From Phallusia mammillata (lineage: Eukaryota), in assembly GCA_965637545.1 (NCBI GenBank), contig OZ281494.1, positions 11,346,001 through 11,410,000 of the forward strand: 64,000 nt of DNA. The letters run 5' to 3'. How positions within the stretch are numbered: position 1 is the stretch's first letter; the number at the start of each line of letters is the position of its first letter. Below the pieces are notes generated by a model, which had not been told where the DNA came from, did not search any database, and was given only the letters and a program-made list of their open reading frames with translations. Of the stretch, positions 1 through 64,000 are shown one piece after another. The translations under genes were made by a program, and so were the position numbers.

Positions 1-3000
1 CGGTTTATGTACGATATGAATACAAAACCATACGTCTAAGTAAGATAAGGGAATGACCTAGAAGTTGTAATAGCGAACTGGGGTCGCTTGCATCGCACAA
101 GTTTAATCCAAACCCACAACGTCTGCGTCATATTGTTCAAACATTTCGCGGAATTGAGTTACGATTTGTGTAAGCTGCAAATTTGACTCTTCCGTAATAA
201 AAGAAAAGGGGACAAAGCCGCAAGACCCTGGGGGGTCAATTGTAAAACTTAATAGCGTTAAACATTAACGCCCTTGACATACAGGAAATTCGCAGCTAAG
301 ATGTGATTGGAATCCAGTAAATGCGTATTGTGTCAAGGGATTATCGTATAATTCCTAATTGCGTCCAGCAAGCCAAATGTCAAAAGGGAGAGACATCTAT
401 ATCATTGAGTGGGATTAAACGCCTTTGATCAGCTAATTGCGACGGGTCGTGCGTGCTTTGGTGATGCACACGAAACTATTGCGGTTAATATGATCAGTAT
501 ATGAGTTCTGTGGAAAGCAAATCCACACGTTCTAAAGTGCTTGGGCAAAGCCACAGTTTGACGACCAAAAATTCTGCATAAAAGGTTCAAGGTTTTCGTC
601 CAGCAGTCTAGCTAAATACCATGTCGACATTGGAAAGGCATAGAAACAAAACAAACTTAACTCAACTCAATATACACCTATACATCGAAAACTGTTAGCG
701 TAAATATTTTTGCAATTTTTCGACAACCTATCAGTCAAAAATAAACCAGTCTACAAAGGTGATCCATTTTAGGTTTTAAACTTGAATGTGGAACACTTAC
801 ACAGAAATGAATTTAATATTTACCGAATAAAAAGTGGCTGCATGAAAAAACTACACACATTACCTCATCACCGTTAATTTTTTTCAATCGAAATATAAAA
901 GCGAAAAAATTCGGACGTACAGAAATTACAGAAGGACGTACAGAATTCGCGAGCCAGACGATTCAATCGTCCCTTTTTCAGGTCGTCCAACGGGAAAGAA
1001 AAAAAGCATTAGTGCGTTGCTTCGACAGACCTCATACAAATAGGCTTACTTCAGTTGAGCTGAGCCAGAATGCCGGTGAACCTCAGTGACAGTCATTGGT
1101 TGCTCTTTGGATTTAGCTTGGAGTTGCTAATGTCAAACTCGGCAATTGTTGAATATGTGTAGTTCACGGTGTTATACCCTTGTACCTTTAACAGGGTTTA
1201 AGGTTTGGAGTACATTTGAAAGTTACTTTGAAACGTGTGGTTACCGCACTCTTGCGTTATTACGGTTTTGTTTGAGCAACAGACGTTTACGTGACTTTTC
1301 TACTTCAAATATCAACTGGATGTTATGTCTCTACGCCATGATTCGAATTCGGAACGCGGCGTTTTCAGCCCCGAGCGATGAAAGATGCAGCGCAGAATGG
1401 TGACGCGGTCAAAGCTTTTAGATGCAAAGGGCCGTAAAAAACGGTGTGAAATTTGTCTATTGTCGGAAATAGTGAGTTCAGAAAACATTTCAGAAATAGA
1501 AGCCGGAGTCGTTTAGGGGTTAAGGAAATGTGCCGACAAGGCTTGTCGTGCCGCGGGCGGTCGTGCAGGGTTTGACGGTCGCATCGAAAGCCGACAGTAG
1601 TGTTTGCACAACGCTGGAACTCCTGAACATCGTGTCGGTGCGCTAAAAGCTACGAAGTTCGGTGAGTCGTATCGGTAAATATGATTGACATATGCCCTAA
1701 TGTTGATATCGGCGAGTGCCCAGTCACTGCGTCTATGATTGCTGCGGTGGCGATTGTTTGCAGTAGTAAAAACTCGTGCGATGAAACAGCGTTTTGGGGC
1801 CAACGTTGGGGTGGATCGTGGCGCTTTCATGTTACCGCGTTTGTCGTTTCAGTGCAGAGCGTCCAGGCCACCGCGGTATGTTTATTTACGCCGGCCGCAG
1901 CGAAAGTAAGCAACAACAATCGAAGACTGCCACGCGTAAAAGTCGCTGCGGAAATTAGCCGGCGCGCTCGAGAAAAAATACAGGTCGCAGCCAAAAACCT
2001 CACAGGCGCATTACGTAAGGGCTAAGTATAGCGGCGCTCGACCGAGCACAAAAAGTCGCGGGTCATGGCCAGCCTGTTTTATCTGCCACAAATGGGTCGC
2101 GGCAACAAGGCAGGCTGAACGGTGCGGTCGGCTTCAATCCGCTTCGCTGCTTATTACACAACTTTCTTATCAAAAAGGCAGGCGCGTTTATTTAAATCCA
2201 GCACACGCTGGGTGACGTGTATGAGGTAATGTTTACTGTTTATTAAACGCACAGTCAAGTTCGCACACACGCGCAGGGACGCAAAGATTCAGTGCGCAAA
2301 AACGGCCATTCCAGCGGCTCTGCATAACAAGAAAACTGAAGAACGTTTGTTGAAAAGTCGCCGCTTCAGGTGGGAGGGCGCTATCAAAAGTCGCATCTCG
2401 ATTTTAGCGTCCGGCGCCTCAACGCCAAGGGCGTCTAAGAGATCGCAGCGCGTTTTGTCGCTGAATCTCTCGTGTTTGTGTACCAAACAACGGCTCACGC
2501 AAGCCAGTTCGTTCTGCGACCGGATTTACTGATCGAGGCGCCGCTTCCGCGAGATACAAATAATCGCGATCATAAGCTGCCCGCGAGATAGATAAGCGTT
2601 GCAAATCTAGAAGATGTTTTCGTTGCAGCGCGCCTCAGTGCAAAGGTAGCCTTCTGACTCACTGGCATCGTAAATTAATTTATCCTCGCGTGTTTGCTTG
2701 TGTTTGGATAAACAGCCCCCGCGAGCTGAAGCAATGGTGGCCGCCCGGAAACGAAAACAATACGTCATTGTCCAGGGTAATGATTTTACTTCGTGTTATA
2801 GGCGACATTGTCCCGACTGTGCTGTTCTCAGACGCCGACGGTATCGCTTTTTTGTCTCACGAAATTAATTGGACACGGCAACTTTGCGATATTCTCGCAT
2901 TGAGTCATCCGCCCCGATGCCTTTGTCGAAGGCCGCGGATTGCGTTACGGAAGCAACACGCCATCGCGCAAACAGCTCGACACTGCATTGTCTTGTGCCG

Positions 3001-3119
3001 TAATGGCTCGTTGCGAATACATAGCTCGAATTCACAGGTGTCAAAATTAATTACATAAAACAGCGCAGCGATGATGTACCAATATCGGGTTCCAAATTGT
3101 ACACGACGAAAGTTTTGTG

Positions 3120-3285
3120 TAACCGTGACGTCACAGGCTCCAGAGGCCTACCGGGGGCGACTGGAGGGTGTTGAGTTCTGCCGCCAGAGGCATGTTCGTC
3201 GTGTTGACGGTAGTTTGCAAGGGCGCGCACTTTACGCTCAGTTTGTGTGTGTTTTGTTCCCGTCCCATGCCACCCTGTGCGCCGG
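3120..3285 (+). promoter_or_regulatory. Possible ADAMTS promoter / non-coding first exon
   Basis: CRE palindrome GTGACGTCAC at 3125-3134, GC-rich segment ending in a donor-like CCGG|GTGAGA at 3286, and an acceptor TTATTCACAG| at 4529 upstream of the ATG. Inference only. Confidence 0.35.
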
Positions 3286-4704
3286 GTGAGAGTCAAAACA
3301 CGAAAGTGCTCCTGACGCCGCAGGAACGCTATGGACCAGCGGTCTGTGACTGCAACAAACAAACTCTTGGGGACCAGAAATTGTCTGTGATGCGAAGTTT
3401 TCGTGGAAATGATTGACCAAGTGAAATTTGGCGTAAATTGCCAGCTGCGCATAAGTGCCAGGCTTTATCACCCGGCTGGTGTACACAGTAAAAGTTTGCC
3501 AAACGCGGCAGACGCTTTGAAATCGATAGTTAACTTTCGTCTCGGCGCGACACAATACGCAGTCCTATCGGATCTCACCATTAATCAATTGGACCACGGC
3601 AATGTGTAGGGTATCAGGTGGCGCTGTGCTGAAAGAAGCTTGTTTTGTAATCGCGCCCTTTACAAGTCGCTGTTTCAGTAATCTGTTTGCGCCAAACAGG
3701 GCGGGTGGGCGAAGCGGAAACCACGATTACTTAGCCAAAGCTGTGATGGTCACAATTTAGCCGAAAGTTTAATCATCGTCTCAACGTCAGTTATTATCAC
3801 AAAGTAATTTAGGTTCGAATGTCAGAAACTGGCCACAATATGAATTAGCAACAAATGTGCTCGGAAGATTTAGCCGGAGGTAGCGAGCATCCAGTCAGGG
3901 CGACGAGGAGTCTCCAAGGGGTCATTGTGTTCAAAATAGCGGGTATAAAGTCGTCACGAGAGCCGGCGTCAGGCTATTAACCAAACAAGTTTACCAGGCG
4001 AAATCGGACGCGCAACGAGAAGTCCACACACGGCCGATTAGGTTTGTTGCCATTACGCATTGTTAATTTCAACGATTAAGTTTCCTTTTCTTTCCGAAAC
4101 AACAACTCATACGAAGACGTCTGGCGGGCGACAGGAACAATTATTGCCTGCCTTCGTCCGGTCCTTAAAACACCCAGCTTTATTTACGAGCGACAGAATT
4201 TGCCGCCACTGTCGTCGCTCGCCTTAAGTGGCTTAGTGTAAACTTTATTTTGACGCTTTGAAGCTATGAATGGACTTGGCCTTTGAGCCAAAACCGTACA
4301 ATATTTTGATTGGTTTAAGACGCTTTTCATGTGGATCCCTTGATTAAATCGTGCCCTCACGCGCCAGCGAGTTTATCTTGTGGATGAAAATAGTTCGCTT
4401 TATTTTCTCAGCAACAGACGGAACAATGGTACAAAAAGCGAAATGCGTCACTGTGTCTTATGTCATTGGCAAATGCGTGCCGAACCTGTACCATTGTCCA
4501 TCATATAACTGTATATTGTTATTCACAGGCTTAAAAACGACAATATAGCCTTCATAGCAAATATTACTAGCGAAATTGCATCACTGTTGAATGAGATTGG
4601 ACAAAAATTGATGACCCGTGAAGAAGACTCGCCAACGTTGATGTGCGAACAGTAAAGTCAACTTTCTTTTAACTACTTATTTATTCCTACAAATTCTTTT
4701 CATC

Positions 4705-7700
4705 ATGTGCACTTTATCCTCAATTTGTACGACCTGTATTATTATCCTATGTGCGGCCACGACGCTAGCCGTCAAACCGCTTCGTGTTGACGTCAAAGCT
4801 AACAGGGAAAAGCGTAATGCCGTTGATGTTGAGATCGTCACCCCGGTGCGCATGCAAGAAGACCTTTTGCAAATCGCAAACACGCATTTCCGCGCAAGAA
4901 GATCAGTTGTGTCGGAAGAGGATCTGTCAAAAGAATTCAGCAACCCAACGTACAAGATCCACGCGTTTGGGGAGGACCTCATGGTGCGTCTCGTTCCCGA
5001 CGACATTCTCGTTGCCCCAACATTCACCACCACATACGCGTGGAAGAACACATCGTCCCCGCGATCCTTGGATCATTCTTCGCAGCCCCAACTACGTAAA
5101 TGCTTCTACAAGGGTACGGTACTCGGCAAGCCCGGTTCCCAAGCCGTTATGAGCATTTGTGACTCCCTTACCGGATCGATTACCACTGGCGAATACCAGT
5201 ACACGGTCAGGTCCGCGGAAGCCACAAGCACTGAAGACCTGAAGCCTCATACTATCGAAAGGCGAAGCTTGTCTCGTGAACACAAACATGGAGCTCAATG
5301 CGGTGTAAAAGACTCAAAGCATCAGCCCCAGTACCAGGAGACATTCCTCCACAGTCCAATGGAAGAGGTTGTTAACACGGTGGGTTAAAGAAATCTTGTA
5401 ATGTTTGTTGCAATTAAACAAGGCTTAACAAATGTTTGAACATTGTAGGTTGTGAAACAAGTAAAGCGATCGGTCAGCAGAGAATCTCCTGAGCAAAACA
5501 TCATTGACTTCGAAAACTCAATGGGAGAGGAAAAGTCGCGACGGAAGCGCGATGTCTTTGAATCCCGCCAGCACTACATCGAAACCCTGGTGGTTGCCGA
5601 TGCAACTATGGCGCGAGAGCACGGAGATGACCTGGAACATTATATTCTCAGCATCATGATGGTGGCAAACCGTGTTTTTTCACACCCCAGCTTGGGCAGC
5701 GCCATCGCCCTTAGCGTTGTAAAGGTAAGTTTCAAACTGCCTCACGCGAACGATAAGGTAATACATTTTGTACTTGAACATTGTGTATGTGGACAGATTA
5801 TGGTCGTAGAAGATGAGCGCGAAGGTCCGGATGTCAGCACCAACGCTGCTGCCACCCTTCGTCAATTCTGCACATGGCAAAAGCGACACAACACTCCCGA
5901 TGACAGCCATCCCGATCACGCAGACTTGGCCATCTTGCTGACGCGCAAGAACCTGTGTGGAGACTCATGCGACACGCTAGGTGAGCATACACGACAAGGT
6001 TATGTCGCCTTGTTAGGTATAGCGTCTGCCCGAACTTTGTTGTTTACTTAAACAATCCGGTCGCGGTGCCTTTGCGACTTGTTGAAAGTGGAACACTGCC
6101 CGTGTAAGCCTTCTGCACGCTTGGCCAATCAACTCCTTAGCCCTGTGCAAACGAACGCGCACCGCAAACGCCCCACGTATCCTGCTAGGGTTTGCCAAAC
6201 TTTACCGGTTTAGTGCTGCTTTTACGGTAAATGATCAAAGGCTTTAGATACTCAATGCCCACGGCTTGCACAAAATAATAGTGAATCACTGGGCTACAGC
6301 GATTATGCGCCACATTTCTCCTGTTAACCACTAACTAACAGGCAAGCTAATTCTTGTTTTCTTTGCGCGTGAATTCCAATCGTCCCCCGACGCGGGTTTT
6401 ACTGACAGGAACAAGTTACTTGACGTCATAGAGGCTGTTATGACTTGATAAACGCTTGACAGGCGACCGCCAGCAGCGAACTCTACCCTAAATGGTTCAG
6501 TTTGGGTAGCCCCAAATTCTTTAGGCCGTTGTAAGCATCTCTTGTAACGCACAGTTAGCTTGTAACTATCTGGAGTTTTGGCATAATTGTTGTGACCCAA
6601 CTTCTACCCCAATGTTCAATCCGGGCTTGTTGGGTACGGCGTAACGCGGTTCGTTTAATCTCTGCAAACAATAGGGTCCATTCTTCAGGACCCGGGTCCG
6701 CGACCTGTCTTTGCTTTGCTCAGTTGCACTCTTGCGCGGCGCGTTGATGCACCCCCGGGACCAGGCGGTTAGTGTTGCATCTAAATAAGTCTTGCTAAAC
6801 GATGAATCACGCCCCGTTCCTTCCGAGGTTTCTGCATGCATCGTAAGCAGAGGACGTTCGGCAAAATGTCAGCGCCTCGGCTAAGTCAATCAAACTCAGC
6901 CCCCTTTCGCGGTTAAAACATGCCTGATTGCCACAAAGTCGAAAGCAAAACGGGGCGCCAACACTTGAAAGGCAGCGAGCGTCAATTTGCAACCAACTAG
7001 GCCCTTTGAAGGTCGCGAAGGCCACGTTAAGACACTGCCGAATGTAGCCTTTGAACAAACGGTTTCGCCGTAACCTTCTATTGCGCGGGATTTTCGACCC
7101 GTGGTAAACGGCGCCTTGGTGTTGATAACTCGATATTAGTGCGCGATGATATGCGACAGCTTTTCTGGTTGATATAGCGCGACCTTCAAATAAGCACCTT
7201 GGCGTCAAAACGCTTTGCCGTCCAGTGTTTGTCTTCATTCCAGGTTCTTTTACGTAATGTTACTTTTGTGCGTTTTCGACTTGGATAATATTTGCTTTCT
7301 GGTTTCTCATGACGTTACAACACGCCGTTGCCAAGGTGCTTATTTTGTGTCGACCACTTTTGATGTAAAACAGCTAGGGATACTCTTGTCTATGTAGTGT
7401 TTACGTAGTGACCAGGTGGTCGCGTAAGGAAGACAACGATTTGTTGCAGCTGTCAGGATTAGGCGCTGGCACACGCAACTCAATGGCCCGAGGTACTATT
7501 TCCGACCTGCGACCGATTAAAGCTACCAACGTCCTTGATAACTGCTCTTACGCTTCGATGCCGGTTAATCGCACTCGTATTTGATGCGCAACGACGAGGA
7601 AAATCCGCAACTTTACAGGAAGGGCCATAAAAGATGCGTCTCCTCCTTGTCGCTGGACTCTTTCCTGAGATCAAGCACAAGCGGACGCACCGGGCCAAAA

Positions 7701-10700
7701 CACACCACAGATTAAGAGCGTGGCCCTATAAGCGACAACCCTGCGTAACGTCTTTGATGTAGGTCAATAGTCCTAGTTAGTAATGGGTTAGGTGGGGCAA
7801 GTGCCCTTCACTCGTCAGTGATGCGATTGCGCCGTCGGAAGTTTACGCGCGTGTCGTATGTGGTCGATGACATCACAGCTGGGCTTAGTGTGTTTAAAGT
7901 CGCTTTAAGATTCGGTCCCTGGTTCAAAAGCTAATTAGCGTCGTAGCGACATCGGACCTTCAAATCGACGGCACTTGCAGCGCCCAAAATAGCTCGCCGG
8001 GGTCTTATCGGGCACACTTATCGCAAACTGAGCCATGCGCTTAGAGCGCTGGCAAATAAATAGGCACATCCTCAGGACCTCAAAAGATGATTTCAGTCCT
8101 ATTTTTATCAGCATGCTGTCGACAAAGGTCATTGACAGGAAACGTTTGCGATGTACCATATGTTGCGAAGTGCCAATTAACACCACCGCTGCGTCTTCGT
8201 GAAATGAATGGGTGAACCTCAAGAGTTACAATTAACTGCTACAGTAAAGCAGTAGTTGAGATTTCAATTGGTTGTTTGATCTAATCCATCTTGACTTGCA
8301 CGAAAGCGGTTTACGTCAAACTGATTGTTAACGCAAAAGCTCTCTCGATGATGTTAACCCATTAAAAATAGAGAATGAAGTCAACAGGGGTCGTTAACCT
8401 CGCAAAAACAAGTCTCAATTTCGTCTGCTAGATGATTCATGCGACGCCGTGTTTCAGGCAAAACACTGCAGTAATTGCTGGTGGCGCTACGTCATAATAT
8501 AAGTGTTTACCTGAACCGGGTACAAGGAAATAAAATGGTACCGTAGGTAAAGTTACATGTTACAAAACGGCAATTCGACTGAGTGGGTACGGAAGTGCGG
8601 CGGTCTGTGTAGTGTGGAACCCCCAGCTCAACCATTACCGGCGAAGGAAACGTCACATGCTTCACGACGTGAATCGAAGCGATCATTTCTATGTCCGGCG
8701 TCGAAAAATGACCCAGGGCGCGATTTTTAGCCCCATGACATCATCGTTCTTGCGGGTTCAACCTTACAGCGATGAATCAAGTTTTTTACCCGTTGGTGAA
8801 AAACAGAAAATTCTAACATCAGGCGCCCATGCGTGTTCAGATGGGATTAAGTGCACAGCAAACGAGCCTTAAAAGCTCGTTTAGGTACAAACATTACGTG
8901 CGGTGTGCCCCAAGGCGCTTATCCAAAAGCCAAAGAAATGCGCAACCGACCGCAAAAAGTGATAACTTCGCTCGTAACTTAACCACATTCCCGCAGTAAT
9001 TCCTTAAGTTTAACAAGAAAGTAACTAAAAATCATGAAACAAAGGCGCGATCCTAGCTAATGAAACTGACTACACAAACAGAACTGACATCTTCCAATGC
9101 CAAACGGATTACAAGCCAAGTAATCGAACCTCGGCAAGCTTAGTTCACCGCAAAACCCTGGTAAACGAATCAGAGTGGAACCAAAATGCTATTTTTACCC
9201 ACGAGGGGTGATCAAATTTAAACTTGCAAGCATATCATAAGTAGGGCTTTCGGCCAGCCACTAAAAACTTGAACCAAATTATACGGTTGGGCTTGAGGAG
9301 TTGGGGCTCAAACCGAGGCCTCAACGGCTGCGACAAGTGTTTCTCTTTTAACTCGCAGACTTGGCGAAGAACAATCGCTTCTTTGTGCTGCCGTGTGGTA
9401 CAATAATGCGCGCAATGCGATAATGCTGCCGCAGAAACAGTCGGGTGTGCCGCCTAAACCGTTGGTAGTTAAACACCGAGAAAGCAATTGTATCCCAAAC
9501 ATTTCTAGGGTTGTAATGCCCACATCTTTAACGGTTATCCGCTATTTGCATTTCAGGTATGGCAGAGGTCGGTACTATGTGTTCGGGGCTTCACAGCTGC
9601 GCTATAGTCGAAGACGATGGCTTGTCAGCAGCCTACACCGTTGCACATGAGGTAATATTCATATCAAACGAGCATCTGACAGCATTGAATTAGCATCTAA
9701 CTTATTAACTATCTTAGGTCGGACACGTGTTAAACATGATGCACGACGACAACGGTTTGTGTCAAGCAAACTTTGATATTGACCCCAAAACACACGTGAT
9801 GAGCGCAACGATGGACCGTGTCGATCGTGATCAGCCCTGGAGCTTGTGCTCTCGTCAAGCAGTCCTGGATTACCTGCAGGAAGGCCGAGGCAATTGTTTG
9901 TTGGATAGACCATCCCAACCTAAGGTACATATACAGGGTCATAGATGATAGGCGATTAGGGTTTGCAATGAGCCGTGCAAGATCACGATGACTGAACTGG
10001 ATAGGGCTTCGCGCCACACCGCAACTTTCAACGAAAAGAGATAGGGAAAAAGTGATTGACGTCACAACATGTTTGTGATTCGCTTATCGGGGCCAAACCA
10101 GTCAGTTGCCACAACAGTTTGGGAAGTGTGAAAAATAAACCCTCCTTGAGCGTGATTGATGGCTATCGGGTTCGCTGCTGCATAATACATCAGTGTGATT
10201 TGACTAAGATTAACTCTGATGCCAAAGATGCGATTGGCCAATCAGGATCGTTTCCGGATCGCATGAAAAACACCCGCACAATAGGAGCTATTGTCTTGCG
10301 GTAACCTCTTCGCGATAACCTTTCTGTGTATTACGACCAAGGCTAATTGCGAGGCACATCCGCACAACGCATGACTTGTTCCGTGCGGTTTAATTCAGAG
10401 GAAGTCGTCGCCGATTTTGGTGAGCGTAATTATCGCATCGCTTTTAATTCCCATGAACGGAGCGCGATTGGAGGCTTAACCGGCAATTGTTTTGTCGCAA
10501 CGAGACGCACTGTCTGCCTGGGTTACCATAGTTATGCCTTCAACAGGCATGGTTATGCCAACGCGGGTACACAAGAAGATAAGGCTGCTACAGTTCTAAC
10601 CTTTCACATTTTGTGACGCACATTGAAAAGTGGGACAAAGTTAGCGACACAAAAATGGTACCAGAGGCTTTTACTGCATGTTTGACCAATCTTAAGCAAC

Positions 10701-13700
10701 GAGTAGTAATTTAAAAAGCAGGTTAATGATCGACCCAAAATCCAACGCGCCGCCTTTTCGCTTTGTTACGACATAGACGCGTGCGAATCAACCAGCGTTA
10801 CACTGGCACTTTGGGACAAATCTAAAGTTTTTTTCACATTTCCATAAGGTTAACGAGCCGATCTCTGTTTGCCCGCAGGTCTACCCACGCGAGTTGCCTG
10901 GACAGATGTACGACGTCAATGCACAGTGCGAAATGGCGTTTGGCGAAGGAGCAGTGGCATGTCCGTACATGAACGAATGTGGGCGCCTATGGTGTCAACT
11001 GCCCAGCGGAACGTAAGTAGCTGTTGTCAGTTTTGGACCAGCTTACGCAAACGTGACATTTTTCTAACCTGTACTATGATTGTAACTACAGGCGAACAAA
11101 CAAATGCCACACAAGGAATTATCCGCGTGCAGATGGGACGCCCTGTGCGCCAGGAAGACACTGTTTGCAAGGACAGTGCCTACACAAAACGGCTCCAATG
11201 CAACCTATCGACGGTCAGTGGGGCTCATGGAGCTCATATGGAACATGCTCAAGGTAAGCATTCGCATCTTAAGCATATCACAAGCTAGTGAAGATTTTGA
11301 TTTTTAATTTCACCTGGTTGATTAGGACGTGCAGTGGTGGCATCCAGATGTCAAGCAGACAATGCAACAATCCCAGTCCCCAGCACGGAGGCCAATACTG
11401 CATGGGCGACCGACTTCGTTTCAACAGTTGTAATAACCGCAAGTGCCCGAAGGTGAATGGCAAGGAACCAGGCGATTTCCGCAGTGAACAATGCGCTTCC
11501 TACAACGGACAACATATTCCATTGCTGGGACCACGCAACAACTACTCATGGATACCAAAATACGTGGATGTTCACCAACGAGACCGTTGCAAGCTAATCT
11601 GCCAGTCAGTGCAAACTGGTGCCTACATCACTTTGGCCGACCGCGTGGTCGACGGCACGAGGTAAGAGCACTGCTCAAGTTTGTTTTGCGCAGGGTGGGA
11701 AGGTGTTGTCTGTTTGCATAGCCGTGACTTTGTGCCTCTCTGTTCACAGATGCGGTCCCGATACGGCGGACGTGTGCGTTCACGGCCAGTGCATGCCTGC
11801 AGGCTGCGACGGTGTGCTCAACTCTAAAGCCAAATTCAACAAGTGCGGCGTGTGCAACGGCGACAAGTCGACCTGCAAACGCGTTCGAGGTAAGTGTCCT
11901 ATAAAATTGATATCACTTCTGATGCGACCGATTTCTCCCACGACGATATCTTGCGTTGAGGCTGTGGGTGTCCTGTTGCCGCGTGTGTAGCTGAAGTGGG
12001 GCCGCACGCCGCTGCCGTCTATCTGACCGAATAAGGGGACGGGACGAGGCAACCGCTAACTCCGTCGCGTTTGTGGCATTTCTTTCGCTCTGCGCCGAAA
12101 AAAAAACGTACGCACGATCCGGAACGACCTTAGCAATGCTCGTGCAGAAATTAAAGCACCCTAAAACGGTTACTAAAGTGATACGAATGCCGACTTCAGA
12201 CCCCATGGCAGTCAGCAATCGTGTGTACTATTCAACAAAGCCGCTGTTTTGACAACAAAAGACAGGCGAGCGTTGAGAAAGCCAGATATGTCACCGTCTC
12301 GCTAAACGGAGTGACAAACGGCCTAAGGATTTGCCGCAGTTTGGCAACGTCAAGTGACAGGCCGCATTTGGAATAGCGATGTCTATGAGCAATTGACAGT
12401 CCGTGAAAGCAGCAACGCTAAGTAATCCATTTCACCTTGGTGGCCAACCAATGGCGCAGTTGGTTTCCCGAATGCGCCCAATGATAATCAACAGTCGAGA
12501 CCGGGTTGGGTTTTGGCTGCAGCAAGACAACACCCACAAACCGCATTTTGTTTACACATGAAAGTCACGCTTGACCCCGATTGGCGTAGACATCAATTTT
12601 TCCACCTCATGTTTATCCACATACCGCGGGGCGAGTTATATATAGATCGCGCAGTGGGTTCTCATAAACTCGCCAAATCTGAGTTGTCACAACGGCGCAT
12701 TACAAACCGGAAAACAAGTAGTTACAACGAAGGCAAGGCAACCTGAACGGATTTAGCATTCAAACCTCGGTCGCGTAATTAGAACGGTCAAAATGGCGAG
12801 GACGGGTCACTGAAACCCGCCTTAACCTCTACACTGACCCGTAGCAGAATTGCGAGCTGACCACAGTTTGCTCATGGGATAAACAGCGCTTTCTGGGTGG
12901 CGCCTGTCGTATAACCGACGAAGATCGGCACTTCAGCCGTTAGCTCTTTTAGTTACCTCCTTCTTCGCATAGTTTTGTATCGCATCATTCTTCATGTGAT
13001 GTAGTGAACAAGGAATTAGAAGCCAAACCCGTTCGTGACATTTCGGGGCGTAATTTAACGTGTTAGGCAAATTGTTACCGGACTCACCCTATATTTTCAT
13101 ACAAGCGCTTTACGCTTCATTTGCTTTCCAGGTAAATACAACCGACGCAGCCCCGGGTACAATGACGTCATCACACTGCCTGTCGGCGCCGCCAACATCA
13201 AGATCACGCAGAAAGGTTATCGTAAGAACATCTACGATGGCAACTACCTTGCCCTACAAAACAGCAGAGGAGAATACATCCTCAATGGAGCGCTTACGTT
13301 GATCACCATTGCCAAGGACATTGAAGTTAACGGTAAGAATTGTTAACAAGTTGTACAGTAAACAGCTTTTTCGTGAAAATGGTCTTAAACATGCATGTTT
13401 TGTTATTATACAGGATCAGTCATTCAATACAGCGGCGTAAGCAAAGTGACTGAGCGCATTCACACCACTATGCCCTTGAAGGAGGCCATCAAGCTTCAAG
13501 TACTTAGCCTTGGTATTCGTGGATCAGATATCGCACCGCCAAGCATCAGATACCGATATTACATCTCGGTTCCGCGCCGTGCAGCAGCCAGACGAACAGG
13601 GGTACGTGATATTGAAATAGGATGTGTATTTACTTCGATAAAACATTTGACTCAATTTAAACTTTAAGTTTTTTCGTTCAGGTCAAGCCCACGGTATTGC

Positions 13701-15618
13701 AACGATCGACCGTTTCACACAAAGTCAAAACTACCAAGGCTTCACGCAAACACCAACCTAGATGGGTTGCTGGCCGATGGAAGAAATGCCGATCCCAAGG
13801 CAAACAACAGTGCGGATCTGGTTGGAAAACAAGAATTGTTTCCTGCAAAATCGGAAAACGCGTCACAACTGGGTAAGTTTAAACTATATTTTTGAAACTG
13901 ACCAAAATTATAGACTGGTTTTGTTTCCGCTTAATTTTACAAGACAGATACCTTATAAACAAAGTGGGATGAAAGGAAAAACGATACATTTGAACACCAT
14001 TAAATGCGTATTAGCCCTTGTCGTTCAAAAAGTTTCGGAAATTAAAACCACTAACGAGTTTAAATGGCGCGTGCACTTCGCTTAAACATGGCCCGCAGTG
14101 TTATATCCAACGTGTCAGGAGTATCACAAAAACACGCTTCGGGTCACCACTTCACTTTCTGCGAGAACCTGCGATTAAGTTTTTGCCTCAATTGCGTTGC
14201 CCCAAGGTCATTAGTTTCAAGTGTATCATTGTGCTCGCTTAGCAACCGATGTGTGGGAATGGGAGGCTGAAAAGATATCGTTTTCTTGTTGTGCATTGTG
14301 GTTACAACCCTCTCACGCGCCACGCGCAGGTCGATTGAAGCTGTTTACGAACAAGTAGAAAGACACAGTTGGTGATGAACAGATGAGTCGCCCCCTAATA
14401 CCGGTGACTTAATTGCTTCAGCTCGCTACAATAAAAGAACGTGCGCGGTAACGCGGCTGTAAAGTCGAGACGCAAAAAACATGAAAAAGAAGTAACTTAA
14501 TCGACAATGGGTTTTGTGAAATGTTTGACTCCCAGAGCCTCACCAACAATGCCAGCAAGGGTAGGCGATAGTTCGAACCATGTTCTCACCGCATGTTATT
14601 GGCCAGGGTGACATGTTTTGCGCTCCCACACCAAGCATCAATTCGCGGTTGATCTAAAGCGGCCCGACATGCGCTTAGCGACTTAAGGCCAGAGAAACGT
14701 CGACTGATCTGTTTGTGGTTAAATCAACCTCCGGTCGCGTAATAATAACAGCAATGCGGTCTTGGTGGCAATCCGGCCGGAAGTTTTCGAAGGTCGTTAT
14801 TTGATTTACTCGTCATATTTATGTCACTGTTGACAGTTACAAAATAACATCGGCTTCACCAGGACATTTCAATTGCTTTGCCTCGCGATCTCTAGATACC
14901 TGGTTAATACGTAACCAGTGGCGCCCAGGGACTGTCTGGTTTTCTAATTGGGGCTTTGAATGCGGCAAGGCGCAAGAGATGTGCGTAATTGACATTTAAA
15001 ACCAGCGTCCGCTACCGTTGCAAAACAAACCACTACACAGCAACTGAGTGCGCTTGGATGAAAAATGGAGGATAACTTTTCCCACACATATCGTTCAATT
15101 TAAAACATACGGGCGTGTGAATATTTCAGATATCACACCAGTCATCAAGTTGAACGTAAAAATTATGCGACCGCAGTACCGTCAAGAAAACTAGCACACC
15201 CTCCTTGCGCACCGGTGGCCCGACCACAAACAGCCCCTTTTCAGAGTTTTGTTGAATGTGTGGTTTGCGAACTTTGCACGTATGAAAAAACTAACCAGTA
15301 TCTATCTTAATTTCCAGGTGCAACCCAGACATCAAACCCTACGACACCTTGCCTTGTTTCATCAAAGCTTGTCCCACAGTGCAGCCTCGACGCCGATTTC
15401 CGACTCAAGACAGCCAGCCAACTATCGTGAACCGCTACAACTACGCCTTCTGGAACGCCGGGTCATGGGGCCCTTGCTCAGCGTCATGTGGGCTTGGCAC
15501 CAAAATGCGCATTGTCAAATGTCAGATAAGATCAGGCCGTTTGGTCGCTAACTCAAAATGCGATGCCGGTCGTCGACCATCCGAGCGCCACGGCTGCAAG
15601 CTGCGAGAGTGTCCGTAA
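4705..15618 (+). CDS. ADAMTS: ADAMTS metalloprotease (ADAMTS1/4/5/8/15-like architecture), 13 exons, ~1029 aa
   Basis: Exons 4705-5379, 5449-5724, 5797-5980, 9557-9651, 9718-9924, 10879-11012, 11092-11253, 11326-11661, 11750-11889, 13132-13332, 13414-13601, 13682-13872, 15318-15618; all GT-AG, phases compatible, total 3090 nt. Signal peptide, prodomain with CGVKD cysteine switch, RRKR furin site, zinc motif [12 protein letters not shown] (N in place of G as in ADAMTS1-type), Met-turn HVMS, disintegrin-like, TSR ([17 protein letters not shown]), Cys-rich, spacer, two C-terminal TSRs. Exact paralog not assignable. Confidence 0.95.
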
Positions 15619-16591
15619 GGACGAATGAGGGAACAATCCGGAAAGGATATCTAAGTAAAGGAAAATGAGTTGAGCATTGGCTCAGTGCTGCTAGAAACAG
15701 CGGAGAAAGCGGCATCAGAAGGAGGGAAAGAACTCATGCGTGTGGTGCATGTCACATCCACGTACACTGTAGAAAGTTAGTTGGCTATCGAGGGCCGGTG
15801 TTAAAATGTCTACTTGCCCTGCACTGTTAAAGCACTGTGTCTGTTTTTTCTTTCTGTTATTTGTTTCGTATTTATTCGCGTGTAGATTCGTGTGCTAACG
15901 ACGCGACTTTACGCTAGTGCACGCCTTCATTGCAACCCACATAATTTATGCTTTTTCGAACATGTTCCTTATGTACAATTTCTTTTATTCTCCTCTCCAC
16001 TTGCCCATGTCCTAAACGGTATTCTTTTGTCACGGTAGAAAGCCTCCAGCCAAACTTTTTGTTTTGCGTCACGCAAATTCCTACAGTAGACCCTTGGTCT
16101 ATTCAGAAAAAAACGTTCGAACCCAAAACCAAACACGTTACAATTTTTCGACAAGTGGACATTATTTCAACTGGATTTTCATGTTTTTAATTGCGCCAAC
16201 AAGCGCTGCAAGCAGACTAGTGTGTTCGTGTGTGTTAAAAAACTGTTTTTAACCGTACTATATTTTTAGCGCGCTCCTCATTCTTAAGGTGCTACATATA
16301 ACCTCGAAATGCCGTTTACTTCTTCAACACAAAAACGAACAGTCTTCTTACTAACGGCGCCATACCCTTAAACGTCGTGCGTCCAATTAGGCAAAATTGC
16401 CTATGTACTTATCCTTTAGTAAATATATACATGTTTAGGTCCTACGAAACTATACTATTCAGTTGTTGGACTGTAAATCGCCTATTCGTGCCTATTTAGT
16501 TTTGTTTTGCCTTTGTCATGCGTGAACTTGTGCCCTTTTTTATTTATAACGAAGAAAATATTTTCATACAACTTTCATACAAAACAACTCC

Positions 16592-16597
16592 AATAAA
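16592..16597 (+). terminator. Likely ADAMTS polyadenylation signal
   Basis: AATAAA ~1 kb after the stop codon at the end of a T-rich 3' UTR-like stretch. Confidence 0.5.
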
Positions 16598-19449
16598 AAG
16601 TTGAAACAAAAACGTTTTTCTTGAAAAAATACAAGTAGTAGTTGAGCCCAGAGCCAGTTATGTAAGGGTAGGATTAGCGAGCTTGTTTTGCACGGAGCGC
16701 TGAGCAACAGAAATGCGAAAAGTTCTTTATCTTGAGACCCCAGGCCTAATTACTTGAGAAGCAACGTTTGTTTATATTTTCGTTGGCCCAAATAGTCGAC
16801 GCCCGGTGAGAGTGTTTCACGGGCGAAGCACTGGAACTCCAGTGTTTTCAGCCGCGCTAACAAGTCAAGGGCACGAACTTTTCAATCTCGCCCTAATGTC
16901 AACAACTCAGTACACAAATCTACAGTCACAGCTGAGCTTGAGTATAATGTATGGCGTGTCACAAAGGTTCAATAGCAAACAGAAATATCATGTGTTAGCA
17001 AGTCAGCGTTTACGATATTATGCATCGCTTATATACTACGGTTCCTGGCGAAGTCCTCAACTCCAAAACCATTAGGCTACCCCAAGCACTCAAATTTTCG
17101 CCGAAGCGACGCACAACAAATTTTCGTAATGGTTTGCTGTAAAAGCTTGGCTAATGCGACTTGAATGAGCGCGGTAAAATGTTATTGTTTAGTGCCACGT
17201 TCCAGTATGTTCACACAAAACGCATTCCGTAACGAAGGAATGCCCTTTTTAACAAAAAAATTATAAATATTTTATTAATGCGCTTTTCCATCCCTGTTTT
17301 TGTTTAGTTCATTACGGGAAAAAGCTCTGGTATGAACACGCTAAAACGTTTCCTATCATTTAGTTTGTACAACAATGATTCGTGTAAAAATGCAATACTT
17401 AACATGCAAAGTTTCAACATGTTTTCCGTCATTTCTAATTTAGTAGTCAAGGTGAATTAAATAAATATCGCAACAAGTTATTTCTTCGCCATATTGCTTT
17501 AACCTTTCACGCGCTGAGAAATAACCACCAGAAGGTAATTCCATGAACACAAATCAATTTTAAACACTGATCGCGCTATCCAAAGAAGGTCAAATGTGTA
17601 ATGGGGAATATGACATATAGTTAGGAATAAAATGTACATGCATTTAACGTGTATTTTTAGTGACTCTCGCTTCGTCCTGCGTCAACGGTGGTGTCGATTA
17701 TTGTCTGCGCAAGATCCATCTGGCCTACGTGACGTCACGGCGCTTGGCCTCTCTCGCGACCCGCTCAAAAATAGAGACCCCCGCGCTATTGTAAAGTATG
17801 ACGTATGGACTTCAGGGCGAAGGCAATAAATGTTCGGGGTCAGGGTTTGAATGAAACGCGCCAGCAGGAGAGAACAATTGAGGCTTTGGGTGACGGTGAG
17901 ACAAAGAGCTTTGCGCCGAAACAAAGATTTATCCCTGATTTTAAAAATAGCGTTCAATCTATAGCGCCCTACATTACAAGTAAAGTGTTTTGAAATTGGT
18001 TAATCTCCAGTAAAGGAGTTGGTACTGAAACATAATTTGTTGTGCATGTACACTTGCTCCATCATTAATACAAATATACTGTCAACAAAGCATCGTTTGG
18101 GAATTACAGTTTCTGACATATTATTTGTAAACAAGCGGAATATTAGGAAAAATTTCCATTGGGGTGTACCCCAGTGCCTTAAACGGGATTAAGTAAATCA
18201 AACCGAGGCTATTGTTGATGTTGCCAACAACTGGCGAGGTTTAACAAGAATTATAAGGTAAACAATGAATCGCCTTTATGTGACTTACTCGAGGAACATT
18301 TGGCAAAACGAATGAAAACGCACAAAACAATTTCGACCCAACGACACATTTTATTTTGTATAAAGCACCCTATGCAACCTAGACCGTATCTACTACAGAA
18401 TACTACAGATGTGCCAGTGGCCTTTTCACCGAAGTAGTTATATATATACATAGTAGGCATTTTTATAACCAGCCAAGTTCAAGACGCGTTTATTCTTTTG
18501 CAAATGTCAACAACTTCCTAGGTCTTGGCGTGAACAATCGCAGATCATTTAATGGCCCGCGAACACATGTTGTGCTGTCAATCAAAAAATCTCCCATGCA
18601 GAATGTACGATATGTCAAGGCGCTTGAACTTTCCCGTGCATGATCGTCGAGTTTTCCGGATCAGGACTCTTTTTCAGTGCCTATATAGATCTCGACTTTT
18701 TGATAGCGATCAACGAACCGCGCGCGTGCCTAATGAATGAGGCTGTGGCTGTCTGCCTAAATGAGCGAGATTACGAGTGTACACAAACAAACCAGGCCAG
18801 ATTTGCAGGCGATCGCCCAGCACAAAGCGCTTATTGTCTGACCCTTTAATGCGGTAACGCTTCAGGGCGCCGCTCTGTTTCGTGGTCGTTGAAAGTATAA
18901 TATATTACATAATGCACAAACAGTGCGATCCGCAATAAATGAATTTTCAACGTAAAAACCGTGAACAAAAGCAAACTGTTTACGTTGGTGGATGCAAAAT
19001 TTCATCCGCAAAAATTGTGGTAGGAAGTTGGAAAACATTCAAACGCTATATTCCCGGTATTTGCCCAAATAAATAATTATTTTAGCGAAATAGATCTACG
19101 TATCGAACCTTGCCATTTTGACACGTTCATCAAACACGTATCGTAGGAATTTTCAATGGACTTTCAATAGGAGTGAGTAAAAATAAACACGAAGATATGA
19201 TATAAGCGCATCATCATGTCACCAAGCAGGAAAAATGCGGCTGGTTAACCACGTTCTCGAGCGGATGTCAATCAGTAGTAACTCGTGAGAAAACAATGAG
19301 GTTCCAATCGGCACCAAGTCACAGATCAACTGTGACGTCAACAAATGGACCGAATTAAACGAAATCTTGCGACACGTCGAATCTCAAACCGCTGAAAGGT
19401 TGCGTAAAATCGTACTATTCAATGTGAAACAAAGCAGGCTGCTGGCAAA

Positions 19450-19720
19450 CAGATGTCACTGGAAGAAGTTTCTCCACAAATGAGCTAGATTGGGCTGTTG
19501 GTAAAACGATTGGCGGAAGTCGTTTTGAAGGTTTATTGCGATCGTTTCTGTAACAGTGTGACAGACTGCTGACAAAAAGCTGGAGGCTCACAGGGTGACA
19601 GTGAATACAGTCGAGTAATGCATAAAAGCAAGGTATCAAATTTGACTTAACTAAAAAAAACGTGAATGATAACAACATGGCAATGTTACAAAGATTAATG
19701 AAGTCAGAAAAGCTGTTGCG
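19450..19720 (+). pseudogene. Decayed death-fold-domain coding relic
   Basis: Across frameshifts/stops the + strand reads ...WAVGKTIGGSRFEGLLRSFL... and ...ADKKLEAHRVTVNTVE*CIKARYQI*LN*KKRE, resembling the death-domain pattern (IG..W..L.R.L ... YQML..W) and the ARKFSLLEKW segment at ~23530-23563. Pattern recognition only. Confidence 0.35.
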
Positions 19721-20035
19721 CACCAACAATTAAAATGATAACGCTGAGAATGCAAATAAACACAAACGGTTAAGTTACCCTAAGTCTCTCATAAAAAGCA
19801 CCATTTGAAAGACCCAAACCCGTTTTTCGACTTGCGCGAAAGTGAATGCTATTTAAAAGTTCAAACAATACAAACATGCAAGAAATAAAAAATAACGTTG
19901 TTTGTTCTTATTTTATATTTTCATGCTAATTCCAGCTTTGTTAAACTGTTTAAGCTTTTACCGGTAGATAGAAGGTATAGGAATCAGTGAAGTTCTCGTC
20001 CTAAAATACATTATAATAGTCGCTGCAGTCCTAGA

Positions 20036-20050
20036 GCGCCATCTAGCGCC
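20036..20050 (-). promoter_or_regulatory. CTCF-like motif
   Basis: Minus strand GGCGCTAGATGGCGC matches the CCRSYAGRKGGCRS core at 13/14 positions. Confidence 0.35.
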
Positions 20051-21041
20051 AACATTGTAATCCTGTATCTTACAATTCATAATACTTGCAGATGAGCCAA
20101 ATGCACAGACAACTGATTGAAACAGCCTCACAATCGATTGCAGTGACAAAATCGTGGCCACAACCAAGTTAGTAAAAATAAAACATAGACTTACCATTTA
20201 ATAAATGCAGTTCATCCTTTTTTCCAAAGATAAATATCCCATTTTCTGTTGCATTATATACTACATACATTTTAAATGACAACATCAACAACCAGACCAC
20301 TACAAACAATGATATGTTGAAATAACAATTAAAGGTGCTTAGCAACTGTGCAGTGATTGAAACTATCACATCAAAAACACAACATTCTTCACATTAAAAC
20401 CACAAAACACTGCTCAAATGGTGCACAAAAAATGTTTAAAAACCCATTTCCTAATGACTCTTGAGTTTTGCACACCATTTCCACACATAAAAATAATTAG
20501 TATGGTGCTTATTTTAAAGATTTTCTGTTTCAAATGTGTGGCAAACAAAAAGCTGGCTACCTAAATTATAGCTGTTTTTACAAAATGTGCAAACAATAGA
20601 TAGTACATAAAATTGCCAAAATCAGTCCAAAGTTGAATATTTCAAACCCTTTATTAAAAGTTACATATTCTTTATGTACAAAACTGTGATAATCAGCAGT
20701 ACCTTACAAGGTTTATCATACTTTCATTTATGATTTGAGGCATTACAAAGTTGCTGTTTCAATTCAAATCCACCTATCATGCTTTTTGTGGTTATGTTGA
20801 GATCATTTTTTTTTAAATCTTGTATTGTCCAATTCATTTTTTTAAATCAGTGCCATAAGAGTCGACAAAAGTATTACTGATATTCAATAACTGATAGCCA
20901 CCAAAACTTAAACCTCTGTGGACACATGACTTGGTTTTCACTTGTGTAGTGTCTCAGTTGTTTTAGCACAAAGCCAATTCATACCAAGATACCATCAAAA
21001 TTTTGAAAACTAACCCATTGAATGAATGTCGCTAAATAGAA

Positions 21042-21310
21042 CAGTGGTTCCCAACCTTTTTGTAGTCATGGACCCCTTTTATAAATTTTATAGGTCAGCA
21101 GACCCCCAACGCAATTTAGTCATGTTATGTTTTTTGTTTCCTGCATTATACATTATTATACTTTTGCTTATAAGGGCAGAATTTTCATCAACCTTCACAG
21201 TCCCCCAATCTCAATAAAGTTCTGTGCTGTAGCAGTCAATGCAACGGAGAGATAAATTTTCTGGTGTACAATACTTTAAACAAAGCACAATAAGTTCTAT
21301 AGTTAATAAA
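21042..21310 (+). mobile_element. Truncated hAT (Buster/Charlie-type) MITE, left end only
   Basis: Starts CAGTGGTTCCCAACC, the same terminus as the complete elements at 27915 and 42630; no matching right TIR found. Confidence 0.6.
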
Positions 21311-21645
21311 GTATATCTAAACATGAAATAATCCAATTTAATGTAATATATTAGCCAAAATACAACATATATGAAAGTTTTAATTATAAATTGCTCTATA
21401 CTAGATGGTAAAAAAGCTTACTTCTTCCTTATCATCACTCTATTTTTTTTGTTACAGTTATAACATTGAGACATTTGTGGTTATCTGGGTGGAACATTTG
21501 TAGGCTTATACTGTTCCAATGGTCATTACAAACGTTACAAAAACTATCTAGATTTTATAGCCATCATATAGATCCAAAATTTTACATCTAGACTTAACCA
21601 AAACCGTCCAGACTTAGCTATAAAATATCTCGAGTGGCAGTCCTA
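21311..21645 (-). mobile_element. Partial copy of the hAT MITE at 53358-53767
   Basis: Reverse-complement similarity over ~330 bp to 53358-53680; ends in AGTGGCAGTCCTA (TIR-like). Confidence 0.8.
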
Positions 21646-22025
21646 ACTAGCTTACCTGAAATTGAGCTTCAGCTTTTTCCGGCGGGACAAACTACATTTA
21701 CATCACAAGCATTTCCCGCCAAAACATTTAGCGCCAAAATGTGAAAACCAAGTTCAACAAATTTTGACATTTTTATAAAAATGCAATTATTTGCAATGAC
21801 TGTCGACTTACAATAAATATATGCGCCCCTTTTCTACTTTTCTCAGGGAAATCAGAACATCTGGATGACAATAGTGATGGGGAAATTTAAATGACACGTT
21901 AAAAAAATCCCCCTTCCATACAAGATGGACTAGATCCGATTGTCGTGTTTTGTTTTGGCAGGTGACTAATAGTTTTCAAGTGTTATTTGACTGCATTTGT
22001 TCCGTAATTAGACATATTTCACGCA

Positions 22026-23876
22026 ATGGATGATTGTTGCTTCTTTTCGATGGTTTTGGAACATTTGCAGGTAACTGAAGTGACAAATCAGAAAATATTG
22101 TTAAGCCTAAACTGATTGATAAACAGAAGCACATGTTTCAACATGCAATTTTGACGGAAAAACTTTTTTTTGTTTCACAAAGGACAAAATTAAATACTTT
22201 GGATTAACATCCTTGAATAAGTATATTTTGTGGTATTTGTACCTTATAGTTCTAACTACTGCATGTCAATTGTGAAATACTTTCCTACTTTCTAGACACA
22301 ACACAAGACACTCCACAAAGTCTTTGGGGAGTTTCAAAATATTTCAAGAGTACCTGTTTCACAAGAATGCAAATTTGGACTTACCAAAATCATGTTTGAT
22401 GTTGGCAAAATGTTTCAGCAAAACAAAAACCTCTTGCAACACTTTAAAATGTACCTGAAGTGCAACCAGTGGAAAAATGTGCAATTAAATCCTATGCTTC
22501 TTTCAACAAGCATAAACTGTAATGAAACCTCTGCTGCAACTGCTGATAGAAAAGATCTGGAAATAATTAAATCTGCTATAGAGGTACCAAAGAATGTTAT
22601 GTTGCAATACCACCATAAAACTCAAAGTAGCATGACAAGTTTTGTTCTAAACACAAACCCACAAGCTGTATTAGGCAATAAATTTCCAGCTCCACACACT
22701 TTACCATTACCTTCTGAGACTCCTTGCTTTGATGAAAGTGAGCACTCTACTTCAAGTTCTGATGTTTTTCATGCAAGTCCCCCTGTTTTAAAACTACCCA
22801 ACATTGAGTTTGGGGATGTTGGTACTGTGGATCGCAATCAATTTGAGGGCCCTGTTGTTAATAACGCCAGACCAGTTTTAGCATCCTCAAAGTCAGACCC
22901 AAACAACAGTCCGGGTAAAATGCAGAAGCATTCTTCTAAAGAAAGATGGTTAGTTTTGTATTGTAACTAGAATTTGCTTATGATTACAATCTAAATAAGT
23001 TAAAAATAAAAAAAAAACTTTTATAAAAGCTTGTAGAAAGACTGATGATGGCATGAGCATTTGCCGAAACGTTTGAACAATAAAGCATGTCGCTTTTTAC
23101 GTCTATTTGGGCCGTTATTTTCACCATTAAACTTTTAGAAAGAATTTAGTGGAAACTTTGAATTACTACATTTCTTTGTGCAGTAAAACGGATTCTGACT
23201 TACACAATCATAATGAAAATGATGTATGTACCTCTTCACAATCTGCTGCATCATTTTTTGTTGGACCCCCTCTCAGCACCAAGTGTAAGTTTGTGAACAT
23301 TGATTTGTGCAATTGTTTATTATTTTTATTTTTTATAATTTTATTTTTTTTAATTATTTTTCCATAACATGAAACTACATCCTTGTTGTTTAGGTTTACG
23401 AAATGTCTTCAAAACATTTATAAAAACTCGACTTCCACAACAAAACTCTTGGTTCACCTTTATAAGATTTGGCCTGGAACTTTCCGATCAAGACATCAAT
23501 CACATACTGGAAGATTTTAAGGATAATGCTTTTGCCAGGAAATTTTCATTGCTTGAAAAGTGGGCAGAGGGTATGTACAGGAATTGTATTAGTATTTTAC
23601 AATGTAGGGACAGAGAATTATAGACCTACTTGGTGGGTTTACTCATCACTCATCAGGATGCTGCCACAAATGTATTGTAAACAATCAAAGATAGATGCTG
23701 AAGAGTTGATTGGATATGTAGTCATACAATAAGTTGGAAATAAATATCTGTTAGAATGACAGTTGTTACAGTTTTGGTGTGTAACCATATGATATTCTAT
23801 TGTTGTAGGGAAAACTTTTGAAACGGAAGACGAGGTTATGAATCTACTGGATGCAGCATGCAGAGCATCGATGTAA
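22026..23876 (+). CDS. Putative spliced gene or pseudogene: N-terminal PAH/harmonin-homology-like helical domain, S/T/P-rich linker, C-terminal death-fold domain
   Basis: Exons 22026-22070, 22296-22914 (or -22948), ~23150-23284, 23394-23570, then 23608- and/or 23809-23876. MDDCCFFSMVLEHLQ|TQHKTLHKVFGEFQ...IMFDVGKMFQQNKNLLQHFKMYL fits the PAH pattern (V..LF..H.DLL..F..FL); WFTFIRFGLELSDQDINHILEDFKDNAFARKFSLLEKWAEG fits a death domain. The junction into the ~23140 exon is ambiguous (22948->23139 creates TGA; 22914->23150 is open). Confidence 0.55.
23030..23100 (+). mobile_element. Penelope-like retroelement terminal remnant with hammerhead-like core
   Basis: CTGATGA(T)-GGCA/loop/TGCC-GAAACGTT followed by AATAAA at 23079; stem I not intact. 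Confidence 0.4.
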
Positions 23877-26800
23877 ACATCAAAGGTTTTTAATACAATT
23901 TGAACTCAGTGTCTTGGAAAGACCTTTTTTGCATTGTTAACTTGGAAAACCCACAAAAGAGGCATTTCATTTAAAGTGTGTGGTGAAAAATGTAGCAACT
24001 ACTAAAATTGGCTTTGCTGGTATAAATGTTTTCTGGTACCAACAAATTCACAATTTATTTTGTTCCAAGAGGAATTATTTATGTTATGCATTGTTTCTCT
24101 CATGTTTCTGCTGTGCACTGTAATTTGTACTGAGAAGTTTCATGATATGAAAGTTTTAGTGGACTGACACCACCAATCTGTAGCAATCATGTACTTGCAA
24201 AATGCAACAGTTTTTAAATTTTTAGTCTGCGTAGTATCCTTTTATTGTGCCATGGCATTCCTTTAAGAGCAAACATGTCTTCTGCTTTATTTTGTTTTTA
24301 TTAGAAAAAAATCTGCTATTTTTATTCAAACGTTAGTAAGCTGCAGTTGTGTTTCTTGTGCAGTGACCTTTTCTTATGTATCGTTTATAATCAACTTGTG
24401 TGGGGTTTGATAATAATTTTTGTCTCATGATATTTTTTAGCATTTTATAAAAAAGAAAGGGCCATGTATGTAAGTTTATTTTGTGTTACAACATTACCAA
24501 TTATCACAACAGCATACAAAAACATTAGTCAAAATTTCTGTGTGTTCCACTTTATACTGTCCAAATACCATTCCGTTATTTCCACTGGAAACATATATGT
24601 CCGCTATTTAATGTGCCACCCAAATGCTACTGATGTTTCTTTTTTATGAACCAACTCAAAGTGATAGCATGTTAAAAAAATAAAAGTTGACAAAACCTGG
24701 TGTATTGTTACATTTTAATTTGTTTGTTGCTATCTTTTTCAACGCCAAAGGAAATGTTGGCTTGCATATAAACATGTTCAAAAACAGTAGATTACTTATA
24801 AATAATATAATATGCTTTACTTAAATCAACTCAACTTATACCCTGGGTCCATAAGAGTTTAAGCGGCCCACTAATATCAGTTTAAAATTGAAATCAACTA
24901 TTAGGCATGTTTTTTTGATTTAAAGGTGAAACATTATTTAGCTGATTATGAAATTTAGCATTTTACTTTACATGTTAAATACAGATCGATGGGGCATCAA
25001 AATATACCTAATATTCGAAAGCGTCCCAAGAGTGTATGGCACCAGCACATTCTTTTCCTTTCCAGAGCCCCTGGTTGTACCAATAGCGAAATAGGTTTAT
25101 TAGTTGTTTACAATGGCAAAATAAGAAAACGTTCGGACAAAAAAAATGTATTTAACTAATATTACAAGGCGTTATTGCAAACCGTTGTCTTTAAAAGTTG
25201 CTTACGTTAATTACCCACATGCAGATGCTTTAATTATTCTAAAGCAATTGTTACGTGCGCTACATCGTCATAATTGTGTCACGGTGTTTACAAATGCATG
25301 TGACATGTCTCTATGTATCTTGGTATCGAAACACGTCAATCATATTTTCGTTACGTATTAAAGTCAACGCATAAGACTTTGCAAAGCTGCGAAATCAAGT
25401 ATGACACATTTTTCATGCCAACCAAGGAGCAATGCTGAAGCCGTGACCTCTTGGGCAAGAGACCGCTACTGTTTATGGACATGTAATGCGTCATTTGGTG
25501 CTTTTTGTACGTAACGATGATGTTGCAATTTAACATAGGTTTCGATGTTAAGTTCAATTACGCAGATAACTTATACCAACACGGTGCTCACAAAAGTATA
25601 CTAAATTGTATGTACTTTGATAATCGCTGGTGTAAATGTCAGTGTCATTAGGTTTTACTTTATGAGAAAAAATGATTCAGTTGTTTCCCCTTCGTGAAAA
25701 AACTCAGAGATGCAAGGTCGGAAATACGTCAAAATATTTTGGAGTTTGATCAAGTGTGGAGAATGATGAGTGATTCACCGGAAAAAATTGGGATTGTGAC
25801 TAAGGGATCACCACCCTAAAAAAACTTTTTGGACTGGCTTAGATACACGTTTAGTAAGCATGGTGTAAAATAACCCTCATTACGTATTTTATGTGGTGGC
25901 AACAGCCAACAAATATCACTGCAGTTACAAAACCTGGCTGTCATTGTGTTTGGTTTTCGGATAGCTGTACTTCAATAACAACAGTTAAATGCGTTTTGAA
26001 TTTGTATCTTTGTTTGTCCATTGTCAAAATTTGTGTCTTTGGCAAAAAGAAAAAAAAATACTTCAAGCGATGCCACCAAGAAGTAGAAATGAATGCAACA
26101 CACCGCTAGATGTCCCTCGCGACTCACATACATTTTTAAACTTGATGTGAGAAGTTCAACTCGACGATTGATGCGATGGTAAAATTAAGAACAAAGAAAT
26201 CGACATTGTTATTTTTACAGAAGATAGAGCTTTAAGGCAAGAAAACTTTTACTTGAATTTTAACTTTTTTTGCCAAATCAAATTTCTTCTATGGTAATGT
26301 ATAATTTATGTAACTTTACAAGACGCAAATTTTTGAAAACTGATTTTTGGGGAAGCGCAATTTATGAGTAATGATCGTAAATGTTGTGTGGATGACAACA
26401 AGTGTTGACAAACAAGCCACGTAACTATATGAAACAAATTTCAACTGAACAGGCCAGACAAACAAAGGCGACTTGTTTTTGTTGCCAAACACGTTTGTTA
26501 CCCACAATACGAGTGATTGTCTAAAAATTTGGCGAAGAAAGATTTTAGCAAACCGCACTTTACGTGCCTGCGTTGCAAGTTCGTATTAATTATAACGCGT
26601 TGACAGACGAGAAAAGTCTAAGAAGGTTTCCAGTTTACTAGACATTGGAATGCGGTGTTTAGAAAACAAAGATGTTGTGCTGTTATACCAGACTGGTTTG
26701 GAAACAAATGTTCGGGAAATGGAGATGACATTTTCATCTTGCACGGCACTGACCGTTTATTAAAAAAAGTATTTTATGAGGTCGTCGTAAAATTTCCGCT

Positions 26801-27914
26801 TTTAAAGCACCAATCTCACATTTCTGGCCTGCAAAGATAAACAGAGTGTGAGGAACCGGTAAAAATAACACCTTATACACGCGTCAGGAGGCGCCTCGTC
26901 AAAACTTCGCACCAAGGTCGGCAAAAGCGAACGCTTTTTCGCTTTTTTATCTTTCCGCCTTCCTAAAACGTCAAGCCCTAAGTCGTCGAGCGTAGCACGA
27001 GCGTTTTAAGCGATCCGGACAGAAATGTTGTTTTTAAGTGTTTGAAAAGGGCCTTTCCTCGCCAATGGACGACACCCGCTGAGGCGGTTGTGTTTGTGGT
27101 ATGAAATGTGATGCTGCTGATATAAGCTTGGATTTCTACAGCTTAGTTTAGGTTAAGTTTTAAACGACAAGTATACATATATGTTGTAGTAGGCATTATG
27201 TATTGCAGTTTAAGTTACACTGCCAGTGGACAACCAATCCGTGCAATACGTGTCTCGCGATTAAGTTACGACTGTTCTGAATACTTTTATTTTGTTGGAC
27301 TTAGGGACATTATCAGCTGTCTCGCTGTGTTGTTCTTTAGGACCTTACCTTTATCTGTTTGGTCTTGGTACAGACCACAATATTGTTTGGTTTTGCGGTT
27401 GTCGACCGGTAGTTCTTGAAAAAATTCATGAAACCATAGAAAAGTGAGGAGAATAATAGTTTCCCTAATTCGATCCAGAATATAACGATGCAAATTGCAA
27501 ACTTTTTGTGCCAACTTGAAAACATGTAGTGAACACGTAGTTGTCGTACCTGTTTTAGTGAGTGCCAAATAATGTTAAAGAGTCTTTGATGTGGTAACTG
27601 TGTCAATGGCCAAACCCGACAAATGTTATTGAGCATAATTTGTGGTTCCAAAGCTTGAAAATAACAGAACAAAAAAGCAAAATGATCGCCATAAAATGAC
27701 AATGGTATAGGTTTGGTTAAAAGAATGTTACGACGTTTTGACAATTACGTGTCCTCTTAGTTTGTTTATAGTACGATTAAGAACGACAATTTTACCATGC
27801 ATTATGCTGACTTTTGTTTTTCGAATTTGAGTGCTCTCGAAAGTGTGCATTGTGTGGGCAACATTTCATTTCAGTTCGCTGCTTGTTTGCGCTTATTGCA
27901 CCTGTAGTCTACAC

Positions 27915-28244
27915 CAGTGGTTCCCAACCTTTCGTGGACCATGGCCCCCTTAAAGTAACTTTTTGGCCTTGTGGCCCCCTTCAAGTTACCATGTAGGACC
28001 TGTGGTCCCCTCAAAATGTAGATAGCAATCTCGCGTTGGAATGCGGTATTAATTTTGGTCTTAAACAGGTCTAATGGAGTAAATGAGCGTGATAAACCTC
28101 ACTATAAACAAATAGTGTGTGAAATAGTCGATTAAATTCGGGAATAAAGTTAAAGTGAAAATGACTTTTAGTGGGTGTTTCTTGTGAATCTACGCCCGTG
28201 CCCCCCCGGAACACAGCTCCATGGGCCCTGGTTGGGAACCACTG
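27915..28244. mobile_element. hAT (Buster/Charlie-type) MITE
   Basis: TIR CAGTGGTTCCCAACC / GGTTGGGAACCACTG; perfect 8-bp TSD GTCTACAC (27907-27914, 28245-28252); internal GGCCCC repeats. Confidence 0.93.
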
Positions 28245-29952
28245 GTCTACACGGTTTGTTTGTGGTCGTACATTGTGATCGGTACGGTTTTACCACTTTG
28301 TTCAGGGTAATAAACTGTTGAAAGCTCAAGTCATTGTGTACCTGTGGGTCATGGGAAAATACAGTCCAGTAGTTTATTACCGGGAACTGCATAATTTTAC
28401 ACACAGAAAGCAAAAGATACGTGCCATTGACAACGTTTTGAAGTAACTTTATCTGCATGTAAGCTTAGGAGTGAGTGCTGAAGGCAAGATTCCTTGAGTT
28501 AGCCAAGCGTGTTGCAGCAAAACAGTGTTGAAAGCTGTGTTACGCCGTTGACCCAAAACAAAAGGGGGCTTGCACAGATTCTATAGTAGATGCATTGCAG
28601 CTAATACATCTATCCGATTACTACTTGCAAAGATTAGGCTGCTTGAACGGCTGTACTGCGTTTATGGTTATAGTTGTAAAAGATGTTAAAACAGCTTTTG
28701 TAGCGAGGTAAGAATTGTATATGTGGGCCTGAAAATCGAGTCTCAGTCCGAACTTTTACACAATGAAGCCAGTATTAGGCCCTAAAACTAAATTTACCTC
28801 GGCGAAATTACAAACGAAATGTACCGAGTGAAAAGTGAGGCACAAATCAAGACCTTTTTATTTGAACTTTAGCCCGAACCGTCCCGAAAAGCAAAGCCCG
28901 ACTCAGCTATGAGCAATGTGCAACAGTACAAAAAATATAGTTGCAACTTTGCGTTTCTATCTGACTTTGCGAACGGATAACGTCATATTGTATCTAGTTT
29001 CCAAGTGCACTGTTTTGGGTGAAAACAGTTAAAGCGACAGACCAGAAAATGCAAAAAACAGCTGCATTCAGCTGACGTAAGGAAAACCGATCGCCCCTAA
29101 ACAGAGCATTAAAAGAAGTCTTGCAGATGTAAACACAGCAGAAGTGCTAACGCGTAAAACGCAAGGAATTCGAGGAAAAGTGTGCCGCGGTTTTGAACGA
29201 GTATCTGTCAGTTACATTTGCCAGACTCAGCTGTCTGCTTATGTTTTTATAATTCTTAACGCTATTGGATAAACGAAAATATCTTGGTTCTTTGAGATTG
29301 ACGAAAAACTGCTTAGAAATTCTTGTTTTCCGGTCCGAAACACCTGTGGTTTAACTAACATCAGACATAACATGAGTTTTCAGTGTTTCCCTTCAAATCT
29401 GAACCAACAAAACTGTTGCGCAACGCTCTTTAAAAATTTATGCCGTTTTAATCGAGTCAAACCCATTGAAAGTCCAGATTTTGCAACAAAACACAGTTAC
29501 ACATTTGAAAACTAGAGTTGATCGCGAATGGTTTACGATACGTTAGCGATGTTTGAAATTCAAAGTTCAGAAAAGTTAACGATGTTTAAAGTTCAACGTC
29601 ATCATATAGATTTTAGGTTTGTTTCCGGAGTTGACTATTTAGTTAACTGCAGTGGTTTAATAGAAACGGAGGCATCAATGAATTGTCGAAAATTGGTAAG
29701 AGTCAGATCGTATGCCTTTGTCTTCATGTCGATAATCAGACAAAAAACACCTCTACATTAATTTTCATTAACCAAAAGTTTTCTTGAAATATATATTGAT
29801 AATAATATGGATATACTCGCAGGTGTATACATACATATATCGAGAGAGGGAGGGTAGGTGATAAGAACACAGAGCTCAGATATTCGTGTGGATTTTGAAT
29901 ACCTATGCTGCGTTTTCTCAAAGTCATCGCCAAAATAGTTTTTGTTCAAAAT

Positions 29953-29962
29953 GTCACGTGAC
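29953..29962. promoter_or_regulatory. Extended E-box palindrome (USF/MiT-TFE type) upstream of connexin
   Basis: GTCACGTGAC ~530 bp upstream of the connexin ATG; a 5' UTR acceptor TTGTTGCAG| lies at 30438. Confidence 0.35.
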
Positions 29963-30494
29963 CTATTAAAAAAACTTCGTTTAAAGTTTGTACGCGTCGT
30001 CAGTTAAGTAGTGCGAAAGTCTTCGCTGTTCAGTGTCAGGGACCGCGCCTACCACAGCTGGTGCGCGGTTTGAGAGTCCTCATAAGCATTCCAAGGAGCT
30101 GACTTTGGCCCTTCAACAAGTTAAAGAAAACACCCGCCTCGCACCAAGCACACCCAGCCGAGCACACCAAAAATCTGTACAGTGTTGAGGAAAAACGGGC
30201 AATAGGAGAAAATCATTATGCCAATGCCAACTATAAAAGGAAAATCCCTTCTTCTTGCATATCAGTTTAGGTTGTAAACCTATTGGAAGTGTTATCTTGT
30301 TTGATGCTTAGTGACAGATGCGCTGGACTTGAAATGCTACTTAAGTTTATTACGAAGTTTTGTAACTAAGTCGACTGGATAAGGAGCATAAAAAACATGC
30401 TGAAAAGTTTTACAAAAATGTTTTGTTGTTTGTTGCAGATCTTATCGTTACATTCCCATTTTCCTACATATTATTAAAGAACAAATATATAAAA

Positions 30495-33400
30495 ATGGCG
30501 TGGCACATATTTGAGAAGTTACTTGAAGAAGTTGCCAACTATTCACCATTCATCGGAAAAGTATGGATCACATTTATATTTATATTTCGGTGAGAAAATT
30601 TTGTATCATAAATTTGTTTCTGTCACAAAGATCAATGTAGAAAACTACAGTACCTAAACTAAGTAAATTTTGTTACTTTATACGCCAAGGCAGCGATGCC
30701 TATATTACCTTCTTTAAAAAAATTGCTGCTTTGCTACCAAAGCACGTATGAGCTTTAACTGTACAATTCTGTCTTTTAAAATTCTGGACGCAATTTAACT
30801 ATTTAAACGAAATTATTATTTTGACTCACTATCATAATTTCCTACTTCTAATGTCAAAACTTTTATTTTAAATGAAAAACAATCCAATAAAGTGTTTTTC
30901 ATTTTGTCACCATGTGTTTTGTGTTTACAGTCTTATTATGGTGGTGAGCATTGGTGATACGGTATATGGCGATGAACAGTCGAGTTTTAAGTGCAACACC
31001 CTCGAGCCTGGTTGCGAGAACATATGCTACAATCGTTTTGCCCCCATATCTCAGATTAGGTAAGCACTGTTGTAAAAGTTAAGTCCAACAACGATTACAC
31101 AGAAAACTACTATTTTTGAAGTTTTGTGTGATTTTCACCTTCTTTTTTTTAAACAACTAACTTATCAATTAAATTTTCCGCAAAGAAAACAAAGGCGGTT
31201 CGGTTTCGTAAAGCGCGACGGAAATTTCCACTTATGACGCAACGTCATGTGACATCACTGGCGTCCTGAACTCTGCGTCATGTCTGCAGTGACGCGTAAC
31301 AACGGAGAAGATCGTTTCAAACGTAGTCGACAGTGTTTTTTACGCTCAACTGCCAGCGGAAAATAGGTTACATTTGAAACTATTTTCGTAAAAATGCGAC
31401 CACGGTAAAACGCAAGGACCTAAAGACGGCCCAAAAATTAGGTTAGAGCCTATTTTACACGTACATCTTATCACAACATGTCGCATGTAGCCAAATTCAC
31501 GATACCCAGACCTGGTGGAAGTCCCCACCACTCCTAATACACAAGATTGAATAATTGATCTTTTTAAAGGTTTTGGGCAGTTCAAATCCTTTTCGTGGGC
31601 ACACCCAGCATCATGTTCGTAGTCTACGCTACTCATCGCATGACCACAATTCCACCTGTGGAACGGAGCGAATCGACAAGACGAACAGAAAGTGACTCAA
31701 CGGCTAGAACGGACGAGACCCAAGGTAAACGAGTAACGAATAACGAAAATAAGATGTTAGGGAAAACCCATGTTATACGGATTTGTAATTTCCATAAAAA
31801 ATGTAAATGCCTTTGTTATTTTTTGCCTTTTGACGTAGCCAGAAGTTATTTGCCCCAACACGCAAACTCAGCCACTCCAGTGCACTATGTTAGTAAACAC
31901 GCGAAGAAGTGAAGGTCGGTGTTTTCCTGCGACTTCACATGAAAAATACCCAAGTCATAAACATAAATCGTAGTTATTTGTGGAACTCGTAAATCGACCC
32001 GAAAGTTGCACCAACGCTACAAGTTCAATTGGGCGTTGGCTGTTTGGAAGCCATCTTTTTTGTTTTACTCATCAGTTTCGCTGTAGTTTCGAAATTCATG
32101 CTTAATGCCGTTTAACTCACTCATAAAATGATAAGTCTTCACATGAAACTATATTTTCTTAAATTTGGTTGAACATCTTAATGTTCCATATTCTGTTATA
32201 CCAAGTGTGGTTAATTTGAGAGTTTAAACGACCGTGCAATAAACCAAAAAGAACTCAAAAAACGACCAAAAATTTTGTAAAAAAGTTTGTATGTCAACAT
32301 GTTGGCAGCAATAGATCATGCGTTATTGACTGTTGACCTATGGTTACAAATAGGGCATTGTGAAATGTATGTGGTTTTATAATTACCAGAAAGCGGTCGG
32401 GGGGAGAGAAAACGGCGGAAAACTAAAAAGCAAAGTGAGAAAGAAAAAGAAATGAACGGACGGGGACCTCCGGATTATGAGGAAGTCATTCGAAACGGTG
32501 TGAAGATAACGATATCGAGTAAGTAGCAAATTCAACTACTAAGTCAAAACGATTGTGAAAAGCGCACATTGTTAAACAAAATGGATGGAACGATTCAAAT
32601 AATAGGATACGGAATCGAATGTCCTGTGCAATCTTTCGGGTTTGAATTGTATGACTTAAAAATCAATTTGTCATTTTTTTGCATGGATTTTAACGACCTT
32701 TGAGATTATGTTAATTACAATTCCTGTCCAGTGTTTTTTTAAGGTGTCAAATTTCTCCAGCGGTTTCCCAAAATTTGCCAGTAGCCTAATAAATAATTCG
32801 TTTAAGCAAATATGGCTATTTTTTGGTATTTAAATGAAACACTTGCGGTCTCTTAAAACTACTTGGCGGTCACCCAAACCAAACCTTAAAAAAACCCTGT
32901 TCCTGTCTATTGTTTTTAGGCACTGGAAAACGAGCGAGCGAATCCGATTCTGACTCAGGTTCTAATGTGAACGAAAAATATGTTTCAAAAGTACAAGAAG
33001 ACCACGCAGCTGGCATAAGAAACGAACTGAAAAAGTGCATCAAAAACGTGGAAGACAAGTAGGTGGCAAACAGTGAAATGTATCAATAAGGCACCATGTG
33101 ACAGTCATAATACTTTGCCGTGATTGTTTTAAAAATTAGGTTCACAAATAACGAAGGCTGAATTCCAACGATTTATGCGAAACCTTGCAAATGTATAAAA
33201 TGTTATTGATTTTAACAGACATTTTGGTTCTCTAAAAATGTGTTCAAATGCATTATTCAAAGCGATAAGCGACGACAAGCCGTGTAAAACAGCCTCGTAT
33301 TATCGAATTTCGTCTCCTTTATAACGTTCGAAAATCAAATGTTTATCTGCTTATAGGGATAAAACGGTAAAGGCCGAACGCAAGACCGTCTATGCACAAG

Positions 33401-35430
33401 GAGGTACAACAGAAGTGATAAAGACCCCTGGCATCGTCCGGGCTTATGCAGCACAAGCGGTGCTCAGAACGGTCATTGAGGTTGGATTCTTGTACCTGCA
33501 GGTAACTTGAAATTACACAGCCAACCTTCACCTACATTGGTACAAACACACTCATGCAAATAAAACAAGTGGGAACTAGAAAGGTGGCTTTCGTATACAT
33601 TTCCATTTAGTTCTATATCTTGCTGTTTACCGATTTCCTATGTACACACCGTTTTACCTACACACATGATTGTTTTTTTTTTCAAGCTTGTTTATGAACT
33701 TACAAATTGGCAAAATATAGAAAAGTCACCATTCTAGTATATATATAGTTGATGGATTGAGTTTATGAGTTAGTTGTGAGCTGAACGATTTTGCCTATTT
33801 AAATAACTTTTCTACATGAATTATCTTGCGGCCATTTTTGACTAGTCGATTGGAAACTCACTGCGGTATAAATGCATGCAGTTACAAGTCAACATTTCAA
33901 TATTGCTTTTGTATTTTTGCCCACAGTATCGAATGTATAATTTCATCGTTCCGGAAATGTACGTTTGTGAAGGTTATCCCTGTCCAAGGATCGTAGAGTG
34001 CTTCGTATCAAGACCAACGGTAAGAAACCCAAAATATACGCCCCTGTGACCATCCAATACTTTTATTCCCCGACGAACCGTACAATTCTTTTGTTAGCCG
34101 TGATTTTGGGTTGGGCAACATCACTCTTCACTCATACGTGAATGTTTTTTTATGTGAACTGTAGTATTAGGGTTATCATATGTAATTTTGACTTAATATT
34201 GCGTGGTAGCGTGCCTGGGGCTTAACTGTAATTTCGCGTTTCAATGCCGCTACCTAAATCAGTGTTGGTTAAATACGTGGGCTATACATTCCATTTTGGT
34301 AAATGCACGAAGAAAAAGTTGGAACATTATGCGTTAGGGTTTTCTGTTTTCGTCGCAAAATGTCAAAAATCAGATGACCCCTTCCTTTCTATGTCGGATT
34401 TAATGAATAACACCCACAAGGAATGCCCAAAAGTGTTCTGGAAACAAACCTCTCATTCCATTTTCCCTTCCAGTTTAAATAACTGACTTAATGACTGAAA
34501 TTTGTCGTTATCAAGTAGCTTTTACGTCAAACAAATAGGTTTTGCTTCAAAGCGATTTAATTAGATAAGCAAAAAAAATTAAAAAAAATATTTTGTTGTT
34601 TGTAATCACAGGAGAAGACTTTGTTTCTGCGATTCATGTACATCATGTCCCTCGTGTCTTTGCTGTTAAACGTTATCGAGCTTTACTTGCTGATTTCAAA
34701 GTGGGTTCGACGAACGTGTTGTTCCGGTTCAAAAACTACGGAAGTTCCACATGGCGATCGTCTTCCAATGGAGGAAATAATCATAGACAGGTAATTATTA
34801 TGACTCAAATCAGTTCAGGAAATTCTACTGACGGCGGTTGAGCCCCCAGACGCCAGTGGTTACGTTTTTCACGCCTGGTCAAACAGGATTCTGAGAAAAT
34901 GCCGCTTATAGGGCGCAAAGCTGGGTTGGTTATGGCGAAACCCCGTTTTGCGGATTAAACGAAGCAGACAAAATGCCGCAAAAAGAATTTGTTTATCGCG
35001 CGAGGGTTGGAAACTTGGGGAACCGTAAACGTTTTACATCTTTGAAACTTAAATTCTATGAACAAAAGCCTAACATTTGACTTTTAGACACACGCAAAAA
35101 AACGGTTTCTGTTTTACATTTTAACAAAAGGATACAGTATTTCTGCTTTCTGAACAATAACGCGAATAGTAAACCGTTTAAACAATTCTCAGTCTTTCTA
35201 AAACACCTCATCAACGGGCAATAACTTTAAAACGAACACTAAAATTGTAGTTTATACACAAGCAGCAACAACATATTTTTAGACAACGCGGCCAGCACGG
35301 TTATCGACGGGCACGAATGCAAAACACATTTCCCGATCTTGGTCCATTTCCACGTTTTGCTGATGGGGTTGGAGATGACGGATCAGACCACGGGACAATG
35401 GACAGCGATTATAGGTTTTACGACTTGTAA
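30495..35430 (+). CDS. Connexin (gap junction protein), 9 coding exons, ~403 aa
   Basis: Exons 30495-30589, 30931-31059, 31570-31724, 32390-32518, 32920-33058, 33357-33501, 33927-34019, 34612-34790, 35283-35430 (1212 nt, phases consistent). N-terminus MAWHIFEKLLEEVANYSPFIGKVW, E1 C-x6-C-x3-C (CNTLEPGCENIC), E2 C-x4-C-x5-C (CEGYPCPRIVEC) followed by FVSRPTEK, four TM segments. The last exon is the least certain. Confidence 0.93.
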
Positions 35431-36574
35431 AGTTAAACTAATTCTGCGCATTGCAACAAAATATCGACTGCCCTAAAATCTACCAGCTGTATTAAAATAC
35501 GCCTTTTCCACAATGTTTTCCACAAAAGTCTGCTTGAGTGCATTAAAAACAGTTAATGAATACGTGAGTGATGTCGCCTTGTTGGGGTATGAAATCCAAT
35601 CGTTTGCGCTGCTCTGTTGTTTGCGTGTATATAGACGGTTTAACACCATTGTTTCGAGTTTAATTTTTCTCTTCTACATACCTACTCGCCGACATTATGT
35701 GTGTAATCTTTGTGTCTTATGCTTCCAACAGCCAATATTGTTCATGACATTCCTTACTATCATAATGCGCAATCCATGTATTGTATTTTACATATGAAAT
35801 AACACTATTGTCTTGTGGATTTACAATACTGTACCACCATTTTGTGAACAAATGTATGTGCCACATTCTTCAAAATTATCCGTTTTTGTTCAACCCGCTT
35901 TGTTATGTGGGACTATTTATAAATTTTGAGTTGCTGCTGCATGTCGAGTACACCGCCTTTACAATTGCAATGTAATTTTATATTCTGAATTAATGTGTGC
36001 TTCATTGCTAAATACGTGATCAATTTGTATCCATTTACAAAGCCAAGGACATGGCGTCAAAATGTCTACCGTATGTCAAAATGTTTATGATTATGACTCT
36101 TTTTGTGTGATTTAAATTTGTTCATGATTAGTATTTCTTACATTAGAATGTATTTGGTTTATAGTTTATACTGATGCTTATTTCACTGTGTATCCTAACT
36201 GCAGTTTTCGCCTAAGTGTCTTCCGCTTTTTGCAAGATTTGCTTTGTATTCGTCGCATTTTCATATTAGCTGTGTTTTTACCACATGACCAAACGTAAAC
36301 TTTGTCAAGTTTTGGTGCATAATGTTTTACGATAATGACGACGAAAGCGCCTTAAACTGTTCAGTACAACTGCCAAAGCATGGTACATTTGTAGTGAAGC
36401 GAAAAGGGATTTTACTTTAGTTTATTTAAAACAGCTGGTTTCAAATCCAAAGTCTTCGTTGTCGACAAGGACATTTGACTTAGCACAACATTAAAAATGA
36501 GCACGCTTGTAAAGCAATTAAGATAACCTTTCAGGTCAAAACTTGATTTGACAGAAGTACCGCAGGGCTGAAAC

Positions 36575-36905
36575 CAGTGTCGCATTAAGGGTATGCTGGC
36601 CTGTAGGCACATTTTATAAGTGGCCCGAAAATCAGGGTTGCCAACTAAAAAATTAGAATTATCAATGTTGCCACATCATTGTCACAAAGATCGTTGTTGC
36701 AACTATAACACAGAGTAGCCTACCGTGCAAAAACTTGTTCACATGCCTAACTAAATAGCAACTTTGCGCGTTTTTGCGATTGAAAACGCGTTAACTAGTT
36801 TTTGAAAAACATGATGACTAAATTTCTCCTGATTTTAAAGTGGCCTGGATGTTTGACTGGCCTGTAGGCTTGTGCCTATTTTGCCTAATGGTTAATCCAG
36901 CACTG
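36575..36905. mobile_element. Older hAT-like MITE
   Basis: Imperfect TIRs CAGTGTCGCATTAA / TTAATCCAGCACTG; flanking 8-mers GCTGAAAC vs GGTGGAAC (6/8). Confidence 0.55.
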
Positions 36906-37603
36906 GGTGGAACCAATTGCGCCAGCGAGCTATTGCAATTTTCGTTTGTTTTTGAGCTTTTATATGCCCCCAGGGCTATTATCTGGGCCTTTTATTACAG
37001 ATAAACTTGCCACTTTTACTGGTGGCTTTTTGAAATAGGAACAGGTTACAGGACTCAGTAGCCTAAGCCCATGAAGAAAACTCCTGCCATGTAAAGGTGC
37101 GGTTCTTGGCCTAGTTTTGTTAATTACATTTGGCCAATCAGTGTTCAAGGTGGCACATCCCCGGCGTAATATATGTTTGAACAATAAAACTTTTGTTTGT
37201 TACAAAAGCAATACAACTTTTGGCTTTAGCGCCACCCATCAATTCGAAAATCGGTAGAAAAGGGGAAACTCCCTAAGTTTCCCACAACGCTGTTTCAAAG
37301 AAATTCATTTTTTTATTTTCGTCATTAAAAATCGCATTTAAGTATAAATGTTTGTTAATGTCCCATAAGCCAGAACCAAGTAAAAAACATACATAATTTT
37401 TATTTTAAAGAGAAGTTGGTATGATGTGTTGCGACATAAAATTTTAGGGTAGATTAACAGAATGGTGTTAATTCAATTTCTGTTTGTTTCAAATAATATG
37501 TGACCTATTTGTACAACAACTATGTGTGAAAAGTTTGTTTTTATAGCTTCATTAGGTTTTTTGCTATTTGGAATACTGGAGTGGCAACAAAAAGAGCCTA
37601 AAA

Positions 37604-40600
37604 ATGGAGCACACAATGGGAGGCAAGACAAAAATGCCAAAAATTGCAAAGGTATGGTATGTAGTATGTACATTACATGCAGCACATTTGATAGGTGATA
37701 TGACTAAAAAAGTTTCATTTAAATATAGTTCAAGTAATTGTGTCATATGTGTTGTTTTTGTCTTTTTTAACTTAATAATCTACAAAAGTAGTATAAAAGG
37801 TAATTTGTACAGCCCCAAATTGTGCAAAACTTATTCTTTTATTTGTGTTTTTTAGGTCAACAACAAAGCACCTGCCCCTGTTCAAATCACAGCCGAACAG
37901 CTTTTGCGTGAAGCGAAAGAACGTGAATTGGAACTTTTACCCCCAGTAAATATGTTATGTGTAGTATTGTGATTGTGATTTTTTTTTTCCTTTTCATATC
38001 ATATCAAGGCAAATGCTTCCCTTAATGTTACAACTGCACTGCTTTTGTAAAACACTATCACGATTCTGTTACACAATTATGAGCGGAACTGATGTTAGTC
38101 CAACAGCATTTGTGTTTAAGTTAAATGTTGTTGTCATTTCTTGTCTTTCTTCAGCCACCTAAACGAAAAATAACTGATCCACAAGAACTAGAGGAATACA
38201 AGTTGAAGAAAAGAAAGGTAACAAAAAGAAATCATTTAAAAGTACACCTTAAAACTCATGTACATTTAACATGTTTAGGGTTTTGAAGACCTGTTAAGAA
38301 AAAACAAATCCTCCATTCAAAACTGGATTAAATATGCAGCGTTTGAAGATAGCATGAAGGAAATTCAAAGGTCTGTTATATGTTTCTATTTTTTTGTGAA
38401 ATAATTAAATTTTTTGAGTAATTTGTTAGCAGCCATTTTAGTGGCATTTACAAGAATTTTGGCAAAATAATGCTTGAATTTATGTTGATTTTATGTTAGA
38501 GTTATCACATTGCAACCGACTGCAAAATTTTCTTCCAAAGGTCTGTTTTTTTTTCCTTTTTTCTTAAGGATAAGGATTTTTTTCAGCAACCATTTAGTTG
38601 AGTTTAAAATATATCACAAAACTAGGATTGATTTATGGTAAATATATTACATTGCAACCGACTGCAAAATTTTCTTTATAGAGCTCGTTCTGTGTATGAA
38701 AGAGGAATTGATGTGGCACATCGGTGCATACCCCTCTGGTTGAAGTATGCAGAAATGGAAATGAGAAACAAACAAATAAACCATGCTAGAAACATCTGGG
38801 ATCGTGCTGTTACTATCCTGCCAAGAGCTAATCAATTCTGGTAGGGTGGTGTTTAAAATTTGTATACATCAAAAAATTGTCACCAATCTCATTACATACA
38901 ATTCTTTCATAAAAAAACAATTAACATATTTATCCAACCACACACAGATATTTAAGTTATTTGAGAGACATCATCATATGATTTTAGTTGTTGATGGGCA
39001 AATGTGGTATACAGATACCAAAAAACTTATCTGGATTAGATTGGTGATCTGGATTAACCTATGTCAATTACTTCTGCATCACAAACTATTTGTACCTCTA
39101 GTTTTGTCCTAATTAGGTGAAGATCCGGATTGTCTGAATTCGGTTTAACAGAGATTAACTGTATATATGTAAAGATTTCTTTCATAAAAGTAATACACTT
39201 TTACAAAACATCAATTTTTAACTGCAATGCCAAAACCGTTACTGACTAATTTAATTGTCAAAAACTGTTCAAGGCACCTTCTTACTCAAGATTTTTACAT
39301 CTAAGCTTGGGAAACCAAGAATAAATGTAAGAAAAGTGTTGAGAATTTTCTTGTATTCAGGTACAAGTATGCATATATGGAGGAGATGGTTGGAAACGTG
39401 GCTGGATGCCGGCAAGTGTTCGAACGTTGGATGGAGTGGGAACCTGATGAGCAAGCCTGGCATTCCTACATTAACTTTGAATTGAGATACAAGGAAGTTG
39501 AGAGGGCTAGACAAGTCCATGAAAAATATATCCTTTAACACCTCACATTGATTTGTGTTAGTTACTGGGTGTACACTGACTAGTTACCAAGCTATGCTAT
39601 TAACCAAATTTTTCATGATAAACTAAGGGTTCACAATCCCTGTGCAAAAAAGCAACTAAGTACCAATTTATGGGAAAGCGCTCAACAGAAATAATCTGTG
39701 TTACAATTGTTTAATGTGTTAATTTACTGTTTGAACTCTAACTAAGTTGGGATGTTAGTTCCTTGACCATTATGTTCACTTGTCTATATTCATCCTGATA
39801 TTAAAAACTGGGTGAAATATGCTCGGTTTGAGGAGCGGTTTGGATACATAATTAAAGGACGACAGGTTTTCGAAAGAGCTGTGGAATTTTATGGAGAAGA
39901 CCACATGGAACCAAATCTGTTCGTCAACTTTGCAAGATTTGAAGAAAGACAAAAAGAGGTAACTTTCCAAACATGTGCATGACTGTAATGCGTAACTGCA
40001 CAACATAAACACATAACAAAAGGAGAGGTAGAGTCAAGCAAGCAACCAAATATTCTTCCTGGCTAAAATACCAAACTTTGACATATTACTTGGTTATTCA
40101 TGTCTAACGCTTCTTTCCATCCCTGCATTGTTGTGCTTGATTATAATCGGTTGAGCATTTAAAAAGGTTGGCTCATTGCTTACCACCAATCTGCATGATG
40201 CCACACAACTTTTTGTCACAGATTTCAAACAAATTGCGCCCAAATTTGTTTTTAACGGCTTTACAACTTGTATTCCGAATGCTTGTTGATAATAAAAGGG
40301 CACAACACTTCTTTTCTGGGGATTTCCCATCTTTCATAAATTGTCCTAATTCGCGAGATTTTCAGCGTGTATTTTAAAACTACCATGATTTCTCTTAATT
40401 CGTGATATTTCCAGGGCAATTTTTAAAAACTATTTAATCACGCCCAGAAGGTGGAATTGAACCACTCTGACGCTAATCAGCTACAGGTTTGAAGCCTGCA
40501 CCCCAGACCACTGAGGATCATCTAGGCACAAATACTAATTCGCGCTCGATATATATAACACTCCACAGCCAGTCAACTTACGTTTGTGGTGACTGTGCGC

Positions 40601-43600
40601 GTGATTTGGGTCTGTGTGCTTGCTTAATGCGTTCAGACTGTCCCGAAGTTCTGCTGAGTCATGCTGACTGTGTTAGTACCTCAGTGGTTTGTAGCTTTAA
40701 TGGTATAATGACAAATATATTTACTTTTCGGTTGCAGTATGAAAGAGCTCGTGTGATTTACAAATATGCCATCGACCGAATTGACAAACAATTAGCCGGA
40801 GACCTTTTCAAAGCGTACACAATTTTCGAGAAAAAGTTCGGAAACCGATCAGGCATCGAAAATGTGATCGTCAGTAAAAGGAAGTTTCAGTATGAAGAGG
40901 AAGTGAAGGTATGAAATTAAAAATTTGCCTTGAATACCATTCGTAGAATACCAAAAGTTGATGACGCACAATGACCCTATAATTTTATAAAGCACTAATT
41001 TGTCAAACGAAAATGTAAAGAAAAGAAATGGCTTGGTTACATTTTTGTGTGTTTACAAAGCAGTCACAGAACACGTTTGCAAAACTGTGCCATCAGTAGA
41101 AATTTATTTTTGCTTGTGTTGAATTTATACCACATCTTCATCAGCTCATATGACTTAATATCGATCATTACAAAAATATTTTATTTGCGTTTGAACGGTC
41201 CGATACTGCTCAGTTTAAACACTCTCAGTTTATTTTTTTTAACAAAGTGGGCACGAAAAATGTTTAAAATCATACCAGTAGCGAATCTTATATTACTGTT
41301 GTTGATTTTATACCGTATTTTGTTGAAAAACAACTTAATCTCGACCATCTTAGGCAAATCCACATAACTACGATGCGTGGTTCGATTATTTGCGTCTTTC
41401 GGAAGATGAGGGGGACGTTGAATCGACGCGTGAAGTTTACGAACGTGCAATCTCGAACATTCCACTTGTGACGCAGAAGCGACACTGGAGGCGCTATATC
41501 TACTTGTGGATTAACTACGCGTTGTACGAGGAACTAGAAAGCAAGGTCAGTTGTGTTGGATTTCAAAAGTCTATGCCACTTAACGATTTTTGTTACTCTG
41601 TATTCGCTTTGCAAATCTGCGATTCAAACTTGGGTAAGTTAATTCTTGGGTAAGCTTTCCTCTTTTTATTAAACATGACTCTATATGTGAACAATTATTT
41701 CTTTTTCTATCCACCGTTTTCAATAAATATATATTTTTCTTTTGCATATAGTTTTTACATCAACTTTATGCAAGTAGCACAAACTTTCAGTTTCTTCGAA
41801 GAAAGGGCAAAAATGCCTAACTAGTTAGTTTACGCATAAACAGCTCCTAATTACACATAACAAAACCTCGTCATGCCGCACAATGAAATATTTTACAGTA
41901 TTTTCTGTGATTTAATTCCTCCATTTTAGGACATTAAAAACCAAAAATATCGTTGTCTGTAAAATGTCTTATTTTTTTGTTGGCCAAACAGTATCTCGTG
42001 GGCAACAATTGGCCCTTGGACCACGCTATATTGGGTGTTTGTTTAAAAGCAAATTAAAACGAAAATATATTGTGTCACTTTTTTATGTTTTATGTGCAGG
42101 ACATGGAACGAGCCCGTGACGTGTACAAGGCGTGTCTTGACGTCATACCACATCGCAAGTTCACATTTGCCAAAATCTGGATCATGTTCGCCCACTTTGA
42201 GATTCGCCAGAAGGATGTGACACAAGCAAGAAAAATATTTGTAAGTCAGTAAACAGTCCGACACTTTTAATGTTTTTAGTTGGGATTTTTTATTGGTTCC
42301 TCGTGACAACGGACCCTTTTTGTATTGTCCTCTTATTGTAGCCCTTTTTGGTGTTTCTCGCTCAAAGTATAGGGTTGGACTTTTACATAGCTGTATAAGG
42401 ATTGGTCACAACATCTTTGTTGTATTGAAAAAATGGAATTAAAGCATGTAAATTAATCGCCTTAAATCGTGCAATGATCCTTAAGAGATACAAAATTCTA
42501 CAAGCATGCTGAGAAAAATACAAGTTGTTTACAAGTTTATGAAAAACAACTAGAATTTGCTTTAGCATCACATCAGTTAAATGACAAATTTGTTGGATAT
42601 TAATTCGTCGTGGTGTCTATAGTCTATACCAGTGGTTCCCAAACTTTATCTACTCGCGTACCATTTTTTGGGTTCATGCAGCGTTCTCGTACCACCTACA
42701 ATAATTGTCAGAAAATTCCAGAATTCACAAATAAAAATGATGTGCAAAATGTTTAATGAATAAAAATGTTACTAAACTTTACTAACTAACTTTACCTTAG
42801 TAACTTTAGTCTTTAGTAACCAAAGGCTCGTAAATATTAAACAAAAATTAGTCAAACTTTTACCGCCCTCGCTACGGTGCCACTGTCAACACAACTAGTA
42901 GCTTATTACAATATCTGACTTTAAGGATTTATTACGTCGTAATAACAGATTCATAACGTCATAAAACACCTATTTCGTCACAAAGAAACCCTGCTTTACA
43001 GTTCGATGCGTCAATCAATACACCAAGGAATTAGAATTTAGTAGGGAATATAGTATGAAATTTCACGCTCTACGTAACTTGTGTAAATTAAAATAATTAC
43101 GATAATCACTAGGAGATCATTTGCGATCGTTTGGTGTGAACTGAATAAGTTGCTCGCGTACCACCTTGGAGACCTTCGCGTACCACTAGTGGTACGCGTA
43201 CCATAGTTTGGGAACCACTGGTCTATACGATGCAATTGGTGGATGTTTTGACGTTTATGTGTTTGTTTTGCAGGGAGTGGCTATAGGCAAATGTCCAAAA
43301 GACAAGCTATTTCGCCAGTACATTGAACTCGAATTGCAACTTCGGGAGTTTGACCGCTGTCGGATTCTCTACGAACGATTTCTGGAAACTGCATCCGATA
43401 ACTGCACAACGTGGTGCCGGTTTGCCGAACTTGAAACGTTGCTAGGTGACGTGGATCGAGCTCGAGCCATATATGAGATTGCCGTCGACCAACCAAGACT
43501 CGACATGCCGGAGGTGGGTTAGTTGTTGGTTCAATGGTTGATTGTGGTTTACGGTTGTGTGTTACTGTGGAGTATGTGTGATGTTTGAATACAAGTTTTG

Positions 43601-46317
43601 TTTTTAATTTAAAGTCAAACTTCGCCCAATTATACGAGCTTAGAATACAAAGACATATATAGGCAATTATGGCAGAATTTAATTCTAATAGTTTAACGTT
43701 GTTTCCTTCACTATTTTAAAGTTTTTAATTTACACTTAAGTTTAAACAACGTTTTATTACGGCTAGGAATTAAAAATTGTTTTTCGTGCCCAAGAGCACA
43801 TGGTTTGGAACTTAAGACGGCATCCCCTTTTTAAATACCTATAATTTCGCCACATATTACTCTTAAGCGGCCATTATCGCCATAAACATAAAGAAACAAC
43901 CCAAATAGATGCACAAAAGATCTTGTACCATAACAGCTTTTGTGGAAAGCCTACATTGATTTCGAGTTGGAGCAAGACGAAAAAGACAACGCACGTAAAC
44001 TGTACGAACGCCTGCTTGACCGAACTCAACATATCAAAGTATGGCTCAGTTATGCAACCTTCGAAGCAACCGGGAACGACAATAACGCTTTCAACAGAGC
44101 CAGGTGCGTGATGTCATTGGGAGTGACGTCATTTTTTTCTTGTGATGTGAAATAGAAAACTACACCCGAAAGAGTCGTTCTCTAGTCGTCTAGTTGCTTT
44201 CGGTTTCCTTTTCTGATTGTTTTAGGTAAAACTATTGAAATACTGTTGTAATGCAAGTCAAGGGTGGTATTGGCAACATTTTGACTCTTGCAGGGGTCGC
44301 TTACTGCCGCAATCGGTTCACGGAAAGTGATGTTTTCCAAACGTGTTTAGTCGTCTGGTTTTGGCGACAAGAACACAATGCAAAAGTTTTCGGTTGTGGC
44401 AGTGGACCACAACCGTTGACATTTAAAAGATAAATCAACACTTAAAATGCCAAGTCAAGTAGAATAGTCCACTTTCCGTAAAAAATACACTCTCTGTTAC
44501 CACCTTGCGAAAGATAGGTCTTTGCGAAAACTGACATAGGCCTACTGTCCCCTGGACGAATGTCATACTTCAATGTTTATCGCACGTAAGAAAACAAATA
44601 ATGGTTTTTTAAAACGTTGGAAATATACGCATTTTTTAGCTTTATTTGGCATTATTTTGTAGGGAAGTTTACAAAAAAGCGAATTCGTCTTTGAAGAACA
44701 GCGAAGCAAAAGAAGAACGACTCATGCTTTTGGAAGCTTGGAAAAAATTCGAGGTCAGTTTTTTAATACATGCAGCCTAGATGTAGTCACTGTAAATACA
44801 CTGGCTACCTCTAATCCTTGTACGGAACTATCATAAATGTACTATGTAAGTTTTCCAGAGCATTACATGTTTAATCATGCAAAATTAAAAAATAAAAATA
44901 AATAAACTGCCTTTTTATTAACCAATCATTACTTCCATACGCCTTTTTGTAAGTGCCTTCGCTTGTCTGCTATTTACATTAGACTAGAGAGAAAAACAAA
45001 AAAGGGAATTCTTTTTTCCCTCTCACTTTCGCGCGCGAGGGAATGTAGTGGCTGTTTTGTTGCATCGACGTCGGCTCCTTCGATAGCTCAGTTGGTAGAG
45101 CGGTGGACTGTAGCGGGTTAAACCTCAGAAATCCATAGGTCACTGGTTCGAATCCGGTTCGAAGGATGTCTTTTTTAAGCTTTTTGCTGTTTAATTTAAT
45201 GTCTAAATCATTTGAAGATTAAACAGAAATAATTCACAAAATCTTTTTGTTGAAACTGGAATAAATAATAGAAACACTAAACACGTACAACTTTATGCAG
45301 TGAATGCTTCGTGGTAAAATTGTTTTCCACAAAATGTGTTCACCACATTTAAGCTTTTTGACTAATTGTTGTTGTTGAAATGTTGCCATTTTAGGTCCCA
45401 AGTACACACGAATGTTCTGAAATTTAAAATTTGTTGGCAACTATCGTCGTTTATCTGTTAAAATGACTTTTTTGTGCCGTTTATTTGTAGACGGAACACG
45501 GAGACGAGACATCACAAAACCAAATCAACCGACTTATGCCAAAGCGAGTGAAAAAGCGAAGAAAAGTTACTACCGAAGGAGGGGTAAGAAGGGTGAAAAT
45601 GTTTACGAAAACTGCTTGGTGTCACAAAATCTTCAAGGTCCTCTTTGTCGAACCTTTACCTCATGAAATACCTTTAGTCAGCCAGCCTTACGTCGTTAGC
45701 TAATCATTTACTCCAAAGAAAACCAGATTGGTCGGTTGTAAAATGTACTGTTGAACCCCCGCTGTAATACACACTGAATACTATCTAAATAATAAGTAGG
45801 GCCAATATTATGAACGACTGCGCCAAGTCAATTGTCATGTGAAAAAATAATGGCTTGGAGTGCCAACTTCGTTGTGTGCAATAGTGTGTAGGACTAGTAG
45901 GACACCATAACTTTGGCACGCGTACAAGAGGTTGCCGCACCCTAACACGGAGCAATGTGGCTTACTTGCATTCTGGCTCACAAACCTATTTGTCTATAAG
46001 TGTGTATTGTAAAACGAAACGTTTGGTGATTGTCAGTTTATAAGTTTAGGCGGGCATGAAACTTTGTAAACTGCAGAGATATGACATAGCAATTACATGC
46101 TGTACAGATTGATGCCGGATGGGAAGAGTATTACGATTACATCTTTCCCGAAGAGGAAGAAGCCCAGCCCAACCTTAAGTTGCTCGCAATGGCAAAGATG
46201 TGGAAGGCCAAGAAGGAAGAGGGAGACTCGGACAGTGATGACAGCTCGGACGAAGACTCGGCAAGTGACGATGAAAATCGAACTGTGGCTGGACCTTCAG
46301 GTTCAAACGACGCATAG
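37604..46317 (+). CDS. CRNKL1: Crooked neck-like splicing factor (HAT repeats), 15 exons, ~700 aa
   Basis: Exons 37604-37651, 37856-37945, 38155-38217, 38279-38370, 38682-38840, 39361-39527, 39780-39958, 40738-40908, 41354-41545, 42100-42240, 43274-43513, 43937-44103, 44663-44753, 45491-45583, 46108-46317 (2103 nt). Diagnostic [32 protein letters not shown] repeats ([20 protein letters not shown]), C-terminal [11 protein letters not shown]...[13 protein letters not shown]. Confidence 0.97.
39528..39779 (+). other. U12-type AT-AC intron (CRNKL1 intron 6)
   Basis: 5' ATATCCTTT, branch TTCCTTGAC at 39759-39767, 3' ...TTCAC; removal joins [21 protein letters not shown] in frame. Confidence 0.95.
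40441..40527 (-). tRNA. TRU-TCA: tRNA-Sec (anticodon TCA), 87 nt
   Basis: Minus strand GCCTAGATGATCCTCAGTGGTCTGGGGTGCAGGCTTCAAACCTGTAGCTGATTAGCGTCAGAGTGGTTCAATTCCACCTTCTGGGCG: 9-bp acceptor stem, long variable arm, UCA anticodon; nearly identical to the metazoan tRNA-Sec sequence as recalled; T5 terminator at 40429-40425. Confidence 0.96.
40549..40592 (-). promoter_or_regulatory. External Pol III promoter of tRNA-Sec (TATA + PSE-like)
   Basis: TTATATATAT at about -22 to -31 and TCACCACAAACGTAAGT at about -49 to -65 from the tRNA 5' end, the spacing expected for snRNA-type Pol III promoters. Confidence 0.75.
42630..43220. mobile_element. hAT (Buster/Charlie-type) MITE in CRNKL1 intron 10
   Basis: TIR CAGTGGTTCCCAAACT / AGTTTGGGAACCACTG; perfect TSD GTCTATAC (42622-42629, 43221-43228); subterminal CGCGTACCA repeats. 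Confidence 0.93.
45077..45166 (+). tRNA. TRY-GTA: tRNA-Tyr (GTA) with 17-nt intron (45114-45130)
   Basis: CCTTCGATAGCTCAGTTGGTAGAGCGGTGGACTGTAG-intron-ATCCATAGGTCACTGGTTCGAATCCGGTTCGAAGGA; intact A and B boxes; lies in CRNKL1 intron 13. Confidence 0.96.
45171..45176 (+). terminator. Pol III terminator of tRNA-Tyr
   Basis: T6 run 4 nt after the tRNA 3' end. Confidence 0.85.
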
Positions 46318-46664
46318 CACTTGTATGAGTTGCGTTCAACAAATGACAATGTTTGACCTAACCACGCGAAAGAGCAGCTAAATCCAAAAAGCTTCTGACA
46401 GTGCCATAGAGGAAGACCTTTGGTGGGTAACGAGAACAATTTCCCCAAAGCCAAGCCCTTGGTGTTTGCTTTATTTTCTATCACAGTCGGCATAACTGTA
46501 CATAAACGTACATTGTACAACGATAAATACACGGACATTAAATCAAATAAAGTACAGCAAATACGTTGCTAGTGTTTTCTAACAAAAGTGTGGGTGGCTC
46601 CCAGCCAGCCCCAACACGTGTTGCATAATATCTCGTCTCAGTTGCTCAAACTGCCAGACTTCTT

Positions 46665-48896
46665 TCAGGCATTGTCATTTGTTTCGTCCATACTGTTGGT
46701 GCCGTTAACGAGTTCTACAAGAGAAGTATTGCAACGTTACCCAAATAAGTCAAAAAACATGCTTCAAGAGTAAAACACAAGTGACACCTTTTTCAGGGAG
46801 ATCCTTTTGCTCTTTCTTCATTCCATTAATAGGTGGCCGTGCAATTGGTTTCATTAATTTCAACTTTGTTCCACACTCCTGTCGTTCGATCTGAACCTTA
46901 TTAGGGTTATTAATTGACATACTGTACGTTGGAAAGACATTTTAAACAGCCCAGTTAGTGCAGTTTGTTACCTGCTGTTTTTCAGAAATTAGTTTGCTGT
47001 CCAAATTGCTCAGATATGCTTGCGGTCCTTCACTGTGTTCAGCGAGAGTATTAATGTCATTTTCTGCAAGATCAATTCCTGAACCACAAGTGCAAACGAA
47101 TTTGTTAATGCATTGATTAAGAGTGTCATGCTTTATGGAGTTAAAAATCTGAGTTTTTAAATGGGTATTGCATTAAAAAAGCAACTTGGTTCGGGGCATT
47201 GACTTATCCTTACCTTTGGGCAGTTTATGTTTTACCTCACCATCAGATATGGCTGGATGAGTTTTGGTGGAAGGGAGCTAAAGAAACAACAACAAAATGT
47301 AAAGGCTAAAGAAATATTAATATTTTGGATGTGTACAAACTTTTTGGATGAAGGCATCAGCCACTTCTTCAGGAGCAGAGTCATCACTGTGAAAATGAAG
47401 TAATTAAATTTTACAAAAGGTCTTCAAAAACAAAAATTGACAGAACCCATAGACTTATAATGAAAAAATGGCCAAAATCCTAAATCCAACAGGATTCTTG
47501 AGTAGGTATTTGGTTGGAAAATGTTTTTTTTAACAAAATTTTAAGAGAAACGTTTATTCAAAAGAATGTCAGTTATTTCATACTGATTGCAATAGACAAC
47601 ATAGGTAGGGTTGCAGACTGCCATTTACAACCATTGACACATTTTTACTTAGCAATCAATTGAATATTGAACCACATAAATCATGCTCTTTCTAGAGACC
47701 TGTCATTTTCATTTTTGGCCTGCTTGTTTGCCTGTTTGTCCATTAGTGAAGTTTTCAGTCTTGACTTTTTCCATGTGTAGTAAAATTTAACAAGCTGACC
47801 AATTTCCTTGTCGGGAATCTAAAAAACATCAATGATAAATGCTATTTCATTGTGAAGATTAAACAGTCTTACCAACTGCTGGACTTTGCGGAAGTTTTTC
47901 CCATGGAATGCATATGCCTGCTCAAACAAAACTTTGTCCTCCATTGACCAATCATCTAAAACATATTTTTATTTTACACCAAAATGAGCACAAAGTACAA
48001 TGCTTATATACAAACATACCAGGCATTGGGGTAAAATTTTGCATGTCGCTTAAGGATTTTGTTACATCGTGTTTGTGCCAGAAAAGCATCCCAAGAGCCT
48101 GCTCCATGTTGTAGTGATGCTTATCTTTTGCAGTGTTACAATATGAATCCACTAATAAAGTTAGACAAAGTTATTCAACAGTAATAAAATGTCATGACAT
48201 ATTTGAGGCCTAACAATCATACATTTCTCATCACGCAAATCTTCACAAGGAGACCAAATCAGCATTCCTTCTTTTGAGTGAGGGCTTTTCTTTTGATCTG
48301 CACAAATAAGTCAAAGAATAGGAAATTAAACCTGCCATCTTACATCTATTACTAAAATATCAAAACGTTTTGACACAACAACTCATTTTTAAGGTTGCTT
48401 TACCTCCATCCCAAGTAGGGACCCTTGCTTGATACATTTCACCCACTCGCATACGCACCTCTGAAATGTGAAAATGAACAAGATTTACGCTTGGAATTAT
48501 CTACATCAGTCTCTTAACATAATAAATCTTACCATAAAGACAAATAGGTAGAGATTGTTCATTGTAACATGAAAGGAATGAGTTATTACCAGGAATGTGG
48601 TTTGTTTTTATGTTCATATTTTTACACAAAAATATGGTAAAAATAGATTAAAAGTGTAGTATTTGAACAAATAAGTACTACTAGGTAAACAAGTTTCTTT
48701 GTTTTTGCTTAAAAACTACACAAATAACCAAAGAAAAAAAAGTACGGGTACCCGGAAGATCGTCCAGACGCCCAGCCTGCATACAGTAGAACTTACGTGG
48801 TTCCTCGTCGAAAAGGCTGTCGTCGCTGGCGTAACCTGATGTACCATTTTCCTTTCTTGGCCATATTCCTGGGTTACTGGTACTGTTACTCGACAT
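46665..48896 (-). CDS. RCOR: REST corepressor (CoREST) homolog: ELM2 + SANT1 + linker, no SANT2 found; 11 exons, ~326 aa
   Basis: Exons (minus) 48896-48752, 48460-48404, 48297-48223, 48151-48020, 47955-47873, 47818-47700, 47386-47341, 47277-47214, 47078-46972, 46890-46788, 46714-46665 (981 nt). [56 protein letters not shown]...[17 protein letters not shown] linker. The last exon is the least certain. Confidence 0.92.
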
Positions 48897-50146
48897 TTTA
48901 ACTTCGGCCGAGGCCAACAGGCGAAACAAAGCCAAGACGCGAAAACACCACCACACTCTTCGCAGGTCGGACAGACTGCGACGGACCGACGGCTCACCCT
49001 CAAAGCACTGTCAGTCAATCGGTATCTGACGTTGCCTGCCTTCACTACTGAAAACCAATATATGACGCATACGAGTATGGGCATGCCATTTTGCAGGGTA
49101 GATGAAATAAATCACTATGGTGACATAGTTTTGATCATGGAAAGTGTAATGAAGTTTGTTCGCGTGTTTTTGCGCGCAAGTTTGTTGTTTGCAATTGGCA
49201 TGTCAAAAAATAGCCATAGCCGAACCGTTGTTGGTTTATGCAGCGATTTTAAAATGAAAATCATCCATGAAACTTGTGTTTGATGTAGGTAGAAACACCA
49301 CCCGGTATGCATTGGAAATAGGCACCCGGTATTGCTACAACCCCGTAAGTACAGTTGTTTAAAAGGGATAGAACCGCATCTTATAAGACGACAGAATAAA
49401 TACCAATATTTGTTGCCTGTACGATATGGTAACCCCCAAACTGAGCTTTGAGTGAAGCATAAGCATTTCTTTTGTTATTTGTAAGAATATGTTATAGCCA
49501 CACAATGAATTTGAGCTGGTCAGTTTCGTTTCCTGTTTGTGACGTCATGTACAAAAAAGCTATCACACATAGAACTTCAAGGGACAAACAGAATGGTAAA
49601 AATGAAAACATTAACCCCAAATGATAATAGTATGTGGACAGAGTAGCTTTTTTTGCCCATCAATAGGCTTTAAAAACGTGAAAAGGGGTTGCGTTTTAAT
49701 TATTTGCTTACGACTCTTTTTCACCCTTGCTAACCACCAAGCTCCCACCTTGTTAAATAAAATAATTCTTTAATTAACATGTTTGACATTTTATTTGTCA
49801 TATTTTTCGACAAATCGCTTTAAAAATCCTAAATGTATTGGGTAAGCACTTTTTTCCAAGGAATGCAGCCTGACTACGGTAACTATAGCCAGGTGATTGT
49901 TTCCGTCATGGTAGTTGGTTTCAATTTGGCGCGTGGTGATACCGGTTTTGTTGCTTCTTGTTATAATGTGACATGTAGTCTGCAGTCTGCACCAACTATT
50001 TTTGTTAAAAAAACTTTACGGATAACATTTTTAATTGTAATTTATTTTGCGCAAAGTCGCGAACATCGTCTGCAACCTGTTTAATATCACACAATGTATT
50101 TTTGTTTGTTTTTTTAGAAAGACTGTAGCCTATAAATAACAGCTAC

Positions 50147-50508
50147 GGGTGACACTAAAACGCTGAATGGGCGGGACGTCGCGAAAACCGCTAAATATCG
50201 GGTTAAATTGCTGACGGTTGGAGCTATTAAGGTTGGGATAAGGTTTTGTAATAGAAAATCATTAAAAAAAATTCCGCCGAACACTACATTCCGCGCCCGA
50301 AACGTCCCGCCATCTCCCGCGACGTCCCGCCATAGCATTTTTGCCTAATGTCAGGAAATAGTTGAATAAGTTTTAGGCAGGGACATTTTTTGATTCATAT
50401 ACTATTATAAAACCTCAACCTAACCCTAATAGCACTAACCGTCAGCAATTTACCCGATATTGAGCGGTTTCCGCGACGTCCCGCCCATTCAGCGTTTTAG
50501 TGTCACCC
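50147..50508. mobile_element. Foldback-type MITE with ~95-bp TIRs nested in the 3.1-kb element
   Basis: GGGTGACACTAAAACGCTGAATGGGCGGGACGTCGCG... mirrored at the right end; perfect 8-bp TSD ACAGCTAC (50139-50146; 50509-50516). Confidence 0.92.
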
Positions 50509-51445
50509 ACAGCTACACTGTACTATAGTTTACTAAAATTTTAAAATATTTTATAGTATACTAAAATAGTATAATACAGGTCATGTGCCCTTTAAGTCTA
50601 CAGCATCAAGTCAGCCACTGGTGAAAGCATATGGTTCTGATGGGCGAAACCTTTTTTCCTGACTGACATGCCATGACCATCACCATTGGGAACATATTGC
50701 TCAACTTTAACAATTTTGCCTGCCAATTACAAAAGCAACAAAATGGTGTTGAAATCAGGGACAAGAAATCAACCAATAAGTGTGAGGTAGGTATCAGATG
50801 GCAGAACACAAACATATTTTTTGTGTCAGATTAAGAACAGACATAAATAACAGAAACTTCACAAGTTAACAGAAAAAACACCCTTGCCTTAAAAAATGAA
50901 TACTCACTCAAAATAGTACATACTGTGTTCCTCATAAAAACTTAACTTTTAGTTACTAATTTTACTAATTTAGAAAGTTCAGGTTTTTACATCAATATTG
51001 ATTCTGAATTTATAAACAGATCTCATAAACAAGTAAAAGATGCTTCTTGCAATGAGGTGGTGTTTACACAAGATGATAGCATCAACAAGAAATTTGGTCA
51101 GTTACTATTGTCATCCAGTGAGTGCATGGTGTTTATGACTGAAAAAAGTGCAACTTCTAGAAATACTTAAAAACATTTTTTTTCTATTTTCTAATACAGA
51201 TTTTGTTGGTTGCAGACTTGCAGTACACTTTCTTTCTGTGCAACCCACTCTCACATAAAATCTCCAGCATGCACGCCTGTGTTATCGGGCTGATAATTGT
51301 GCGCAGGTATTTTTGCAGTGTATATGGCTATACTAAATTTTCTTCCAATGTACAAAATTTATTGCTCATACAATATGTAAATCTGTTGCCATGGTAGTTT
51401 TATTTTTGTTGAAAAGGTTTAGTATTTCTTTAGCAATGTCTACAT

Positions 51446-51605
51446 CAGGGGTTCTTAACCAAGGGTTCTCGTACCCCCAAGGGGTGTGAGAACTGTTCCT
51501 AGGGGGTGCGGGGATGCTGAATCATTAAGGTTGGTTAGATCTATTCTATATAATTAAGAAACCCAGGGGGGTGCAAAAAAAAGAAAAAAAGGTTAAGAAC
51601 CACTG
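51446..51605. mobile_element. hAT (Buster/Charlie-type) MITE nested in the 3.1-kb element
   Basis: TIR CAGGGGTTCTTAACC / GGTTAAGAACCACTG; perfect TSD GTCTACAT (51438-51445; 51606-51613). Confidence 0.9.
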
Positions 51606-53090
51606 GTCTACATTCTACAGGCAGTCAGAATAAAGATTACATATTGTCTGGGTGTTGGTTATTACCCATTGATAAATTAATCATTTCTCCAACCAATTAG
51701 AACTTGGTTGTCGAATACAGTAGTACAAACATTTTTTTTTTCTTGTATGATATTTACCACAAATGACATTTGAAGATAGTTTATATAATGGAAGCTGTTT
51801 TTATGCATGCTGAGTGCAGATTTTTTTCTTGGTACTATTGGGTTATTTTTACATTTTGTGAGGAAGACTCAGTTAAGGTTTAATTAACATCAGGAGCTAA
51901 ATATACCAATAACTTGAGGTTTTTGTTCTAATTGACAAACCTGCCACATCTTTCAGCAAATGTGTTTTTGGTATTTTTGTTGGTAAAAACCTTCTCACTA
52001 CGGTCAAATTTTACTGTACCTATTTCAATCAAATTGTATACTTTCAGTTTAATATTGTAATAAAAATAAATATTCCTTATTTTCTTTCTGAAGTTTTTGA
52101 AAAACTGATGTTTGTTTATTGATTCATTTACAATACAATTTCAAAATCAATATGATTACCTAATTTGCCTTTTTAATGACAGTCACAGGCTTGTACTCCA
52201 TATAACTAAAGGACTCATATTTTATGTGTGTTTAATTTATGAATAAAACAGCCTTTTGCAATGCACTGGCACAAACAGTAAAATGTTACAAAACAGAAAT
52301 GTGAAAGAGAATGTGAAACATGGATTTTTTTTGTTTAAAACAAAAATATGGCTTCTGTAATTACAATTGTATGATTAAATGCTTTTTTAAGAAAATCGCA
52401 AACATGTTTGCTTCAAACTAGCCAGTAAACTGTGTTTTATGTTAGGATATTAATGCATGATCAAAACATTGTGTATGGTGTAGTAGGTTCTGGGTGGAGT
52501 TTATACCAAAAATAAAAAGGCATTTGCACAGCTTTGTGGTCTTCATTTCTCAGAAAAAGTTTCCATTTAAAAAAGGAGAACAGTTCCGTTTTGTTAGTCA
52601 TTTAAGTCGCAATATGGCTGGGTCTCCCAACTGTGTTAAAAATTCGATGTTGAATAAAATAGTTCGAGTACATATATTAAAAAAACAGGACAGTGAAGTT
52701 CACGAGTAGGAGCAAAACTTCATCAGAATCAACCCTAACATTGAATCTTTTATATGGGAGTGTTTATACGCATTTAATGTTTAATAAGTACCTCAAACTC
52801 CTTTTGAGAGCGTACACAATATAACTTACCTACCTAAAACCAAGAACACAAACTGGCGCCAGTTTGTTTACAACGGTATGTGACGTCATAATGCGTACAT
52901 TTTTATTCATGGTAGTCAGGCTGCATTCCTTGGAAAAAAGTGCTTACCAATGTATTGAAAATATGATTTCTTCACTGCGTAAAAAAACTTCACGCTTGGT
53001 AAGTCACGAGTCACGACTTCAGATGAATTGATTGTTTACTCACGAGTGCAACAGGGGTTGTGACTTTTTCGTGACACTTGTCACAGTTTG

Positions 53091-53185
53091 TGACAGGCGT
53101 CAATGACAGGGCTGGGGTGTCACCAAATCAGTGACAGGGCGTCATTAAATCAGTGACAGGGCATTACTAAATCAGTGACAGGGCG
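53091..53185 (+). repeat. Left subterminal array (~5 units of TGACAGGGCGTCA-like motif)
   Basis: Units at 53091, 53104, 53132, 53154, 53176; the last three have 22-bp spacing. Confidence 0.85.
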
Positions 53186-53357
53186 ATTTTGCTATAGTTA
53201 AGTGTGCAAAACGAGCCATGTGTTTGTAATTTTCGTCGTATGTTCCGAATTTAGTGCGAAAGGCAGAAAAAAATTGTCCGTAGTAGTATGATGTTACTTT
53301 ATGAAGTTTAGTTTATTCGCGCTCTTCTACGGAAGGTAGAGTGAAACACCTTGATTT

Positions 53358-53767
53358 AAGGGCTACCACTCTAGATATTTTATAGCTAGATCTAGAAAGT
53401 TTGGGTTAAGCCTAGATGTAAAATTTAGGATCTAGATGATGGCTATAAATTCTAGATAGTTTTTGTAACGTTTGTAAAGATCATGGGAACAGTACAAGCT
53501 CACAAATGTTCCACCCAGACCACATTATAACTGTAACAGAAAAATAGAGTGATGAAAAGGAAGAAGTAAGCTTCTTTAGCATCAAATATAGATCAATTTA
53601 TATTAAAAACCTTCATATGCGTTGTTGTTTGGCTAATATATTACATTAAATTGGATTCTTTTATGTTTAGTTAGATATATTTTTGGATGTTTTGTTTTTC
53701 AATCTAAATGATTCGAGATATATATTTAAAACTGGATTATTTCATTCAAACCAAAGTGGCAGCCCTG
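53358..53767. mobile_element. hAT MITE nested in the 4.2-kb element
   Basis: TIR AAGGGCTACCACT / AGTGGCAGCCCTG; perfect TSD CTTGATTT (53350-53357; 53768-53775). Confidence 0.88.
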
Positions 53768-55124
53768 CTTGATTTCAATTAGTCAGCCACTACTGCAAAC
53801 CATACTAAGAAGCAACAGGACTAAATCCATGGATAATTATAAAAAATACTTCCCAAACATAAGCAATTACATCTTAAAATTGTAAAATGTCGTGCAATAT
53901 TTCGTGCTTATGACTTTAATAAGGCATTTGTTAAATCTTGAAAAATTGCAAGCAGCAAAGGTAAGTGTGTTTTTTACAATTTTTGAACTTTCATTGTCTG
54001 CCAGGCAGTCTGACGAGCTCTAACAGGGCGAAAAAGTTCAATCACTTATTTTTAGTCACTTTGTTTATTATTTAAATATGTCTAAGCTCTGTGGTGTGTC
54101 ACATTGTGATATCTGATTGCCATATTTAATTAACAGTATGAATGTTACTTGCAAAAAAAGAGGAGCTCATCTGAGTTTCCAAACAATACAATACTTTTTA
54201 CACATGTAGATTGGACCAACACATTTAGCTGTTTGAAAACAGTAGATTGTTCATGTTTTTTGGTTTATTTCTTGGGAGAAAGCCATCAACATTTAAAGAT
54301 TGGAAACCTATTAACAGTAAACAATATTAAGAAAGTATTAGGCAACTACCAGCACAAAAGAAAGCGATTCAATACTGGTTCTAACAGACTTGGAGGAGTA
54401 AAACATTTGTTTTGTTTGGTGTTTTAACTAATTTCTTAGTTATCCTTTTTTTGGGATTCATCTTTGCTTATACACTTTATCCACCTTCCTTTTTATTTCA
54501 TTTTTGTAACTGACTCCACACAATGTTTAAACTGATCTTATTTAGATCTGATTGATTCAACAACAAGCAACAGAAGTATCTGTAAAATAGTAAAAAAATG
54601 ACACAGTATTACCATTGTATATTTTTGTTACAAAACATTGGTCAGAAAACAACCAGCCACTCTTGTGATTGTTTTCATTAATTAAAAGTATTTGCTAATC
54701 GGTTGTTTGAAGGGTTACAAGAAAAACATAAGAATAATCCTTAAAGGTTGCTGAATTTGTTAAACACAACCTTAAAAAAACGTACCCTAATACCCTAGTA
54801 TTGTTTTCTAGTTCGAGAAGAGCACTGCTTCATTACAGGAATAAAATTGGTCAAAAAAGTTAGATGAATCCGGTAAGACCATTAAATATTTTTCATTTTT
54901 AAGCTTTAAAAGCAATTCTAGTGATGCTGCTAATCATTCATAATATCATTTTATTTTAGACAGTCTTCTTTAGCTATGTAGCCAATGTGATTAGAAAATA
55001 GGTAAGTTTTTTTTTTGTTTTAGACAGCTTTTTTTGTTCACTTTATACATAATTAATTTTGATATAGTGCACAAAATGTTAAAACAATGGTAAAAGCATA
55101 ATTTTTTTTTATCACGTGTACATA

Positions 55125-55270
55125 AAAACTGTGTGCTTATCTACATGTAAAACTTTTGTGAGCAGATTGGATGTGACAGTTGCAGATCATGTCATCACAT
55201 CAAATGTGTGGGAATCAACACCTCTAAGCTTGGAATAATTCAGTCTTGGCAATGTCCTGTTTGCTTAAAA
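55125..55270 (+). pseudogene. PHD-finger coding relic
   Basis: 55166-55270 reads IGCDSCRSCHHIKCVGINTSKLGIIQSWQCPVCLK (CxxC-x4-H-xx-C ... W-x-CxxC); the upstream CLSTC segment is in another frame. Confidence 0.75.
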
Positions 55271-55980
55271 TTTGTGATATTATGGGTCCCCTAAAGGATG
55301 CACATTTTGATTTTACCCAATTTGTGTTTTTTCCCTGAAGTTTTTTCGCAGCAGATTGTGGATATGGTCATGTAGATAGACATTTGTCTTGACAGCTCCA
55401 GTATTTAAGCCACAGGCCACTAAAGTTTAAAAACATTTCTCATAATCCGACGCACCACAAACAACGAGTTTCTGTGATGTTGTAGGGATATAAAGGCAAC
55501 CAAAAATGTGTTGCAAGTGTTACTTGCATTCATTTGGGCTGGTTATTTTGGCAGTTTTAACAGCCTTAAACAATAACCAATTGGGGTTTAATTTTAAAGG
55601 ACTGTTGATTGGCTGATTGTGGTTTGTTATTTTATTATTATGCACATAGTAACCCGTTACTAACCTGCTTCCCCCAAAGATGGGTGTTTTTTTTACATTT
55701 TGATGTGTCAATTGTTGTGTTTTACCCAATGCTCTCACTATTTCCCTTTTCTTTTCTTATTTACTTATAATGCATTGTCACATGAGTATTAATCGATACA
55801 CTGACAGCTAGAGAATATGGTGCGCTTGCTTAGATTTTTAAGTTCTTTATCACATCTAGTCTTTATGTTAGGCATTCATAAATTTGTTGTTTTTTGTTTA
55901 ATAATAAAAGTTGTCTGAAATATTTTTTCATGCTTTATGATTACTGAAGAAGTTTTTGTAACAACAATATTGCCCTAACA

Positions 55981-56910
55981 TTTTTAATAAGTTCCTGAAT
56001 ATCATTGTAGTCCTGGGACCGTTGGCGCATTTTCTCTATCTATCTTAATCCTCTGCCAGTCCTATGCAGTTCGTTCTGGGTCTCCCCCGTGTCTTCTCAT
56101 GACCTTTAACAGTCCTGTGCATGATTCCATATCACATGGCCGAACCGTTGCTACTTTCGTCTCCATGTCACTTCTTCATTGAGACTGCTTCCAGTTGTTC
56201 ACCTTCCATTGTAATGTCTATGTCGCTCTCTTTATCATTTTGCCTTGACCTTACCATGATCTTGCTTTTTTCACTTCTTATCTCCATTCCATACCTTCTC
56301 ATTGTATTGTCCAATGTCAGTAAGTTTCTTACCACTCTGTAATGAATTTGTCCTGCCACTGACACTGTTTCCTCAAAATCTTCCATTGGTTCCATCATTA
56401 TGTGCTCTAATAATATATTGAACAAGATAAGCGACAGCATACACTCTTGACATACTGCAACCAAAGTGCACTTCTGTGGGTTGTCACACATTTCTGGCCG
56501 TATTATACAGTGCTTTGATCAGAAAGATCAGGTGGAGCCTGATACCATGTTTCACCTTCATACTCTACAGAGCTTTTCTCCAAACTCTGCTGGTGGTGAT
56601 GAAGTTCTTGATGTTGGTCCAAATTTTTCACCCAGTATTCAAACTGTTAGGTTGTGCTGGGTCATCCACAGAAACTGGTATGAAGAAAACCTAGTATTCA
56701 AACTGAAGAACAAGCTTCTTCATATAGGAAGTTTCTATCATATGTATTCATGATCTCTTGTGTTTTCCAGGGTGCTTTCTGGTTCTATAGCTATTCCCAA
56801 AGTTTCCTCTGTGGTCGCATTCATGCGTTTAGAGAACTCAGATGTTAGTTCTGGCAACAATGCTTAAAATCTGCCTTTAATCTTTATTTCAAACCTCTCT
56901 CTGCAACCTG
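55981..56910 (-). mobile_element. 5'-truncated, internally deleted non-LTR retrotransposon (RTE-like LINE) relic
   Basis: Minus ORF 56168-56491 has RT-like QECMLSLILFNILLEHIM...TVSVAG and YGMEIRSEKSKIMV...ITMEGEQLEAV; C-terminal RGRPR-like motif and short A-tail near 55981. Confidence 0.85.
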
Positions 56911-56956
56911 GCTCTTTCAGACGACAAAGCAAAAAGACTGTTTTTTCGAAAATTAT

Positions 56957-57215
56957 AAATCAGTGACAAGGCGTCATTTAATCATTGACAGGACGCTAGT
57001 GAATCAGTGACAGGGTGTCAAAATCAATGACAGGGCGTCAGTGAATCTGTGACAGGGTGTCAAAATCAGTGACAGGGTGTCAATAAATCTGTGACAGGGT
57101 GTCAGTAAATCTGTGACAGGGTGTCAGTAAATCTGTGACAGGGCGTCATTCAATCAGTGACAGGGTGTCAATAAATCTGTGACAGGGTGTCAGTAAATCT
57201 GTGACAGGGTGTCAG
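56957..57215 (+). repeat. Right subterminal array: 12 units of AAATC(T/A)GTGACAGGG(T/C)GTCA(G/A)T, period 22 bp (two at 20)
   Basis: TGACA-N3-(T/C)GTCA cores at 56964, 56986, 57008, 57028, 57050, 57070, 57092, 57114, 57136, 57158, 57180, 57202. Confidence 0.95.
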
Positions 57216-57656
57216 TGTGTACCTGACACCCTGTCATTGACAGGCGATAGGTGGCAGCCTGTCACTAAATTGTCACAACCCCGTCTCCACGAGTGTGTGA
57301 TGTCAGATTGTCAGTGATGAAAAATTCCCTGCTGTAAAATGTTATTTATTTAACATTTTATAGGTGGGGCAATGACGTTTCAGGCCAGGGCTATAGTCGA
57401 CATGAAGCCCAAGTTGTGAAAGTGTTTTTATGCAATGCATGCAATTATTAAGAAAATGTATCAACTAAAATATGCATAATGATCTGCCAAACTGTTCTGA
57501 CTAAATATAAATGTTATTTTTTCAGAGTTTTTTTTATATGTTGCTGGATAAGTACTTATGTAATACAAAAGTATTGGAAAGTCATGGCTCCTAATTGCCC
57601 TACCAGTGAAACATAACAACATTTTTATGCACATGTTTGGCATAGCAAACTGAACA

Positions 57657-60600
57657 ATGAATTTTGCCAAACATGTTTTGGTAATGCTTGTGCTGTTCAT
57701 TAGTGCAAAGCATTCAAGTTCATTAGACACATCACATCCCGGACAACTACTTAATGGTGAAGTATTTCCTCTGGATAAAAGAAAATCTTCTGAAGTTACA
57801 CAACAATTGGGGGATACACCCATTTCTTATTCAGACAAAGGGTTGCACAATGCTAATGAAAACACATCAATTCATGTTTCTGAAATTCCGAATGAATATA
57901 TTGTTGTGTTTGATGGTTATTACACTCAGTCTGATCGGAAGAATTATGTTGAAGAAGCAATGCAGTCCATGTACATCAGTGATAAGCAATGGGGAATTAT
58001 GCCTCGTTTCAATCCTGCACAAAAGTTTCCAAGTGATTTTGATATTCTTCAAGTTCATCCAAAGATTAAGGCCAAGGCATGTAACAACTTTCACAGCACT
58101 ATGTGTGTCACTAAAAGATATGCTATTTTGAATATTTTTAGCAGGAGATAGTTTCTGACTTCTTATGAGTAGACAATTTTCTTTTTTTCCACAGGACATT
58201 TTGACCAAGTTAACTCACCACCGAATCAAAAGCATATCTACCCAGAAACTGGTTCACTGCAATATGTTGAGCTTTAATGAGAATGATGCCAGACCAGACA
58301 TACAAAATACCAATGAATCACATTTGATACGAAAATCACGCCAACTTTCTGTAAACAATGAACGACACATGAACAAATTATCACTGAAGTCCCACTCCAG
58401 AGCACCACTGAAGGCTATTCCGAAACAGGGGCAAATCACACAGGTATGGTATAGCAGATTTTGCTGAAAACCTTGGAAAGTTGGATATTTTTGAAGGTGA
58501 AAAACTGTATGGCTTAATAATGGTGTGTCCACATTTTGAGTATTGTCTACTTTGATACTTTTTATGGGTCCCCTTCCCTGAAGGGGACACATATTGTTTT
58601 TGTCTATATATTTTTTTTCTTTCTAACGCAGATTTGTTCCCACGTTTTGGTCAAGAAAGGATGGTTCAAACTTTTTCAAATTTACACACATTAAAGATAT
58701 TGGTCTAAAGATGGTCCATGTAAATTTTGACCCCGTTTGATCCCCCGGTTCACCCACAGCCCCCCAAAACGTGAAATTTTTAGCGCGGCTATTGTTCCCA
58801 CGTTTTGGTCAAGAAAGAATGGTTCAAACTTTTTCAAATTTACACACATTGCAGATATTGGTCTAAAGATGGTCCATGTGAATTTTGACCCCGTATTACC
58901 CAGAGGTTCACCCATAGGCCCCCGAAACATAAATGTGTCTAACGCCCGTTTGGTCAAGAAAGACACTGTAGGCAGAAGTACCAAGAGAGTAACTCACTGG
59001 TTTACGATAGCGGGAGGGCTCAGCTTGACGTCGGACAGACGTTTTACGAGACGTCGTTTCAGTGATTAGAAATCAGCTGTTTTGCACAGCAATGCTATGT
59101 CGTTTTATTAAGTGGTCACTCACATTTTCAGTTTTGACGAAGGTTTTACACCTATGACGTGATTTAAACCTAATAACCGTGCTTCGGTTTTGTATATGTC
59201 AAGAAAAACTTTGTTAATAAAAGTTAAGATGAAAAAATTAACTTGAGTTTTGCCAAATAATTGTTTTTTTAAATGCTCGTTGTCAGGTTGGCTGCCGCAT
59301 GATCACGGGTTACTTAAGGTCAACTAGTCGGTATTACAAACACAGCTCAGAACTTTCTTCATAACGTAGCGTTTTTTTGACAATTAATTAAGGAGTCAAT
59401 ACTCAAGGCATGTATAAATTAGGCTTAACAGTATCGTTGAACACGAATGACGGCGTGCTATTGAAAACGGTGTCAAAAGGTCAAACAGTCGTTTGGCGTG
59501 TGCACCCTGAGAGGTTACTACTGGTCAATGGTACTCGTTTTGCGAAACAAAGTTAAATGAAAAACAATTACTTATGTATACACTTGTAGCAAATTGCTTT
59601 TTAATTTAAAGTGTCTGTAACACAACTGTTACAGCTTTCTAAAAAAATTGTGTTCAAAACCCGACCTTGGAGGACTATATCTGGGTCAAAGCAAGAGATT
59701 AGATTTAAGTCTTTGTTACGTTTTTTTAATTTTGTAATTACATGACAATAATAGTGCAAAAAGAATACGAACAATTTTTTTTTATTGTTGGGTTAATGCT
59801 TTCTAAAAATTTGTCCTTAAGAATGTAAAAATCACCGCAACATTTGTTTACTGTAAATCCGCACAAACGCGCGTGTGGGGACCCATCAGTTTTTGTTTAC
59901 AAAAACAATCATATGTGTAGATCAAATGATGTGTATAGTTAATTAGTAAATATCGTATAGAATATATAAAATGGAAGTATATCAGAAAGCCACTCTTCTA
60001 GTTTCAAATGTAAAAAAACATCGATTTTGAGTGCCTAAACTGCCCTAAAAGATGGACATTTGGACCCCCTCTGTTGCAACAGTTAATAAATATTTGCTTA
60101 AGATATAAAACAACCTTTCTCGTGTTGCAGTTACTCCAAGCGCCTCGCTTATGGGAATCTGGATATACAGGCAAAGGTGTCAATGTTGCAATATTTGACA
60201 CCGGCCTACCTGTCAATCATCCTCACTTTAAAAATATCAAGGAAAGAACAGATTGGACAGATGAAAAAACTGCTGATGACGGTTTGGGACATGGCACTTT
60301 CGTTGCCAGTGTTATTGGTGGTTCATACCAGGACTGCCCTGGTCTTGCACCTGATGCAGATTTGTTCATTTTTCGGGTTTTTACTAATAATCAGGTAGTT
60401 TAATGGTACCTTCTGAATTATATATTTAACACCTAAGAATTTGCCAAATTTTACACCTTTTTTGGAGTCAGAAATGTCAACCTTGGGCATTCTAATGTTA
60501 AGTAAGCTATTGTTTGTAGTGTAGCCATTTTCTCTCAGAATTTAGCGCTTTTTATTGGTGAACAGGATGTCATGAATTATTAACCTACCACACTACACCA

Positions 60601-63600
60601 TCAATTTATTTTTACAGCCCAAATGGAATTGCTAATCTTTTTTGTGTGTATGTATCTGTATTTAAACACAAAATCTTTTTTTCAGGTTTCATACACATCT
60701 TGGTTTCTGGATGCTTTCAACTATGCCATTCTCAAGAAAATGAACATTTTAAATTTAAGTATTGGTGGTCCAGATTTTATGGATCAACCATTTGTTGAAA
60801 AAGTGTGGGAACTGACAGCCAATCACATCATCATGATATCAGCTATTGGAAATGATGGTCCATTGTATGGTAAGCTGAAAAGACAAACCCAAAAGTAGTG
60901 CTCACAGTACACCACATACGTGGGTGATATGCATCATGATTTTTTTTAGATAACAAGGCTGAACATGTTTACATTCCGCTTAGATTGTATCACCCAAAAA
61001 TTATGCCCTAATAATATCTCAATTGAAATTATACACCTGAAGAAAGCTTACTACCTATTGTAGATTTGTACTAATTTGCTCTGACTCATTTTTTAACATA
61101 ACTGGTACATACAGAAAACATATTTTGTACTAGATTCAAAGCAACTCAATAAAATGCATGAAATTGGTGTTTTTTTAGGCACTTTAAACAACCCAGCAGA
61201 CCAGATGGATGTAATAGGTGTTGGTGGGATTGATTACAATGACAACATAGCTCGATTTTCATCAAGAGGGATGACTACTTGGGAGCTGCCTGCGGGGTAT
61301 GGAAGATTGAAGCCTGATATTGTCACATATGGTTCCACAGTTCGTGGCTCTGGCCTTCATGGAGGCTGCCGTTCTTTGTCTGGCACAAGTGTAGCTTCAC
61401 CAGTGGTTGCTGGTGCAGTTGCTTTGCTGTTGAGTTCTACCAAGGAAAAGACCAACAGGCAGTTGATTAACCCAGCCAGTGTGAAGCAAGCACTTATGGA
61501 GTCGGCTGAACGATTGCCAAAAGCCAACATGTTTGAACAAGGTCAAGGCAAGTTGGATCTTATCAAGGCTTACCAGGTACAGTTGCATTGTATTACCAAT
61601 ATTTATGGGTCCCCTTCTATGAAGGGGACACATATTGTTTTTGTCCGTATTTTTTTTTCTTTTTTCTGTCTAACGCTGGTTTGTTAAACGCGTTTAATTT
61701 ATTAAAATTTGGACAGATGTTACATATTAATCCAAATTTGATCCTCCTAAAGTTTGACCCCGAATGACCCAGCGGTTCACCCACAGGCCCCCAAAACGTA
61801 ATTTTTTTAAAACGGCTGTACTGACTAAAGTACATCATCTAGGAGTTATGTGCTCTGTTGGTTGGTGCAATGTCAGGTTTTCTAAAGAATTTTCTAACTT
61901 TTAACAGGATTTACCCATTTTTACGCCTTAAACCCCGAAATAATCATTTCTGTCGAAAGCTGGTTTGTCAAACGCGTTTGGTCAAGAAAGAATGCTTTAA
62001 ATTTATTCAAATTTACACAGATGTTAGCTATCGTTTTAAACCTGATACTCTTAAAGTTTGACCCCGAATGACCCAGCGGTTCACCCACAAGCCCCCAAAA
62101 CGTATTTTTTTTAAAACGGCTGTACTGACTAAAGTACATGATCTAAGAGTTTCATGCTTTGTTGGTTGGTGCAATGTAAAGTATTCTAAATAATTTTCTA
62201 ATTTTTTATTGGATTTACCCATTTTTACTCCTTTAACCCCGAAATAATCGTCACCCCTTAAATCCCGAAATAATCTTTTTTGGTTTTAGGCCAGAAATAC
62301 AAGCCCTAATGTGCTGAAATTTGAAACATTTGTTTGCAGTGGTTTACTCGTTTAGTATTCAAAAATTTGCCTTAATCGGCTAAATAATGACTTTCACAGC
62401 CCATAGTTCGTGTACACCGTCAGTCAGACAGAAGTCCCAAGGGAGTCATTCACTGGTTAACGATTAAAACGGTTTTGTGCAGAGCGGGAGGGATCAGCTT
62501 GATGTCCGGACAGACGTTTTAAGAGACAGTCTTTTCGGTGATTAGAAATCAGCTGTGTTTTTTTCCCTTAAGAATCTAAAAATCACCGCAACATTTGTTT
62601 GCTGTAAATCCGCACAGACATGCGTGTGGGGACCCATTAGTTTTTGTTTACAAAAACAATCATATGTGTAGATCAAATGATGTGTATAGTAAATTGGTAA
62701 ATGTCGTATAGAATATATAAAATGGAAGTATATCAAAAAGCCACCCTTCTAGTTGTTCTAGGTTTTAATCACAGCATCCATGTTTATCCTTGACTGTGAA
62801 ACATTGTTTTGTTAAACAAATGTTTACTTTTGTATAAATCCAATAAATTGTATATTGTATTTGTGGACCAACGGAGTGCAATTTAAATTACAATTTCATG
62901 CATGAAATCCCTATTGTTTGCATTGTTTGTTCAGAAACTTTTTAACTGTGTGTTCTAATCTGGATACTGTACATGACTTTAACCATGTATTTTTTACAGG
63001 TTTTGAACTTTTATGAACCACAGATCAGTTTGGTTCCAAGTTACCTTGATTTCACTGAATGTCCATACATGTGGCCGTACTGCACACAACCACTCTACTA
63101 TACTGGAATTCCAGTAACTGCAAATGTTACAATAATTAATGGCATGGGAGTTGTGGGAAAAATTAAAAGTCCTCCTGTGTGGCATCCATATGCAATGCAA
63201 AATGGAGACAAAATTCAGGTTAGACAAGAAAATGTATGCTTTATATTGAAGTTGTAGCTACAAGAAATCTGTGGAAGAGCAATATCATTTATAAAGTTTG
63301 TAACATGTACAACATAAATTTTTAACCAGGAAAATATATGAAGAAAATATATATATATTTGTAATAAAGTATAGAACTACCTCTTTAAATAAAACAAAAC
63401 TAAAAAAACAGAACTGAAATTGTTTTGAGCTTTTAACATTAATGACAACAATTTTGTTTCTGTTGTTCAATACAGGTTTCCTTTTCATATTCAGAAGTGC
63501 TATGGCCTTGGTCAGGCTACATGGCTTTATCAATATCAGTAAAAAAGCATGCAGCCAACTGGGAAGGCATTGTGCAGGGTCATGTTGAACTTACAGTGAC

Positions 63601-63758
63601 ATCTCCAAGGTCACAGGAAAGAGTTTTGCTGACTGAGGACAATGCTGAGGAACAAACATCTGTTGTAAAGTTTTTCATAAAAGTCAGTGTGATTCCAGTT
63701 CCACCCAGAGAGAAACGCATACTTTGGGATCAGTTCCATAATCTCAGATACCCACCAG
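57657..63758 (+). CDS. MBTPS1: Site-1 protease / SKI-1 (subtilase), first 7 coding exons; continues beyond the window
   Basis: Exons 57657-58076, 58195-58443, 60131-60394, 60686-60869, 61179-61576, 63000-63218, 63476-63758. Catalytic [26 protein letters not shown]; oxyanion [11 protein letters not shown]; [14 protein letters not shown]; [16 protein letters not shown]; [15 protein letters not shown]. Confidence 0.97.
58562..60002. mobile_element. Non-autonomous Helitron/Helentron (HINE-like) repeat, copy 1, in MBTPS1 intron 2
   Basis: Terminal hairpin GTCCCCTT-CCCTG-AAGGGGAC, subterminal inverted ATATTGTTTTTGT / ACAAAAACAAT, internal ~163-bp tandem duplication, far end CTAG|T; homologous to 61604-62753. 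Confidence 0.65.
61604..62753. mobile_element. Helitron/Helentron-like repeat, copy 2, in MBTPS1 intron 5
   Basis: Same hairpin and ends as copy 1, ~300-bp internal tandem duplication, lacks the ~59090-59815 segment of copy 1. Confidence 0.65.
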
Positions 63759-63847
63759 GTAAAACAGCTCTTGAAAATAGTGCTTAAGAGTATTTGTGAA
63801 CAGACAAAATTTTTGATGCACTTTGTACAAGATAATCAATTTGACGG

Positions 63848-64000
63848 TAGGGATGTTCAAAGTAGAATAACGAATCCTTTGGATTCGAATCCAGCTAGAT
63901 TCGAATCCATTTTTGCCGTTTATATCGGGTAATTGGAACCGATATAAATGTGTGCTCTCGTCGTTGGCAAAAATGTAAACACATGAGTTACGCTTTTACG
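63848..64000 (+). mobile_element. Probable left end of a hAT-type MITE
   Basis: Starts TAGGGATG followed by repeated GGATTCGAATCC palindromes; the other end is outside the window. Confidence 0.4.

What the first reader, a model, noticed from the sequence alone, without database searches (positions are those of the whole stretch)
22026..23876. Candidate gene joining a PAH-like domain to a death domain
Seen: phase-compatible exons encode an N-terminal four-helix PAH/harmonin-homology-like pattern, a ~190-aa S/T/P-rich linker and a C-terminal death-fold pattern. Established: PAH domains are Sin3-type corepressor docking modules; death domains mediate homotypic apoptotic and immune signalling. 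I do not recognise this pairing as a described architecture. Inference: a lineage-specific adaptor or decoy linking death-fold signalling to PAH-type partners. Caveats: one splice choice creates TGA, a 37-nt putative intron is very short, and the locus may be a pseudogene or transposon cargo.
Basis: partly seen in the sequence, partly recalled or inferred. Interest (0 to 1): 0.72.

Follow-up and report, generated by a model that had tools for sequence, protein, structure and literature searches.

The report
Sea-squirt death-domain adaptor gene
This is a real, single-copy sea-squirt gene whose protein ends in a diverged death domain, the kind of module that builds cell-death and immune signalling complexes.

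Summary
The gene is real. Five GT-AG exons on the + strand (22026-23876) give a 347-residue protein. A Phallusia mammillata database protein (CAB3255689.1, 300 aa, 99% identical) uses exactly the exon 2-3-4-5 junctions, so both halves lie in one message. The gene is single-copy. Its exon plan (15-codon exon 1, 58-codon exon 4, phases 0/2/1/1) recurs in Clavelina lepadiformis and in a third ascidian, with pN well below pS.

The N-terminal ~74 residues are conserved and helical. The PAH model, a reverse profile scan, hhalign (0.6%) and two fold searches give no PAH or harmonin support. The Clavelina ortholog models as a two-helix hairpin at modest confidence.

The ~190-residue linker is confirmed (29% Ser+Thr+Pro). 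The database name "Protein Red-like" is wrong, because the true Red gene lies elsewhere in the genome.

Best reading: an ascidian-restricted adaptor with a death domain and an uncharacterised helical head. Function is inferred, not shown. Earlier notes of this scan describe other lineage-specific death-fold genes in the same genome. No RNA reads could be laid.

The parts
22026..22070 (+). Exon 1: ATG plus 14 codons (MDDCCFFSMVLEHLQ), phase 0, donor GTAACT
   Evidence: A 15-codon first coding exon with the same phase occurs in the DRR090687 ascidian (L005 228-272, same GTAACT donor) and in Clavelina (L013 10001-10045). It is absent from P0001, so there is no direct transcript support in this species.
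22296..22948 (+). Exon 2 (217 codons + 2 nt): rest of the N-terminal helical module, then most of the linker
   Evidence: An in-frame TAG lies immediately upstream, at the acceptor. P0001 covers it from Met 22392 with one F/L difference. pN 0.45 against pS 0.74 versus L005.
22296..22472 (+). Conserved N-terminal helical module (with exon 1, about 74 residues); fold family unresolved
   Evidence: 48% identical to the DRR090687 ortholog, pN 0.34 against pS 0.75. The Clavelina model has helices 4-34 and 37-72 at pLDDT 65-70, and structure searches return only generic hairpins. No PAH support.
22473..22948 (+). Linker, first part: low-complexity Ser/Thr/Pro/Asn-rich, with short conserved islands (TSFVL-TNP; EFG-G...EG-VV)
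   Evidence: pLDDT is below 50 in the Clavelina model.
23184..23284 (+). Exon 3 (1 + 33 codons + 1 nt): linker, second part (KTDSD...)
   Evidence: Junction codons TGT (Cys) on both sides match P0001 residues 186 and 220.
23394..23570 (+). Exon 4 (2 nt + 58 codons + 1 nt): death-domain helices 1-4
   Evidence: 69% identical to L006, with exactly 58 codons in all three species. pN 0.19 against pS 0.63. AF2 model.
23809..23876 (+). Exon 5 (2 nt + 21 codons + TAA): last death-domain helix and stop codon
   Evidence: Same length in L006. Junction codon GGG matches P0001 Gly279.

Best explanation
The locus is an intact, single-copy, ascidian-restricted protein-coding gene of five exons and 347 residues. 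Its product has three parts. The first is a conserved ~74-residue helical head of no recognisable family, most likely an antiparallel helical hairpin that docks a partner or self-associates. The second is a ~190-residue disordered Ser/Thr/Pro-rich linker carrying a few conserved short motifs. The third is a C-terminal, sequence-diverged death domain of the DD subfamily. The most likely mode of action is that of a bipartite death-domain adaptor: the death domain joins homotypic DD-DD assemblies with a DD-bearing receptor, kinase or adaptor, and the helical head brings in or clusters a second component. Shown here: the gene structure, its conservation, the single transcript spanning exons 2-5, and the death fold. 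Inferred: the adaptor role, its partners, the pathway, and any oligomerisation by the head.
Against: Pfam Death does not hit the protein or the locus, even at E <= 1 in a whole-genome scan that finds 21 other death-domain exons. PDB sequence and profile searches are blank. The fold assignment therefore rests on an AlphaFold model built from only four sequences, and Foldseek E-values are weak (0.07 and above). P0001 starts at Met 22392, so translation of the full head in this species is inferred from conservation only. There is no functional or interaction data. No relative was found in Ciona, stolidobranchs or vertebrates, so the pathway cannot be transferred by orthology.
Confidence: 0.7

Rival explanations
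1. One reading: the N-terminal module is a PAH or harmonin-homology four-helix bundle. The protein would then couple death-domain signalling to Sin3-type, amphipathic-helix-binding partners.
For: The residue pattern is PAH-like by eye. hhalign chooses the expected register against helices 3-4 of the genome's own Sin3 PAH1. Glycines and polar runs could break the two long helices into four. The only structural model of the head is of modest confidence (pLDDT 65-70).
Against: Pfam PAH gives no hit at E <= 10 on any family member. A whole-genome PAH scan finds Sin3 and one other locus but not this one. The reverse scan with the head profile does not find Sin3. hhalign probability is 0.6%. VIA-align and Foldseek on the ortholog model list only generic helical hairpins, with no Sin3, harmonin or CCM2. 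The Atlas feature searches give nothing. The PAH-like Phe positions are not kept in Clavelina.
Confidence: 0.08
2. The functional protein in embryos starts at Met 22392, through an internal start site or spliced-leader trans-splicing at the 22296 acceptor. The head would then be truncated to about 27 residues. The product would be essentially a long disordered arm with a C-terminal death domain, like EDARADD or IMD.
For: P0001 begins at that Met. The transcriptome pipeline kept the longest peptide seen in more than one assembly. An in-frame TAG sits right at the acceptor. The Met is conserved in the DRR090687 ortholog. Ascidians use SL trans-splicing widely (my own knowledge).
Against: A 15-codon ATG-initiated exon 1 of phase 0 is kept in three species, with the same GTAACT donor in two of them. 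The 32 codons between the acceptor and the Met stay open and are about 39% identical to the ortholog by my hand count on the alignment, while synonymous sites are saturated. The Clavelina RefSeq model includes the full head.
Confidence: 0.15
3. The C-terminal domain is only a generic small helical bundle that AlphaFold shapes like a death domain. The gene would then encode a lineage-specific protein unrelated to death-fold signalling.
Against: Three different search methods give nearly pure death-domain lists over the whole 73-79-residue domain. The DD subfamily stands clearly above CARD, DED and PYD. Sequence identity in the structural alignments is 16-23%. hhalign to canonical death-domain exons uses the correct register.
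Confidence: 0.06
4. The locus is a pseudogene, transposon cargo or a chance chain of open frames.
For: The region is AT-rich, and open frames are easily found there.
Against: Single copy. There are no stops in any exon. The locus matches a deposited mRNA-derived protein. The exon plan is conserved, with pN below pS, in other ascidians.
Confidence: 0.01

Closest known systems
Bipartite death-domain adaptors (FADD, CRADD/RAIDD, TRADD, EDARADD)
   Same: It is a small cytosolic protein without catalytic domains that ends in a death domain. The best structural matches are the death domains of FADD, the TNFR1/TRADD/RIPK1 complex, and RAIDD/PIDD. A second module at the other end is joined by a flexible segment.
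   Different: The head is not a DED, CARD or TRADD-N (no Pfam hit; only hairpin matches). The linker is about 190 residues, against a few residues in FADD and CRADD. The death domain is too diverged for Pfam. Canonical DED genes, including a FADD-like one, lie elsewhere in the genome. The family was found only in ascidians.
Sin3 PAH domain (PF02671) and harmonin-homology domains
   Same: Similar size (about 70 residues), all-helical, and a similar spacing of hydrophobic residues in the second half.
   Different: There is no significant profile, profile-profile or structural similarity. The ortholog models as two long helices rather than four short ones.
Protein Red / IK (the name carried by the database entry A0A6F9DFQ8)
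   Same: Nothing detectable.
   Different: No RED_N or RED_C match in the protein. The genome's real RED_N gene is at G000:C4:19509629-19510315, with E 8.7e-91. The name fits transfer from a best Ciona BLAST hit, as in the pipeline of PMC7237864.
Other lineage-specific death-fold genes of this genome noted by the scan (s1-410976, s1-375442, s1-392415, s1-549892)
   Same: These are ascidian-restricted proteins that combine diverged death-fold domains with unusual partner modules. Together they suggest a broad diversification of death-fold adaptors in sea squirts.
   Different: They are different loci with different architectures (DD-DED-TPR, double DD with lipid anchor, DD-DD-TIR, five CARDs). 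None has this helical head. I did not test them.

Membership tests
Death domain (DD subfamily of the death fold; Pfam PF00531) | Compact antiparallel bundle of about six helices, 80-90 residues, superposable on solved death domains | tested here: met
Death domain (DD subfamily of the death fold; Pfam PF00531) | Match to the Pfam Death profile above the gathering score | tested here: not met
   No hit at E <= 10 for exon pieces, P0001, P0003, P0002 or P0006. The genome scan with PF00531 finds 21 places at E <= 1, and this locus is not among them.
Death domain (DD subfamily of the death fold; Pfam PF00531) | Profile-profile similarity to bona fide death domains in the correct helix register | tested here: inconclusive
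   hhalign of A1 against four canonical death-domain exons of the same genome gives E 4.9e-4, probability 32% and 37 columns covering helices 2-4. The alignments are shallow on both sides.
Death domain (DD subfamily of the death fold; Pfam PF00531) | Homotypic DD-DD assembly | not testable with these tools
   Needs binding or filament assays.
PAH domain (Sin3 type, PF02671) | Match to the PAH profile | tested here: not met
   No Pfam hit at E <= 10. The genome scan with PF02671 at E <= 10 lists Sin3 exons and C6:5578236 but not this locus. The reverse scan with head profile A3 does not reach Sin3. hhalign against the Sin3 PAH1 exon gives probability 0.6%.
PAH domain (Sin3 type, PF02671) | Four-helix bundle with a hydrophobic cleft that binds an amphipathic helix | tested here: inconclusive
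   Only the Clavelina ortholog was modelled. It shows two long helices (4-34, 37-72) at pLDDT 65-70. Neither PAH, harmonin nor CCM2 appears in 50 VIA rows or among the Foldseek matches listed.
Protein Red / IK | RED_N and RED_C domains | tested here: not met
   No such Pfam hit in P0001. The true RED_N gene is at C4:19509629.
FADD | N-terminal death effector domain directly followed by a death domain | tested here: not met
   No DED hit in the protein. The genome DED scan finds C4:19071370, C2:3547039 and weaker places, but not this locus.

The most novel reading that the evidence does not exclude
The conserved ~74-residue head is a previously undescribed interaction or oligomerisation domain. 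It might even be an extremely diverged PAH-type docking module. It would give ascidians a private death-domain adaptor that links DD assemblies to a non-death-fold partner such as a transcriptional corepressor, as part of a wider lineage-specific rewiring of death-fold signalling in sea squirts.
Probability: 0.12. Interest if true: 0.6.

Novelty: new member of a known kind. Interest (0 to 1): 0.36.

Why it matters
Tunicates are the closest living relatives of vertebrates, and they appear to have reshaped their cell-death and innate-immune adaptors heavily. This gene adds a death-domain protein that standard domain profiles miss and that public databases either misname ("Protein Red-like") or leave uncharacterised. 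Correcting that entry helps any census of death-fold signalling in chordates, and so does recognising a small ascidian family with a conserved unknown head. It also gives a short, tractable candidate for interaction screens in Phallusia and Clavelina embryos. The finding does not open a long-standing question.

Tried and rejected
1. Pfam on single exons, on P0001 and on all relatives gave nothing relevant.

2. PDB sequence and profile searches with P0001, the death-domain alignment and the head alignment gave nothing or noise such as designed helical proteins, interferon-gamma and syntaxin.

3. Word-index protein searches with exon 2 and with the family alignment returned only P0001 and the Clavelina protein. 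The third allowed search was not spent, because the exhaustive representative search had already covered all protein lengths.

No reads were laid, and I did not try another route.

5. The ESM Atlas feature searches on both heads gave no usable hit.

6. The weak same-genome hits to the death-domain exon (C2:15259707) and to the head profile (C7:1948569) were inspected. The first is a different helical exon with a sub-threshold DUF7931 hit. The second is a low-complexity frame with a stop. Neither is a paralog.

7. tblastx between the Clavelina locus and the window showed only the death-domain exon, so no shared neighbours were found within 10 kb.

8. The MorphoSeq supplement held as text does not mention the gene.

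9. Joined step left out. Exon 1 was never joined to exon 2, and the full 347-residue spliced model was neither searched nor folded as one chain. Exons were used by reference, and the database protein P0001 stood in for exons 2-5.

10. My first dN/dS and exon-mapping scripts had coordinate or record-name slips (for exon 1, 70-72). They were corrected.

Full report
**What is in the sequence.** On the + strand, five open segments join through canonical sites.
- Exon 1 is 22026-22070: ATG plus 14 codons, donor CAG|gtaact.
- Exon 2 is 22296-22948: acceptor ...ctactttctag|, 217 codons plus 2 nt.
- Exon 3 is 23184-23284.
- Exon 4 is 23394-23570.
- Exon 5 is 23809-23876 and ends in TAA.

The intron phases are 0, 2, 1 and 1, and the introns are 225, 235, 109 and 238 nt long. 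The product has 347 residues.

**Transcript evidence.**
- A word-index search with exon 2 returned one protein, P0001 (CAB3255689.1 / A0A6F9DFQ8, Phallusia mammillata, 300 aa, "Protein Red-like").
- Mapped exon by exon, it matches the window from Met 22392 to the stop with a single F/L difference.
- It carries the three junction codons predicted by my splice sites: Cys, Cys and Gly.
- The style of its name fits the de novo embryonic transcriptome of PMC7237864, where peptides were named after their best Ciona robusta BLAST hit. I could not prove that provenance.
- So the linker and the C-terminal domain lie in one message. The model needs neither the TGA-creating splice choice nor the 37-nt intron.
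- The genome is Phallusia mammillata or something very near it.
I did not try another route.

**The gene is not a pseudogene or transposon cargo.** Six-frame searches of the whole 240-Mb assembly find exon 2 and exon 4 only at this locus. The two weak extra hits are unrelated.

**Relatives.** An exhaustive phmmer search of 1.84 billion representatives gave five hits.
- P0003 is Clavelina lepadiformis XP_076816482.1, an "uncharacterized protein" of 360 aa. It has the same layout: helical head, Ser-rich middle, and a C-terminal domain 41% identical.
- P0004 and P0002 are two genomic contigs from one run (DRR090687), evidently another ascidian. They carry exons 1-3 and exons 4-5 of an ortholog.
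- P0006 is an exon on a 12-kb JGI metagenome contig, with a more distant copy of the C-terminal domain.
- P0005 is a repetitive protein and a spurious hit.
- Nothing was found from Ciona, stolidobranchs or vertebrates, so the family looks restricted to some ascidian lineages.

**Conservation.**
- The exon plan is the same in all three species. The first coding exon has exactly 15 codons in phase 0, with the same GTAACT donor in Phallusia and the DRR090687 species. Exon 4 has exactly 58 codons plus a split Gly, and the phases are 0/2/1/1.
- Against the DRR090687 ortholog, synonymous sites are saturated, so the dN/dS values below are approximate:

| Region | pS | pN | dN/dS |
|---|---|---|---|
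| Head part of exon 2 | 0.75 | 0.34 | 0.10 |
| All of exon 2 | 0.74 | 0.45 | 0.21 |
| Exon 4 | 0.63 | 0.19 | 0.15 |

- Exon 5 (21 codons) is too short to read.
- This is purifying selection on both ends of the protein.
- It also supports translation of exon 1 and of the 32 codons upstream of Met 22392. P0001 lacks these codons.
- That stretch stays open and is about 39% identical between species by my hand count on the alignment. An untranslated leader would not be expected to do this at such divergence.
- An embryo isoform starting at Met 22392 remains possible, for example through spliced-leader trans-splicing at 22296.

**The C-terminal domain.**
- Sequence profiles fail. There is no Pfam Death hit at E <= 10 for any family member.
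- A genome-wide PF00531 scan finds 21 other places at E <= 1, but not this locus. PDB sequence and profile searches are blank.
- Structure is clear. AlphaFold2 on P0001:215-300 with three relatives gives pLDDT 88.9 and pTM 0.80, with five DSSP helices. The Clavelina full-length model shows six helices.
- In Foldseek against the PDB, the best 21 listed matches (ranks 1-23) are all death domains: FADD, RIPK1, PIDD/RAIDD, ankyrin, TNFR1, THOC1, TRADD and p75NTR. Probability reaches 1.0 and TM is 0.55-0.67, although E is only 0.07 and above.
- The ESM Atlas search returns clusters of death-domain proteins (PIDD, ankyrin, Fas, FADD, CRADD, RIPK1) in all ten rows, and most rows list PF00531.
- A small hhalign test against four canonical death-domain exons of the same genome aligns helices 2-4 in the right register (E 4.9e-4, probability 32%).
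- I conclude that this is a diverged death domain of the DD subfamily.

**The N-terminal module.**
The probability is only 0.6%.
- The PAH model hits Sin3 and one other locus in the genome, but not this one. The reverse scan with the head profile does not reach Sin3.
- Pfam, PDB and Atlas searches give nothing.
- In the full-length Clavelina model the head is two long helices (4-34, 37-72) at pLDDT 65-70. VIA-align and Foldseek find only generic helical hairpins such as prefoldin, designed bundles and ESCRT-III.
- PAH or harmonin membership is therefore unsupported. Because the model is of modest confidence and is of the ortholog, the fold itself remains open.

**Linker.** It spans 191 residues in Phallusia (29% Ser+Thr+Pro) and 193 in Clavelina (33%). 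It is predicted to be disordered. It has short conserved islands such as TSFVL-TNP and EFG-G...EG-VV.

**Names and neighbours.**
- "Protein Red-like" is a misannotation. The protein has no RED domains, and the true RED_N gene is at C4:19509629 with E 8.7e-91.
- The gene is not the ascidian FADD. DED genes lie at C4:19071370 (caspase-8-like) and C2:3547039 (FADD-like). Ciona is reported to have a FADD-like gene of its own (PMC10923776).

**Interpretation.**
- The best-supported reading is an ascidian-restricted, death-domain adaptor-like protein.
- The death domain would join homotypic DD assemblies, and the conserved helical head would dock or cluster something else. The long linker may be a regulated tether.
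- Only the anatomy and its conservation are shown. The mechanism is inference from what death domains do in FADD, CRADD, TRADD and their relatives.
- Earlier notes of this scan describe several other lineage-specific death-fold genes in the same genome. This gene is therefore one more member of a pattern rather than an isolated oddity.

Exon 1 was not joined to exon 2, and the complete spliced protein was neither searched nor folded as one chain.

Noticed in passing
window 4705-6051 (+), within the GC-richer block 1-16000: Two long open frames carry a reprolysin (M12B) propeptide (E 9e-14) and a weak reprolysin catalytic match. This looks like an ADAM/ADAMTS-type metalloprotease gene. The block has 45-50% GC, against 33-39% in the rest of the window.
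   Followed up: partly
window 57657-61687 (+): Open frames include a subtilase (Peptidase_S8) C-terminal half (E 6e-19), probably a site-1-protease or kexin-type gene.
   Followed up: partly
G000:C6:5578236-5578358 (-), locus L014: A second PAH-bearing locus lies outside Sin3. It is nearly a whole PAH domain in one exon (20.9 bits, 27.4 with its neighbours in the frame), possibly GON4L-like.
   Followed up: no
L004 7088-7420 (JGI sample 3300002516, 12-kb contig): A distant copy of the same death-domain exon lies on an animal-like contig in a metagenome. The contig has repeat-rich flanks and no Pfam hits on record for its called genes. It may be host DNA of another tunicate, and the organism is unknown.
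   Followed up: partly
L013 (Clavelina lepadiformis OX392444.1, 436075-459803): The Clavelina ortholog sits between a CD20/MS4A-like gene and a TSTD2-like rhodanese gene, next to a kinesin. None of these neighbours is seen in the Phallusia window, so local synteny is not kept.
   Followed up: partly
window 22445 (codon 18 of P0001): There is a single Phe/Leu difference between the assembly and the deposited protein, probably a polymorphism.
   Followed up: yes

What the first reader, a model, noticed from the sequence alone, without database searches (positions are those of the whole stretch)
38371..38681. CRNKL1 intron 4 is two tandem introns separated by a zero-length exon (AG|GT)
Seen: copy 1 (38371-38540) and copy 2 (38541-38681) both start GTCTGTT and share an identical 28-mer ACATTGCAACCGACTGCAAAATTTTCTT just before their AG. 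The internal junction CAAAG|GTCTGTT is identical to the real exon-4 donor, so removing copy 1 regenerates the same 5' splice site. The middles have diverged while the 3' ends have not. Inference: a recursive-splicing ratchet point made by intron duplication in a small intron, within a gene for a core splicing factor.
Basis: partly seen in the sequence, partly recalled or inferred. Interest (0 to 1): 0.7.

Follow-up and report, generated by a model that had tools for sequence, protein, structure and literature searches.

The report
Duplicated intron with internal splice junction
A small intron in a sea-squirt splicing-factor gene was doubled in tandem, which left a complete extra pair of splice sites back-to-back in its middle; it could therefore be removed in one step or two with the same result, but whether the two-step route is used could not be tested here.

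Summary
The 311-nt intron between two crooked-neck/CRNKL1 exons (38371-38681) consists of a 170-nt and a 141-nt unit. Both start with the same 12 bases that span the exon-4 donor (CAAAG|GTCTGTT). Both carry an identical 28-mer 5-6 nt before their AG. Neither the 28-mer nor the intron occurs anywhere else in the 240-Mb genome, and the gene is single-copy, so this is a local tandem duplication and not a mobile element. The duplication began 5 nt inside exon 4 and ended 5 nt before the acceptor.

Between the identical blocks the copies are about 76% identical with many indels, so divergence is uneven (permutation P about 3e-4). Every legal pairing of the four splice sites leads to the same exon4-exon5 junction. 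A half left unspliced gives an early stop codon.

The internal acceptor is AAG, whereas the 12 other mapped acceptors of the gene are YAG. Perfect 28/28 identity is more than splicing signals need, so gene conversion is a live alternative. The structure and its origin are supported. Recursive splicing is plausible but unproven. An adaptive "ratchet" is unlikely.

The parts
38279..38370 (+).
   Evidence: Open frame [30 protein letters not shown](R); boundaries.
38366..38377 (+). Donor 1: 12-mer CAAAG|GTCTGTT (exon-intron junction)
   Evidence: exact copy at 38536-38547.
38371..38540 (+). Unit 1 (170 nt): GT...AG, with its own candidate branch point, pyrimidine tract and AAG acceptor
38507..38534 (+). 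28-mer copy 1. Contains a candidate branch point CCGAC (A at 38519, 21 nt before the AG) and the start of the pyrimidine run
   Evidence: exact; 2 copies in the window; only 2 copies in the genome at up to 3 mismatches. The branch-point assignment is inference from the sequence.
38536..38547 (+). Internal junction: acceptor 1 (AG 38539-38540) abutting donor 2 (GT 38541-38542). This is the zero-length exon and also the duplication joint. Base 38535 (C) matches neither parent, both of which have T
38541..38681 (+). Unit 2 (141 nt): GT...TATAG, the acceptor used for exon 5
38649..38676 (+). 28-mer copy 2 (candidate branch A at 38661, 20 nt before the AG)
38682..38840 (+). Next CRNKL1 exon ((R)[53 protein letters not shown])
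   Evidence: 80-96% identical to fragments carrying HAT_Syf1_CNRKL1 Pfam domains, some named 'crooked neck' by JGI.

Best explanation
Shown: the intron carries a tandem DNA duplication of about 150-170 bp. Its left edge lay 5 nt inside the upstream exon and its right edge 5 nt before the 3' splice site. Both parents have T at the joint, which suggests a T/TT microhomology followed by a later T-to-C change at 38535. The duplication placed a second complete set of splice signals in the middle of an ancient intron: candidate branch point, pyrimidine tract, AG, and directly after it the same 5' splice site with the same 5 exon-derived bases.

Follows from the sequence: every legal pairing gives the same mRNA. 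This holds for donor 1 to acceptor 2 in one step. It holds for donor 1 to acceptor 1 followed by re-splicing from the regenerated donor to acceptor 2. It also holds for donor 2 to acceptor 2 followed by donor 1 to acceptor 1. The duplication was therefore harmless at birth and could be fixed neutrally.

Inferred: the internal acceptor is transcribed first, lies only 170 nt from the donor, and shares the 28-mer that holds the candidate branch point and most of the pyrimidine tract with the real acceptor. A fraction of transcripts is therefore probably removed in two steps, as two tandem introns around a zero-length exon. Once that happens, losing the internal donor or acceptor would strand half an intron carrying a stop codon. 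This would keep both internal signals under selection. I read this as a neutral lock-in, not an adaptive ratchet.
For: Architecture and exact repeats. Unique in the genome, so local and not mobile: 28-mer, 2 hits at up to 3 mismatches; the whole intron hits only itself. Single-copy gene. Not an assembly artefact: the copies differ by 24 substitutions and 32 gap columns. Ends conserved beyond the background: run of 28 with P = 3e-4; Fisher 40/0 against 75/24, P = 1.4e-4. The intron position and phase are old, shared by contigs of other animals (L004, L005, L007-L009), so an existing intron was doubled and no new intron was gained. Stranded halves are unproductive: the frame from exon 4 into unit 1 stops at 38402, and the frame across the internal junction into unit 2 stops at 38599 (open frames listed). 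Precedent for zero-length exons in small introns: C. neoformans BOT1, 375 nt split into 210 + 165 (10.1101/224170), and the 336-nt intron of S. pombe SPNCRNA.445 (10.1101/226894). In human introns under 1 kb recursive lariats exist but are the minority, stochastic route (PMC10156609). The architecture is rare: this is the only such site in the window on either strand, and 200 kb of further sequence yielded only a ~195-nt satellite.
Against: The internal acceptor has A at -3 (AAG), while the 12 other mapped acceptors of the gene are YAG, so it may compete poorly. Its -5/-6 bases are CC, not the TT found at 196 of 197 fly ratchet points (10.1101/006163). Perfect identity over 28 nt, and retention of a non-consensus donor (GTCTGT) unchanged in both copies, is more than selection for splicing would produce. 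This points to gene conversion, a templated patch, or birth by unequal exchange between divergent haplotypes. The middles are not significantly similar on their own, so the age of the duplication is uncertain. No close relative was available to test conservation of the internal site.
Confidence: 0.5

Rival explanations
1. Inert relic. The intron is removed essentially always in one step, from donor 1 to acceptor 2. The internal AG|GT is ignored or used at noise level. The identical end blocks come from short-tract gene conversion between the neighbouring copies, or from a duplication by unequal exchange between two already divergent haplotypes whose splice-signal ends were alike.
For: The AAG internal acceptor contrasts with 12 of 12 YAG acceptors elsewhere in the gene. 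28/28 identity exceeds what degenerate splice signals need, and orthologous acceptors share nothing beyond YAG. In human introns under 1 kb conventional lariats outnumber recursive ones (PMC10156609).
Against: The internal acceptor shares the 28-mer holding the candidate branch point and most of the pyrimidine tract with the real acceptor. It also emerges first and is nearer the donor, so complete silence would be surprising. Conversion tracts confined to about 30 nt and 12 nt, exactly at the two splice-signal ends and inside flanks that differ by about 25% plus indels, would be an odd coincidence.
Confidence: 0.33
2. Regulatory unproductive splicing. The internal sites are kept because they yield a controlled fraction of transcripts with a retained half-intron, or with a small cassette such as 38500-38540. 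These transcripts carry premature stops and are degraded, so the splicing factor can tune its own level.
For: Both half-retention products hit stops quickly. 38500-38540 is flanked by TTAG| and |GTCTGT, is 41 nt long and so shifts the frame. Alternative splicing coupled to nonsense-mediated decay is reported for a splicing factor even in S. pombe (prp10; 10.1101/226894). This would give the 28-mer a sequence-specific role that fits its perfect identity.
Against: Purely inferential: no RNA data and no conservation data. The 28-mer is absent from the same intron in the other animals sampled and from JGI metagenome contigs.
Confidence: 0.1
3. Mobile element (introner or MITE) inserted next to or inside the intron, or an assembly artefact that falsely doubled the intron.
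For: Conserved ends with variable middles are typical of non-autonomous transposons.
Against: The 28-mer and the whole intron occur only at this locus in 240 Mb. There are no terminal inverted repeats. The joint contains exon-derived bases, as expected for a local duplication. An artefactual doubling would give identical copies, not 24 substitutions and 32 gap columns.
Confidence: 0.03

Closest known systems
Zero-nucleotide-exon ratchet points of Drosophila long introns (Duff et al.; bioRxiv 10.1101/006163)
   Same: A 3' splice site sits directly against a 5' splice site inside an intron. Ligation of the upstream exon regenerates a donor, and the final mRNA is unchanged.
   Different: Fly sites lie in introns of 11-133 kb and remove segments of at least 2.6 kb. 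They have TT at -5/-6 in 196 of 197 cases and are conserved between species. Here the intron is 311 nt, -5/-6 is CC, the acceptor is AAG, and use and conservation are unknown. The fly paper as read here gives no origin for its sites by duplication of the host intron.
Recursive splicing of small fungal introns: C. neoformans BOT1 (375 nt = 210 + 165; 10.1101/224170) and S. pombe SPNCRNA.445 (336 nt; 10.1101/226894)
   Same: [quoted passage not shown]
   Different: Those cases were demonstrated by spliceosome-bound intermediates, junctions and branches. Neither description, as read here, mentions that the two halves are copies of each other. The present case is in an animal and rests on sequence only.
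Intron gain by tandem genomic duplication of an AGGT-containing segment (Rogers model; PMC3265369, PMC4974935, PMC2891723)
   Same: A local tandem duplication duplicates splice signals, and the result is spliced back to the original mRNA, which makes the event harmless.
   Different: In that model exonic sequence is duplicated and a new intron appears at a new position. Here the duplicated segment is almost entirely an existing, ancient intron. No new intron position arises; the intron is lengthened or doubled.
Spliceosomal twin introns (stwintrons) of fungi (PMC8469720)
   Same: A complex intervening sequence that can need two consecutive splicing reactions.
   Different: In a stwintron the internal intron interrupts a splice signal of the outer intron, so the order of removal is obligatory. 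Here the outer donor and acceptor are intact, the units lie side by side and are not nested, and one-step removal remains possible.

Membership tests
Recursive splice site / zero-length exon | AG directly followed by GT inside an intron, preceded by a pyrimidine tract and a plausible branch point | tested here: met
   ..CCGAC..(21 nt)..TTTTCTTCC AAAG|GTCTGTT at 38519-38547. This is a sequence-level test only.
Recursive splice site / zero-length exon | Ligation of the upstream exon to the site regenerates a functional 5' splice site | tested here: met
   the junction after step 1 would be identical to the original donor from -5 to +7.
Recursive splice site / zero-length exon | Exon-to-site junction reads and separate lariats for each segment | not testable with these tools
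Recursive splice site / zero-length exon | Conservation of the site in related species | tested here: inconclusive
   Only distant relatives were reachable (L004, L005, L007-L009). They share the intron position, but their introns cannot be aligned and the 28-mer is absent. L004 and L005 also break off inside the intron.
Drosophila-type ratchet point | Host intron over 11 kb and TT at -5/-6 of the internal acceptor | tested here: not met
   The intron is 311 nt and -5/-6 is CC, against the figures in 10.1101/006163.
Intron gain by tandem duplication (Rogers model) | Tandem direct repeat whose unit carries an AG|GT, with the joint explained by the two parental edges | tested here: met
   units 38366-38535 and 38536-38676. 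The joint consists of the intron's -6 region followed by the last 5 nt of the exon.
Intron gain by tandem duplication (Rogers model) | A new intron appears at a position that lacks one in relatives | tested here: not met
   The same intron position and phase is present in L004, L005 and L007-L009.
Introner / transposon-derived intron | Many similar copies in the genome, with terminal repeats or target-site duplications | tested here: not met
   only this locus; no terminal inverted repeats.
Stwintron | The internal intron interrupts the donor, branch point or acceptor of the outer intron | tested here: not met
   the outer donor (38371) and outer acceptor (38681), with its branch region, are uninterrupted.
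CRNKL1 / crooked neck / Clf1 (host gene) | HAT-repeat protein with the Syf1/CRNKL1 type of repeats; single orthologue | tested here: met
   Exon-level only. The exon 5 ORF hits fragments with PF23233/PF23231/PF02184, some named 'crooked neck'. 15 collinear exon pieces were found in the window. Single copy in the genome.

The most novel reading that the evidence does not exclude
The internal AG|GT is a constitutively used zero-length exon in a 311-nt animal intron, born by tandem duplication of the intron itself. It is then locked in, because each internal signal becomes indispensable once the other is used. The perfectly kept 28-mer would be a specific cis element required at both acceptors. 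This would be a datable, mechanistically transparent birth of a recursive splice site, in a gene for a core spliceosome protein.
Probability: 0.12. Interest if true: 0.65.

Novelty: new variant of a known kind. Interest (0 to 1): 0.4.

Why it matters
Several hundred recursive splice sites are known, but how they arise is largely unexplored, and in animals they have been studied mainly in very long introns. This locus shows one simple route. A tandem duplication that spans an exon-intron edge creates a complete acceptor-donor pair inside the intron and cannot damage the mRNA, whichever sites the spliceosome pairs. If the internal site is used, this would be a compact natural system of 311 nt in a single-copy essential gene. 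It could be used to measure competition between one-step and two-step removal and to test whether mutual dependence of the internal signals preserves them. If the site is not used, it is a neat but ordinary intronic duplication.

Tried and rejected
1. Mobile element or introner: rejected. The 28-mer and the intron are unique in the genome.
2. Known RNA family in or around the intron: only chance-level matches far below the gathering scores.
3. RNA structure that loops out the internal site or bridges the outer sites: the fold is no better than shuffles (z = -0.01).
4. Paralogue or haplotig for comparison: none.
5. Orthologous introns. The word search with the exon 5 ORF, two contig look-ups and a metagenome scan gave contigs with the same intron position but unalignable introns. 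L007-L009 are 96% identical in protein but GC-rich and clearly from another animal. A shared 9-mer (CTTCCAAAG) in L004 is at chance level by my estimate of about 0.5 expected.
6. Exact 22-mer scan of the JGI metagenomes: 0 hits.
It held nothing comparable except a satellite.
9. A first related-loci query with the 30-aa exon was too short; I resent it with the 52-aa exon.
10. The exons were searched one at a time by reference.

Full report
**What is there.**
The window carries a crooked-neck/CRNKL1 gene on the + strand from about 37.55 to 46.3 kb. I mapped it exon by exon from open frames and GT/AG boundaries. Gene identity rests on exon-level matches. The exon 5 ORF is 80-96% identical to fragments that carry HAT_Syf1_CNRKL1 domains, and JGI names some of them 'crooked neck'. 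The genome holds one copy. Earlier notes of this scan call the genome an ascidian, and one names Phallusia mammillata. I did not verify the name.

- Exon 4 (38279-38370) ends CAAAG and the intron begins GTCTGTT.
- The same 12-mer recurs at 38536-38547, so an AG abuts a GT at 38540|38541.
- A 28-mer occurs at 38507-38534 and again at 38649-38676 with no mismatch. No shuffle of the window gives even one match at up to 3 mismatches.
- Exon 5 starts at 38682 and restores the frame (..[12 protein letters not shown]..).
- The two units are 170 nt and 141 nt long.

**Origin.**
- Neither the 28-mer (at up to 3 mismatches) nor the whole intron occurs anywhere else in the 240-Mb assembly.
- There are no terminal inverted repeats, no Rfam family and no unusual RNA fold (z = -0.01).
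- The internal joint reads: intron 3' region up to position -6, one C, then the last five bases of exon 4, then the intron start. This is the signature of a tandem DNA duplication whose left edge lay 5 nt inside the exon and whose right edge lay 5 nt before the acceptor.
- At the one base that matches neither parent (38535, C) both parents have T. A T/TT microhomology joint followed by a T-to-C change is therefore the simplest history. This step is inference.
- Reverse splicing of the excised intron would have left TATAG|GT at the joint, not CAAAG|GT.
- An assembly artefact would have produced identical copies.
- The intron position and phase are old. Contigs from other animals (L004, L005, L007-L009) have an intron at exactly this codon position. 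One metatranscriptome-like contig (L010) reads straight through. An existing intron was therefore doubled, and no new intron was gained.

**Uneven divergence.**
- In a global alignment the 12-mer and the 28-mer are perfect.
- The 131 columns between them hold 75 matches, 24 mismatches and 32 gap columns.
- A run of 28 matches arises in 0.03% of permutations. Fisher's test for 40/0 against 75/24 gives P = 1.4e-4.
- The roughly 30 columns just upstream of the 28-mer are clearly homologous but hold 13 non-matching columns, so the event is not very recent.
- On their own the middles are not significantly similar. The duplication is therefore either old, or the middles were reshaped by indels.

**What the architecture implies.**
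With two donors (D1 at 38371, D2 at 38541) and two acceptors (A1 at 38540, A2 at 38681) there are three routes:
- D1-A2 removes everything at once.
- D1-A1 removes unit 1 and rebuilds an identical donor, from which unit 2 is removed.
- D2-A2 removes unit 2 and leaves unit 1 with its own donor and its own AG now abutting exon 5, from which unit 1 is removed.

All three routes end in the same exon4-exon5 junction.

A stranded half is unproductive. The frame from exon 4 runs into a stop at 38402 in unit 1. The frame across the internal junction stops at 38599 in unit 2 (open frames). The duplication was therefore harmless when it arose. Once the internal sites are used at all, each becomes necessary for the other. 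That dependence could explain why they are kept.

**How likely the internal site is to be used.**
For use:
- A1 shares with A2 the 28-mer that holds the candidate branch point and most of the pyrimidine tract.
- A1 is the first AG downstream of that branch point.
- A1 is transcribed first and lies 170 nt from D1, in a gene whose introns range from 61 to about 1030 nt.

Against use:
- A1 is AAG, whereas the 12 other mapped acceptors of the gene are CAG or TAG.
- Its -5/-6 bases are CC, not the TT of fly ratchet points (10.1101/006163).
- In human introns under 1 kb recursive lariats are the minority, stochastic route (PMC10156609).

I put detectable two-step removal at about even odds. I think an adaptive 'ratchet' function is unlikely.

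**A caution on the conservation argument.**
Selection for splicing alone does not demand 28 identical bases, nor an unchanged non-consensus donor (GTCTGT) in both copies. Orthologous functional acceptors in other animals share nothing upstream of YAG. Short-tract gene conversion is a real alternative. So is birth by unequal exchange between divergent haplotypes. So is a sequence-specific role of the 28-mer, for example in unproductive splicing of this splicing-factor gene. I could not separate these alternatives.

**Limits.**
Later searches used references to the window only.
- No close relative was reachable. An exact 22-mer scan of the metagenomes was blank.
- A scan for the same architecture found only this site in the window. 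In a further 200 kb it found only a ~195-nt satellite.

**Comparison with what is known.**
- Zero-length-exon recursion is established in long fly introns (10.1101/006163).
- It is also established in two small fungal introns: C. neoformans BOT1, 375 nt as 210 + 165 (10.1101/224170), and S. pombe SPNCRNA.445, 336 nt (10.1101/226894).
- Tandem duplication is an accepted way to create splice-competent sequence (PMC3265369, PMC4974935, PMC2891723).
- A candidate recursive site made by doubling the host intron itself did not turn up in my literature searches. I class it as a new variant of a known kind, and its function is unproven.

Noticed in passing
window 38500-38540: A 41-nt segment flanked by TTAG| upstream and |GTCTGT downstream contains 28-mer copy 1. 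If it were spliced in as a cassette it would shift the frame, making it a possible poison exon. This is purely a sequence observation.
   Followed up: no
window 38636-38643: ATG|GTAAAT inside unit 2 resembles a good donor (intron 2 of the same gene uses GTAAAT). The homologous place in unit 1 reads ATGTTAGAG.
   Followed up: no
window 38371-38377 / 38514-38520 (and 38541-38547 / 38656-38662): The donor GUCUGUU can pair with AACCGAC in the 28-mer (6 of 7 pairs, central U-C mismatch). This is donor to branch-region complementarity within each unit. It is too short to be significant on its own.
   Followed up: no
window 41546, 44754 and 38371: Three of the 13 mapped CRNKL1 donors begin GTC (GTCAGT twice, GTCTGT once), an unusual +3 base for animal introns.
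   Followed up: partly
L101 (G000:C1:11180001-11190000), about 1000-2100: A tandem array with a period of about 195 nt whose units contain ACGAG|GTAAAAC-like junctions. It is a satellite or minisatellite picked up by my scan and is not a two-copy intron.
   Followed up: no
L004 161-170: The orthologous intron of a related (tunicate-like) metagenome contig contains CTTCCAAAG, the same 9-mer as the window's internal acceptor, but it is followed by CG, not GT. By my estimate this is at chance level.
   Followed up: partly
L007-L009 (JGI metagenome contigs): An animal with GC-rich coding sequence has a CRNKL1 exon 96% identical in protein to the window's exon 5 and an intron at the same position. 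This shows how slowly this protein segment evolves.
   Followed up: no

What the first reader, a model, noticed from the sequence alone, without database searches (positions are those of the whole stretch)
46560..47280. CoREST homolog appears to lack the SANT2 domain
Seen: after SANT1 the gene keeps the KLPKG motif and the helical linker ([17 protein letters not shown]), then ends ...[21 protein letters not shown], with CRNKL1 immediately downstream. I found no in-frame SANT2 exon; an out-of-frame WT...ERSLAV*A...RY stretch at ~46690-46630 is only suggestive of a relic. Established: the CoREST linker binds LSD1, SANT2 contacts nucleosomal DNA and is needed for nucleosome demethylation, and SANT2-less RCOR3 isoforms are reported to be inhibitory. 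Inference: a rewired or dominant-negative-like corepressor, especially if it is the only RCOR gene.
Basis: partly seen in the sequence, partly recalled or inferred. Interest (0 to 1): 0.7.

Follow-up and report, generated by a model that had tools for sequence, protein, structure and literature searches.

The report
Sea-squirt CoREST gene without SANT2
This ascidian gene is a real, expressed CoREST corepressor that keeps its HDAC- and LSD1-binding parts but has lost the DNA-contacting SANT2 domain, probably when the gene was flipped in the chromosome.

Summary
The minus strand at 48896-46665 carries an 11-exon RCOR/CoREST gene. Its product equals a public protein of Phallusia mammillata, 'REST corepressor 1-like' (A0A6F9DPX7, 313 aa), apart from two residues set by a tandem acceptor. 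It has ELM2, one SANT domain and both linker helices, then a 36-residue tail modelled at low confidence, with no predicted helix, and a stop.

No SANT2-coding sequence exists anywhere in the 64-kb window. The same scan detects an untrained, diverged tunicate SANT2 at E 7.5e-13. The six other tunicate RCORs found all keep SANT2.

New here: in Clavelina and Styela the order CRNKL1 > RCOR > MBTPS1 lies on one strand. In this window RCOR alone is inverted, so its shortened 3' end abuts the CRNKL1 3' end. Truncation linked to that inversion is the likeliest cause, but this is inference.

'Dominant-negative' is untested. Whether this is the only RCOR gene of the genome remains open.

This is a new variant of a known kind, of moderate interest.

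The parts
48797..48896 (-). RCOR exon 1, ATG at 48896-48894; N-terminal low-complexity part
   Evidence: in-frame model, GT donor; identical to P0154 residues 1-33
48404..48460 (-). RCOR exon 2, start of ELM2 ([14 protein letters not shown])
48223..48297 (-). RCOR exon 3, ELM2
   Evidence: (ELM2 E 0.12 on the piece)
48020..48151 (-). RCOR exon 4, ELM2-specific helices ([15 protein letters not shown])
   Evidence: REST corepressor 1 chains of the PDB, E 5.6e-17
47873..47955 (-). RCOR exon 5, first half of SANT1
   Evidence: Myb_DNA-binding E 7e-4
47700..47818 (-). RCOR exon 6, second half of SANT1
   Evidence: (SANT 123-166)
47341..47386 (-). RCOR exon 7, acidic pre-linker
47214..47277 (-). RCOR exon 8, ends in KHKLPKG motif before the linker
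46972..47078 (-). RCOR exon 9, linker helix 1 and first part of the long linker helix
   Evidence: (REST_helical on the piece), (helices 231-239, 244-275)
46788..46896 (-). RCOR exon 10 (acceptor 46896; second AG at 46890): end of the long linker helix, then tail modelled at low confidence; phase-1 donor as in Clavelina and Styela
46665..46714 (-). RCOR exon 11 coding part, [16 protein letters not shown] + TGA (46667-46665)
46450..46664 (-). RCOR 3' UTR with AATAAA at 46475-46470 (end about 46450 inferred)
37604..46317 (+). CRNKL1, convergent neighbour; stop at 46317, poly(A) signals 46537 and 46546
57876..63760 (+). MBTPS1 (site-1 protease), conserved neighbour on the other side
49841..52948 (.). 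3.1-kb element bounded by 37-nt perfect inverted repeats, between the RCOR promoter and MBTPS1

Best explanation
The locus is the RCOR/CoREST orthologue of the ascidian Phallusia mammillata. Species identity is inferred from an otherwise identical database protein.

The gene encodes a 313-residue protein with:
- ELM2 and SANT1, the module that binds HDAC1/2 in studied CoRESTs;
- both helices of the linker, the module that wraps the LSD1 tower;
- then a 36-residue tail modelled at low confidence, with no predicted helix, and a stop.

SANT2, which in studied CoRESTs contacts nucleosomal DNA and stimulates nucleosome demethylation, is gone from the gene, not merely spliced out.

The loss goes with a lineage-specific inversion of this single gene between CRNKL1 and MBTPS1. 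The inversion placed the gene's 3' end against the 3' end of CRNKL1. The most likely course is that the rearrangement cut or disabled the 3' coding exons and what remained decayed.

Expected consequence (inferred, not shown): the protein still bridges HDAC1/2 and LSD1 but cannot supply the SANT2 contact to nucleosomal DNA. LSD1 action on nucleosomes in this animal would then be either weaker or dependent on other DNA-binding partners.
For: Gene model and identity:
- The model is in frame with GT-AG borders throughout.
- Exon 4 matches REST corepressor 1 chains at E 5.6e-17.
- The model matches P0154 (A0A6F9DPX7 / CAB3265502.1, Phallusia mammillata) at every residue, apart from the two-residue VQ that the tandem acceptor adds. 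P0154 has the same C-terminus.

Domains:
- Pfam finds ELM2 at E 5.8e-12, one SANT at 27.2 bits and REST_helical at 26.9 bits, with no second SANT. Three tunicate relatives have two.
- The AlphaFold model has helices 231-239 and 244-275 at block-mean pLDDT 78-91, and residues 278-313 at about 30.
- The Clavelina control, folded with the same 40 rows, gives a three-helix SANT2 at pLDDT 86-90.
- The linker residues invariant in 40 RCORs (K259, Q263, Q267) are kept.

No SANT2 in 64 kb:
- tblastn with 8 RCORs finds none.
- An HMM of 85 SANT2s hits only the two SANT1 exons.
- The same HMM finds an untrained, diverged SANT2 at E 7.5e-13, and its second half alone at 6e-6.

Inversion:
- Clavelina has CRNKL1(+), RCOR(+), kinase(+), MBTPS1(+).
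- Styela has CRNKL1(+), hyccin(+), RCOR(+), PhyH(+), MBTPS1(+).
- In the window CRNKL1 and MBTPS1 are on the + strand and RCOR on the - strand.

Expression:
- 16 listed runs of 4 studies that the tool guesses to be RNA hold 0.35-0.40 of the sampled words of 46400-48900 (4 more runs of a fifth study, kind not given, hold 0.35). The spliced mRNA including the terminal exon predicts 0.34-0.36.

Literature:
- The long linker helix is key to LSD1 binding, and the SANT2 contacts are not essential for binding (PMC10721905).
- SANT2 is needed for nucleosomal demethylation (PMC7070449).
Against: - No reads could be laid, so the 46788>46714 junction and the poly(A) site rest on the database protein and on word shares. 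The word shares cannot exclude 'exons 1-10 plus the CRNKL1 UTR only', which predicts 0.30 against 0.35 observed, with a standard error of 0.03.
- That P0154 comes from the embryonic de novo transcriptome (PMC7237864) is my inference, not shown by a tool.
- REST_helical falls 0.1 bit short of Pfam's cut-off.
- R347 of the human long linker helix is Q here.
- The link between inversion and truncation is circumstantial. No SANT2 remnant was found beyond the other breakpoint, and no closer relative was available to date either event.
- Exon 10 keeps the ancestral start and a phase-1 donor. This fits decay in place as well as it fits a breakpoint.
- A second RCOR gene elsewhere in the genome is not excluded.
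Confidence: 0.8

Rival explanations
1. SANT2 decayed in place through point mutations and small deletions, with a premature stop, independently of the inversion. The inversion is an unrelated event in a rearrangement-prone interval.
For: - Exon 10 starts at the same codon (VQ) and ends with a phase-1 donor whose split codon starts with G, as in Clavelina and Styela. So the ancestral intron inside SANT2 may still be there.
- The genes between CRNKL1 and MBTPS1 differ in all three species. The interval is fluid.
Against: - The tail shows no residual similarity to SANT2: 244/500 and 377/500 shuffles score as well.
- A shared phase has a one-in-three chance.
- The truncated end sits exactly at the junction created by the inversion, 348 nt from the CRNKL1 stop.
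Confidence: 0.3
2. The 313-residue form is only one isoform or one of two genes. A SANT2-bearing CoREST exists in this animal, from a distant 3' exon or a paralogue elsewhere. The short form would then act as a competitor, like the short RCOR3 isoform.
For: - SANT2-less or SANT2-deleted splice forms exist beside full forms in human RCOR3, Drosophila and Nematostella (PMC7070449; PMC9400249).
- The whole genome could not be searched here.
Against: - There is no SANT2-like coding sequence within 46.6 kb downstream or 15 kb upstream, on either strand.
- The gene has its own stop and AATAAA and is boxed in by CRNKL1.
- Only one Phallusia RCOR appeared among the best 120 hits of two searches, in which all other tunicate RCORs ranked on top.
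- Clavelina gave one RCOR record and Styela one gene with two isoforms among these hits.
- The RCOR expansion is a jawed-vertebrate event (PMC10721905).
Confidence: 0.12
3. The missing SANT2 is an artefact of assembly or gene modelling.
For: Only one assembly window was read here.
Against: - A separately deposited protein record has the same C-terminus residue for residue.
- There are no N runs in the window.
- All splice sites are canonical and the stop is followed by a poly(A) signal.
- Two runs of unstated kind (probably DNA; the best holder may be the window's own source sample) hold all words of the stretch.
Confidence: 0.03

Closest known systems
Canonical RCOR1/CoREST (human RCOR1, PDB 2V1D, 2XAF and others; tunicate orthologues in Clavelina lepadiformis and Styela clava)
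   Same: - ELM2, SANT1, the KLPKG motif and both linker helices, with the invariant K/Q/Q residues.
- 63% identity to Clavelina over 280 residues.
- The same chromosomal neighbours, CRNKL1 and MBTPS1.
   Different: - No SANT2 and no C-terminal helix.
- The gene is inverted relative to its neighbours.
- The protein is 46-80 residues shorter than the other tunicate RCORs.
Short RCOR3/CoREST3 isoform lacking SANT2 (Upadhyay et al. 2014, as reported in PMC7070449 and PMC10721905)
   Same: A CoREST with ELM2 and SANT1 but without SANT2. In mammals it does not support nucleosomal demethylation, and grafting SANT2 onto it restores that activity.
   Different: - It is a splice form made beside SANT2-bearing RCOR1/2/3 and acts by competition.
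- Here the gene itself lacks SANT2 and no full-length partner was found.
- The review describes that isoform as poor at recruiting LSD1, whereas here the whole linker is kept.
Nematostella NvCoREST splice variant with a partial SANT2 deletion, and the Drosophila CoREST isoform without SANT2 (PMC9400249)
   Same: The linker is intact and SANT2 is missing. The Nematostella variant still binds NvLsd1.
   Different: Those are alternative isoforms of genes that also make the full protein. Their function is unknown.
Single-SANT CoREST-like proteins outside animals (PMC9400249)
   Same: ELM2 plus one SANT domain.
   Different: Those are thought to be ancestral. Here the single-SANT state is secondary, since six other tunicate RCORs have SANT2.

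Membership tests
RCOR/CoREST family | ELM2 domain | tested here: met
   Pfam PF01448 E 5.8e-12, 46.7 bits against a cut-off of 21.7, residues 37-86. Exon 4 matches REST corepressor 1 chains at E 5.6e-17.
RCOR/CoREST family | SANT1 directly after ELM2 | tested here: met
   Pfam PF00249 27.2 bits against a cut-off of 24.4, residues 123-166. The model shows helices from 126 on (126-139, 143-149, 155-172).
RCOR/CoREST family | Helical linker that binds the LSD1 tower (REST_helical) | tested here: inconclusive
   PF20878 scores 26.9 bits against a cut-off of 27, profile positions 3-50 of 65. Both helices are predicted, the long one at block-mean pLDDT 78-91. The invariant residues K259, Q263 and Q267 are kept. 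Binding itself was not tested.
RCOR/CoREST family | SANT2 at the C-terminus | tested here: not met
   No second Myb/SANT in Pfam. The tail 278-313 has pLDDT about 30 with no helix. No SANT2-coding sequence exists in the window, with a sensitivity control.
RCOR/CoREST family | Orthology by descent (best hits and conserved neighbours) | tested here: met
   The best hits are tunicate RCORs, E 1e-105 to 1e-81. The gene lies between CRNKL1 and MBTPS1, as in Clavelina and Styela.
RCOR/CoREST family | Forms a complex with HDAC1/2 and LSD1 | not testable with these tools
   Needs a pull-down or co-expression experiment. Only single chains can be folded here.
Dominant-negative short CoREST isoforms (RCOR3 short form) | Coexists with and competes against a SANT2-bearing CoREST | tested here: inconclusive
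   No second Phallusia RCOR appears among the best 120 hits, and no alternative SANT2 exon exists in the window. The whole genome was not searchable.

The most novel reading that the evidence does not exclude
Phallusia has a single CoREST gene, and that gene lost SANT2 for good when it was inverted. The LSD1-CoREST-HDAC complex of this chordate would then work on chromatin without the SANT2-DNA contact that is held to be required for nucleosome demethylation. That would make it a natural test of what SANT2 is needed for and of what can replace it.
Probability: 0.4. Interest if true: 0.6.

Novelty: new variant of a known kind. Interest (0 to 1): 0.45.

Why it matters
SANT2 is described as the part of CoREST that lets LSD1 act on nucleosomes. 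Forms without it are known only as splice variants beside full-length proteins.

A chordate whose CoREST gene encodes only the SANT2-less form, with the HDAC and LSD1 docking parts still conserved, would show that the scaffold role can be kept while the nucleosome-contact role is lost or moved to another factor. Phallusia embryos are an established experimental system, so the prediction can be tested directly.

The locus is also a clear small case of a domain loss that coincides with a single-gene inversion inside conserved microsynteny.

Tried and rejected
1. Laying RNA reads on 43150-49100. I masked those places in all later local scans and sent none of their letters to any search tool.

2. 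The out-of-frame relic (WT...ERSLAV*A...RY). SANT2 HMM scores are -0.2 and -0.4, and 24/500 and 42/500 shuffles do as well. Rejected as evidence.

3. An in-frame relic. By eye, [14 protein letters not shown]|ELVNGTNS lines up with VRKYG..DF..I|..ILGTKS of SANT2. MAFFT also puts it there. But 244/500 and 377/500 shuffles score as well. Not usable.

4. A weak repeated tblastn match at 41443-41381 on the minus strand ([14 protein letters not shown] against FFVNYRRRFN, E 3-17). It is the antisense of a conserved CRNKL1 coding exon. Chance.

5. Weak matches at 60248-60343 and 61430-61639. These are MBTPS1 exons.

6. A search for the SANT2 remnant expected on the + strand at 49-53 kb after an inversion. 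Nothing scores above noise.

7. PDB searches with the linker exons alone. No hits.

8. A word search with the Clavelina SANT2 region, to find any Phallusia protein with such a domain. Only the query came back, which says nothing.

9. Exact look-ups of P0154 and of Styela isoform X2 in the contig collection. Neither is on record. Styela isoform X1 worked.

10. Earlier notes of this scan. None mentions CoREST, LSD1 or related words on this genome.

11. No closer relative of Phallusia (Ascidia, Ascidiella, Corella) and no named Ciona RCOR turned up in the protein searches.

Full report
**What is in the sequence**

On the minus strand between 48896 and 46665 I could join eleven exons, all with GT-AG borders, into one open frame. 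The frame ends ...DLPEK|[16 protein letters not shown], with TGA at 46667-46665. An AATAAA follows at 46475-46470.

The convergent neighbour on the plus strand is CRNKL1. Its stop is at 46317 and its own poly(A) signals are at 46537 and 46546. The two stops are 348 nt apart, so the 3' UTRs probably overlap.

**What the gene is**

- The 43-residue exon 4 alone matches REST corepressor 1 and 3 chains of solved LSD1-CoREST structures at E 5.6e-17.
- A whole-library search with that exon brought in full-length relatives.
- A follow-up search found P0154, 'REST corepressor 1-like' of Phallusia mammillata (UniRef A0A6F9DPX7, nr CAB3265502.1), 313 residues.
- My model equals it at every residue except two (VQ). 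These are explained by a tandem acceptor: the real exon 10 starts at 46896, six bases upstream of the AG I first chose. All homologues read ...QVQ... there.
- I therefore take the window to be Phallusia mammillata or something indistinguishable from it at this gene.
- The record carries the same C-terminus, ...ETNDNA.
- A de novo embryonic transcriptome of this species, with names taken from the best Ciona hit, was announced for deposition in 2020 (PMC7237864). That it is the source of this record is my inference.

**Domains**

Pfam on P0154 gives:

| Family | Residues | Score |
|---|---|---|
| ELM2 | 37-86 | E 5.8e-12 |
| Myb/SANT (single) | 123-166 | 27.2 bits, cut-off 24.4 |
| REST_helical | 223-270 | 26.9 bits, cut-off 27; profile positions 3-50 of 65 |

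Clavelina lepadiformis (P0152), Styela clava (P0157) and an unnamed tunicate transcript (P0011) each give two Myb stretches in the same call.

An AlphaFold model built on 40 RCORs shows the ELM2 and SANT1 helices. It also shows a short helix at 231-239 and a long helix at 244-275, with block-mean pLDDT 78-91. Residues 278-313 have pLDDT about 30 and no secondary structure.

As a control, Clavelina was folded with the same rows. It gives the same linker helices plus a three-helix SANT2 at 290-328 (pLDDT 86-90) and a C-terminal helix.

In the nomenclature of PMC10721905, the long helix carrying R347, Q350 and Q354 is the one with the key role in LSD1 binding. [quoted passage not shown]

The linker columns that are invariant in all 40 sequences are kept here: K259, Q263 and Q267, the last two being the equivalents of Q350 and Q354. 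The equivalent of R347 is Q (and the alignment).

So the docking parts look conserved and SANT2 is absent.

**Is a SANT2 exon hiding somewhere?**

- I scanned the whole window on both strands, with places 45075-45113 masked. tblastn used eight RCORs, six of them tunicate.
- I also searched an HMM built from 85 distinct RCOR SANT2 segments against all 3436 stop-to-stop fragments.
- The HMM's only real hits are the two SANT1 exons (E 8.5e-6 and 0.11). Everything else is at E 0.9 or worse.
- Sensitivity control: the most diverged tunicate SANT2, which was not in the training set, scores E 7.5e-13 whole and 6e-6 for the half encoded by the second exon, in the same search space.
- The window covers 46.6 kb downstream of the stop and 15 kb upstream of the start, and the gene is boxed in by CRNKL1. 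A functional SANT2 exon of this gene is therefore very unlikely.

**The proposed relic**

The out-of-frame stretch reads [29 protein letters not shown]. Against a tunicate-plus-outgroup SANT2 profile and against the broad profile it scores -0.2 and -0.4 bits. 24 and 42 of 500 shuffles of it do as well.

The in-frame tail can be lined up by eye with helices 2-3 of SANT2, and MAFFT does so. But 244 and 377 of 500 shuffles score as well.

Neither counts as evidence.

**Relatives and the rearrangement**

All six other tunicate RCORs retrieved have SANT2. They are Clavelina, Styela and four unnamed transcripts from Logan and JGI data.

The genomic loci of two of them could be fetched:

| Species | Gene order, all on one strand |
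|---|---|
| Clavelina | CRNKL1, RCOR, an HRI-like kinase, MBTPS1 |
| Styela | CRNKL1, hyccin, RCOR, a PhyH gene, MBTPS1 |

A translated comparison shows that the window's CRNKL1 (37604-46217) and MBTPS1 (57876-63760) are collinear with both, on the plus strand. RCOR (48884-46969) matches on the minus strand.

Two orders of ascidians share the uninverted state, so the inversion is derived in the Phallusia line and involves this one gene.

Its result is that the shortened 3' end of RCOR now faces the 3' end of CRNKL1. The last stretch with detectable homology is exon 9 by tblastx and about residue 283 in protein alignments.

The space between the RCOR promoter and MBTPS1 is filled by two elements:
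- a 3.1-kb element with 37-nt perfect terminal inverted repeats (49841-52948);
- the 4.2-kb transposon noted earlier by the scan (53041-57295).

**How the loss happened: inference**

The coincidence of breakpoint and truncation makes a rearrangement-linked loss the likeliest course.

Against a clean cut in the intron before SANT2: Clavelina and Styela encode SANT2 helix 1 at the end of the exon that begins VQ/IQ. That exon is followed by a phase-1 intron whose split codon starts with G. Phallusia exon 10 begins at the same VQ and also ends with a phase-1 donor after a G.

This suggests that the ancestral intron survives and that exons 10-11 contain what is left of the SANT2 coding sequence, decayed beyond recognition. 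The breakpoint would then lie in or after exon 11.

A shared phase has a one-in-three chance, so I give decay in place independent of the inversion a probability of about 0.3. No remnant was found on the plus strand at 49-53 kb, where a cut-off 3' part would have been left.

**Expression**

I worked beside those places afterwards.

What remains is the following:
- 16 listed runs of 4 studies, guessed to be RNA, hold 0.35-0.40 of the sampled words of 46400-48900. Four more runs of a fifth study, kind not given, hold 0.35.
- Two runs of unstated kind hold all of the words.

The shares expected under different assumptions are:

| What the RNA contains | Expected share |
|---|---|
| Exons 1-10 only | 0.24 |
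| Exons 1-10 plus the CRNKL1 UTR | 0.30 |
| Exons 1-10 plus the RCOR terminal exon and UTR | 0.34 |
| Both UTR regions | 0.36 |

The sampling error is about 0.03. The data fit a spliced mRNA that includes the terminal exon, but they are not decisive on their own. The database protein adds the C-terminus.

**How it most likely works**

By homology with studied CoRESTs, ELM2-SANT1 would bind HDAC1/2 and the linker would bind the LSD1 tower. The protein should therefore still assemble the three-part complex.

Without SANT2 it lacks the contact to nucleosomal DNA that is reported to be needed for nucleosome demethylation. Mammalian RCOR3 without SANT2 does not support that activity and regains it when SANT2 is grafted on (PMC7070449). 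A Nematostella variant with most of SANT2 deleted still binds Lsd1 (PMC9400249).

If this is the only RCOR gene, 'dominant-negative' is the wrong word, because there would be nothing to antagonise. The complex would instead be a constitutively SANT2-less one.

Only one Phallusia RCOR appeared in two searches in which every other tunicate RCOR ranked on top. The lists are cut at 120 and the genome could not be searched, so the paralogue count stays open.

**Comparison and verdict**

By descent this is the RCOR orthologue. By domain architecture it fails the ELM2/SANT1/SANT2 definition used in PMC10721905.

SANT2-less forms are known as splice variants in human, fly and sea anemone. A gene that can make only that form, in a chordate, is a new variant of a known kind.

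The protein is already in public databases under an ordinary name. In the open-access library I searched, no listed paper dealt with a tunicate CoREST lacking SANT2; the one paper holding all three search terms names tunicates only in its taxon sampling.

Interest is moderate.

Noticed in passing
window 40441-40527 (-); L001 3409-3495 (-); L005 1310-1396 (-): A tRNA-SeC gene lying antisense in a CRNKL1 intron is conserved in position and orientation in Phallusia, Clavelina and Styela. The nested arrangement is therefore old.
   Followed up: partly
window 49841-52948: 37-nt perfect inverted repeats (49841-49877 / 52912-52948) bound a 3.1-kb element with inner palindromes at 50141-50514. It has no long ORF and sits directly upstream of the RCOR promoter, next to the transposon noted at 53041-57295.
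   Followed up: no
window 46338-46356 and 46665-46683: A 19-nt inverted repeat (17/19) has one arm 20 nt past the CRNKL1 stop and the other over the RCOR stop codon. It is about what chance gives in 8 kb, but it lies exactly at the junction made by the inversion.
   Followed up: no
window 46890-46896 (-): Tandem AG acceptors 6 nt apart at RCOR exon 10. The upstream one adds VQ and is the one used in the database protein. The downstream one would give a 311-residue form.
   Followed up: partly
window 41381-41443 (-): The antisense translation of a conserved CRNKL1 coding exon reads [14 protein letters not shown]. This is a chance look-alike of the FFVNYRRRFN motif at the end of SANT2, and it gave repeated weak tblastn hits.
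   Followed up: yes
window 46317-46714: The convergent genes CRNKL1 and RCOR have poly(A) signals (46546 on +, 46475-46470 on -) that imply 3' UTRs overlapping by roughly 100 nt.
   Followed up: no
I did not examine them further, masked them in local scans and sent none of their letters to any search tool.
   Followed up: no
L001 13242-15272; L005 6976-8751 and 19318-22819: The genes between CRNKL1 and MBTPS1 differ in each ascidian: an intronless HRI-like kinase in Clavelina, and hyccin and a PhyH gene in Styela. None of the two tested by tblastn, the kinase and hyccin, was found in the window (E < 1e-3).
   Followed up: partly

What the first reader, a model, noticed from the sequence alone, without database searches (positions are those of the whole stretch)
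53041..57295. Unclassified 4.2-kb transposon with phased palindromic arrays and a PHD-finger relic
Seen: 8-bp direct repeat CACGAGTG, imperfect ~65-bp inverted ends, asymmetric arrays (~5 left, 12 right) of TGACA-GGG-TGTCA at a 22-bp period (about two helical turns), multi-exon coding relics including a PHD finger, plus nested MITE and LINE. The termini do not match the superfamily signatures I can recall. Inference: the arrays are transposase-binding sites of a spliced, chromatin-reading (PHD) transposase family. Established: TGACAG/TGTCA is also the TALE homeodomain (Meis/TGIF/Pknox) site, so a 12-site array ~450 bp upstream of the MBTPS1 ATG could act as a ready-made cis-element.
Basis: partly seen in the sequence, partly recalled or inferred. 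Interest (0 to 1): 0.7.

Follow-up and report, generated by a model that had tools for sequence, protein, structure and literature searches.

The report
Recently mobile non-autonomous DNA transposon
This is a real, recently jumping but enzyme-less DNA transposon sitting about 240 bases upstream of the start of a sea-squirt MBTPS1 transcript; it looks most like a stripped-down Mutator/Rehavkus-type element rather than a new kind, although the enzyme that moves it was not found.

Summary
Window 53049-57287 is a 4,239-bp element with an 8-bp duplication (CACGAGTG), imperfect ~63-bp inverted ends and 22-bp repeat arrays (about 5 left, 12 right).

- **Mobility:** ten complete copies in this genome each have a different perfect 8-bp duplication. 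Six 4.2-kb copies are 99.1-99.98% identical, so the family moved recently.
- **Family:** a 6.3-kb sister subfamily has at least 22 copies. A ~130-kb tandem array of truncated 3.7-kb units also exists.
- **Coding content:** no copy encodes a transposase. The only domains are a decayed PHD exon (spliced into an RNA-like contig), a weak reverse-transcriptase relic and, in the sister subfamily, zf-UBP exons 89% identical to one other locus (probable host-gene capture).
- **MITE and LINE:** they belong to the family's master copy. They did not insert here.
- **Classification:** terminal motif, subterminal repeats, a minisatellite before the 3' end, a PHD finger and carried gene fragments match published Rehavkus and foldback Mutator elements. 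Earlier notes of this scan report such elements in this genome. Rehavkus makes 9-bp duplications, not 8, and no DDE relic links them, so membership is unproven. P and hAT remain rivals.
- **TALE-site enhancer idea:** untested.

The parts
53041..53048 (.). left copy of the 8-bp target-site duplication CACGAGTG
53049..53111 (+). left terminal inverted repeat: CAACA + GGGGTTGTGAC, then GTGACA and GTCAATGACAGGG blocks (imperfect, about 63 bp)
53085..53190 (+). left subterminal units (about 5, partly degenerate) of the 22-bp repeat AAATCWGTGACAGGGYGTCART; overlaps the inner part of the left inverted repeat
53359..53470 (.). short independent repeat (MITE-like) inside the element; a second copy lies at window 21533-21644 (88%); present in all 4.2-kb copies
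   Evidence: I21; loose ends at 53363 and 53458
53885..54339 (+). interior block shared with the 6.3-kb subfamily at 77-80% identity; no domain found
54844..54872 (+). 3' part of a small upstream exon (GT donor at 54873) carried by the spliced RNA-like contig; inferred from the contig's depth, not from an alignment
54960..55001 (+). 42-nt exon (AG acceptor, GTAAG donor) upstream of the PHD exon; ends in TAG in the PHD exon's reading frame
55166..55294 (+). last coding exon: C-terminal three quarters of a PHD finger (BPTF/KDM5 reader type), decayed in this subfamily (RHWYH has become RSCHH); stop codon at 55292-55294; the RNA-like contig runs on to at least 55481
56171..56863 (-). relic of a LINE (reverse-transcriptase fragment and the stretch before it), shared with the 6.3-kb subfamily
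   Evidence: RVT_1 E = 0.012, below the cut-off
56956..57216 (+). minisatellite before the right end: 12 units of 22 bp, same orientation as the left units
57224..57287 (-). right terminal inverted repeat, including one inverted unit (57224-57236) and the terminus GTCACAACCCC + GTCTC
57288..57295 (.). right copy of the 8-bp target-site duplication
57527..58074 (+). context: first exon of the MBTPS1 homologue; the 5' end of the mRNA contig is at 57527, the ATG at 57657, the first intron at 58075-58192

Best explanation
The stretch is one copy of a recently active, non-autonomous cut-and-paste DNA transposon family that must be moved in trans.

Proposed mechanism (inferred): a transposase encoded elsewhere recognises the terminal motif (GGGGTTGTGAC with its 5-nt outer flank). 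It loads cooperatively on the near-palindromic 22-bp units (TGACA-GGG-TGTCA core), excises the element and reinserts it with a staggered 8-bp cut.

The interior is cargo and debris:
- a spliced but no longer translatable transcription unit that ends in a decayed PHD-finger exon;
- a short nested repeat;
- a LINE fragment.
The 6.3-kb sister subfamily also carries intron-containing zf-UBP exons of USP44/49 type, probably copied from a host gene.

By architecture the family is most likely a derivative of a Mutator-superfamily element of the foldback/Rehavkus kind. The PHD exon is then either the last remnant of that transposase or one more captured host exon.

Shown: mobility, 8-bp duplications, the end structure, recent activity, lack of a transposase, splicing into the PHD exon.
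Inferred: binding of a transposase to the arrays, the superfamily, the origin of the PHD exon.
For: - Mobility: 10 of 10 complete copies have different perfect 8-bp duplications, and the two ends are always linked.
- Recent activity: six 4.2-kb copies are 99.12-99.98% identical.
- Family size: 102 ends match a 23-nt terminal pattern against 0 for the reversed control. All belong to the 4.2-kb or 6.3-kb subfamily, their miniature derivatives (131-354 bp) or the tandem array.
- No transposase: Pfam on all open pieces of three copies finds only PHD, zf-UBP and a weak RVT_1 match.
- Arrays: the 22-bp unit is conserved at nearly every position across 43 units of both subfamilies.
- Gene capture: the zf-UBP exon occurs in 22 sister-subfamily copies and in one further locus, C4:23008884, at 89% amino-acid identity. 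Its nearest solved structure is USP49 (E = 2.6e-16).
- Splicing: an RNA-like contig enters the PHD exon at its AG acceptor and carries 69 further upstream letters. The same run holds a spliced MBTPS1 contig.
[quoted passage not shown] Its subterminal tandem repeats can expand into satellites (PMC12581902).
- Literature fit (Aedes Muta families): they have 8-9 bp duplications, a terminal motif plus subterminal tandem repeats, and derivatives that carry host gene fragments (PMC5225508).
- Such elements exist here: MULE and Ulp1-protease domains share long open frames at several loci of this genome.
Against: - No DDE or MULE relic lies in any copy read, and no autonomous element with these ends is in the assembly.
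- All six listed Rehavkus elements make 9-bp duplications; this family made 8 bp in 10 of 10.
- The long right array is in direct, not inverted, orientation to the left units, unlike classical foldback arms.
- The PHD exon's nearest relatives are host chromatin readers, not transposases. Its best matches in this genome (62% over 34 residues at C3:13124783 and C2:5633137) are not next to any MULE or Ulp1 hit.
- An exact 8-bp duplication is more typical of hAT and P elements, and both are abundant here.
Confidence: 0.5

Rival explanations
1. It is a non-autonomous hAT element. A hAT transposase binds the subterminal TGACAGGG repeats, as the Ac transposase binds its subterminal motifs, and makes the 8-bp duplication.
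For: - The duplication is invariably 8 bp, the hAT hallmark by established knowledge.
- hAT is the most abundant superfamily here: 522 first-look candidates, including six identical copies with an intact 660-aa frame, so a hAT was active recently.
- hAT derivatives can carry gene fragments.
Against: - The termini do not follow the hAT YARNG pattern on the right end (GAGAC).
- The target lacks the nTnnnnAn pattern: T at position 2 in 8 of 32 sites and A at position 7 in 7 of 32.
- None of the listed hAT domain hits lies in a copy.
- No end of this family lies near the intact hAT copies on C1 and C2.
- Regular 22-bp tandem arrays are unusual for hAT.
Confidence: 0.18
2. It is a non-autonomous P-superfamily element. 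The arrays are multiple THAP-domain binding sites, as in the long repeat-bearing ends of Galileo.
For: - P elements make 8-bp duplications.
- P-like transposase genes with open frames of 728-744 aa exist here.
- The zebrafish Pdre2 13-bp inverted repeat contains TTGACAGG, an 8-mer also present in this element's right end (PMC10983969).
- Galileo carries many THAP sites in long repeat-bearing ends (PMC3688188, abstract seen).
Against: - The termini do not start with CAT as in P and Pdre2.
- The 8-mer match is short and could be chance.
- No P domain lies in any copy.
- Neither the PHD finger nor carried gene fragments are known features of P elements.
Confidence: 0.15
3. It belongs to a cut-and-paste lineage not yet described, whose transposase carries a C-terminal histone-reading PHD finger.
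For: - No known transposase domain could be tied to the family.
- The outer 5 nt of the two ends are not inverted repeats of each other, which is unusual.
- The terminal and array motifs were found in no paper.
Against: - Every structural feature has a precedent in Mutator/Rehavkus elements.
- Failing to find a partner is weak evidence here, because the genome could no longer be read.
Confidence: 0.1

Closest known systems
Rehavkus elements (Mutator superfamily; Repbase, summarised in PMC6446971 and PMC12581902)
   Same: - Inverted ends in the 26-412 bp range.
- A minisatellite just inside the 3' end, with variable numbers of subterminal tandem repeats.
- A PHD finger associated with the element.
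- A tendency of the repeats or units to grow into satellite arrays.
   Different: - Duplication of 8 bp here against 9 bp in all six listed Rehavkus elements.
- No transposase here.
- The PHD exon cannot be shown to derive from a transposase.
- Rehavkus was listed from arthropods and annelids; this host is a tunicate.
Muta1 and other Aedes aegypti MULEs with their non-autonomous derivatives (PMC5225508)
   Same: - Duplications of 8 bp occur.
- The ends are built from a short terminal motif plus spaced subterminal tandem repeats.
- Near-identical copies indicate recent activity.
- Derivatives share only the ends and carry varied interiors, including host gene fragments.
   Different: - Muta repeats are 9-15 bp and inverted between the two ends. 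Here the unit is 22 bp and the long right array is direct relative to the left one.
- Muta1 has its autonomous copy in the genome; none was found here.
Pack-MULE-type transduplication
   Same: The 6.3-kb subfamily carries intron-containing exons (USP44/49-type zf-UBP) that are 89% identical to one other locus and were amplified to at least 22 copies.
   Different: The parent locus was not read, so its nature as a host USP gene is inferred. For the PHD exon no close parent exists (best 62% over 34 residues).
Ac/Ds and P/KP-type autonomous/non-autonomous pairs
   Same: Internally deleted or rearranged elements that keep the ends and subterminal binding sites and are moved in trans; 8-bp duplication.
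   Different: The terminal sequences and target pattern do not fit hAT or P, and no partner was found.

Membership tests
Cut-and-paste (TIR) DNA transposon, non-autonomous | Target-site duplication of fixed length flanking linked ends at many unrelated sites | tested here: met
   10 of 10 complete copies have different perfect 8-bp duplications
Cut-and-paste (TIR) DNA transposon, non-autonomous | Terminal inverted repeats | tested here: met
   Imperfect repeat of about 63 bp with three conserved blocks; the outer 5 nt are not inverted
Cut-and-paste (TIR) DNA transposon, non-autonomous | No transposase gene of its own | tested here: met
   Pfam on all open pieces of three copies finds only PHD, zf-UBP and weak RVT_1
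Rehavkus | Minisatellite before the 3' inverted repeat | tested here: met
   12 x 22 bp at 56956-57216, directly inside the right end; feature as defined in PMC6446971
Rehavkus | PHD finger in the transposase | tested here: inconclusive
   A PHD exon is present, but no transposase is attached and its nearest relatives are host readers
Rehavkus | 9-bp target-site duplication | tested here: not met
   8 bp in 10 of 10 copies, against 9 bp in all listed Rehavkus elements
Rehavkus | MULE-related DDE transposase | tested here: not met
   No MULE domain in any copy, and none of the genome's MULE hits lies inside a copy. This is expected for a non-autonomous element, so it says little.
Mutator superfamily (MULE) in general | Duplication of 8-11 bp | tested here: met
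   8 bp; range given in PMC6446971; 8 or 9 bp for Muta1
Mutator superfamily (MULE) in general | Long ends built of a terminal motif plus subterminal tandem repeats (foldback type) | tested here: inconclusive
   The motif and repeats are present, but the long right array is direct, not inverted, relative to the left units
hAT | 8-bp duplication | tested here: met
hAT | Target pattern nTnnnnAn and termini YARNG (from established knowledge) | tested here: not met
   T at position 2 in 8 of 32 sites, A at position 7 in 7 of 32; instead G at position 8 in 23 of 32 and C at position 1 in 14 of 32. The right terminus is GAGAC.
hAT | hAT transposase (dimerisation domain PF05699) | tested here: not met
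   None of the 150 scored hits lies in a copy; none in the copies scanned
P superfamily | 8-bp duplication | tested here: met
   8 bp for P and Pdre2
P superfamily | THAP / P-type RNase H transposase | tested here: not met
   None of the PF21787 hits lies in a copy; none in the copies scanned
Merlin and KDZ/Zisupton | IS1595-type or KDZ transposase near the ends | tested here: not met
   None of the 33 hits (Merlin) or 12 hits (KDZ) lies in or beside a copy

The most novel reading that the evidence does not exclude
The family could be the non-autonomous tail of a tunicate lineage, either an 8-bp-duplicating branch of Rehavkus or something further away, whose transposase ends in an H3K4me3-reader-type PHD finger. 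That finger would steer insertions to active promoters. This copy lies about 240 bp upstream of the MBTPS1 transcript start, and insertion sites are locally richer in G+C (44% against 35%). In that case the 12-unit TGACAG array could have been adopted as a Meis/Pknox-responsive element.
Probability: 0.1. Interest if true: 0.6.

Novelty: new member of a known kind. Interest (0 to 1): 0.3.

Why it matters
- **Possible tool.** The family moved very recently (copies up to 99.98% identical) in a sea squirt, a group used for developmental genetics. Natural miniature derivatives of 131-354 bp already mark out the ends it needs. Finding its transposase would give a native, possibly still active, cut-and-paste system for this animal.
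- **Two textbook processes in one family.** The sister subfamily captured and amplified exons of a probable host gene. A truncated 3.7-kb unit grew into a tandem array of about 130 kb.
- **The gene next door.** The insertion places twelve TGACAG/TGTCA sites a few hundred bases upstream of the MBTPS1 start. Any regulatory effect is untested.

Tried and rejected
1. **An autonomous copy with the same ends.** A 23-nt terminal pattern with up to 1 mismatch gave 102 ends. All pair at 6.4 kb or less, or belong to known subfamilies. None was found.
2. **Transposase relics in the copies.** Pfam on 68 pieces of a 6.3-kb copy, 50 pieces of an older copy and 20 more pieces of the window copy found none.
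3. **Linking copies to transposase genes by position.** Own-genome searches with the hAT, P, MULE, Merlin, KDZ and Ulp1 families gave no hit inside or beside any copy. This includes the odd copy at C8:7.80 Mb.
4. **Origin of the PHD exon.**
   - The own-genome search gave a best match of 62% over 34 residues at two unread loci.
   - The search of 1.84 billion representatives returned generic readers and two LINE-type proteins.
   - The word search found no candidate.
   - The Atlas returned generic PHD clusters.
   Origin left open.
5. **Literature search for the terminal and array motifs.** Only chance primer hits.
6. **Empty-site allele.** In two DNA runs, single-copy contigs that carry the MBTPS1 flank stop matching exactly at 57288 and run on for 2.0 and 4.8 kb. 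The expected joint to 53040 was not among the listed joints. Polymorphism is therefore suggested, not shown.
7. **Fetching more of the genome.** I did not try to obtain the same letters by another tool.
8. **A guessed shared repeat** between the stretch after the PHD exon and the MBTPS1 introns. No nucleotide similarity; dropped.

The spliced transcript was read exon by exon only.

Full report
**1. Observation**

- The element spans 53049-57287 (4,239 bp). CACGAGTG flanks it at 53041-53048 and 57288-57295.
- Both ends carry GGGGTTGTGAC (2 matches in 64 kb against 0.00 expected). GTGACA and GTCAATGACAGGG follow at nearly the same offsets, which makes an imperfect inverted repeat of about 63 bp.
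- The core TGACAGGGYGTCA occurs 13 times against 0.09 expected.
- Tandem Repeats Finder reports 12.0 units of 22 bp at 56956-57216 and 3.2 units at 53115-53185.
- Over 43 units from four copies the consensus is AAATCWGTGACAGGGYGTCART, and almost every position is fixed.

Two details differ from the description.
- The left units and the long right array point the same way on the + strand. Only the outermost right-hand unit (57224-57236) is inverted.
- The outer five bases (CAACA on the left, GTCTC on the right) are not inverted copies of each other, although they are constant in all copies.

**2. It is a mobile family**

Searches of the window's own genome with either end found many copies. A 23-nt terminal pattern gave 102 matches and none for the reversed control.

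In ten complete copies the two ends are linked. Each copy is flanked by a different, perfect 8-bp duplication. From 32 left flanks the target shows G at duplication position 8 in 23 sites and C at position 1 in 14. The 20-50 bp next to the insertions hold 44% G+C against 35% in the background.

The family has these parts.
- **A 4.2-kb subfamily.** Six dispersed copies, the window's among them, are 99.12-99.98% identical. One older copy is about 94.5% identical.
- **A 6.3-kb subfamily.** It has at least 22 copies; in the left-end loci read they are about 94-100% identical to the two reference copies.
- **Miniature derivatives** of 131-354 bp.
- **A tandem array of truncated 3.72-kb units** on C3:19.56-19.65 Mb and on contig C40, with at least 35 units. 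In it the exact right terminus is joined to interior position 53537/8.

**3. What the interior holds**

No copy encodes a transposase. I scanned three sets of stop-free pieces against Pfam:
- all pieces of 38 residues or more from a 6.3-kb copy;
- all element-strand pieces of 33 residues or more from an older copy;
- the pieces of the window copy.
Only PHD, zf-UBP and a weak RVT_1 match (E = 0.012) came up.

*The 'nested' pieces.* The short repeat at 53359-53470 is an independent family with a second copy at window 21533-21644. It is present in all 4.2-kb copies. The LINE relic (56171-56863, minus strand) is shared with the 6.3-kb subfamily. Both pieces therefore predate the amplification.

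*The PHD exon.* It spans 55166-55294, has an AG acceptor and is followed by a stop. An older copy and the tandem units keep the canonical CDSCRHWYHIKCVGI core. In the window's subfamily this has become RSCHH.

*Transcription.* One run of the same species holds a spliced MBTPS1 contig, so it is at least partly RNA. That run also holds a contig that enters the PHD exon at its acceptor with 69 more letters upstream. The contig's depth reappears at 54852 and 54985, which fits two small upstream exons (about 54844-54872 and 54960-55001). The 42-nt exon ends in TAG in the PHD frame, so the unit is transcribed and spliced but is no longer a coding gene. I read it exon by exon and built no joined model.

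*The sister subfamily's cargo.* It carries three intron-separated exons of a zf-UBP domain (Pfam E = 3.3e-10). The nearest solved structure is USP49 (E = 2.6e-16). The exon occurs in 22 element copies and at one further locus, C4:23008884, with 89% identity. That locus is far from any MULE or Ulp1 hit. It is probably the host parent, so this looks like gene-fragment capture.

**4. Which superfamily?**

An 8-bp duplication allows hAT, P, Mutator, Merlin or Zisupton. Own-genome searches with their Pfam domains gave many hits, and some sit in long open frames. None lies in or beside a copy of this family. No autonomous element with these ends is in the assembly. After the genome's letters could no longer be fetched, so several informative places stayed unread.

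*Lead from the scan's earlier notes.* They report Rehavkus/NOF-type Mutator elements in this genome. These have satellite-built arms and transposases fused to a Ulp1 protease and a PHD finger, and some also carry a USP protease. I could confirm one part: MULE and Peptidase_C48 hits share single long frames, for example 945 aa at C6:6653020-6654924 and 814 aa at C1:25093692-25095635.

*Published features that fit.*
- Rehavkus differs from other MULEs by a minisatellite before the 3' inverted repeat and a PHD finger. Its inverted repeats measure 26-412 bp (PMC6446971).
- Its subterminal tandem repeats vary in number and can grow into satellites (PMC12581902).
- The Aedes Muta families make 8- or 9-bp duplications. 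Their ends combine a terminal motif with spaced subterminal tandem repeats. Their derivatives keep only the ends and carry host gene fragments (PMC5225508).

*What argues against membership.*
- All six listed Rehavkus elements make 9-bp duplications; this family made 8 bp in 10 of 10.
- The long array is direct, not inverted.
- The PHD exon cannot be tied to a transposase. Its nearest relatives among 1.84 billion proteins are BPTF- and KDM5-type readers and two LINE-type proteins. Its best matches in this genome (62% over 34 residues) sit at two unread loci away from MULE hits.

I therefore do not file the family as Rehavkus. I rate 'derivative of a foldback/Rehavkus-like Mutator element' as the most likely reading, at about one half.

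*Rivals.*
- hAT: the exact 8-bp duplication and the abundance of hAT here speak for it. The target pattern and the right terminus do not fit.
- P: the 8-bp duplication and the TTGACAGG 8-mer shared with the zebrafish Pdre2 end speak for it. The termini do not fit.
- An undescribed lineage.

**5. Mechanism**

*Shown:* cut-and-paste-type insertions with an 8-bp stagger, recent activity, dependence on a transposase supplied in trans, and conservation of the terminal motif and the 22-bp units across subfamilies whose interiors differ.

*Inferred:* the near-palindromic units are cooperative binding sites for that transposase, in line with the cited view that more terminal repeats raise excision of foldback elements.

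*The tandem array:* its junction is the exact right terminus joined to an interior site. This fits insertion of one copy into another in the same orientation, followed by unequal exchange, the route proposed for satellites born from transposons (preprint 10.1101/158386, abstract seen).

**6. The neighbouring gene**

MBTPS1 is confirmed. Its mRNA contig starts at 57527, which is 240 bp after the element's end, and no listed contig joins the element to it. TGACAG (Meis/Pknox) and TGTCA (TGIF) sites are in every unit; that these are the sites of those factors is established knowledge. Nothing here tests binding or any effect on expression.

In two DNA runs, single-copy contigs that carry the MBTPS1 flank stop matching exactly at 57288, the first base of the right duplication. 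They run on in other sequence. In a third run the contig keeps the last 29 bp of the element. This hints that the insertion is polymorphic, but the expected empty-site joint was not listed, so it stays open.

**7. Verdict**

The stretch is a real, recently active, non-autonomous DNA transposon family of ordinary design. It most resembles Mutator/Rehavkus derivatives, and its partner transposase has not been found. Earlier notes of this scan had already reported the probable parent kind (Rehavkus/NOF-type Mutator elements) elsewhere in this genome. They do not mention this family.

Novelty: a new member of a known kind. Interest: modest (0.3).

Noticed in passing
G000 C3:19,560,659-19,653,017 and contig C40 (loci L037-L060, L068, L072); junction = window 57286 joined to 53537: A tandem array of at least 35 truncated 3.72-kb units of this element, about 130 kb in all. 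The exact right terminus abuts an interior site. A young full-length 4.2-kb copy and 6.3-kb copies lie next to it. It looks like a satellite born from a transposon inserted into its own kind.
   Followed up: partly
Read-laying table 5c, run X1: window 57289 joined to 53049 with AATTGA between: A low-depth contig (3.8, against about 8-9 for single-copy sequence) joins the right end to the left end with exactly 8 letters between them (CAAATTGA), the length of one target duplication. It could be a head-to-tail pair absent from the assembly, or a circle formed by recombination between the two duplication copies.
   Followed up: no
window 52400-52940: The flank upstream of the element is itself a repeat, about 20-35 times single-copy depth in three DNA runs. 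It also lies on a contig of the RNA-like run that diverges from the window at 52948.
   Followed up: no
G000 C1:81912, C2:28617258, C4:406978, C6:14452397, C7:7170380, C8:9308229: Six hAT dimerisation-domain hits with identical scores, each in an open 660-aa frame. This looks like a very recently active autonomous hAT family.
   Followed up: no
G000 C8:7,796,393-7,802,921: An atypical copy of the 6.3-kb subfamily. Its PHD relic lies about 6.4 kb from the left end instead of 4.3 kb, it has no zf-UBP exon and no right end within one mismatch. It could not be read.
   Followed up: no
window 58075-58192: The RNA-like contig confirms the first MBTPS1 intron (118 bp) and a transcript 5' end at about 57527, which is 130 bp before the ATG.
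   Followed up: partly
loci L015/L016 (C3:19,665,300-19,668,860): Long open frames (287-339 aa) made of a repeated FHSDSSLCSYSFVHFIPTVHSV-like unit lie next to two left ends of the 6.3-kb subfamily. This is a coding-looking minisatellite of unknown nature.
   Followed up: no
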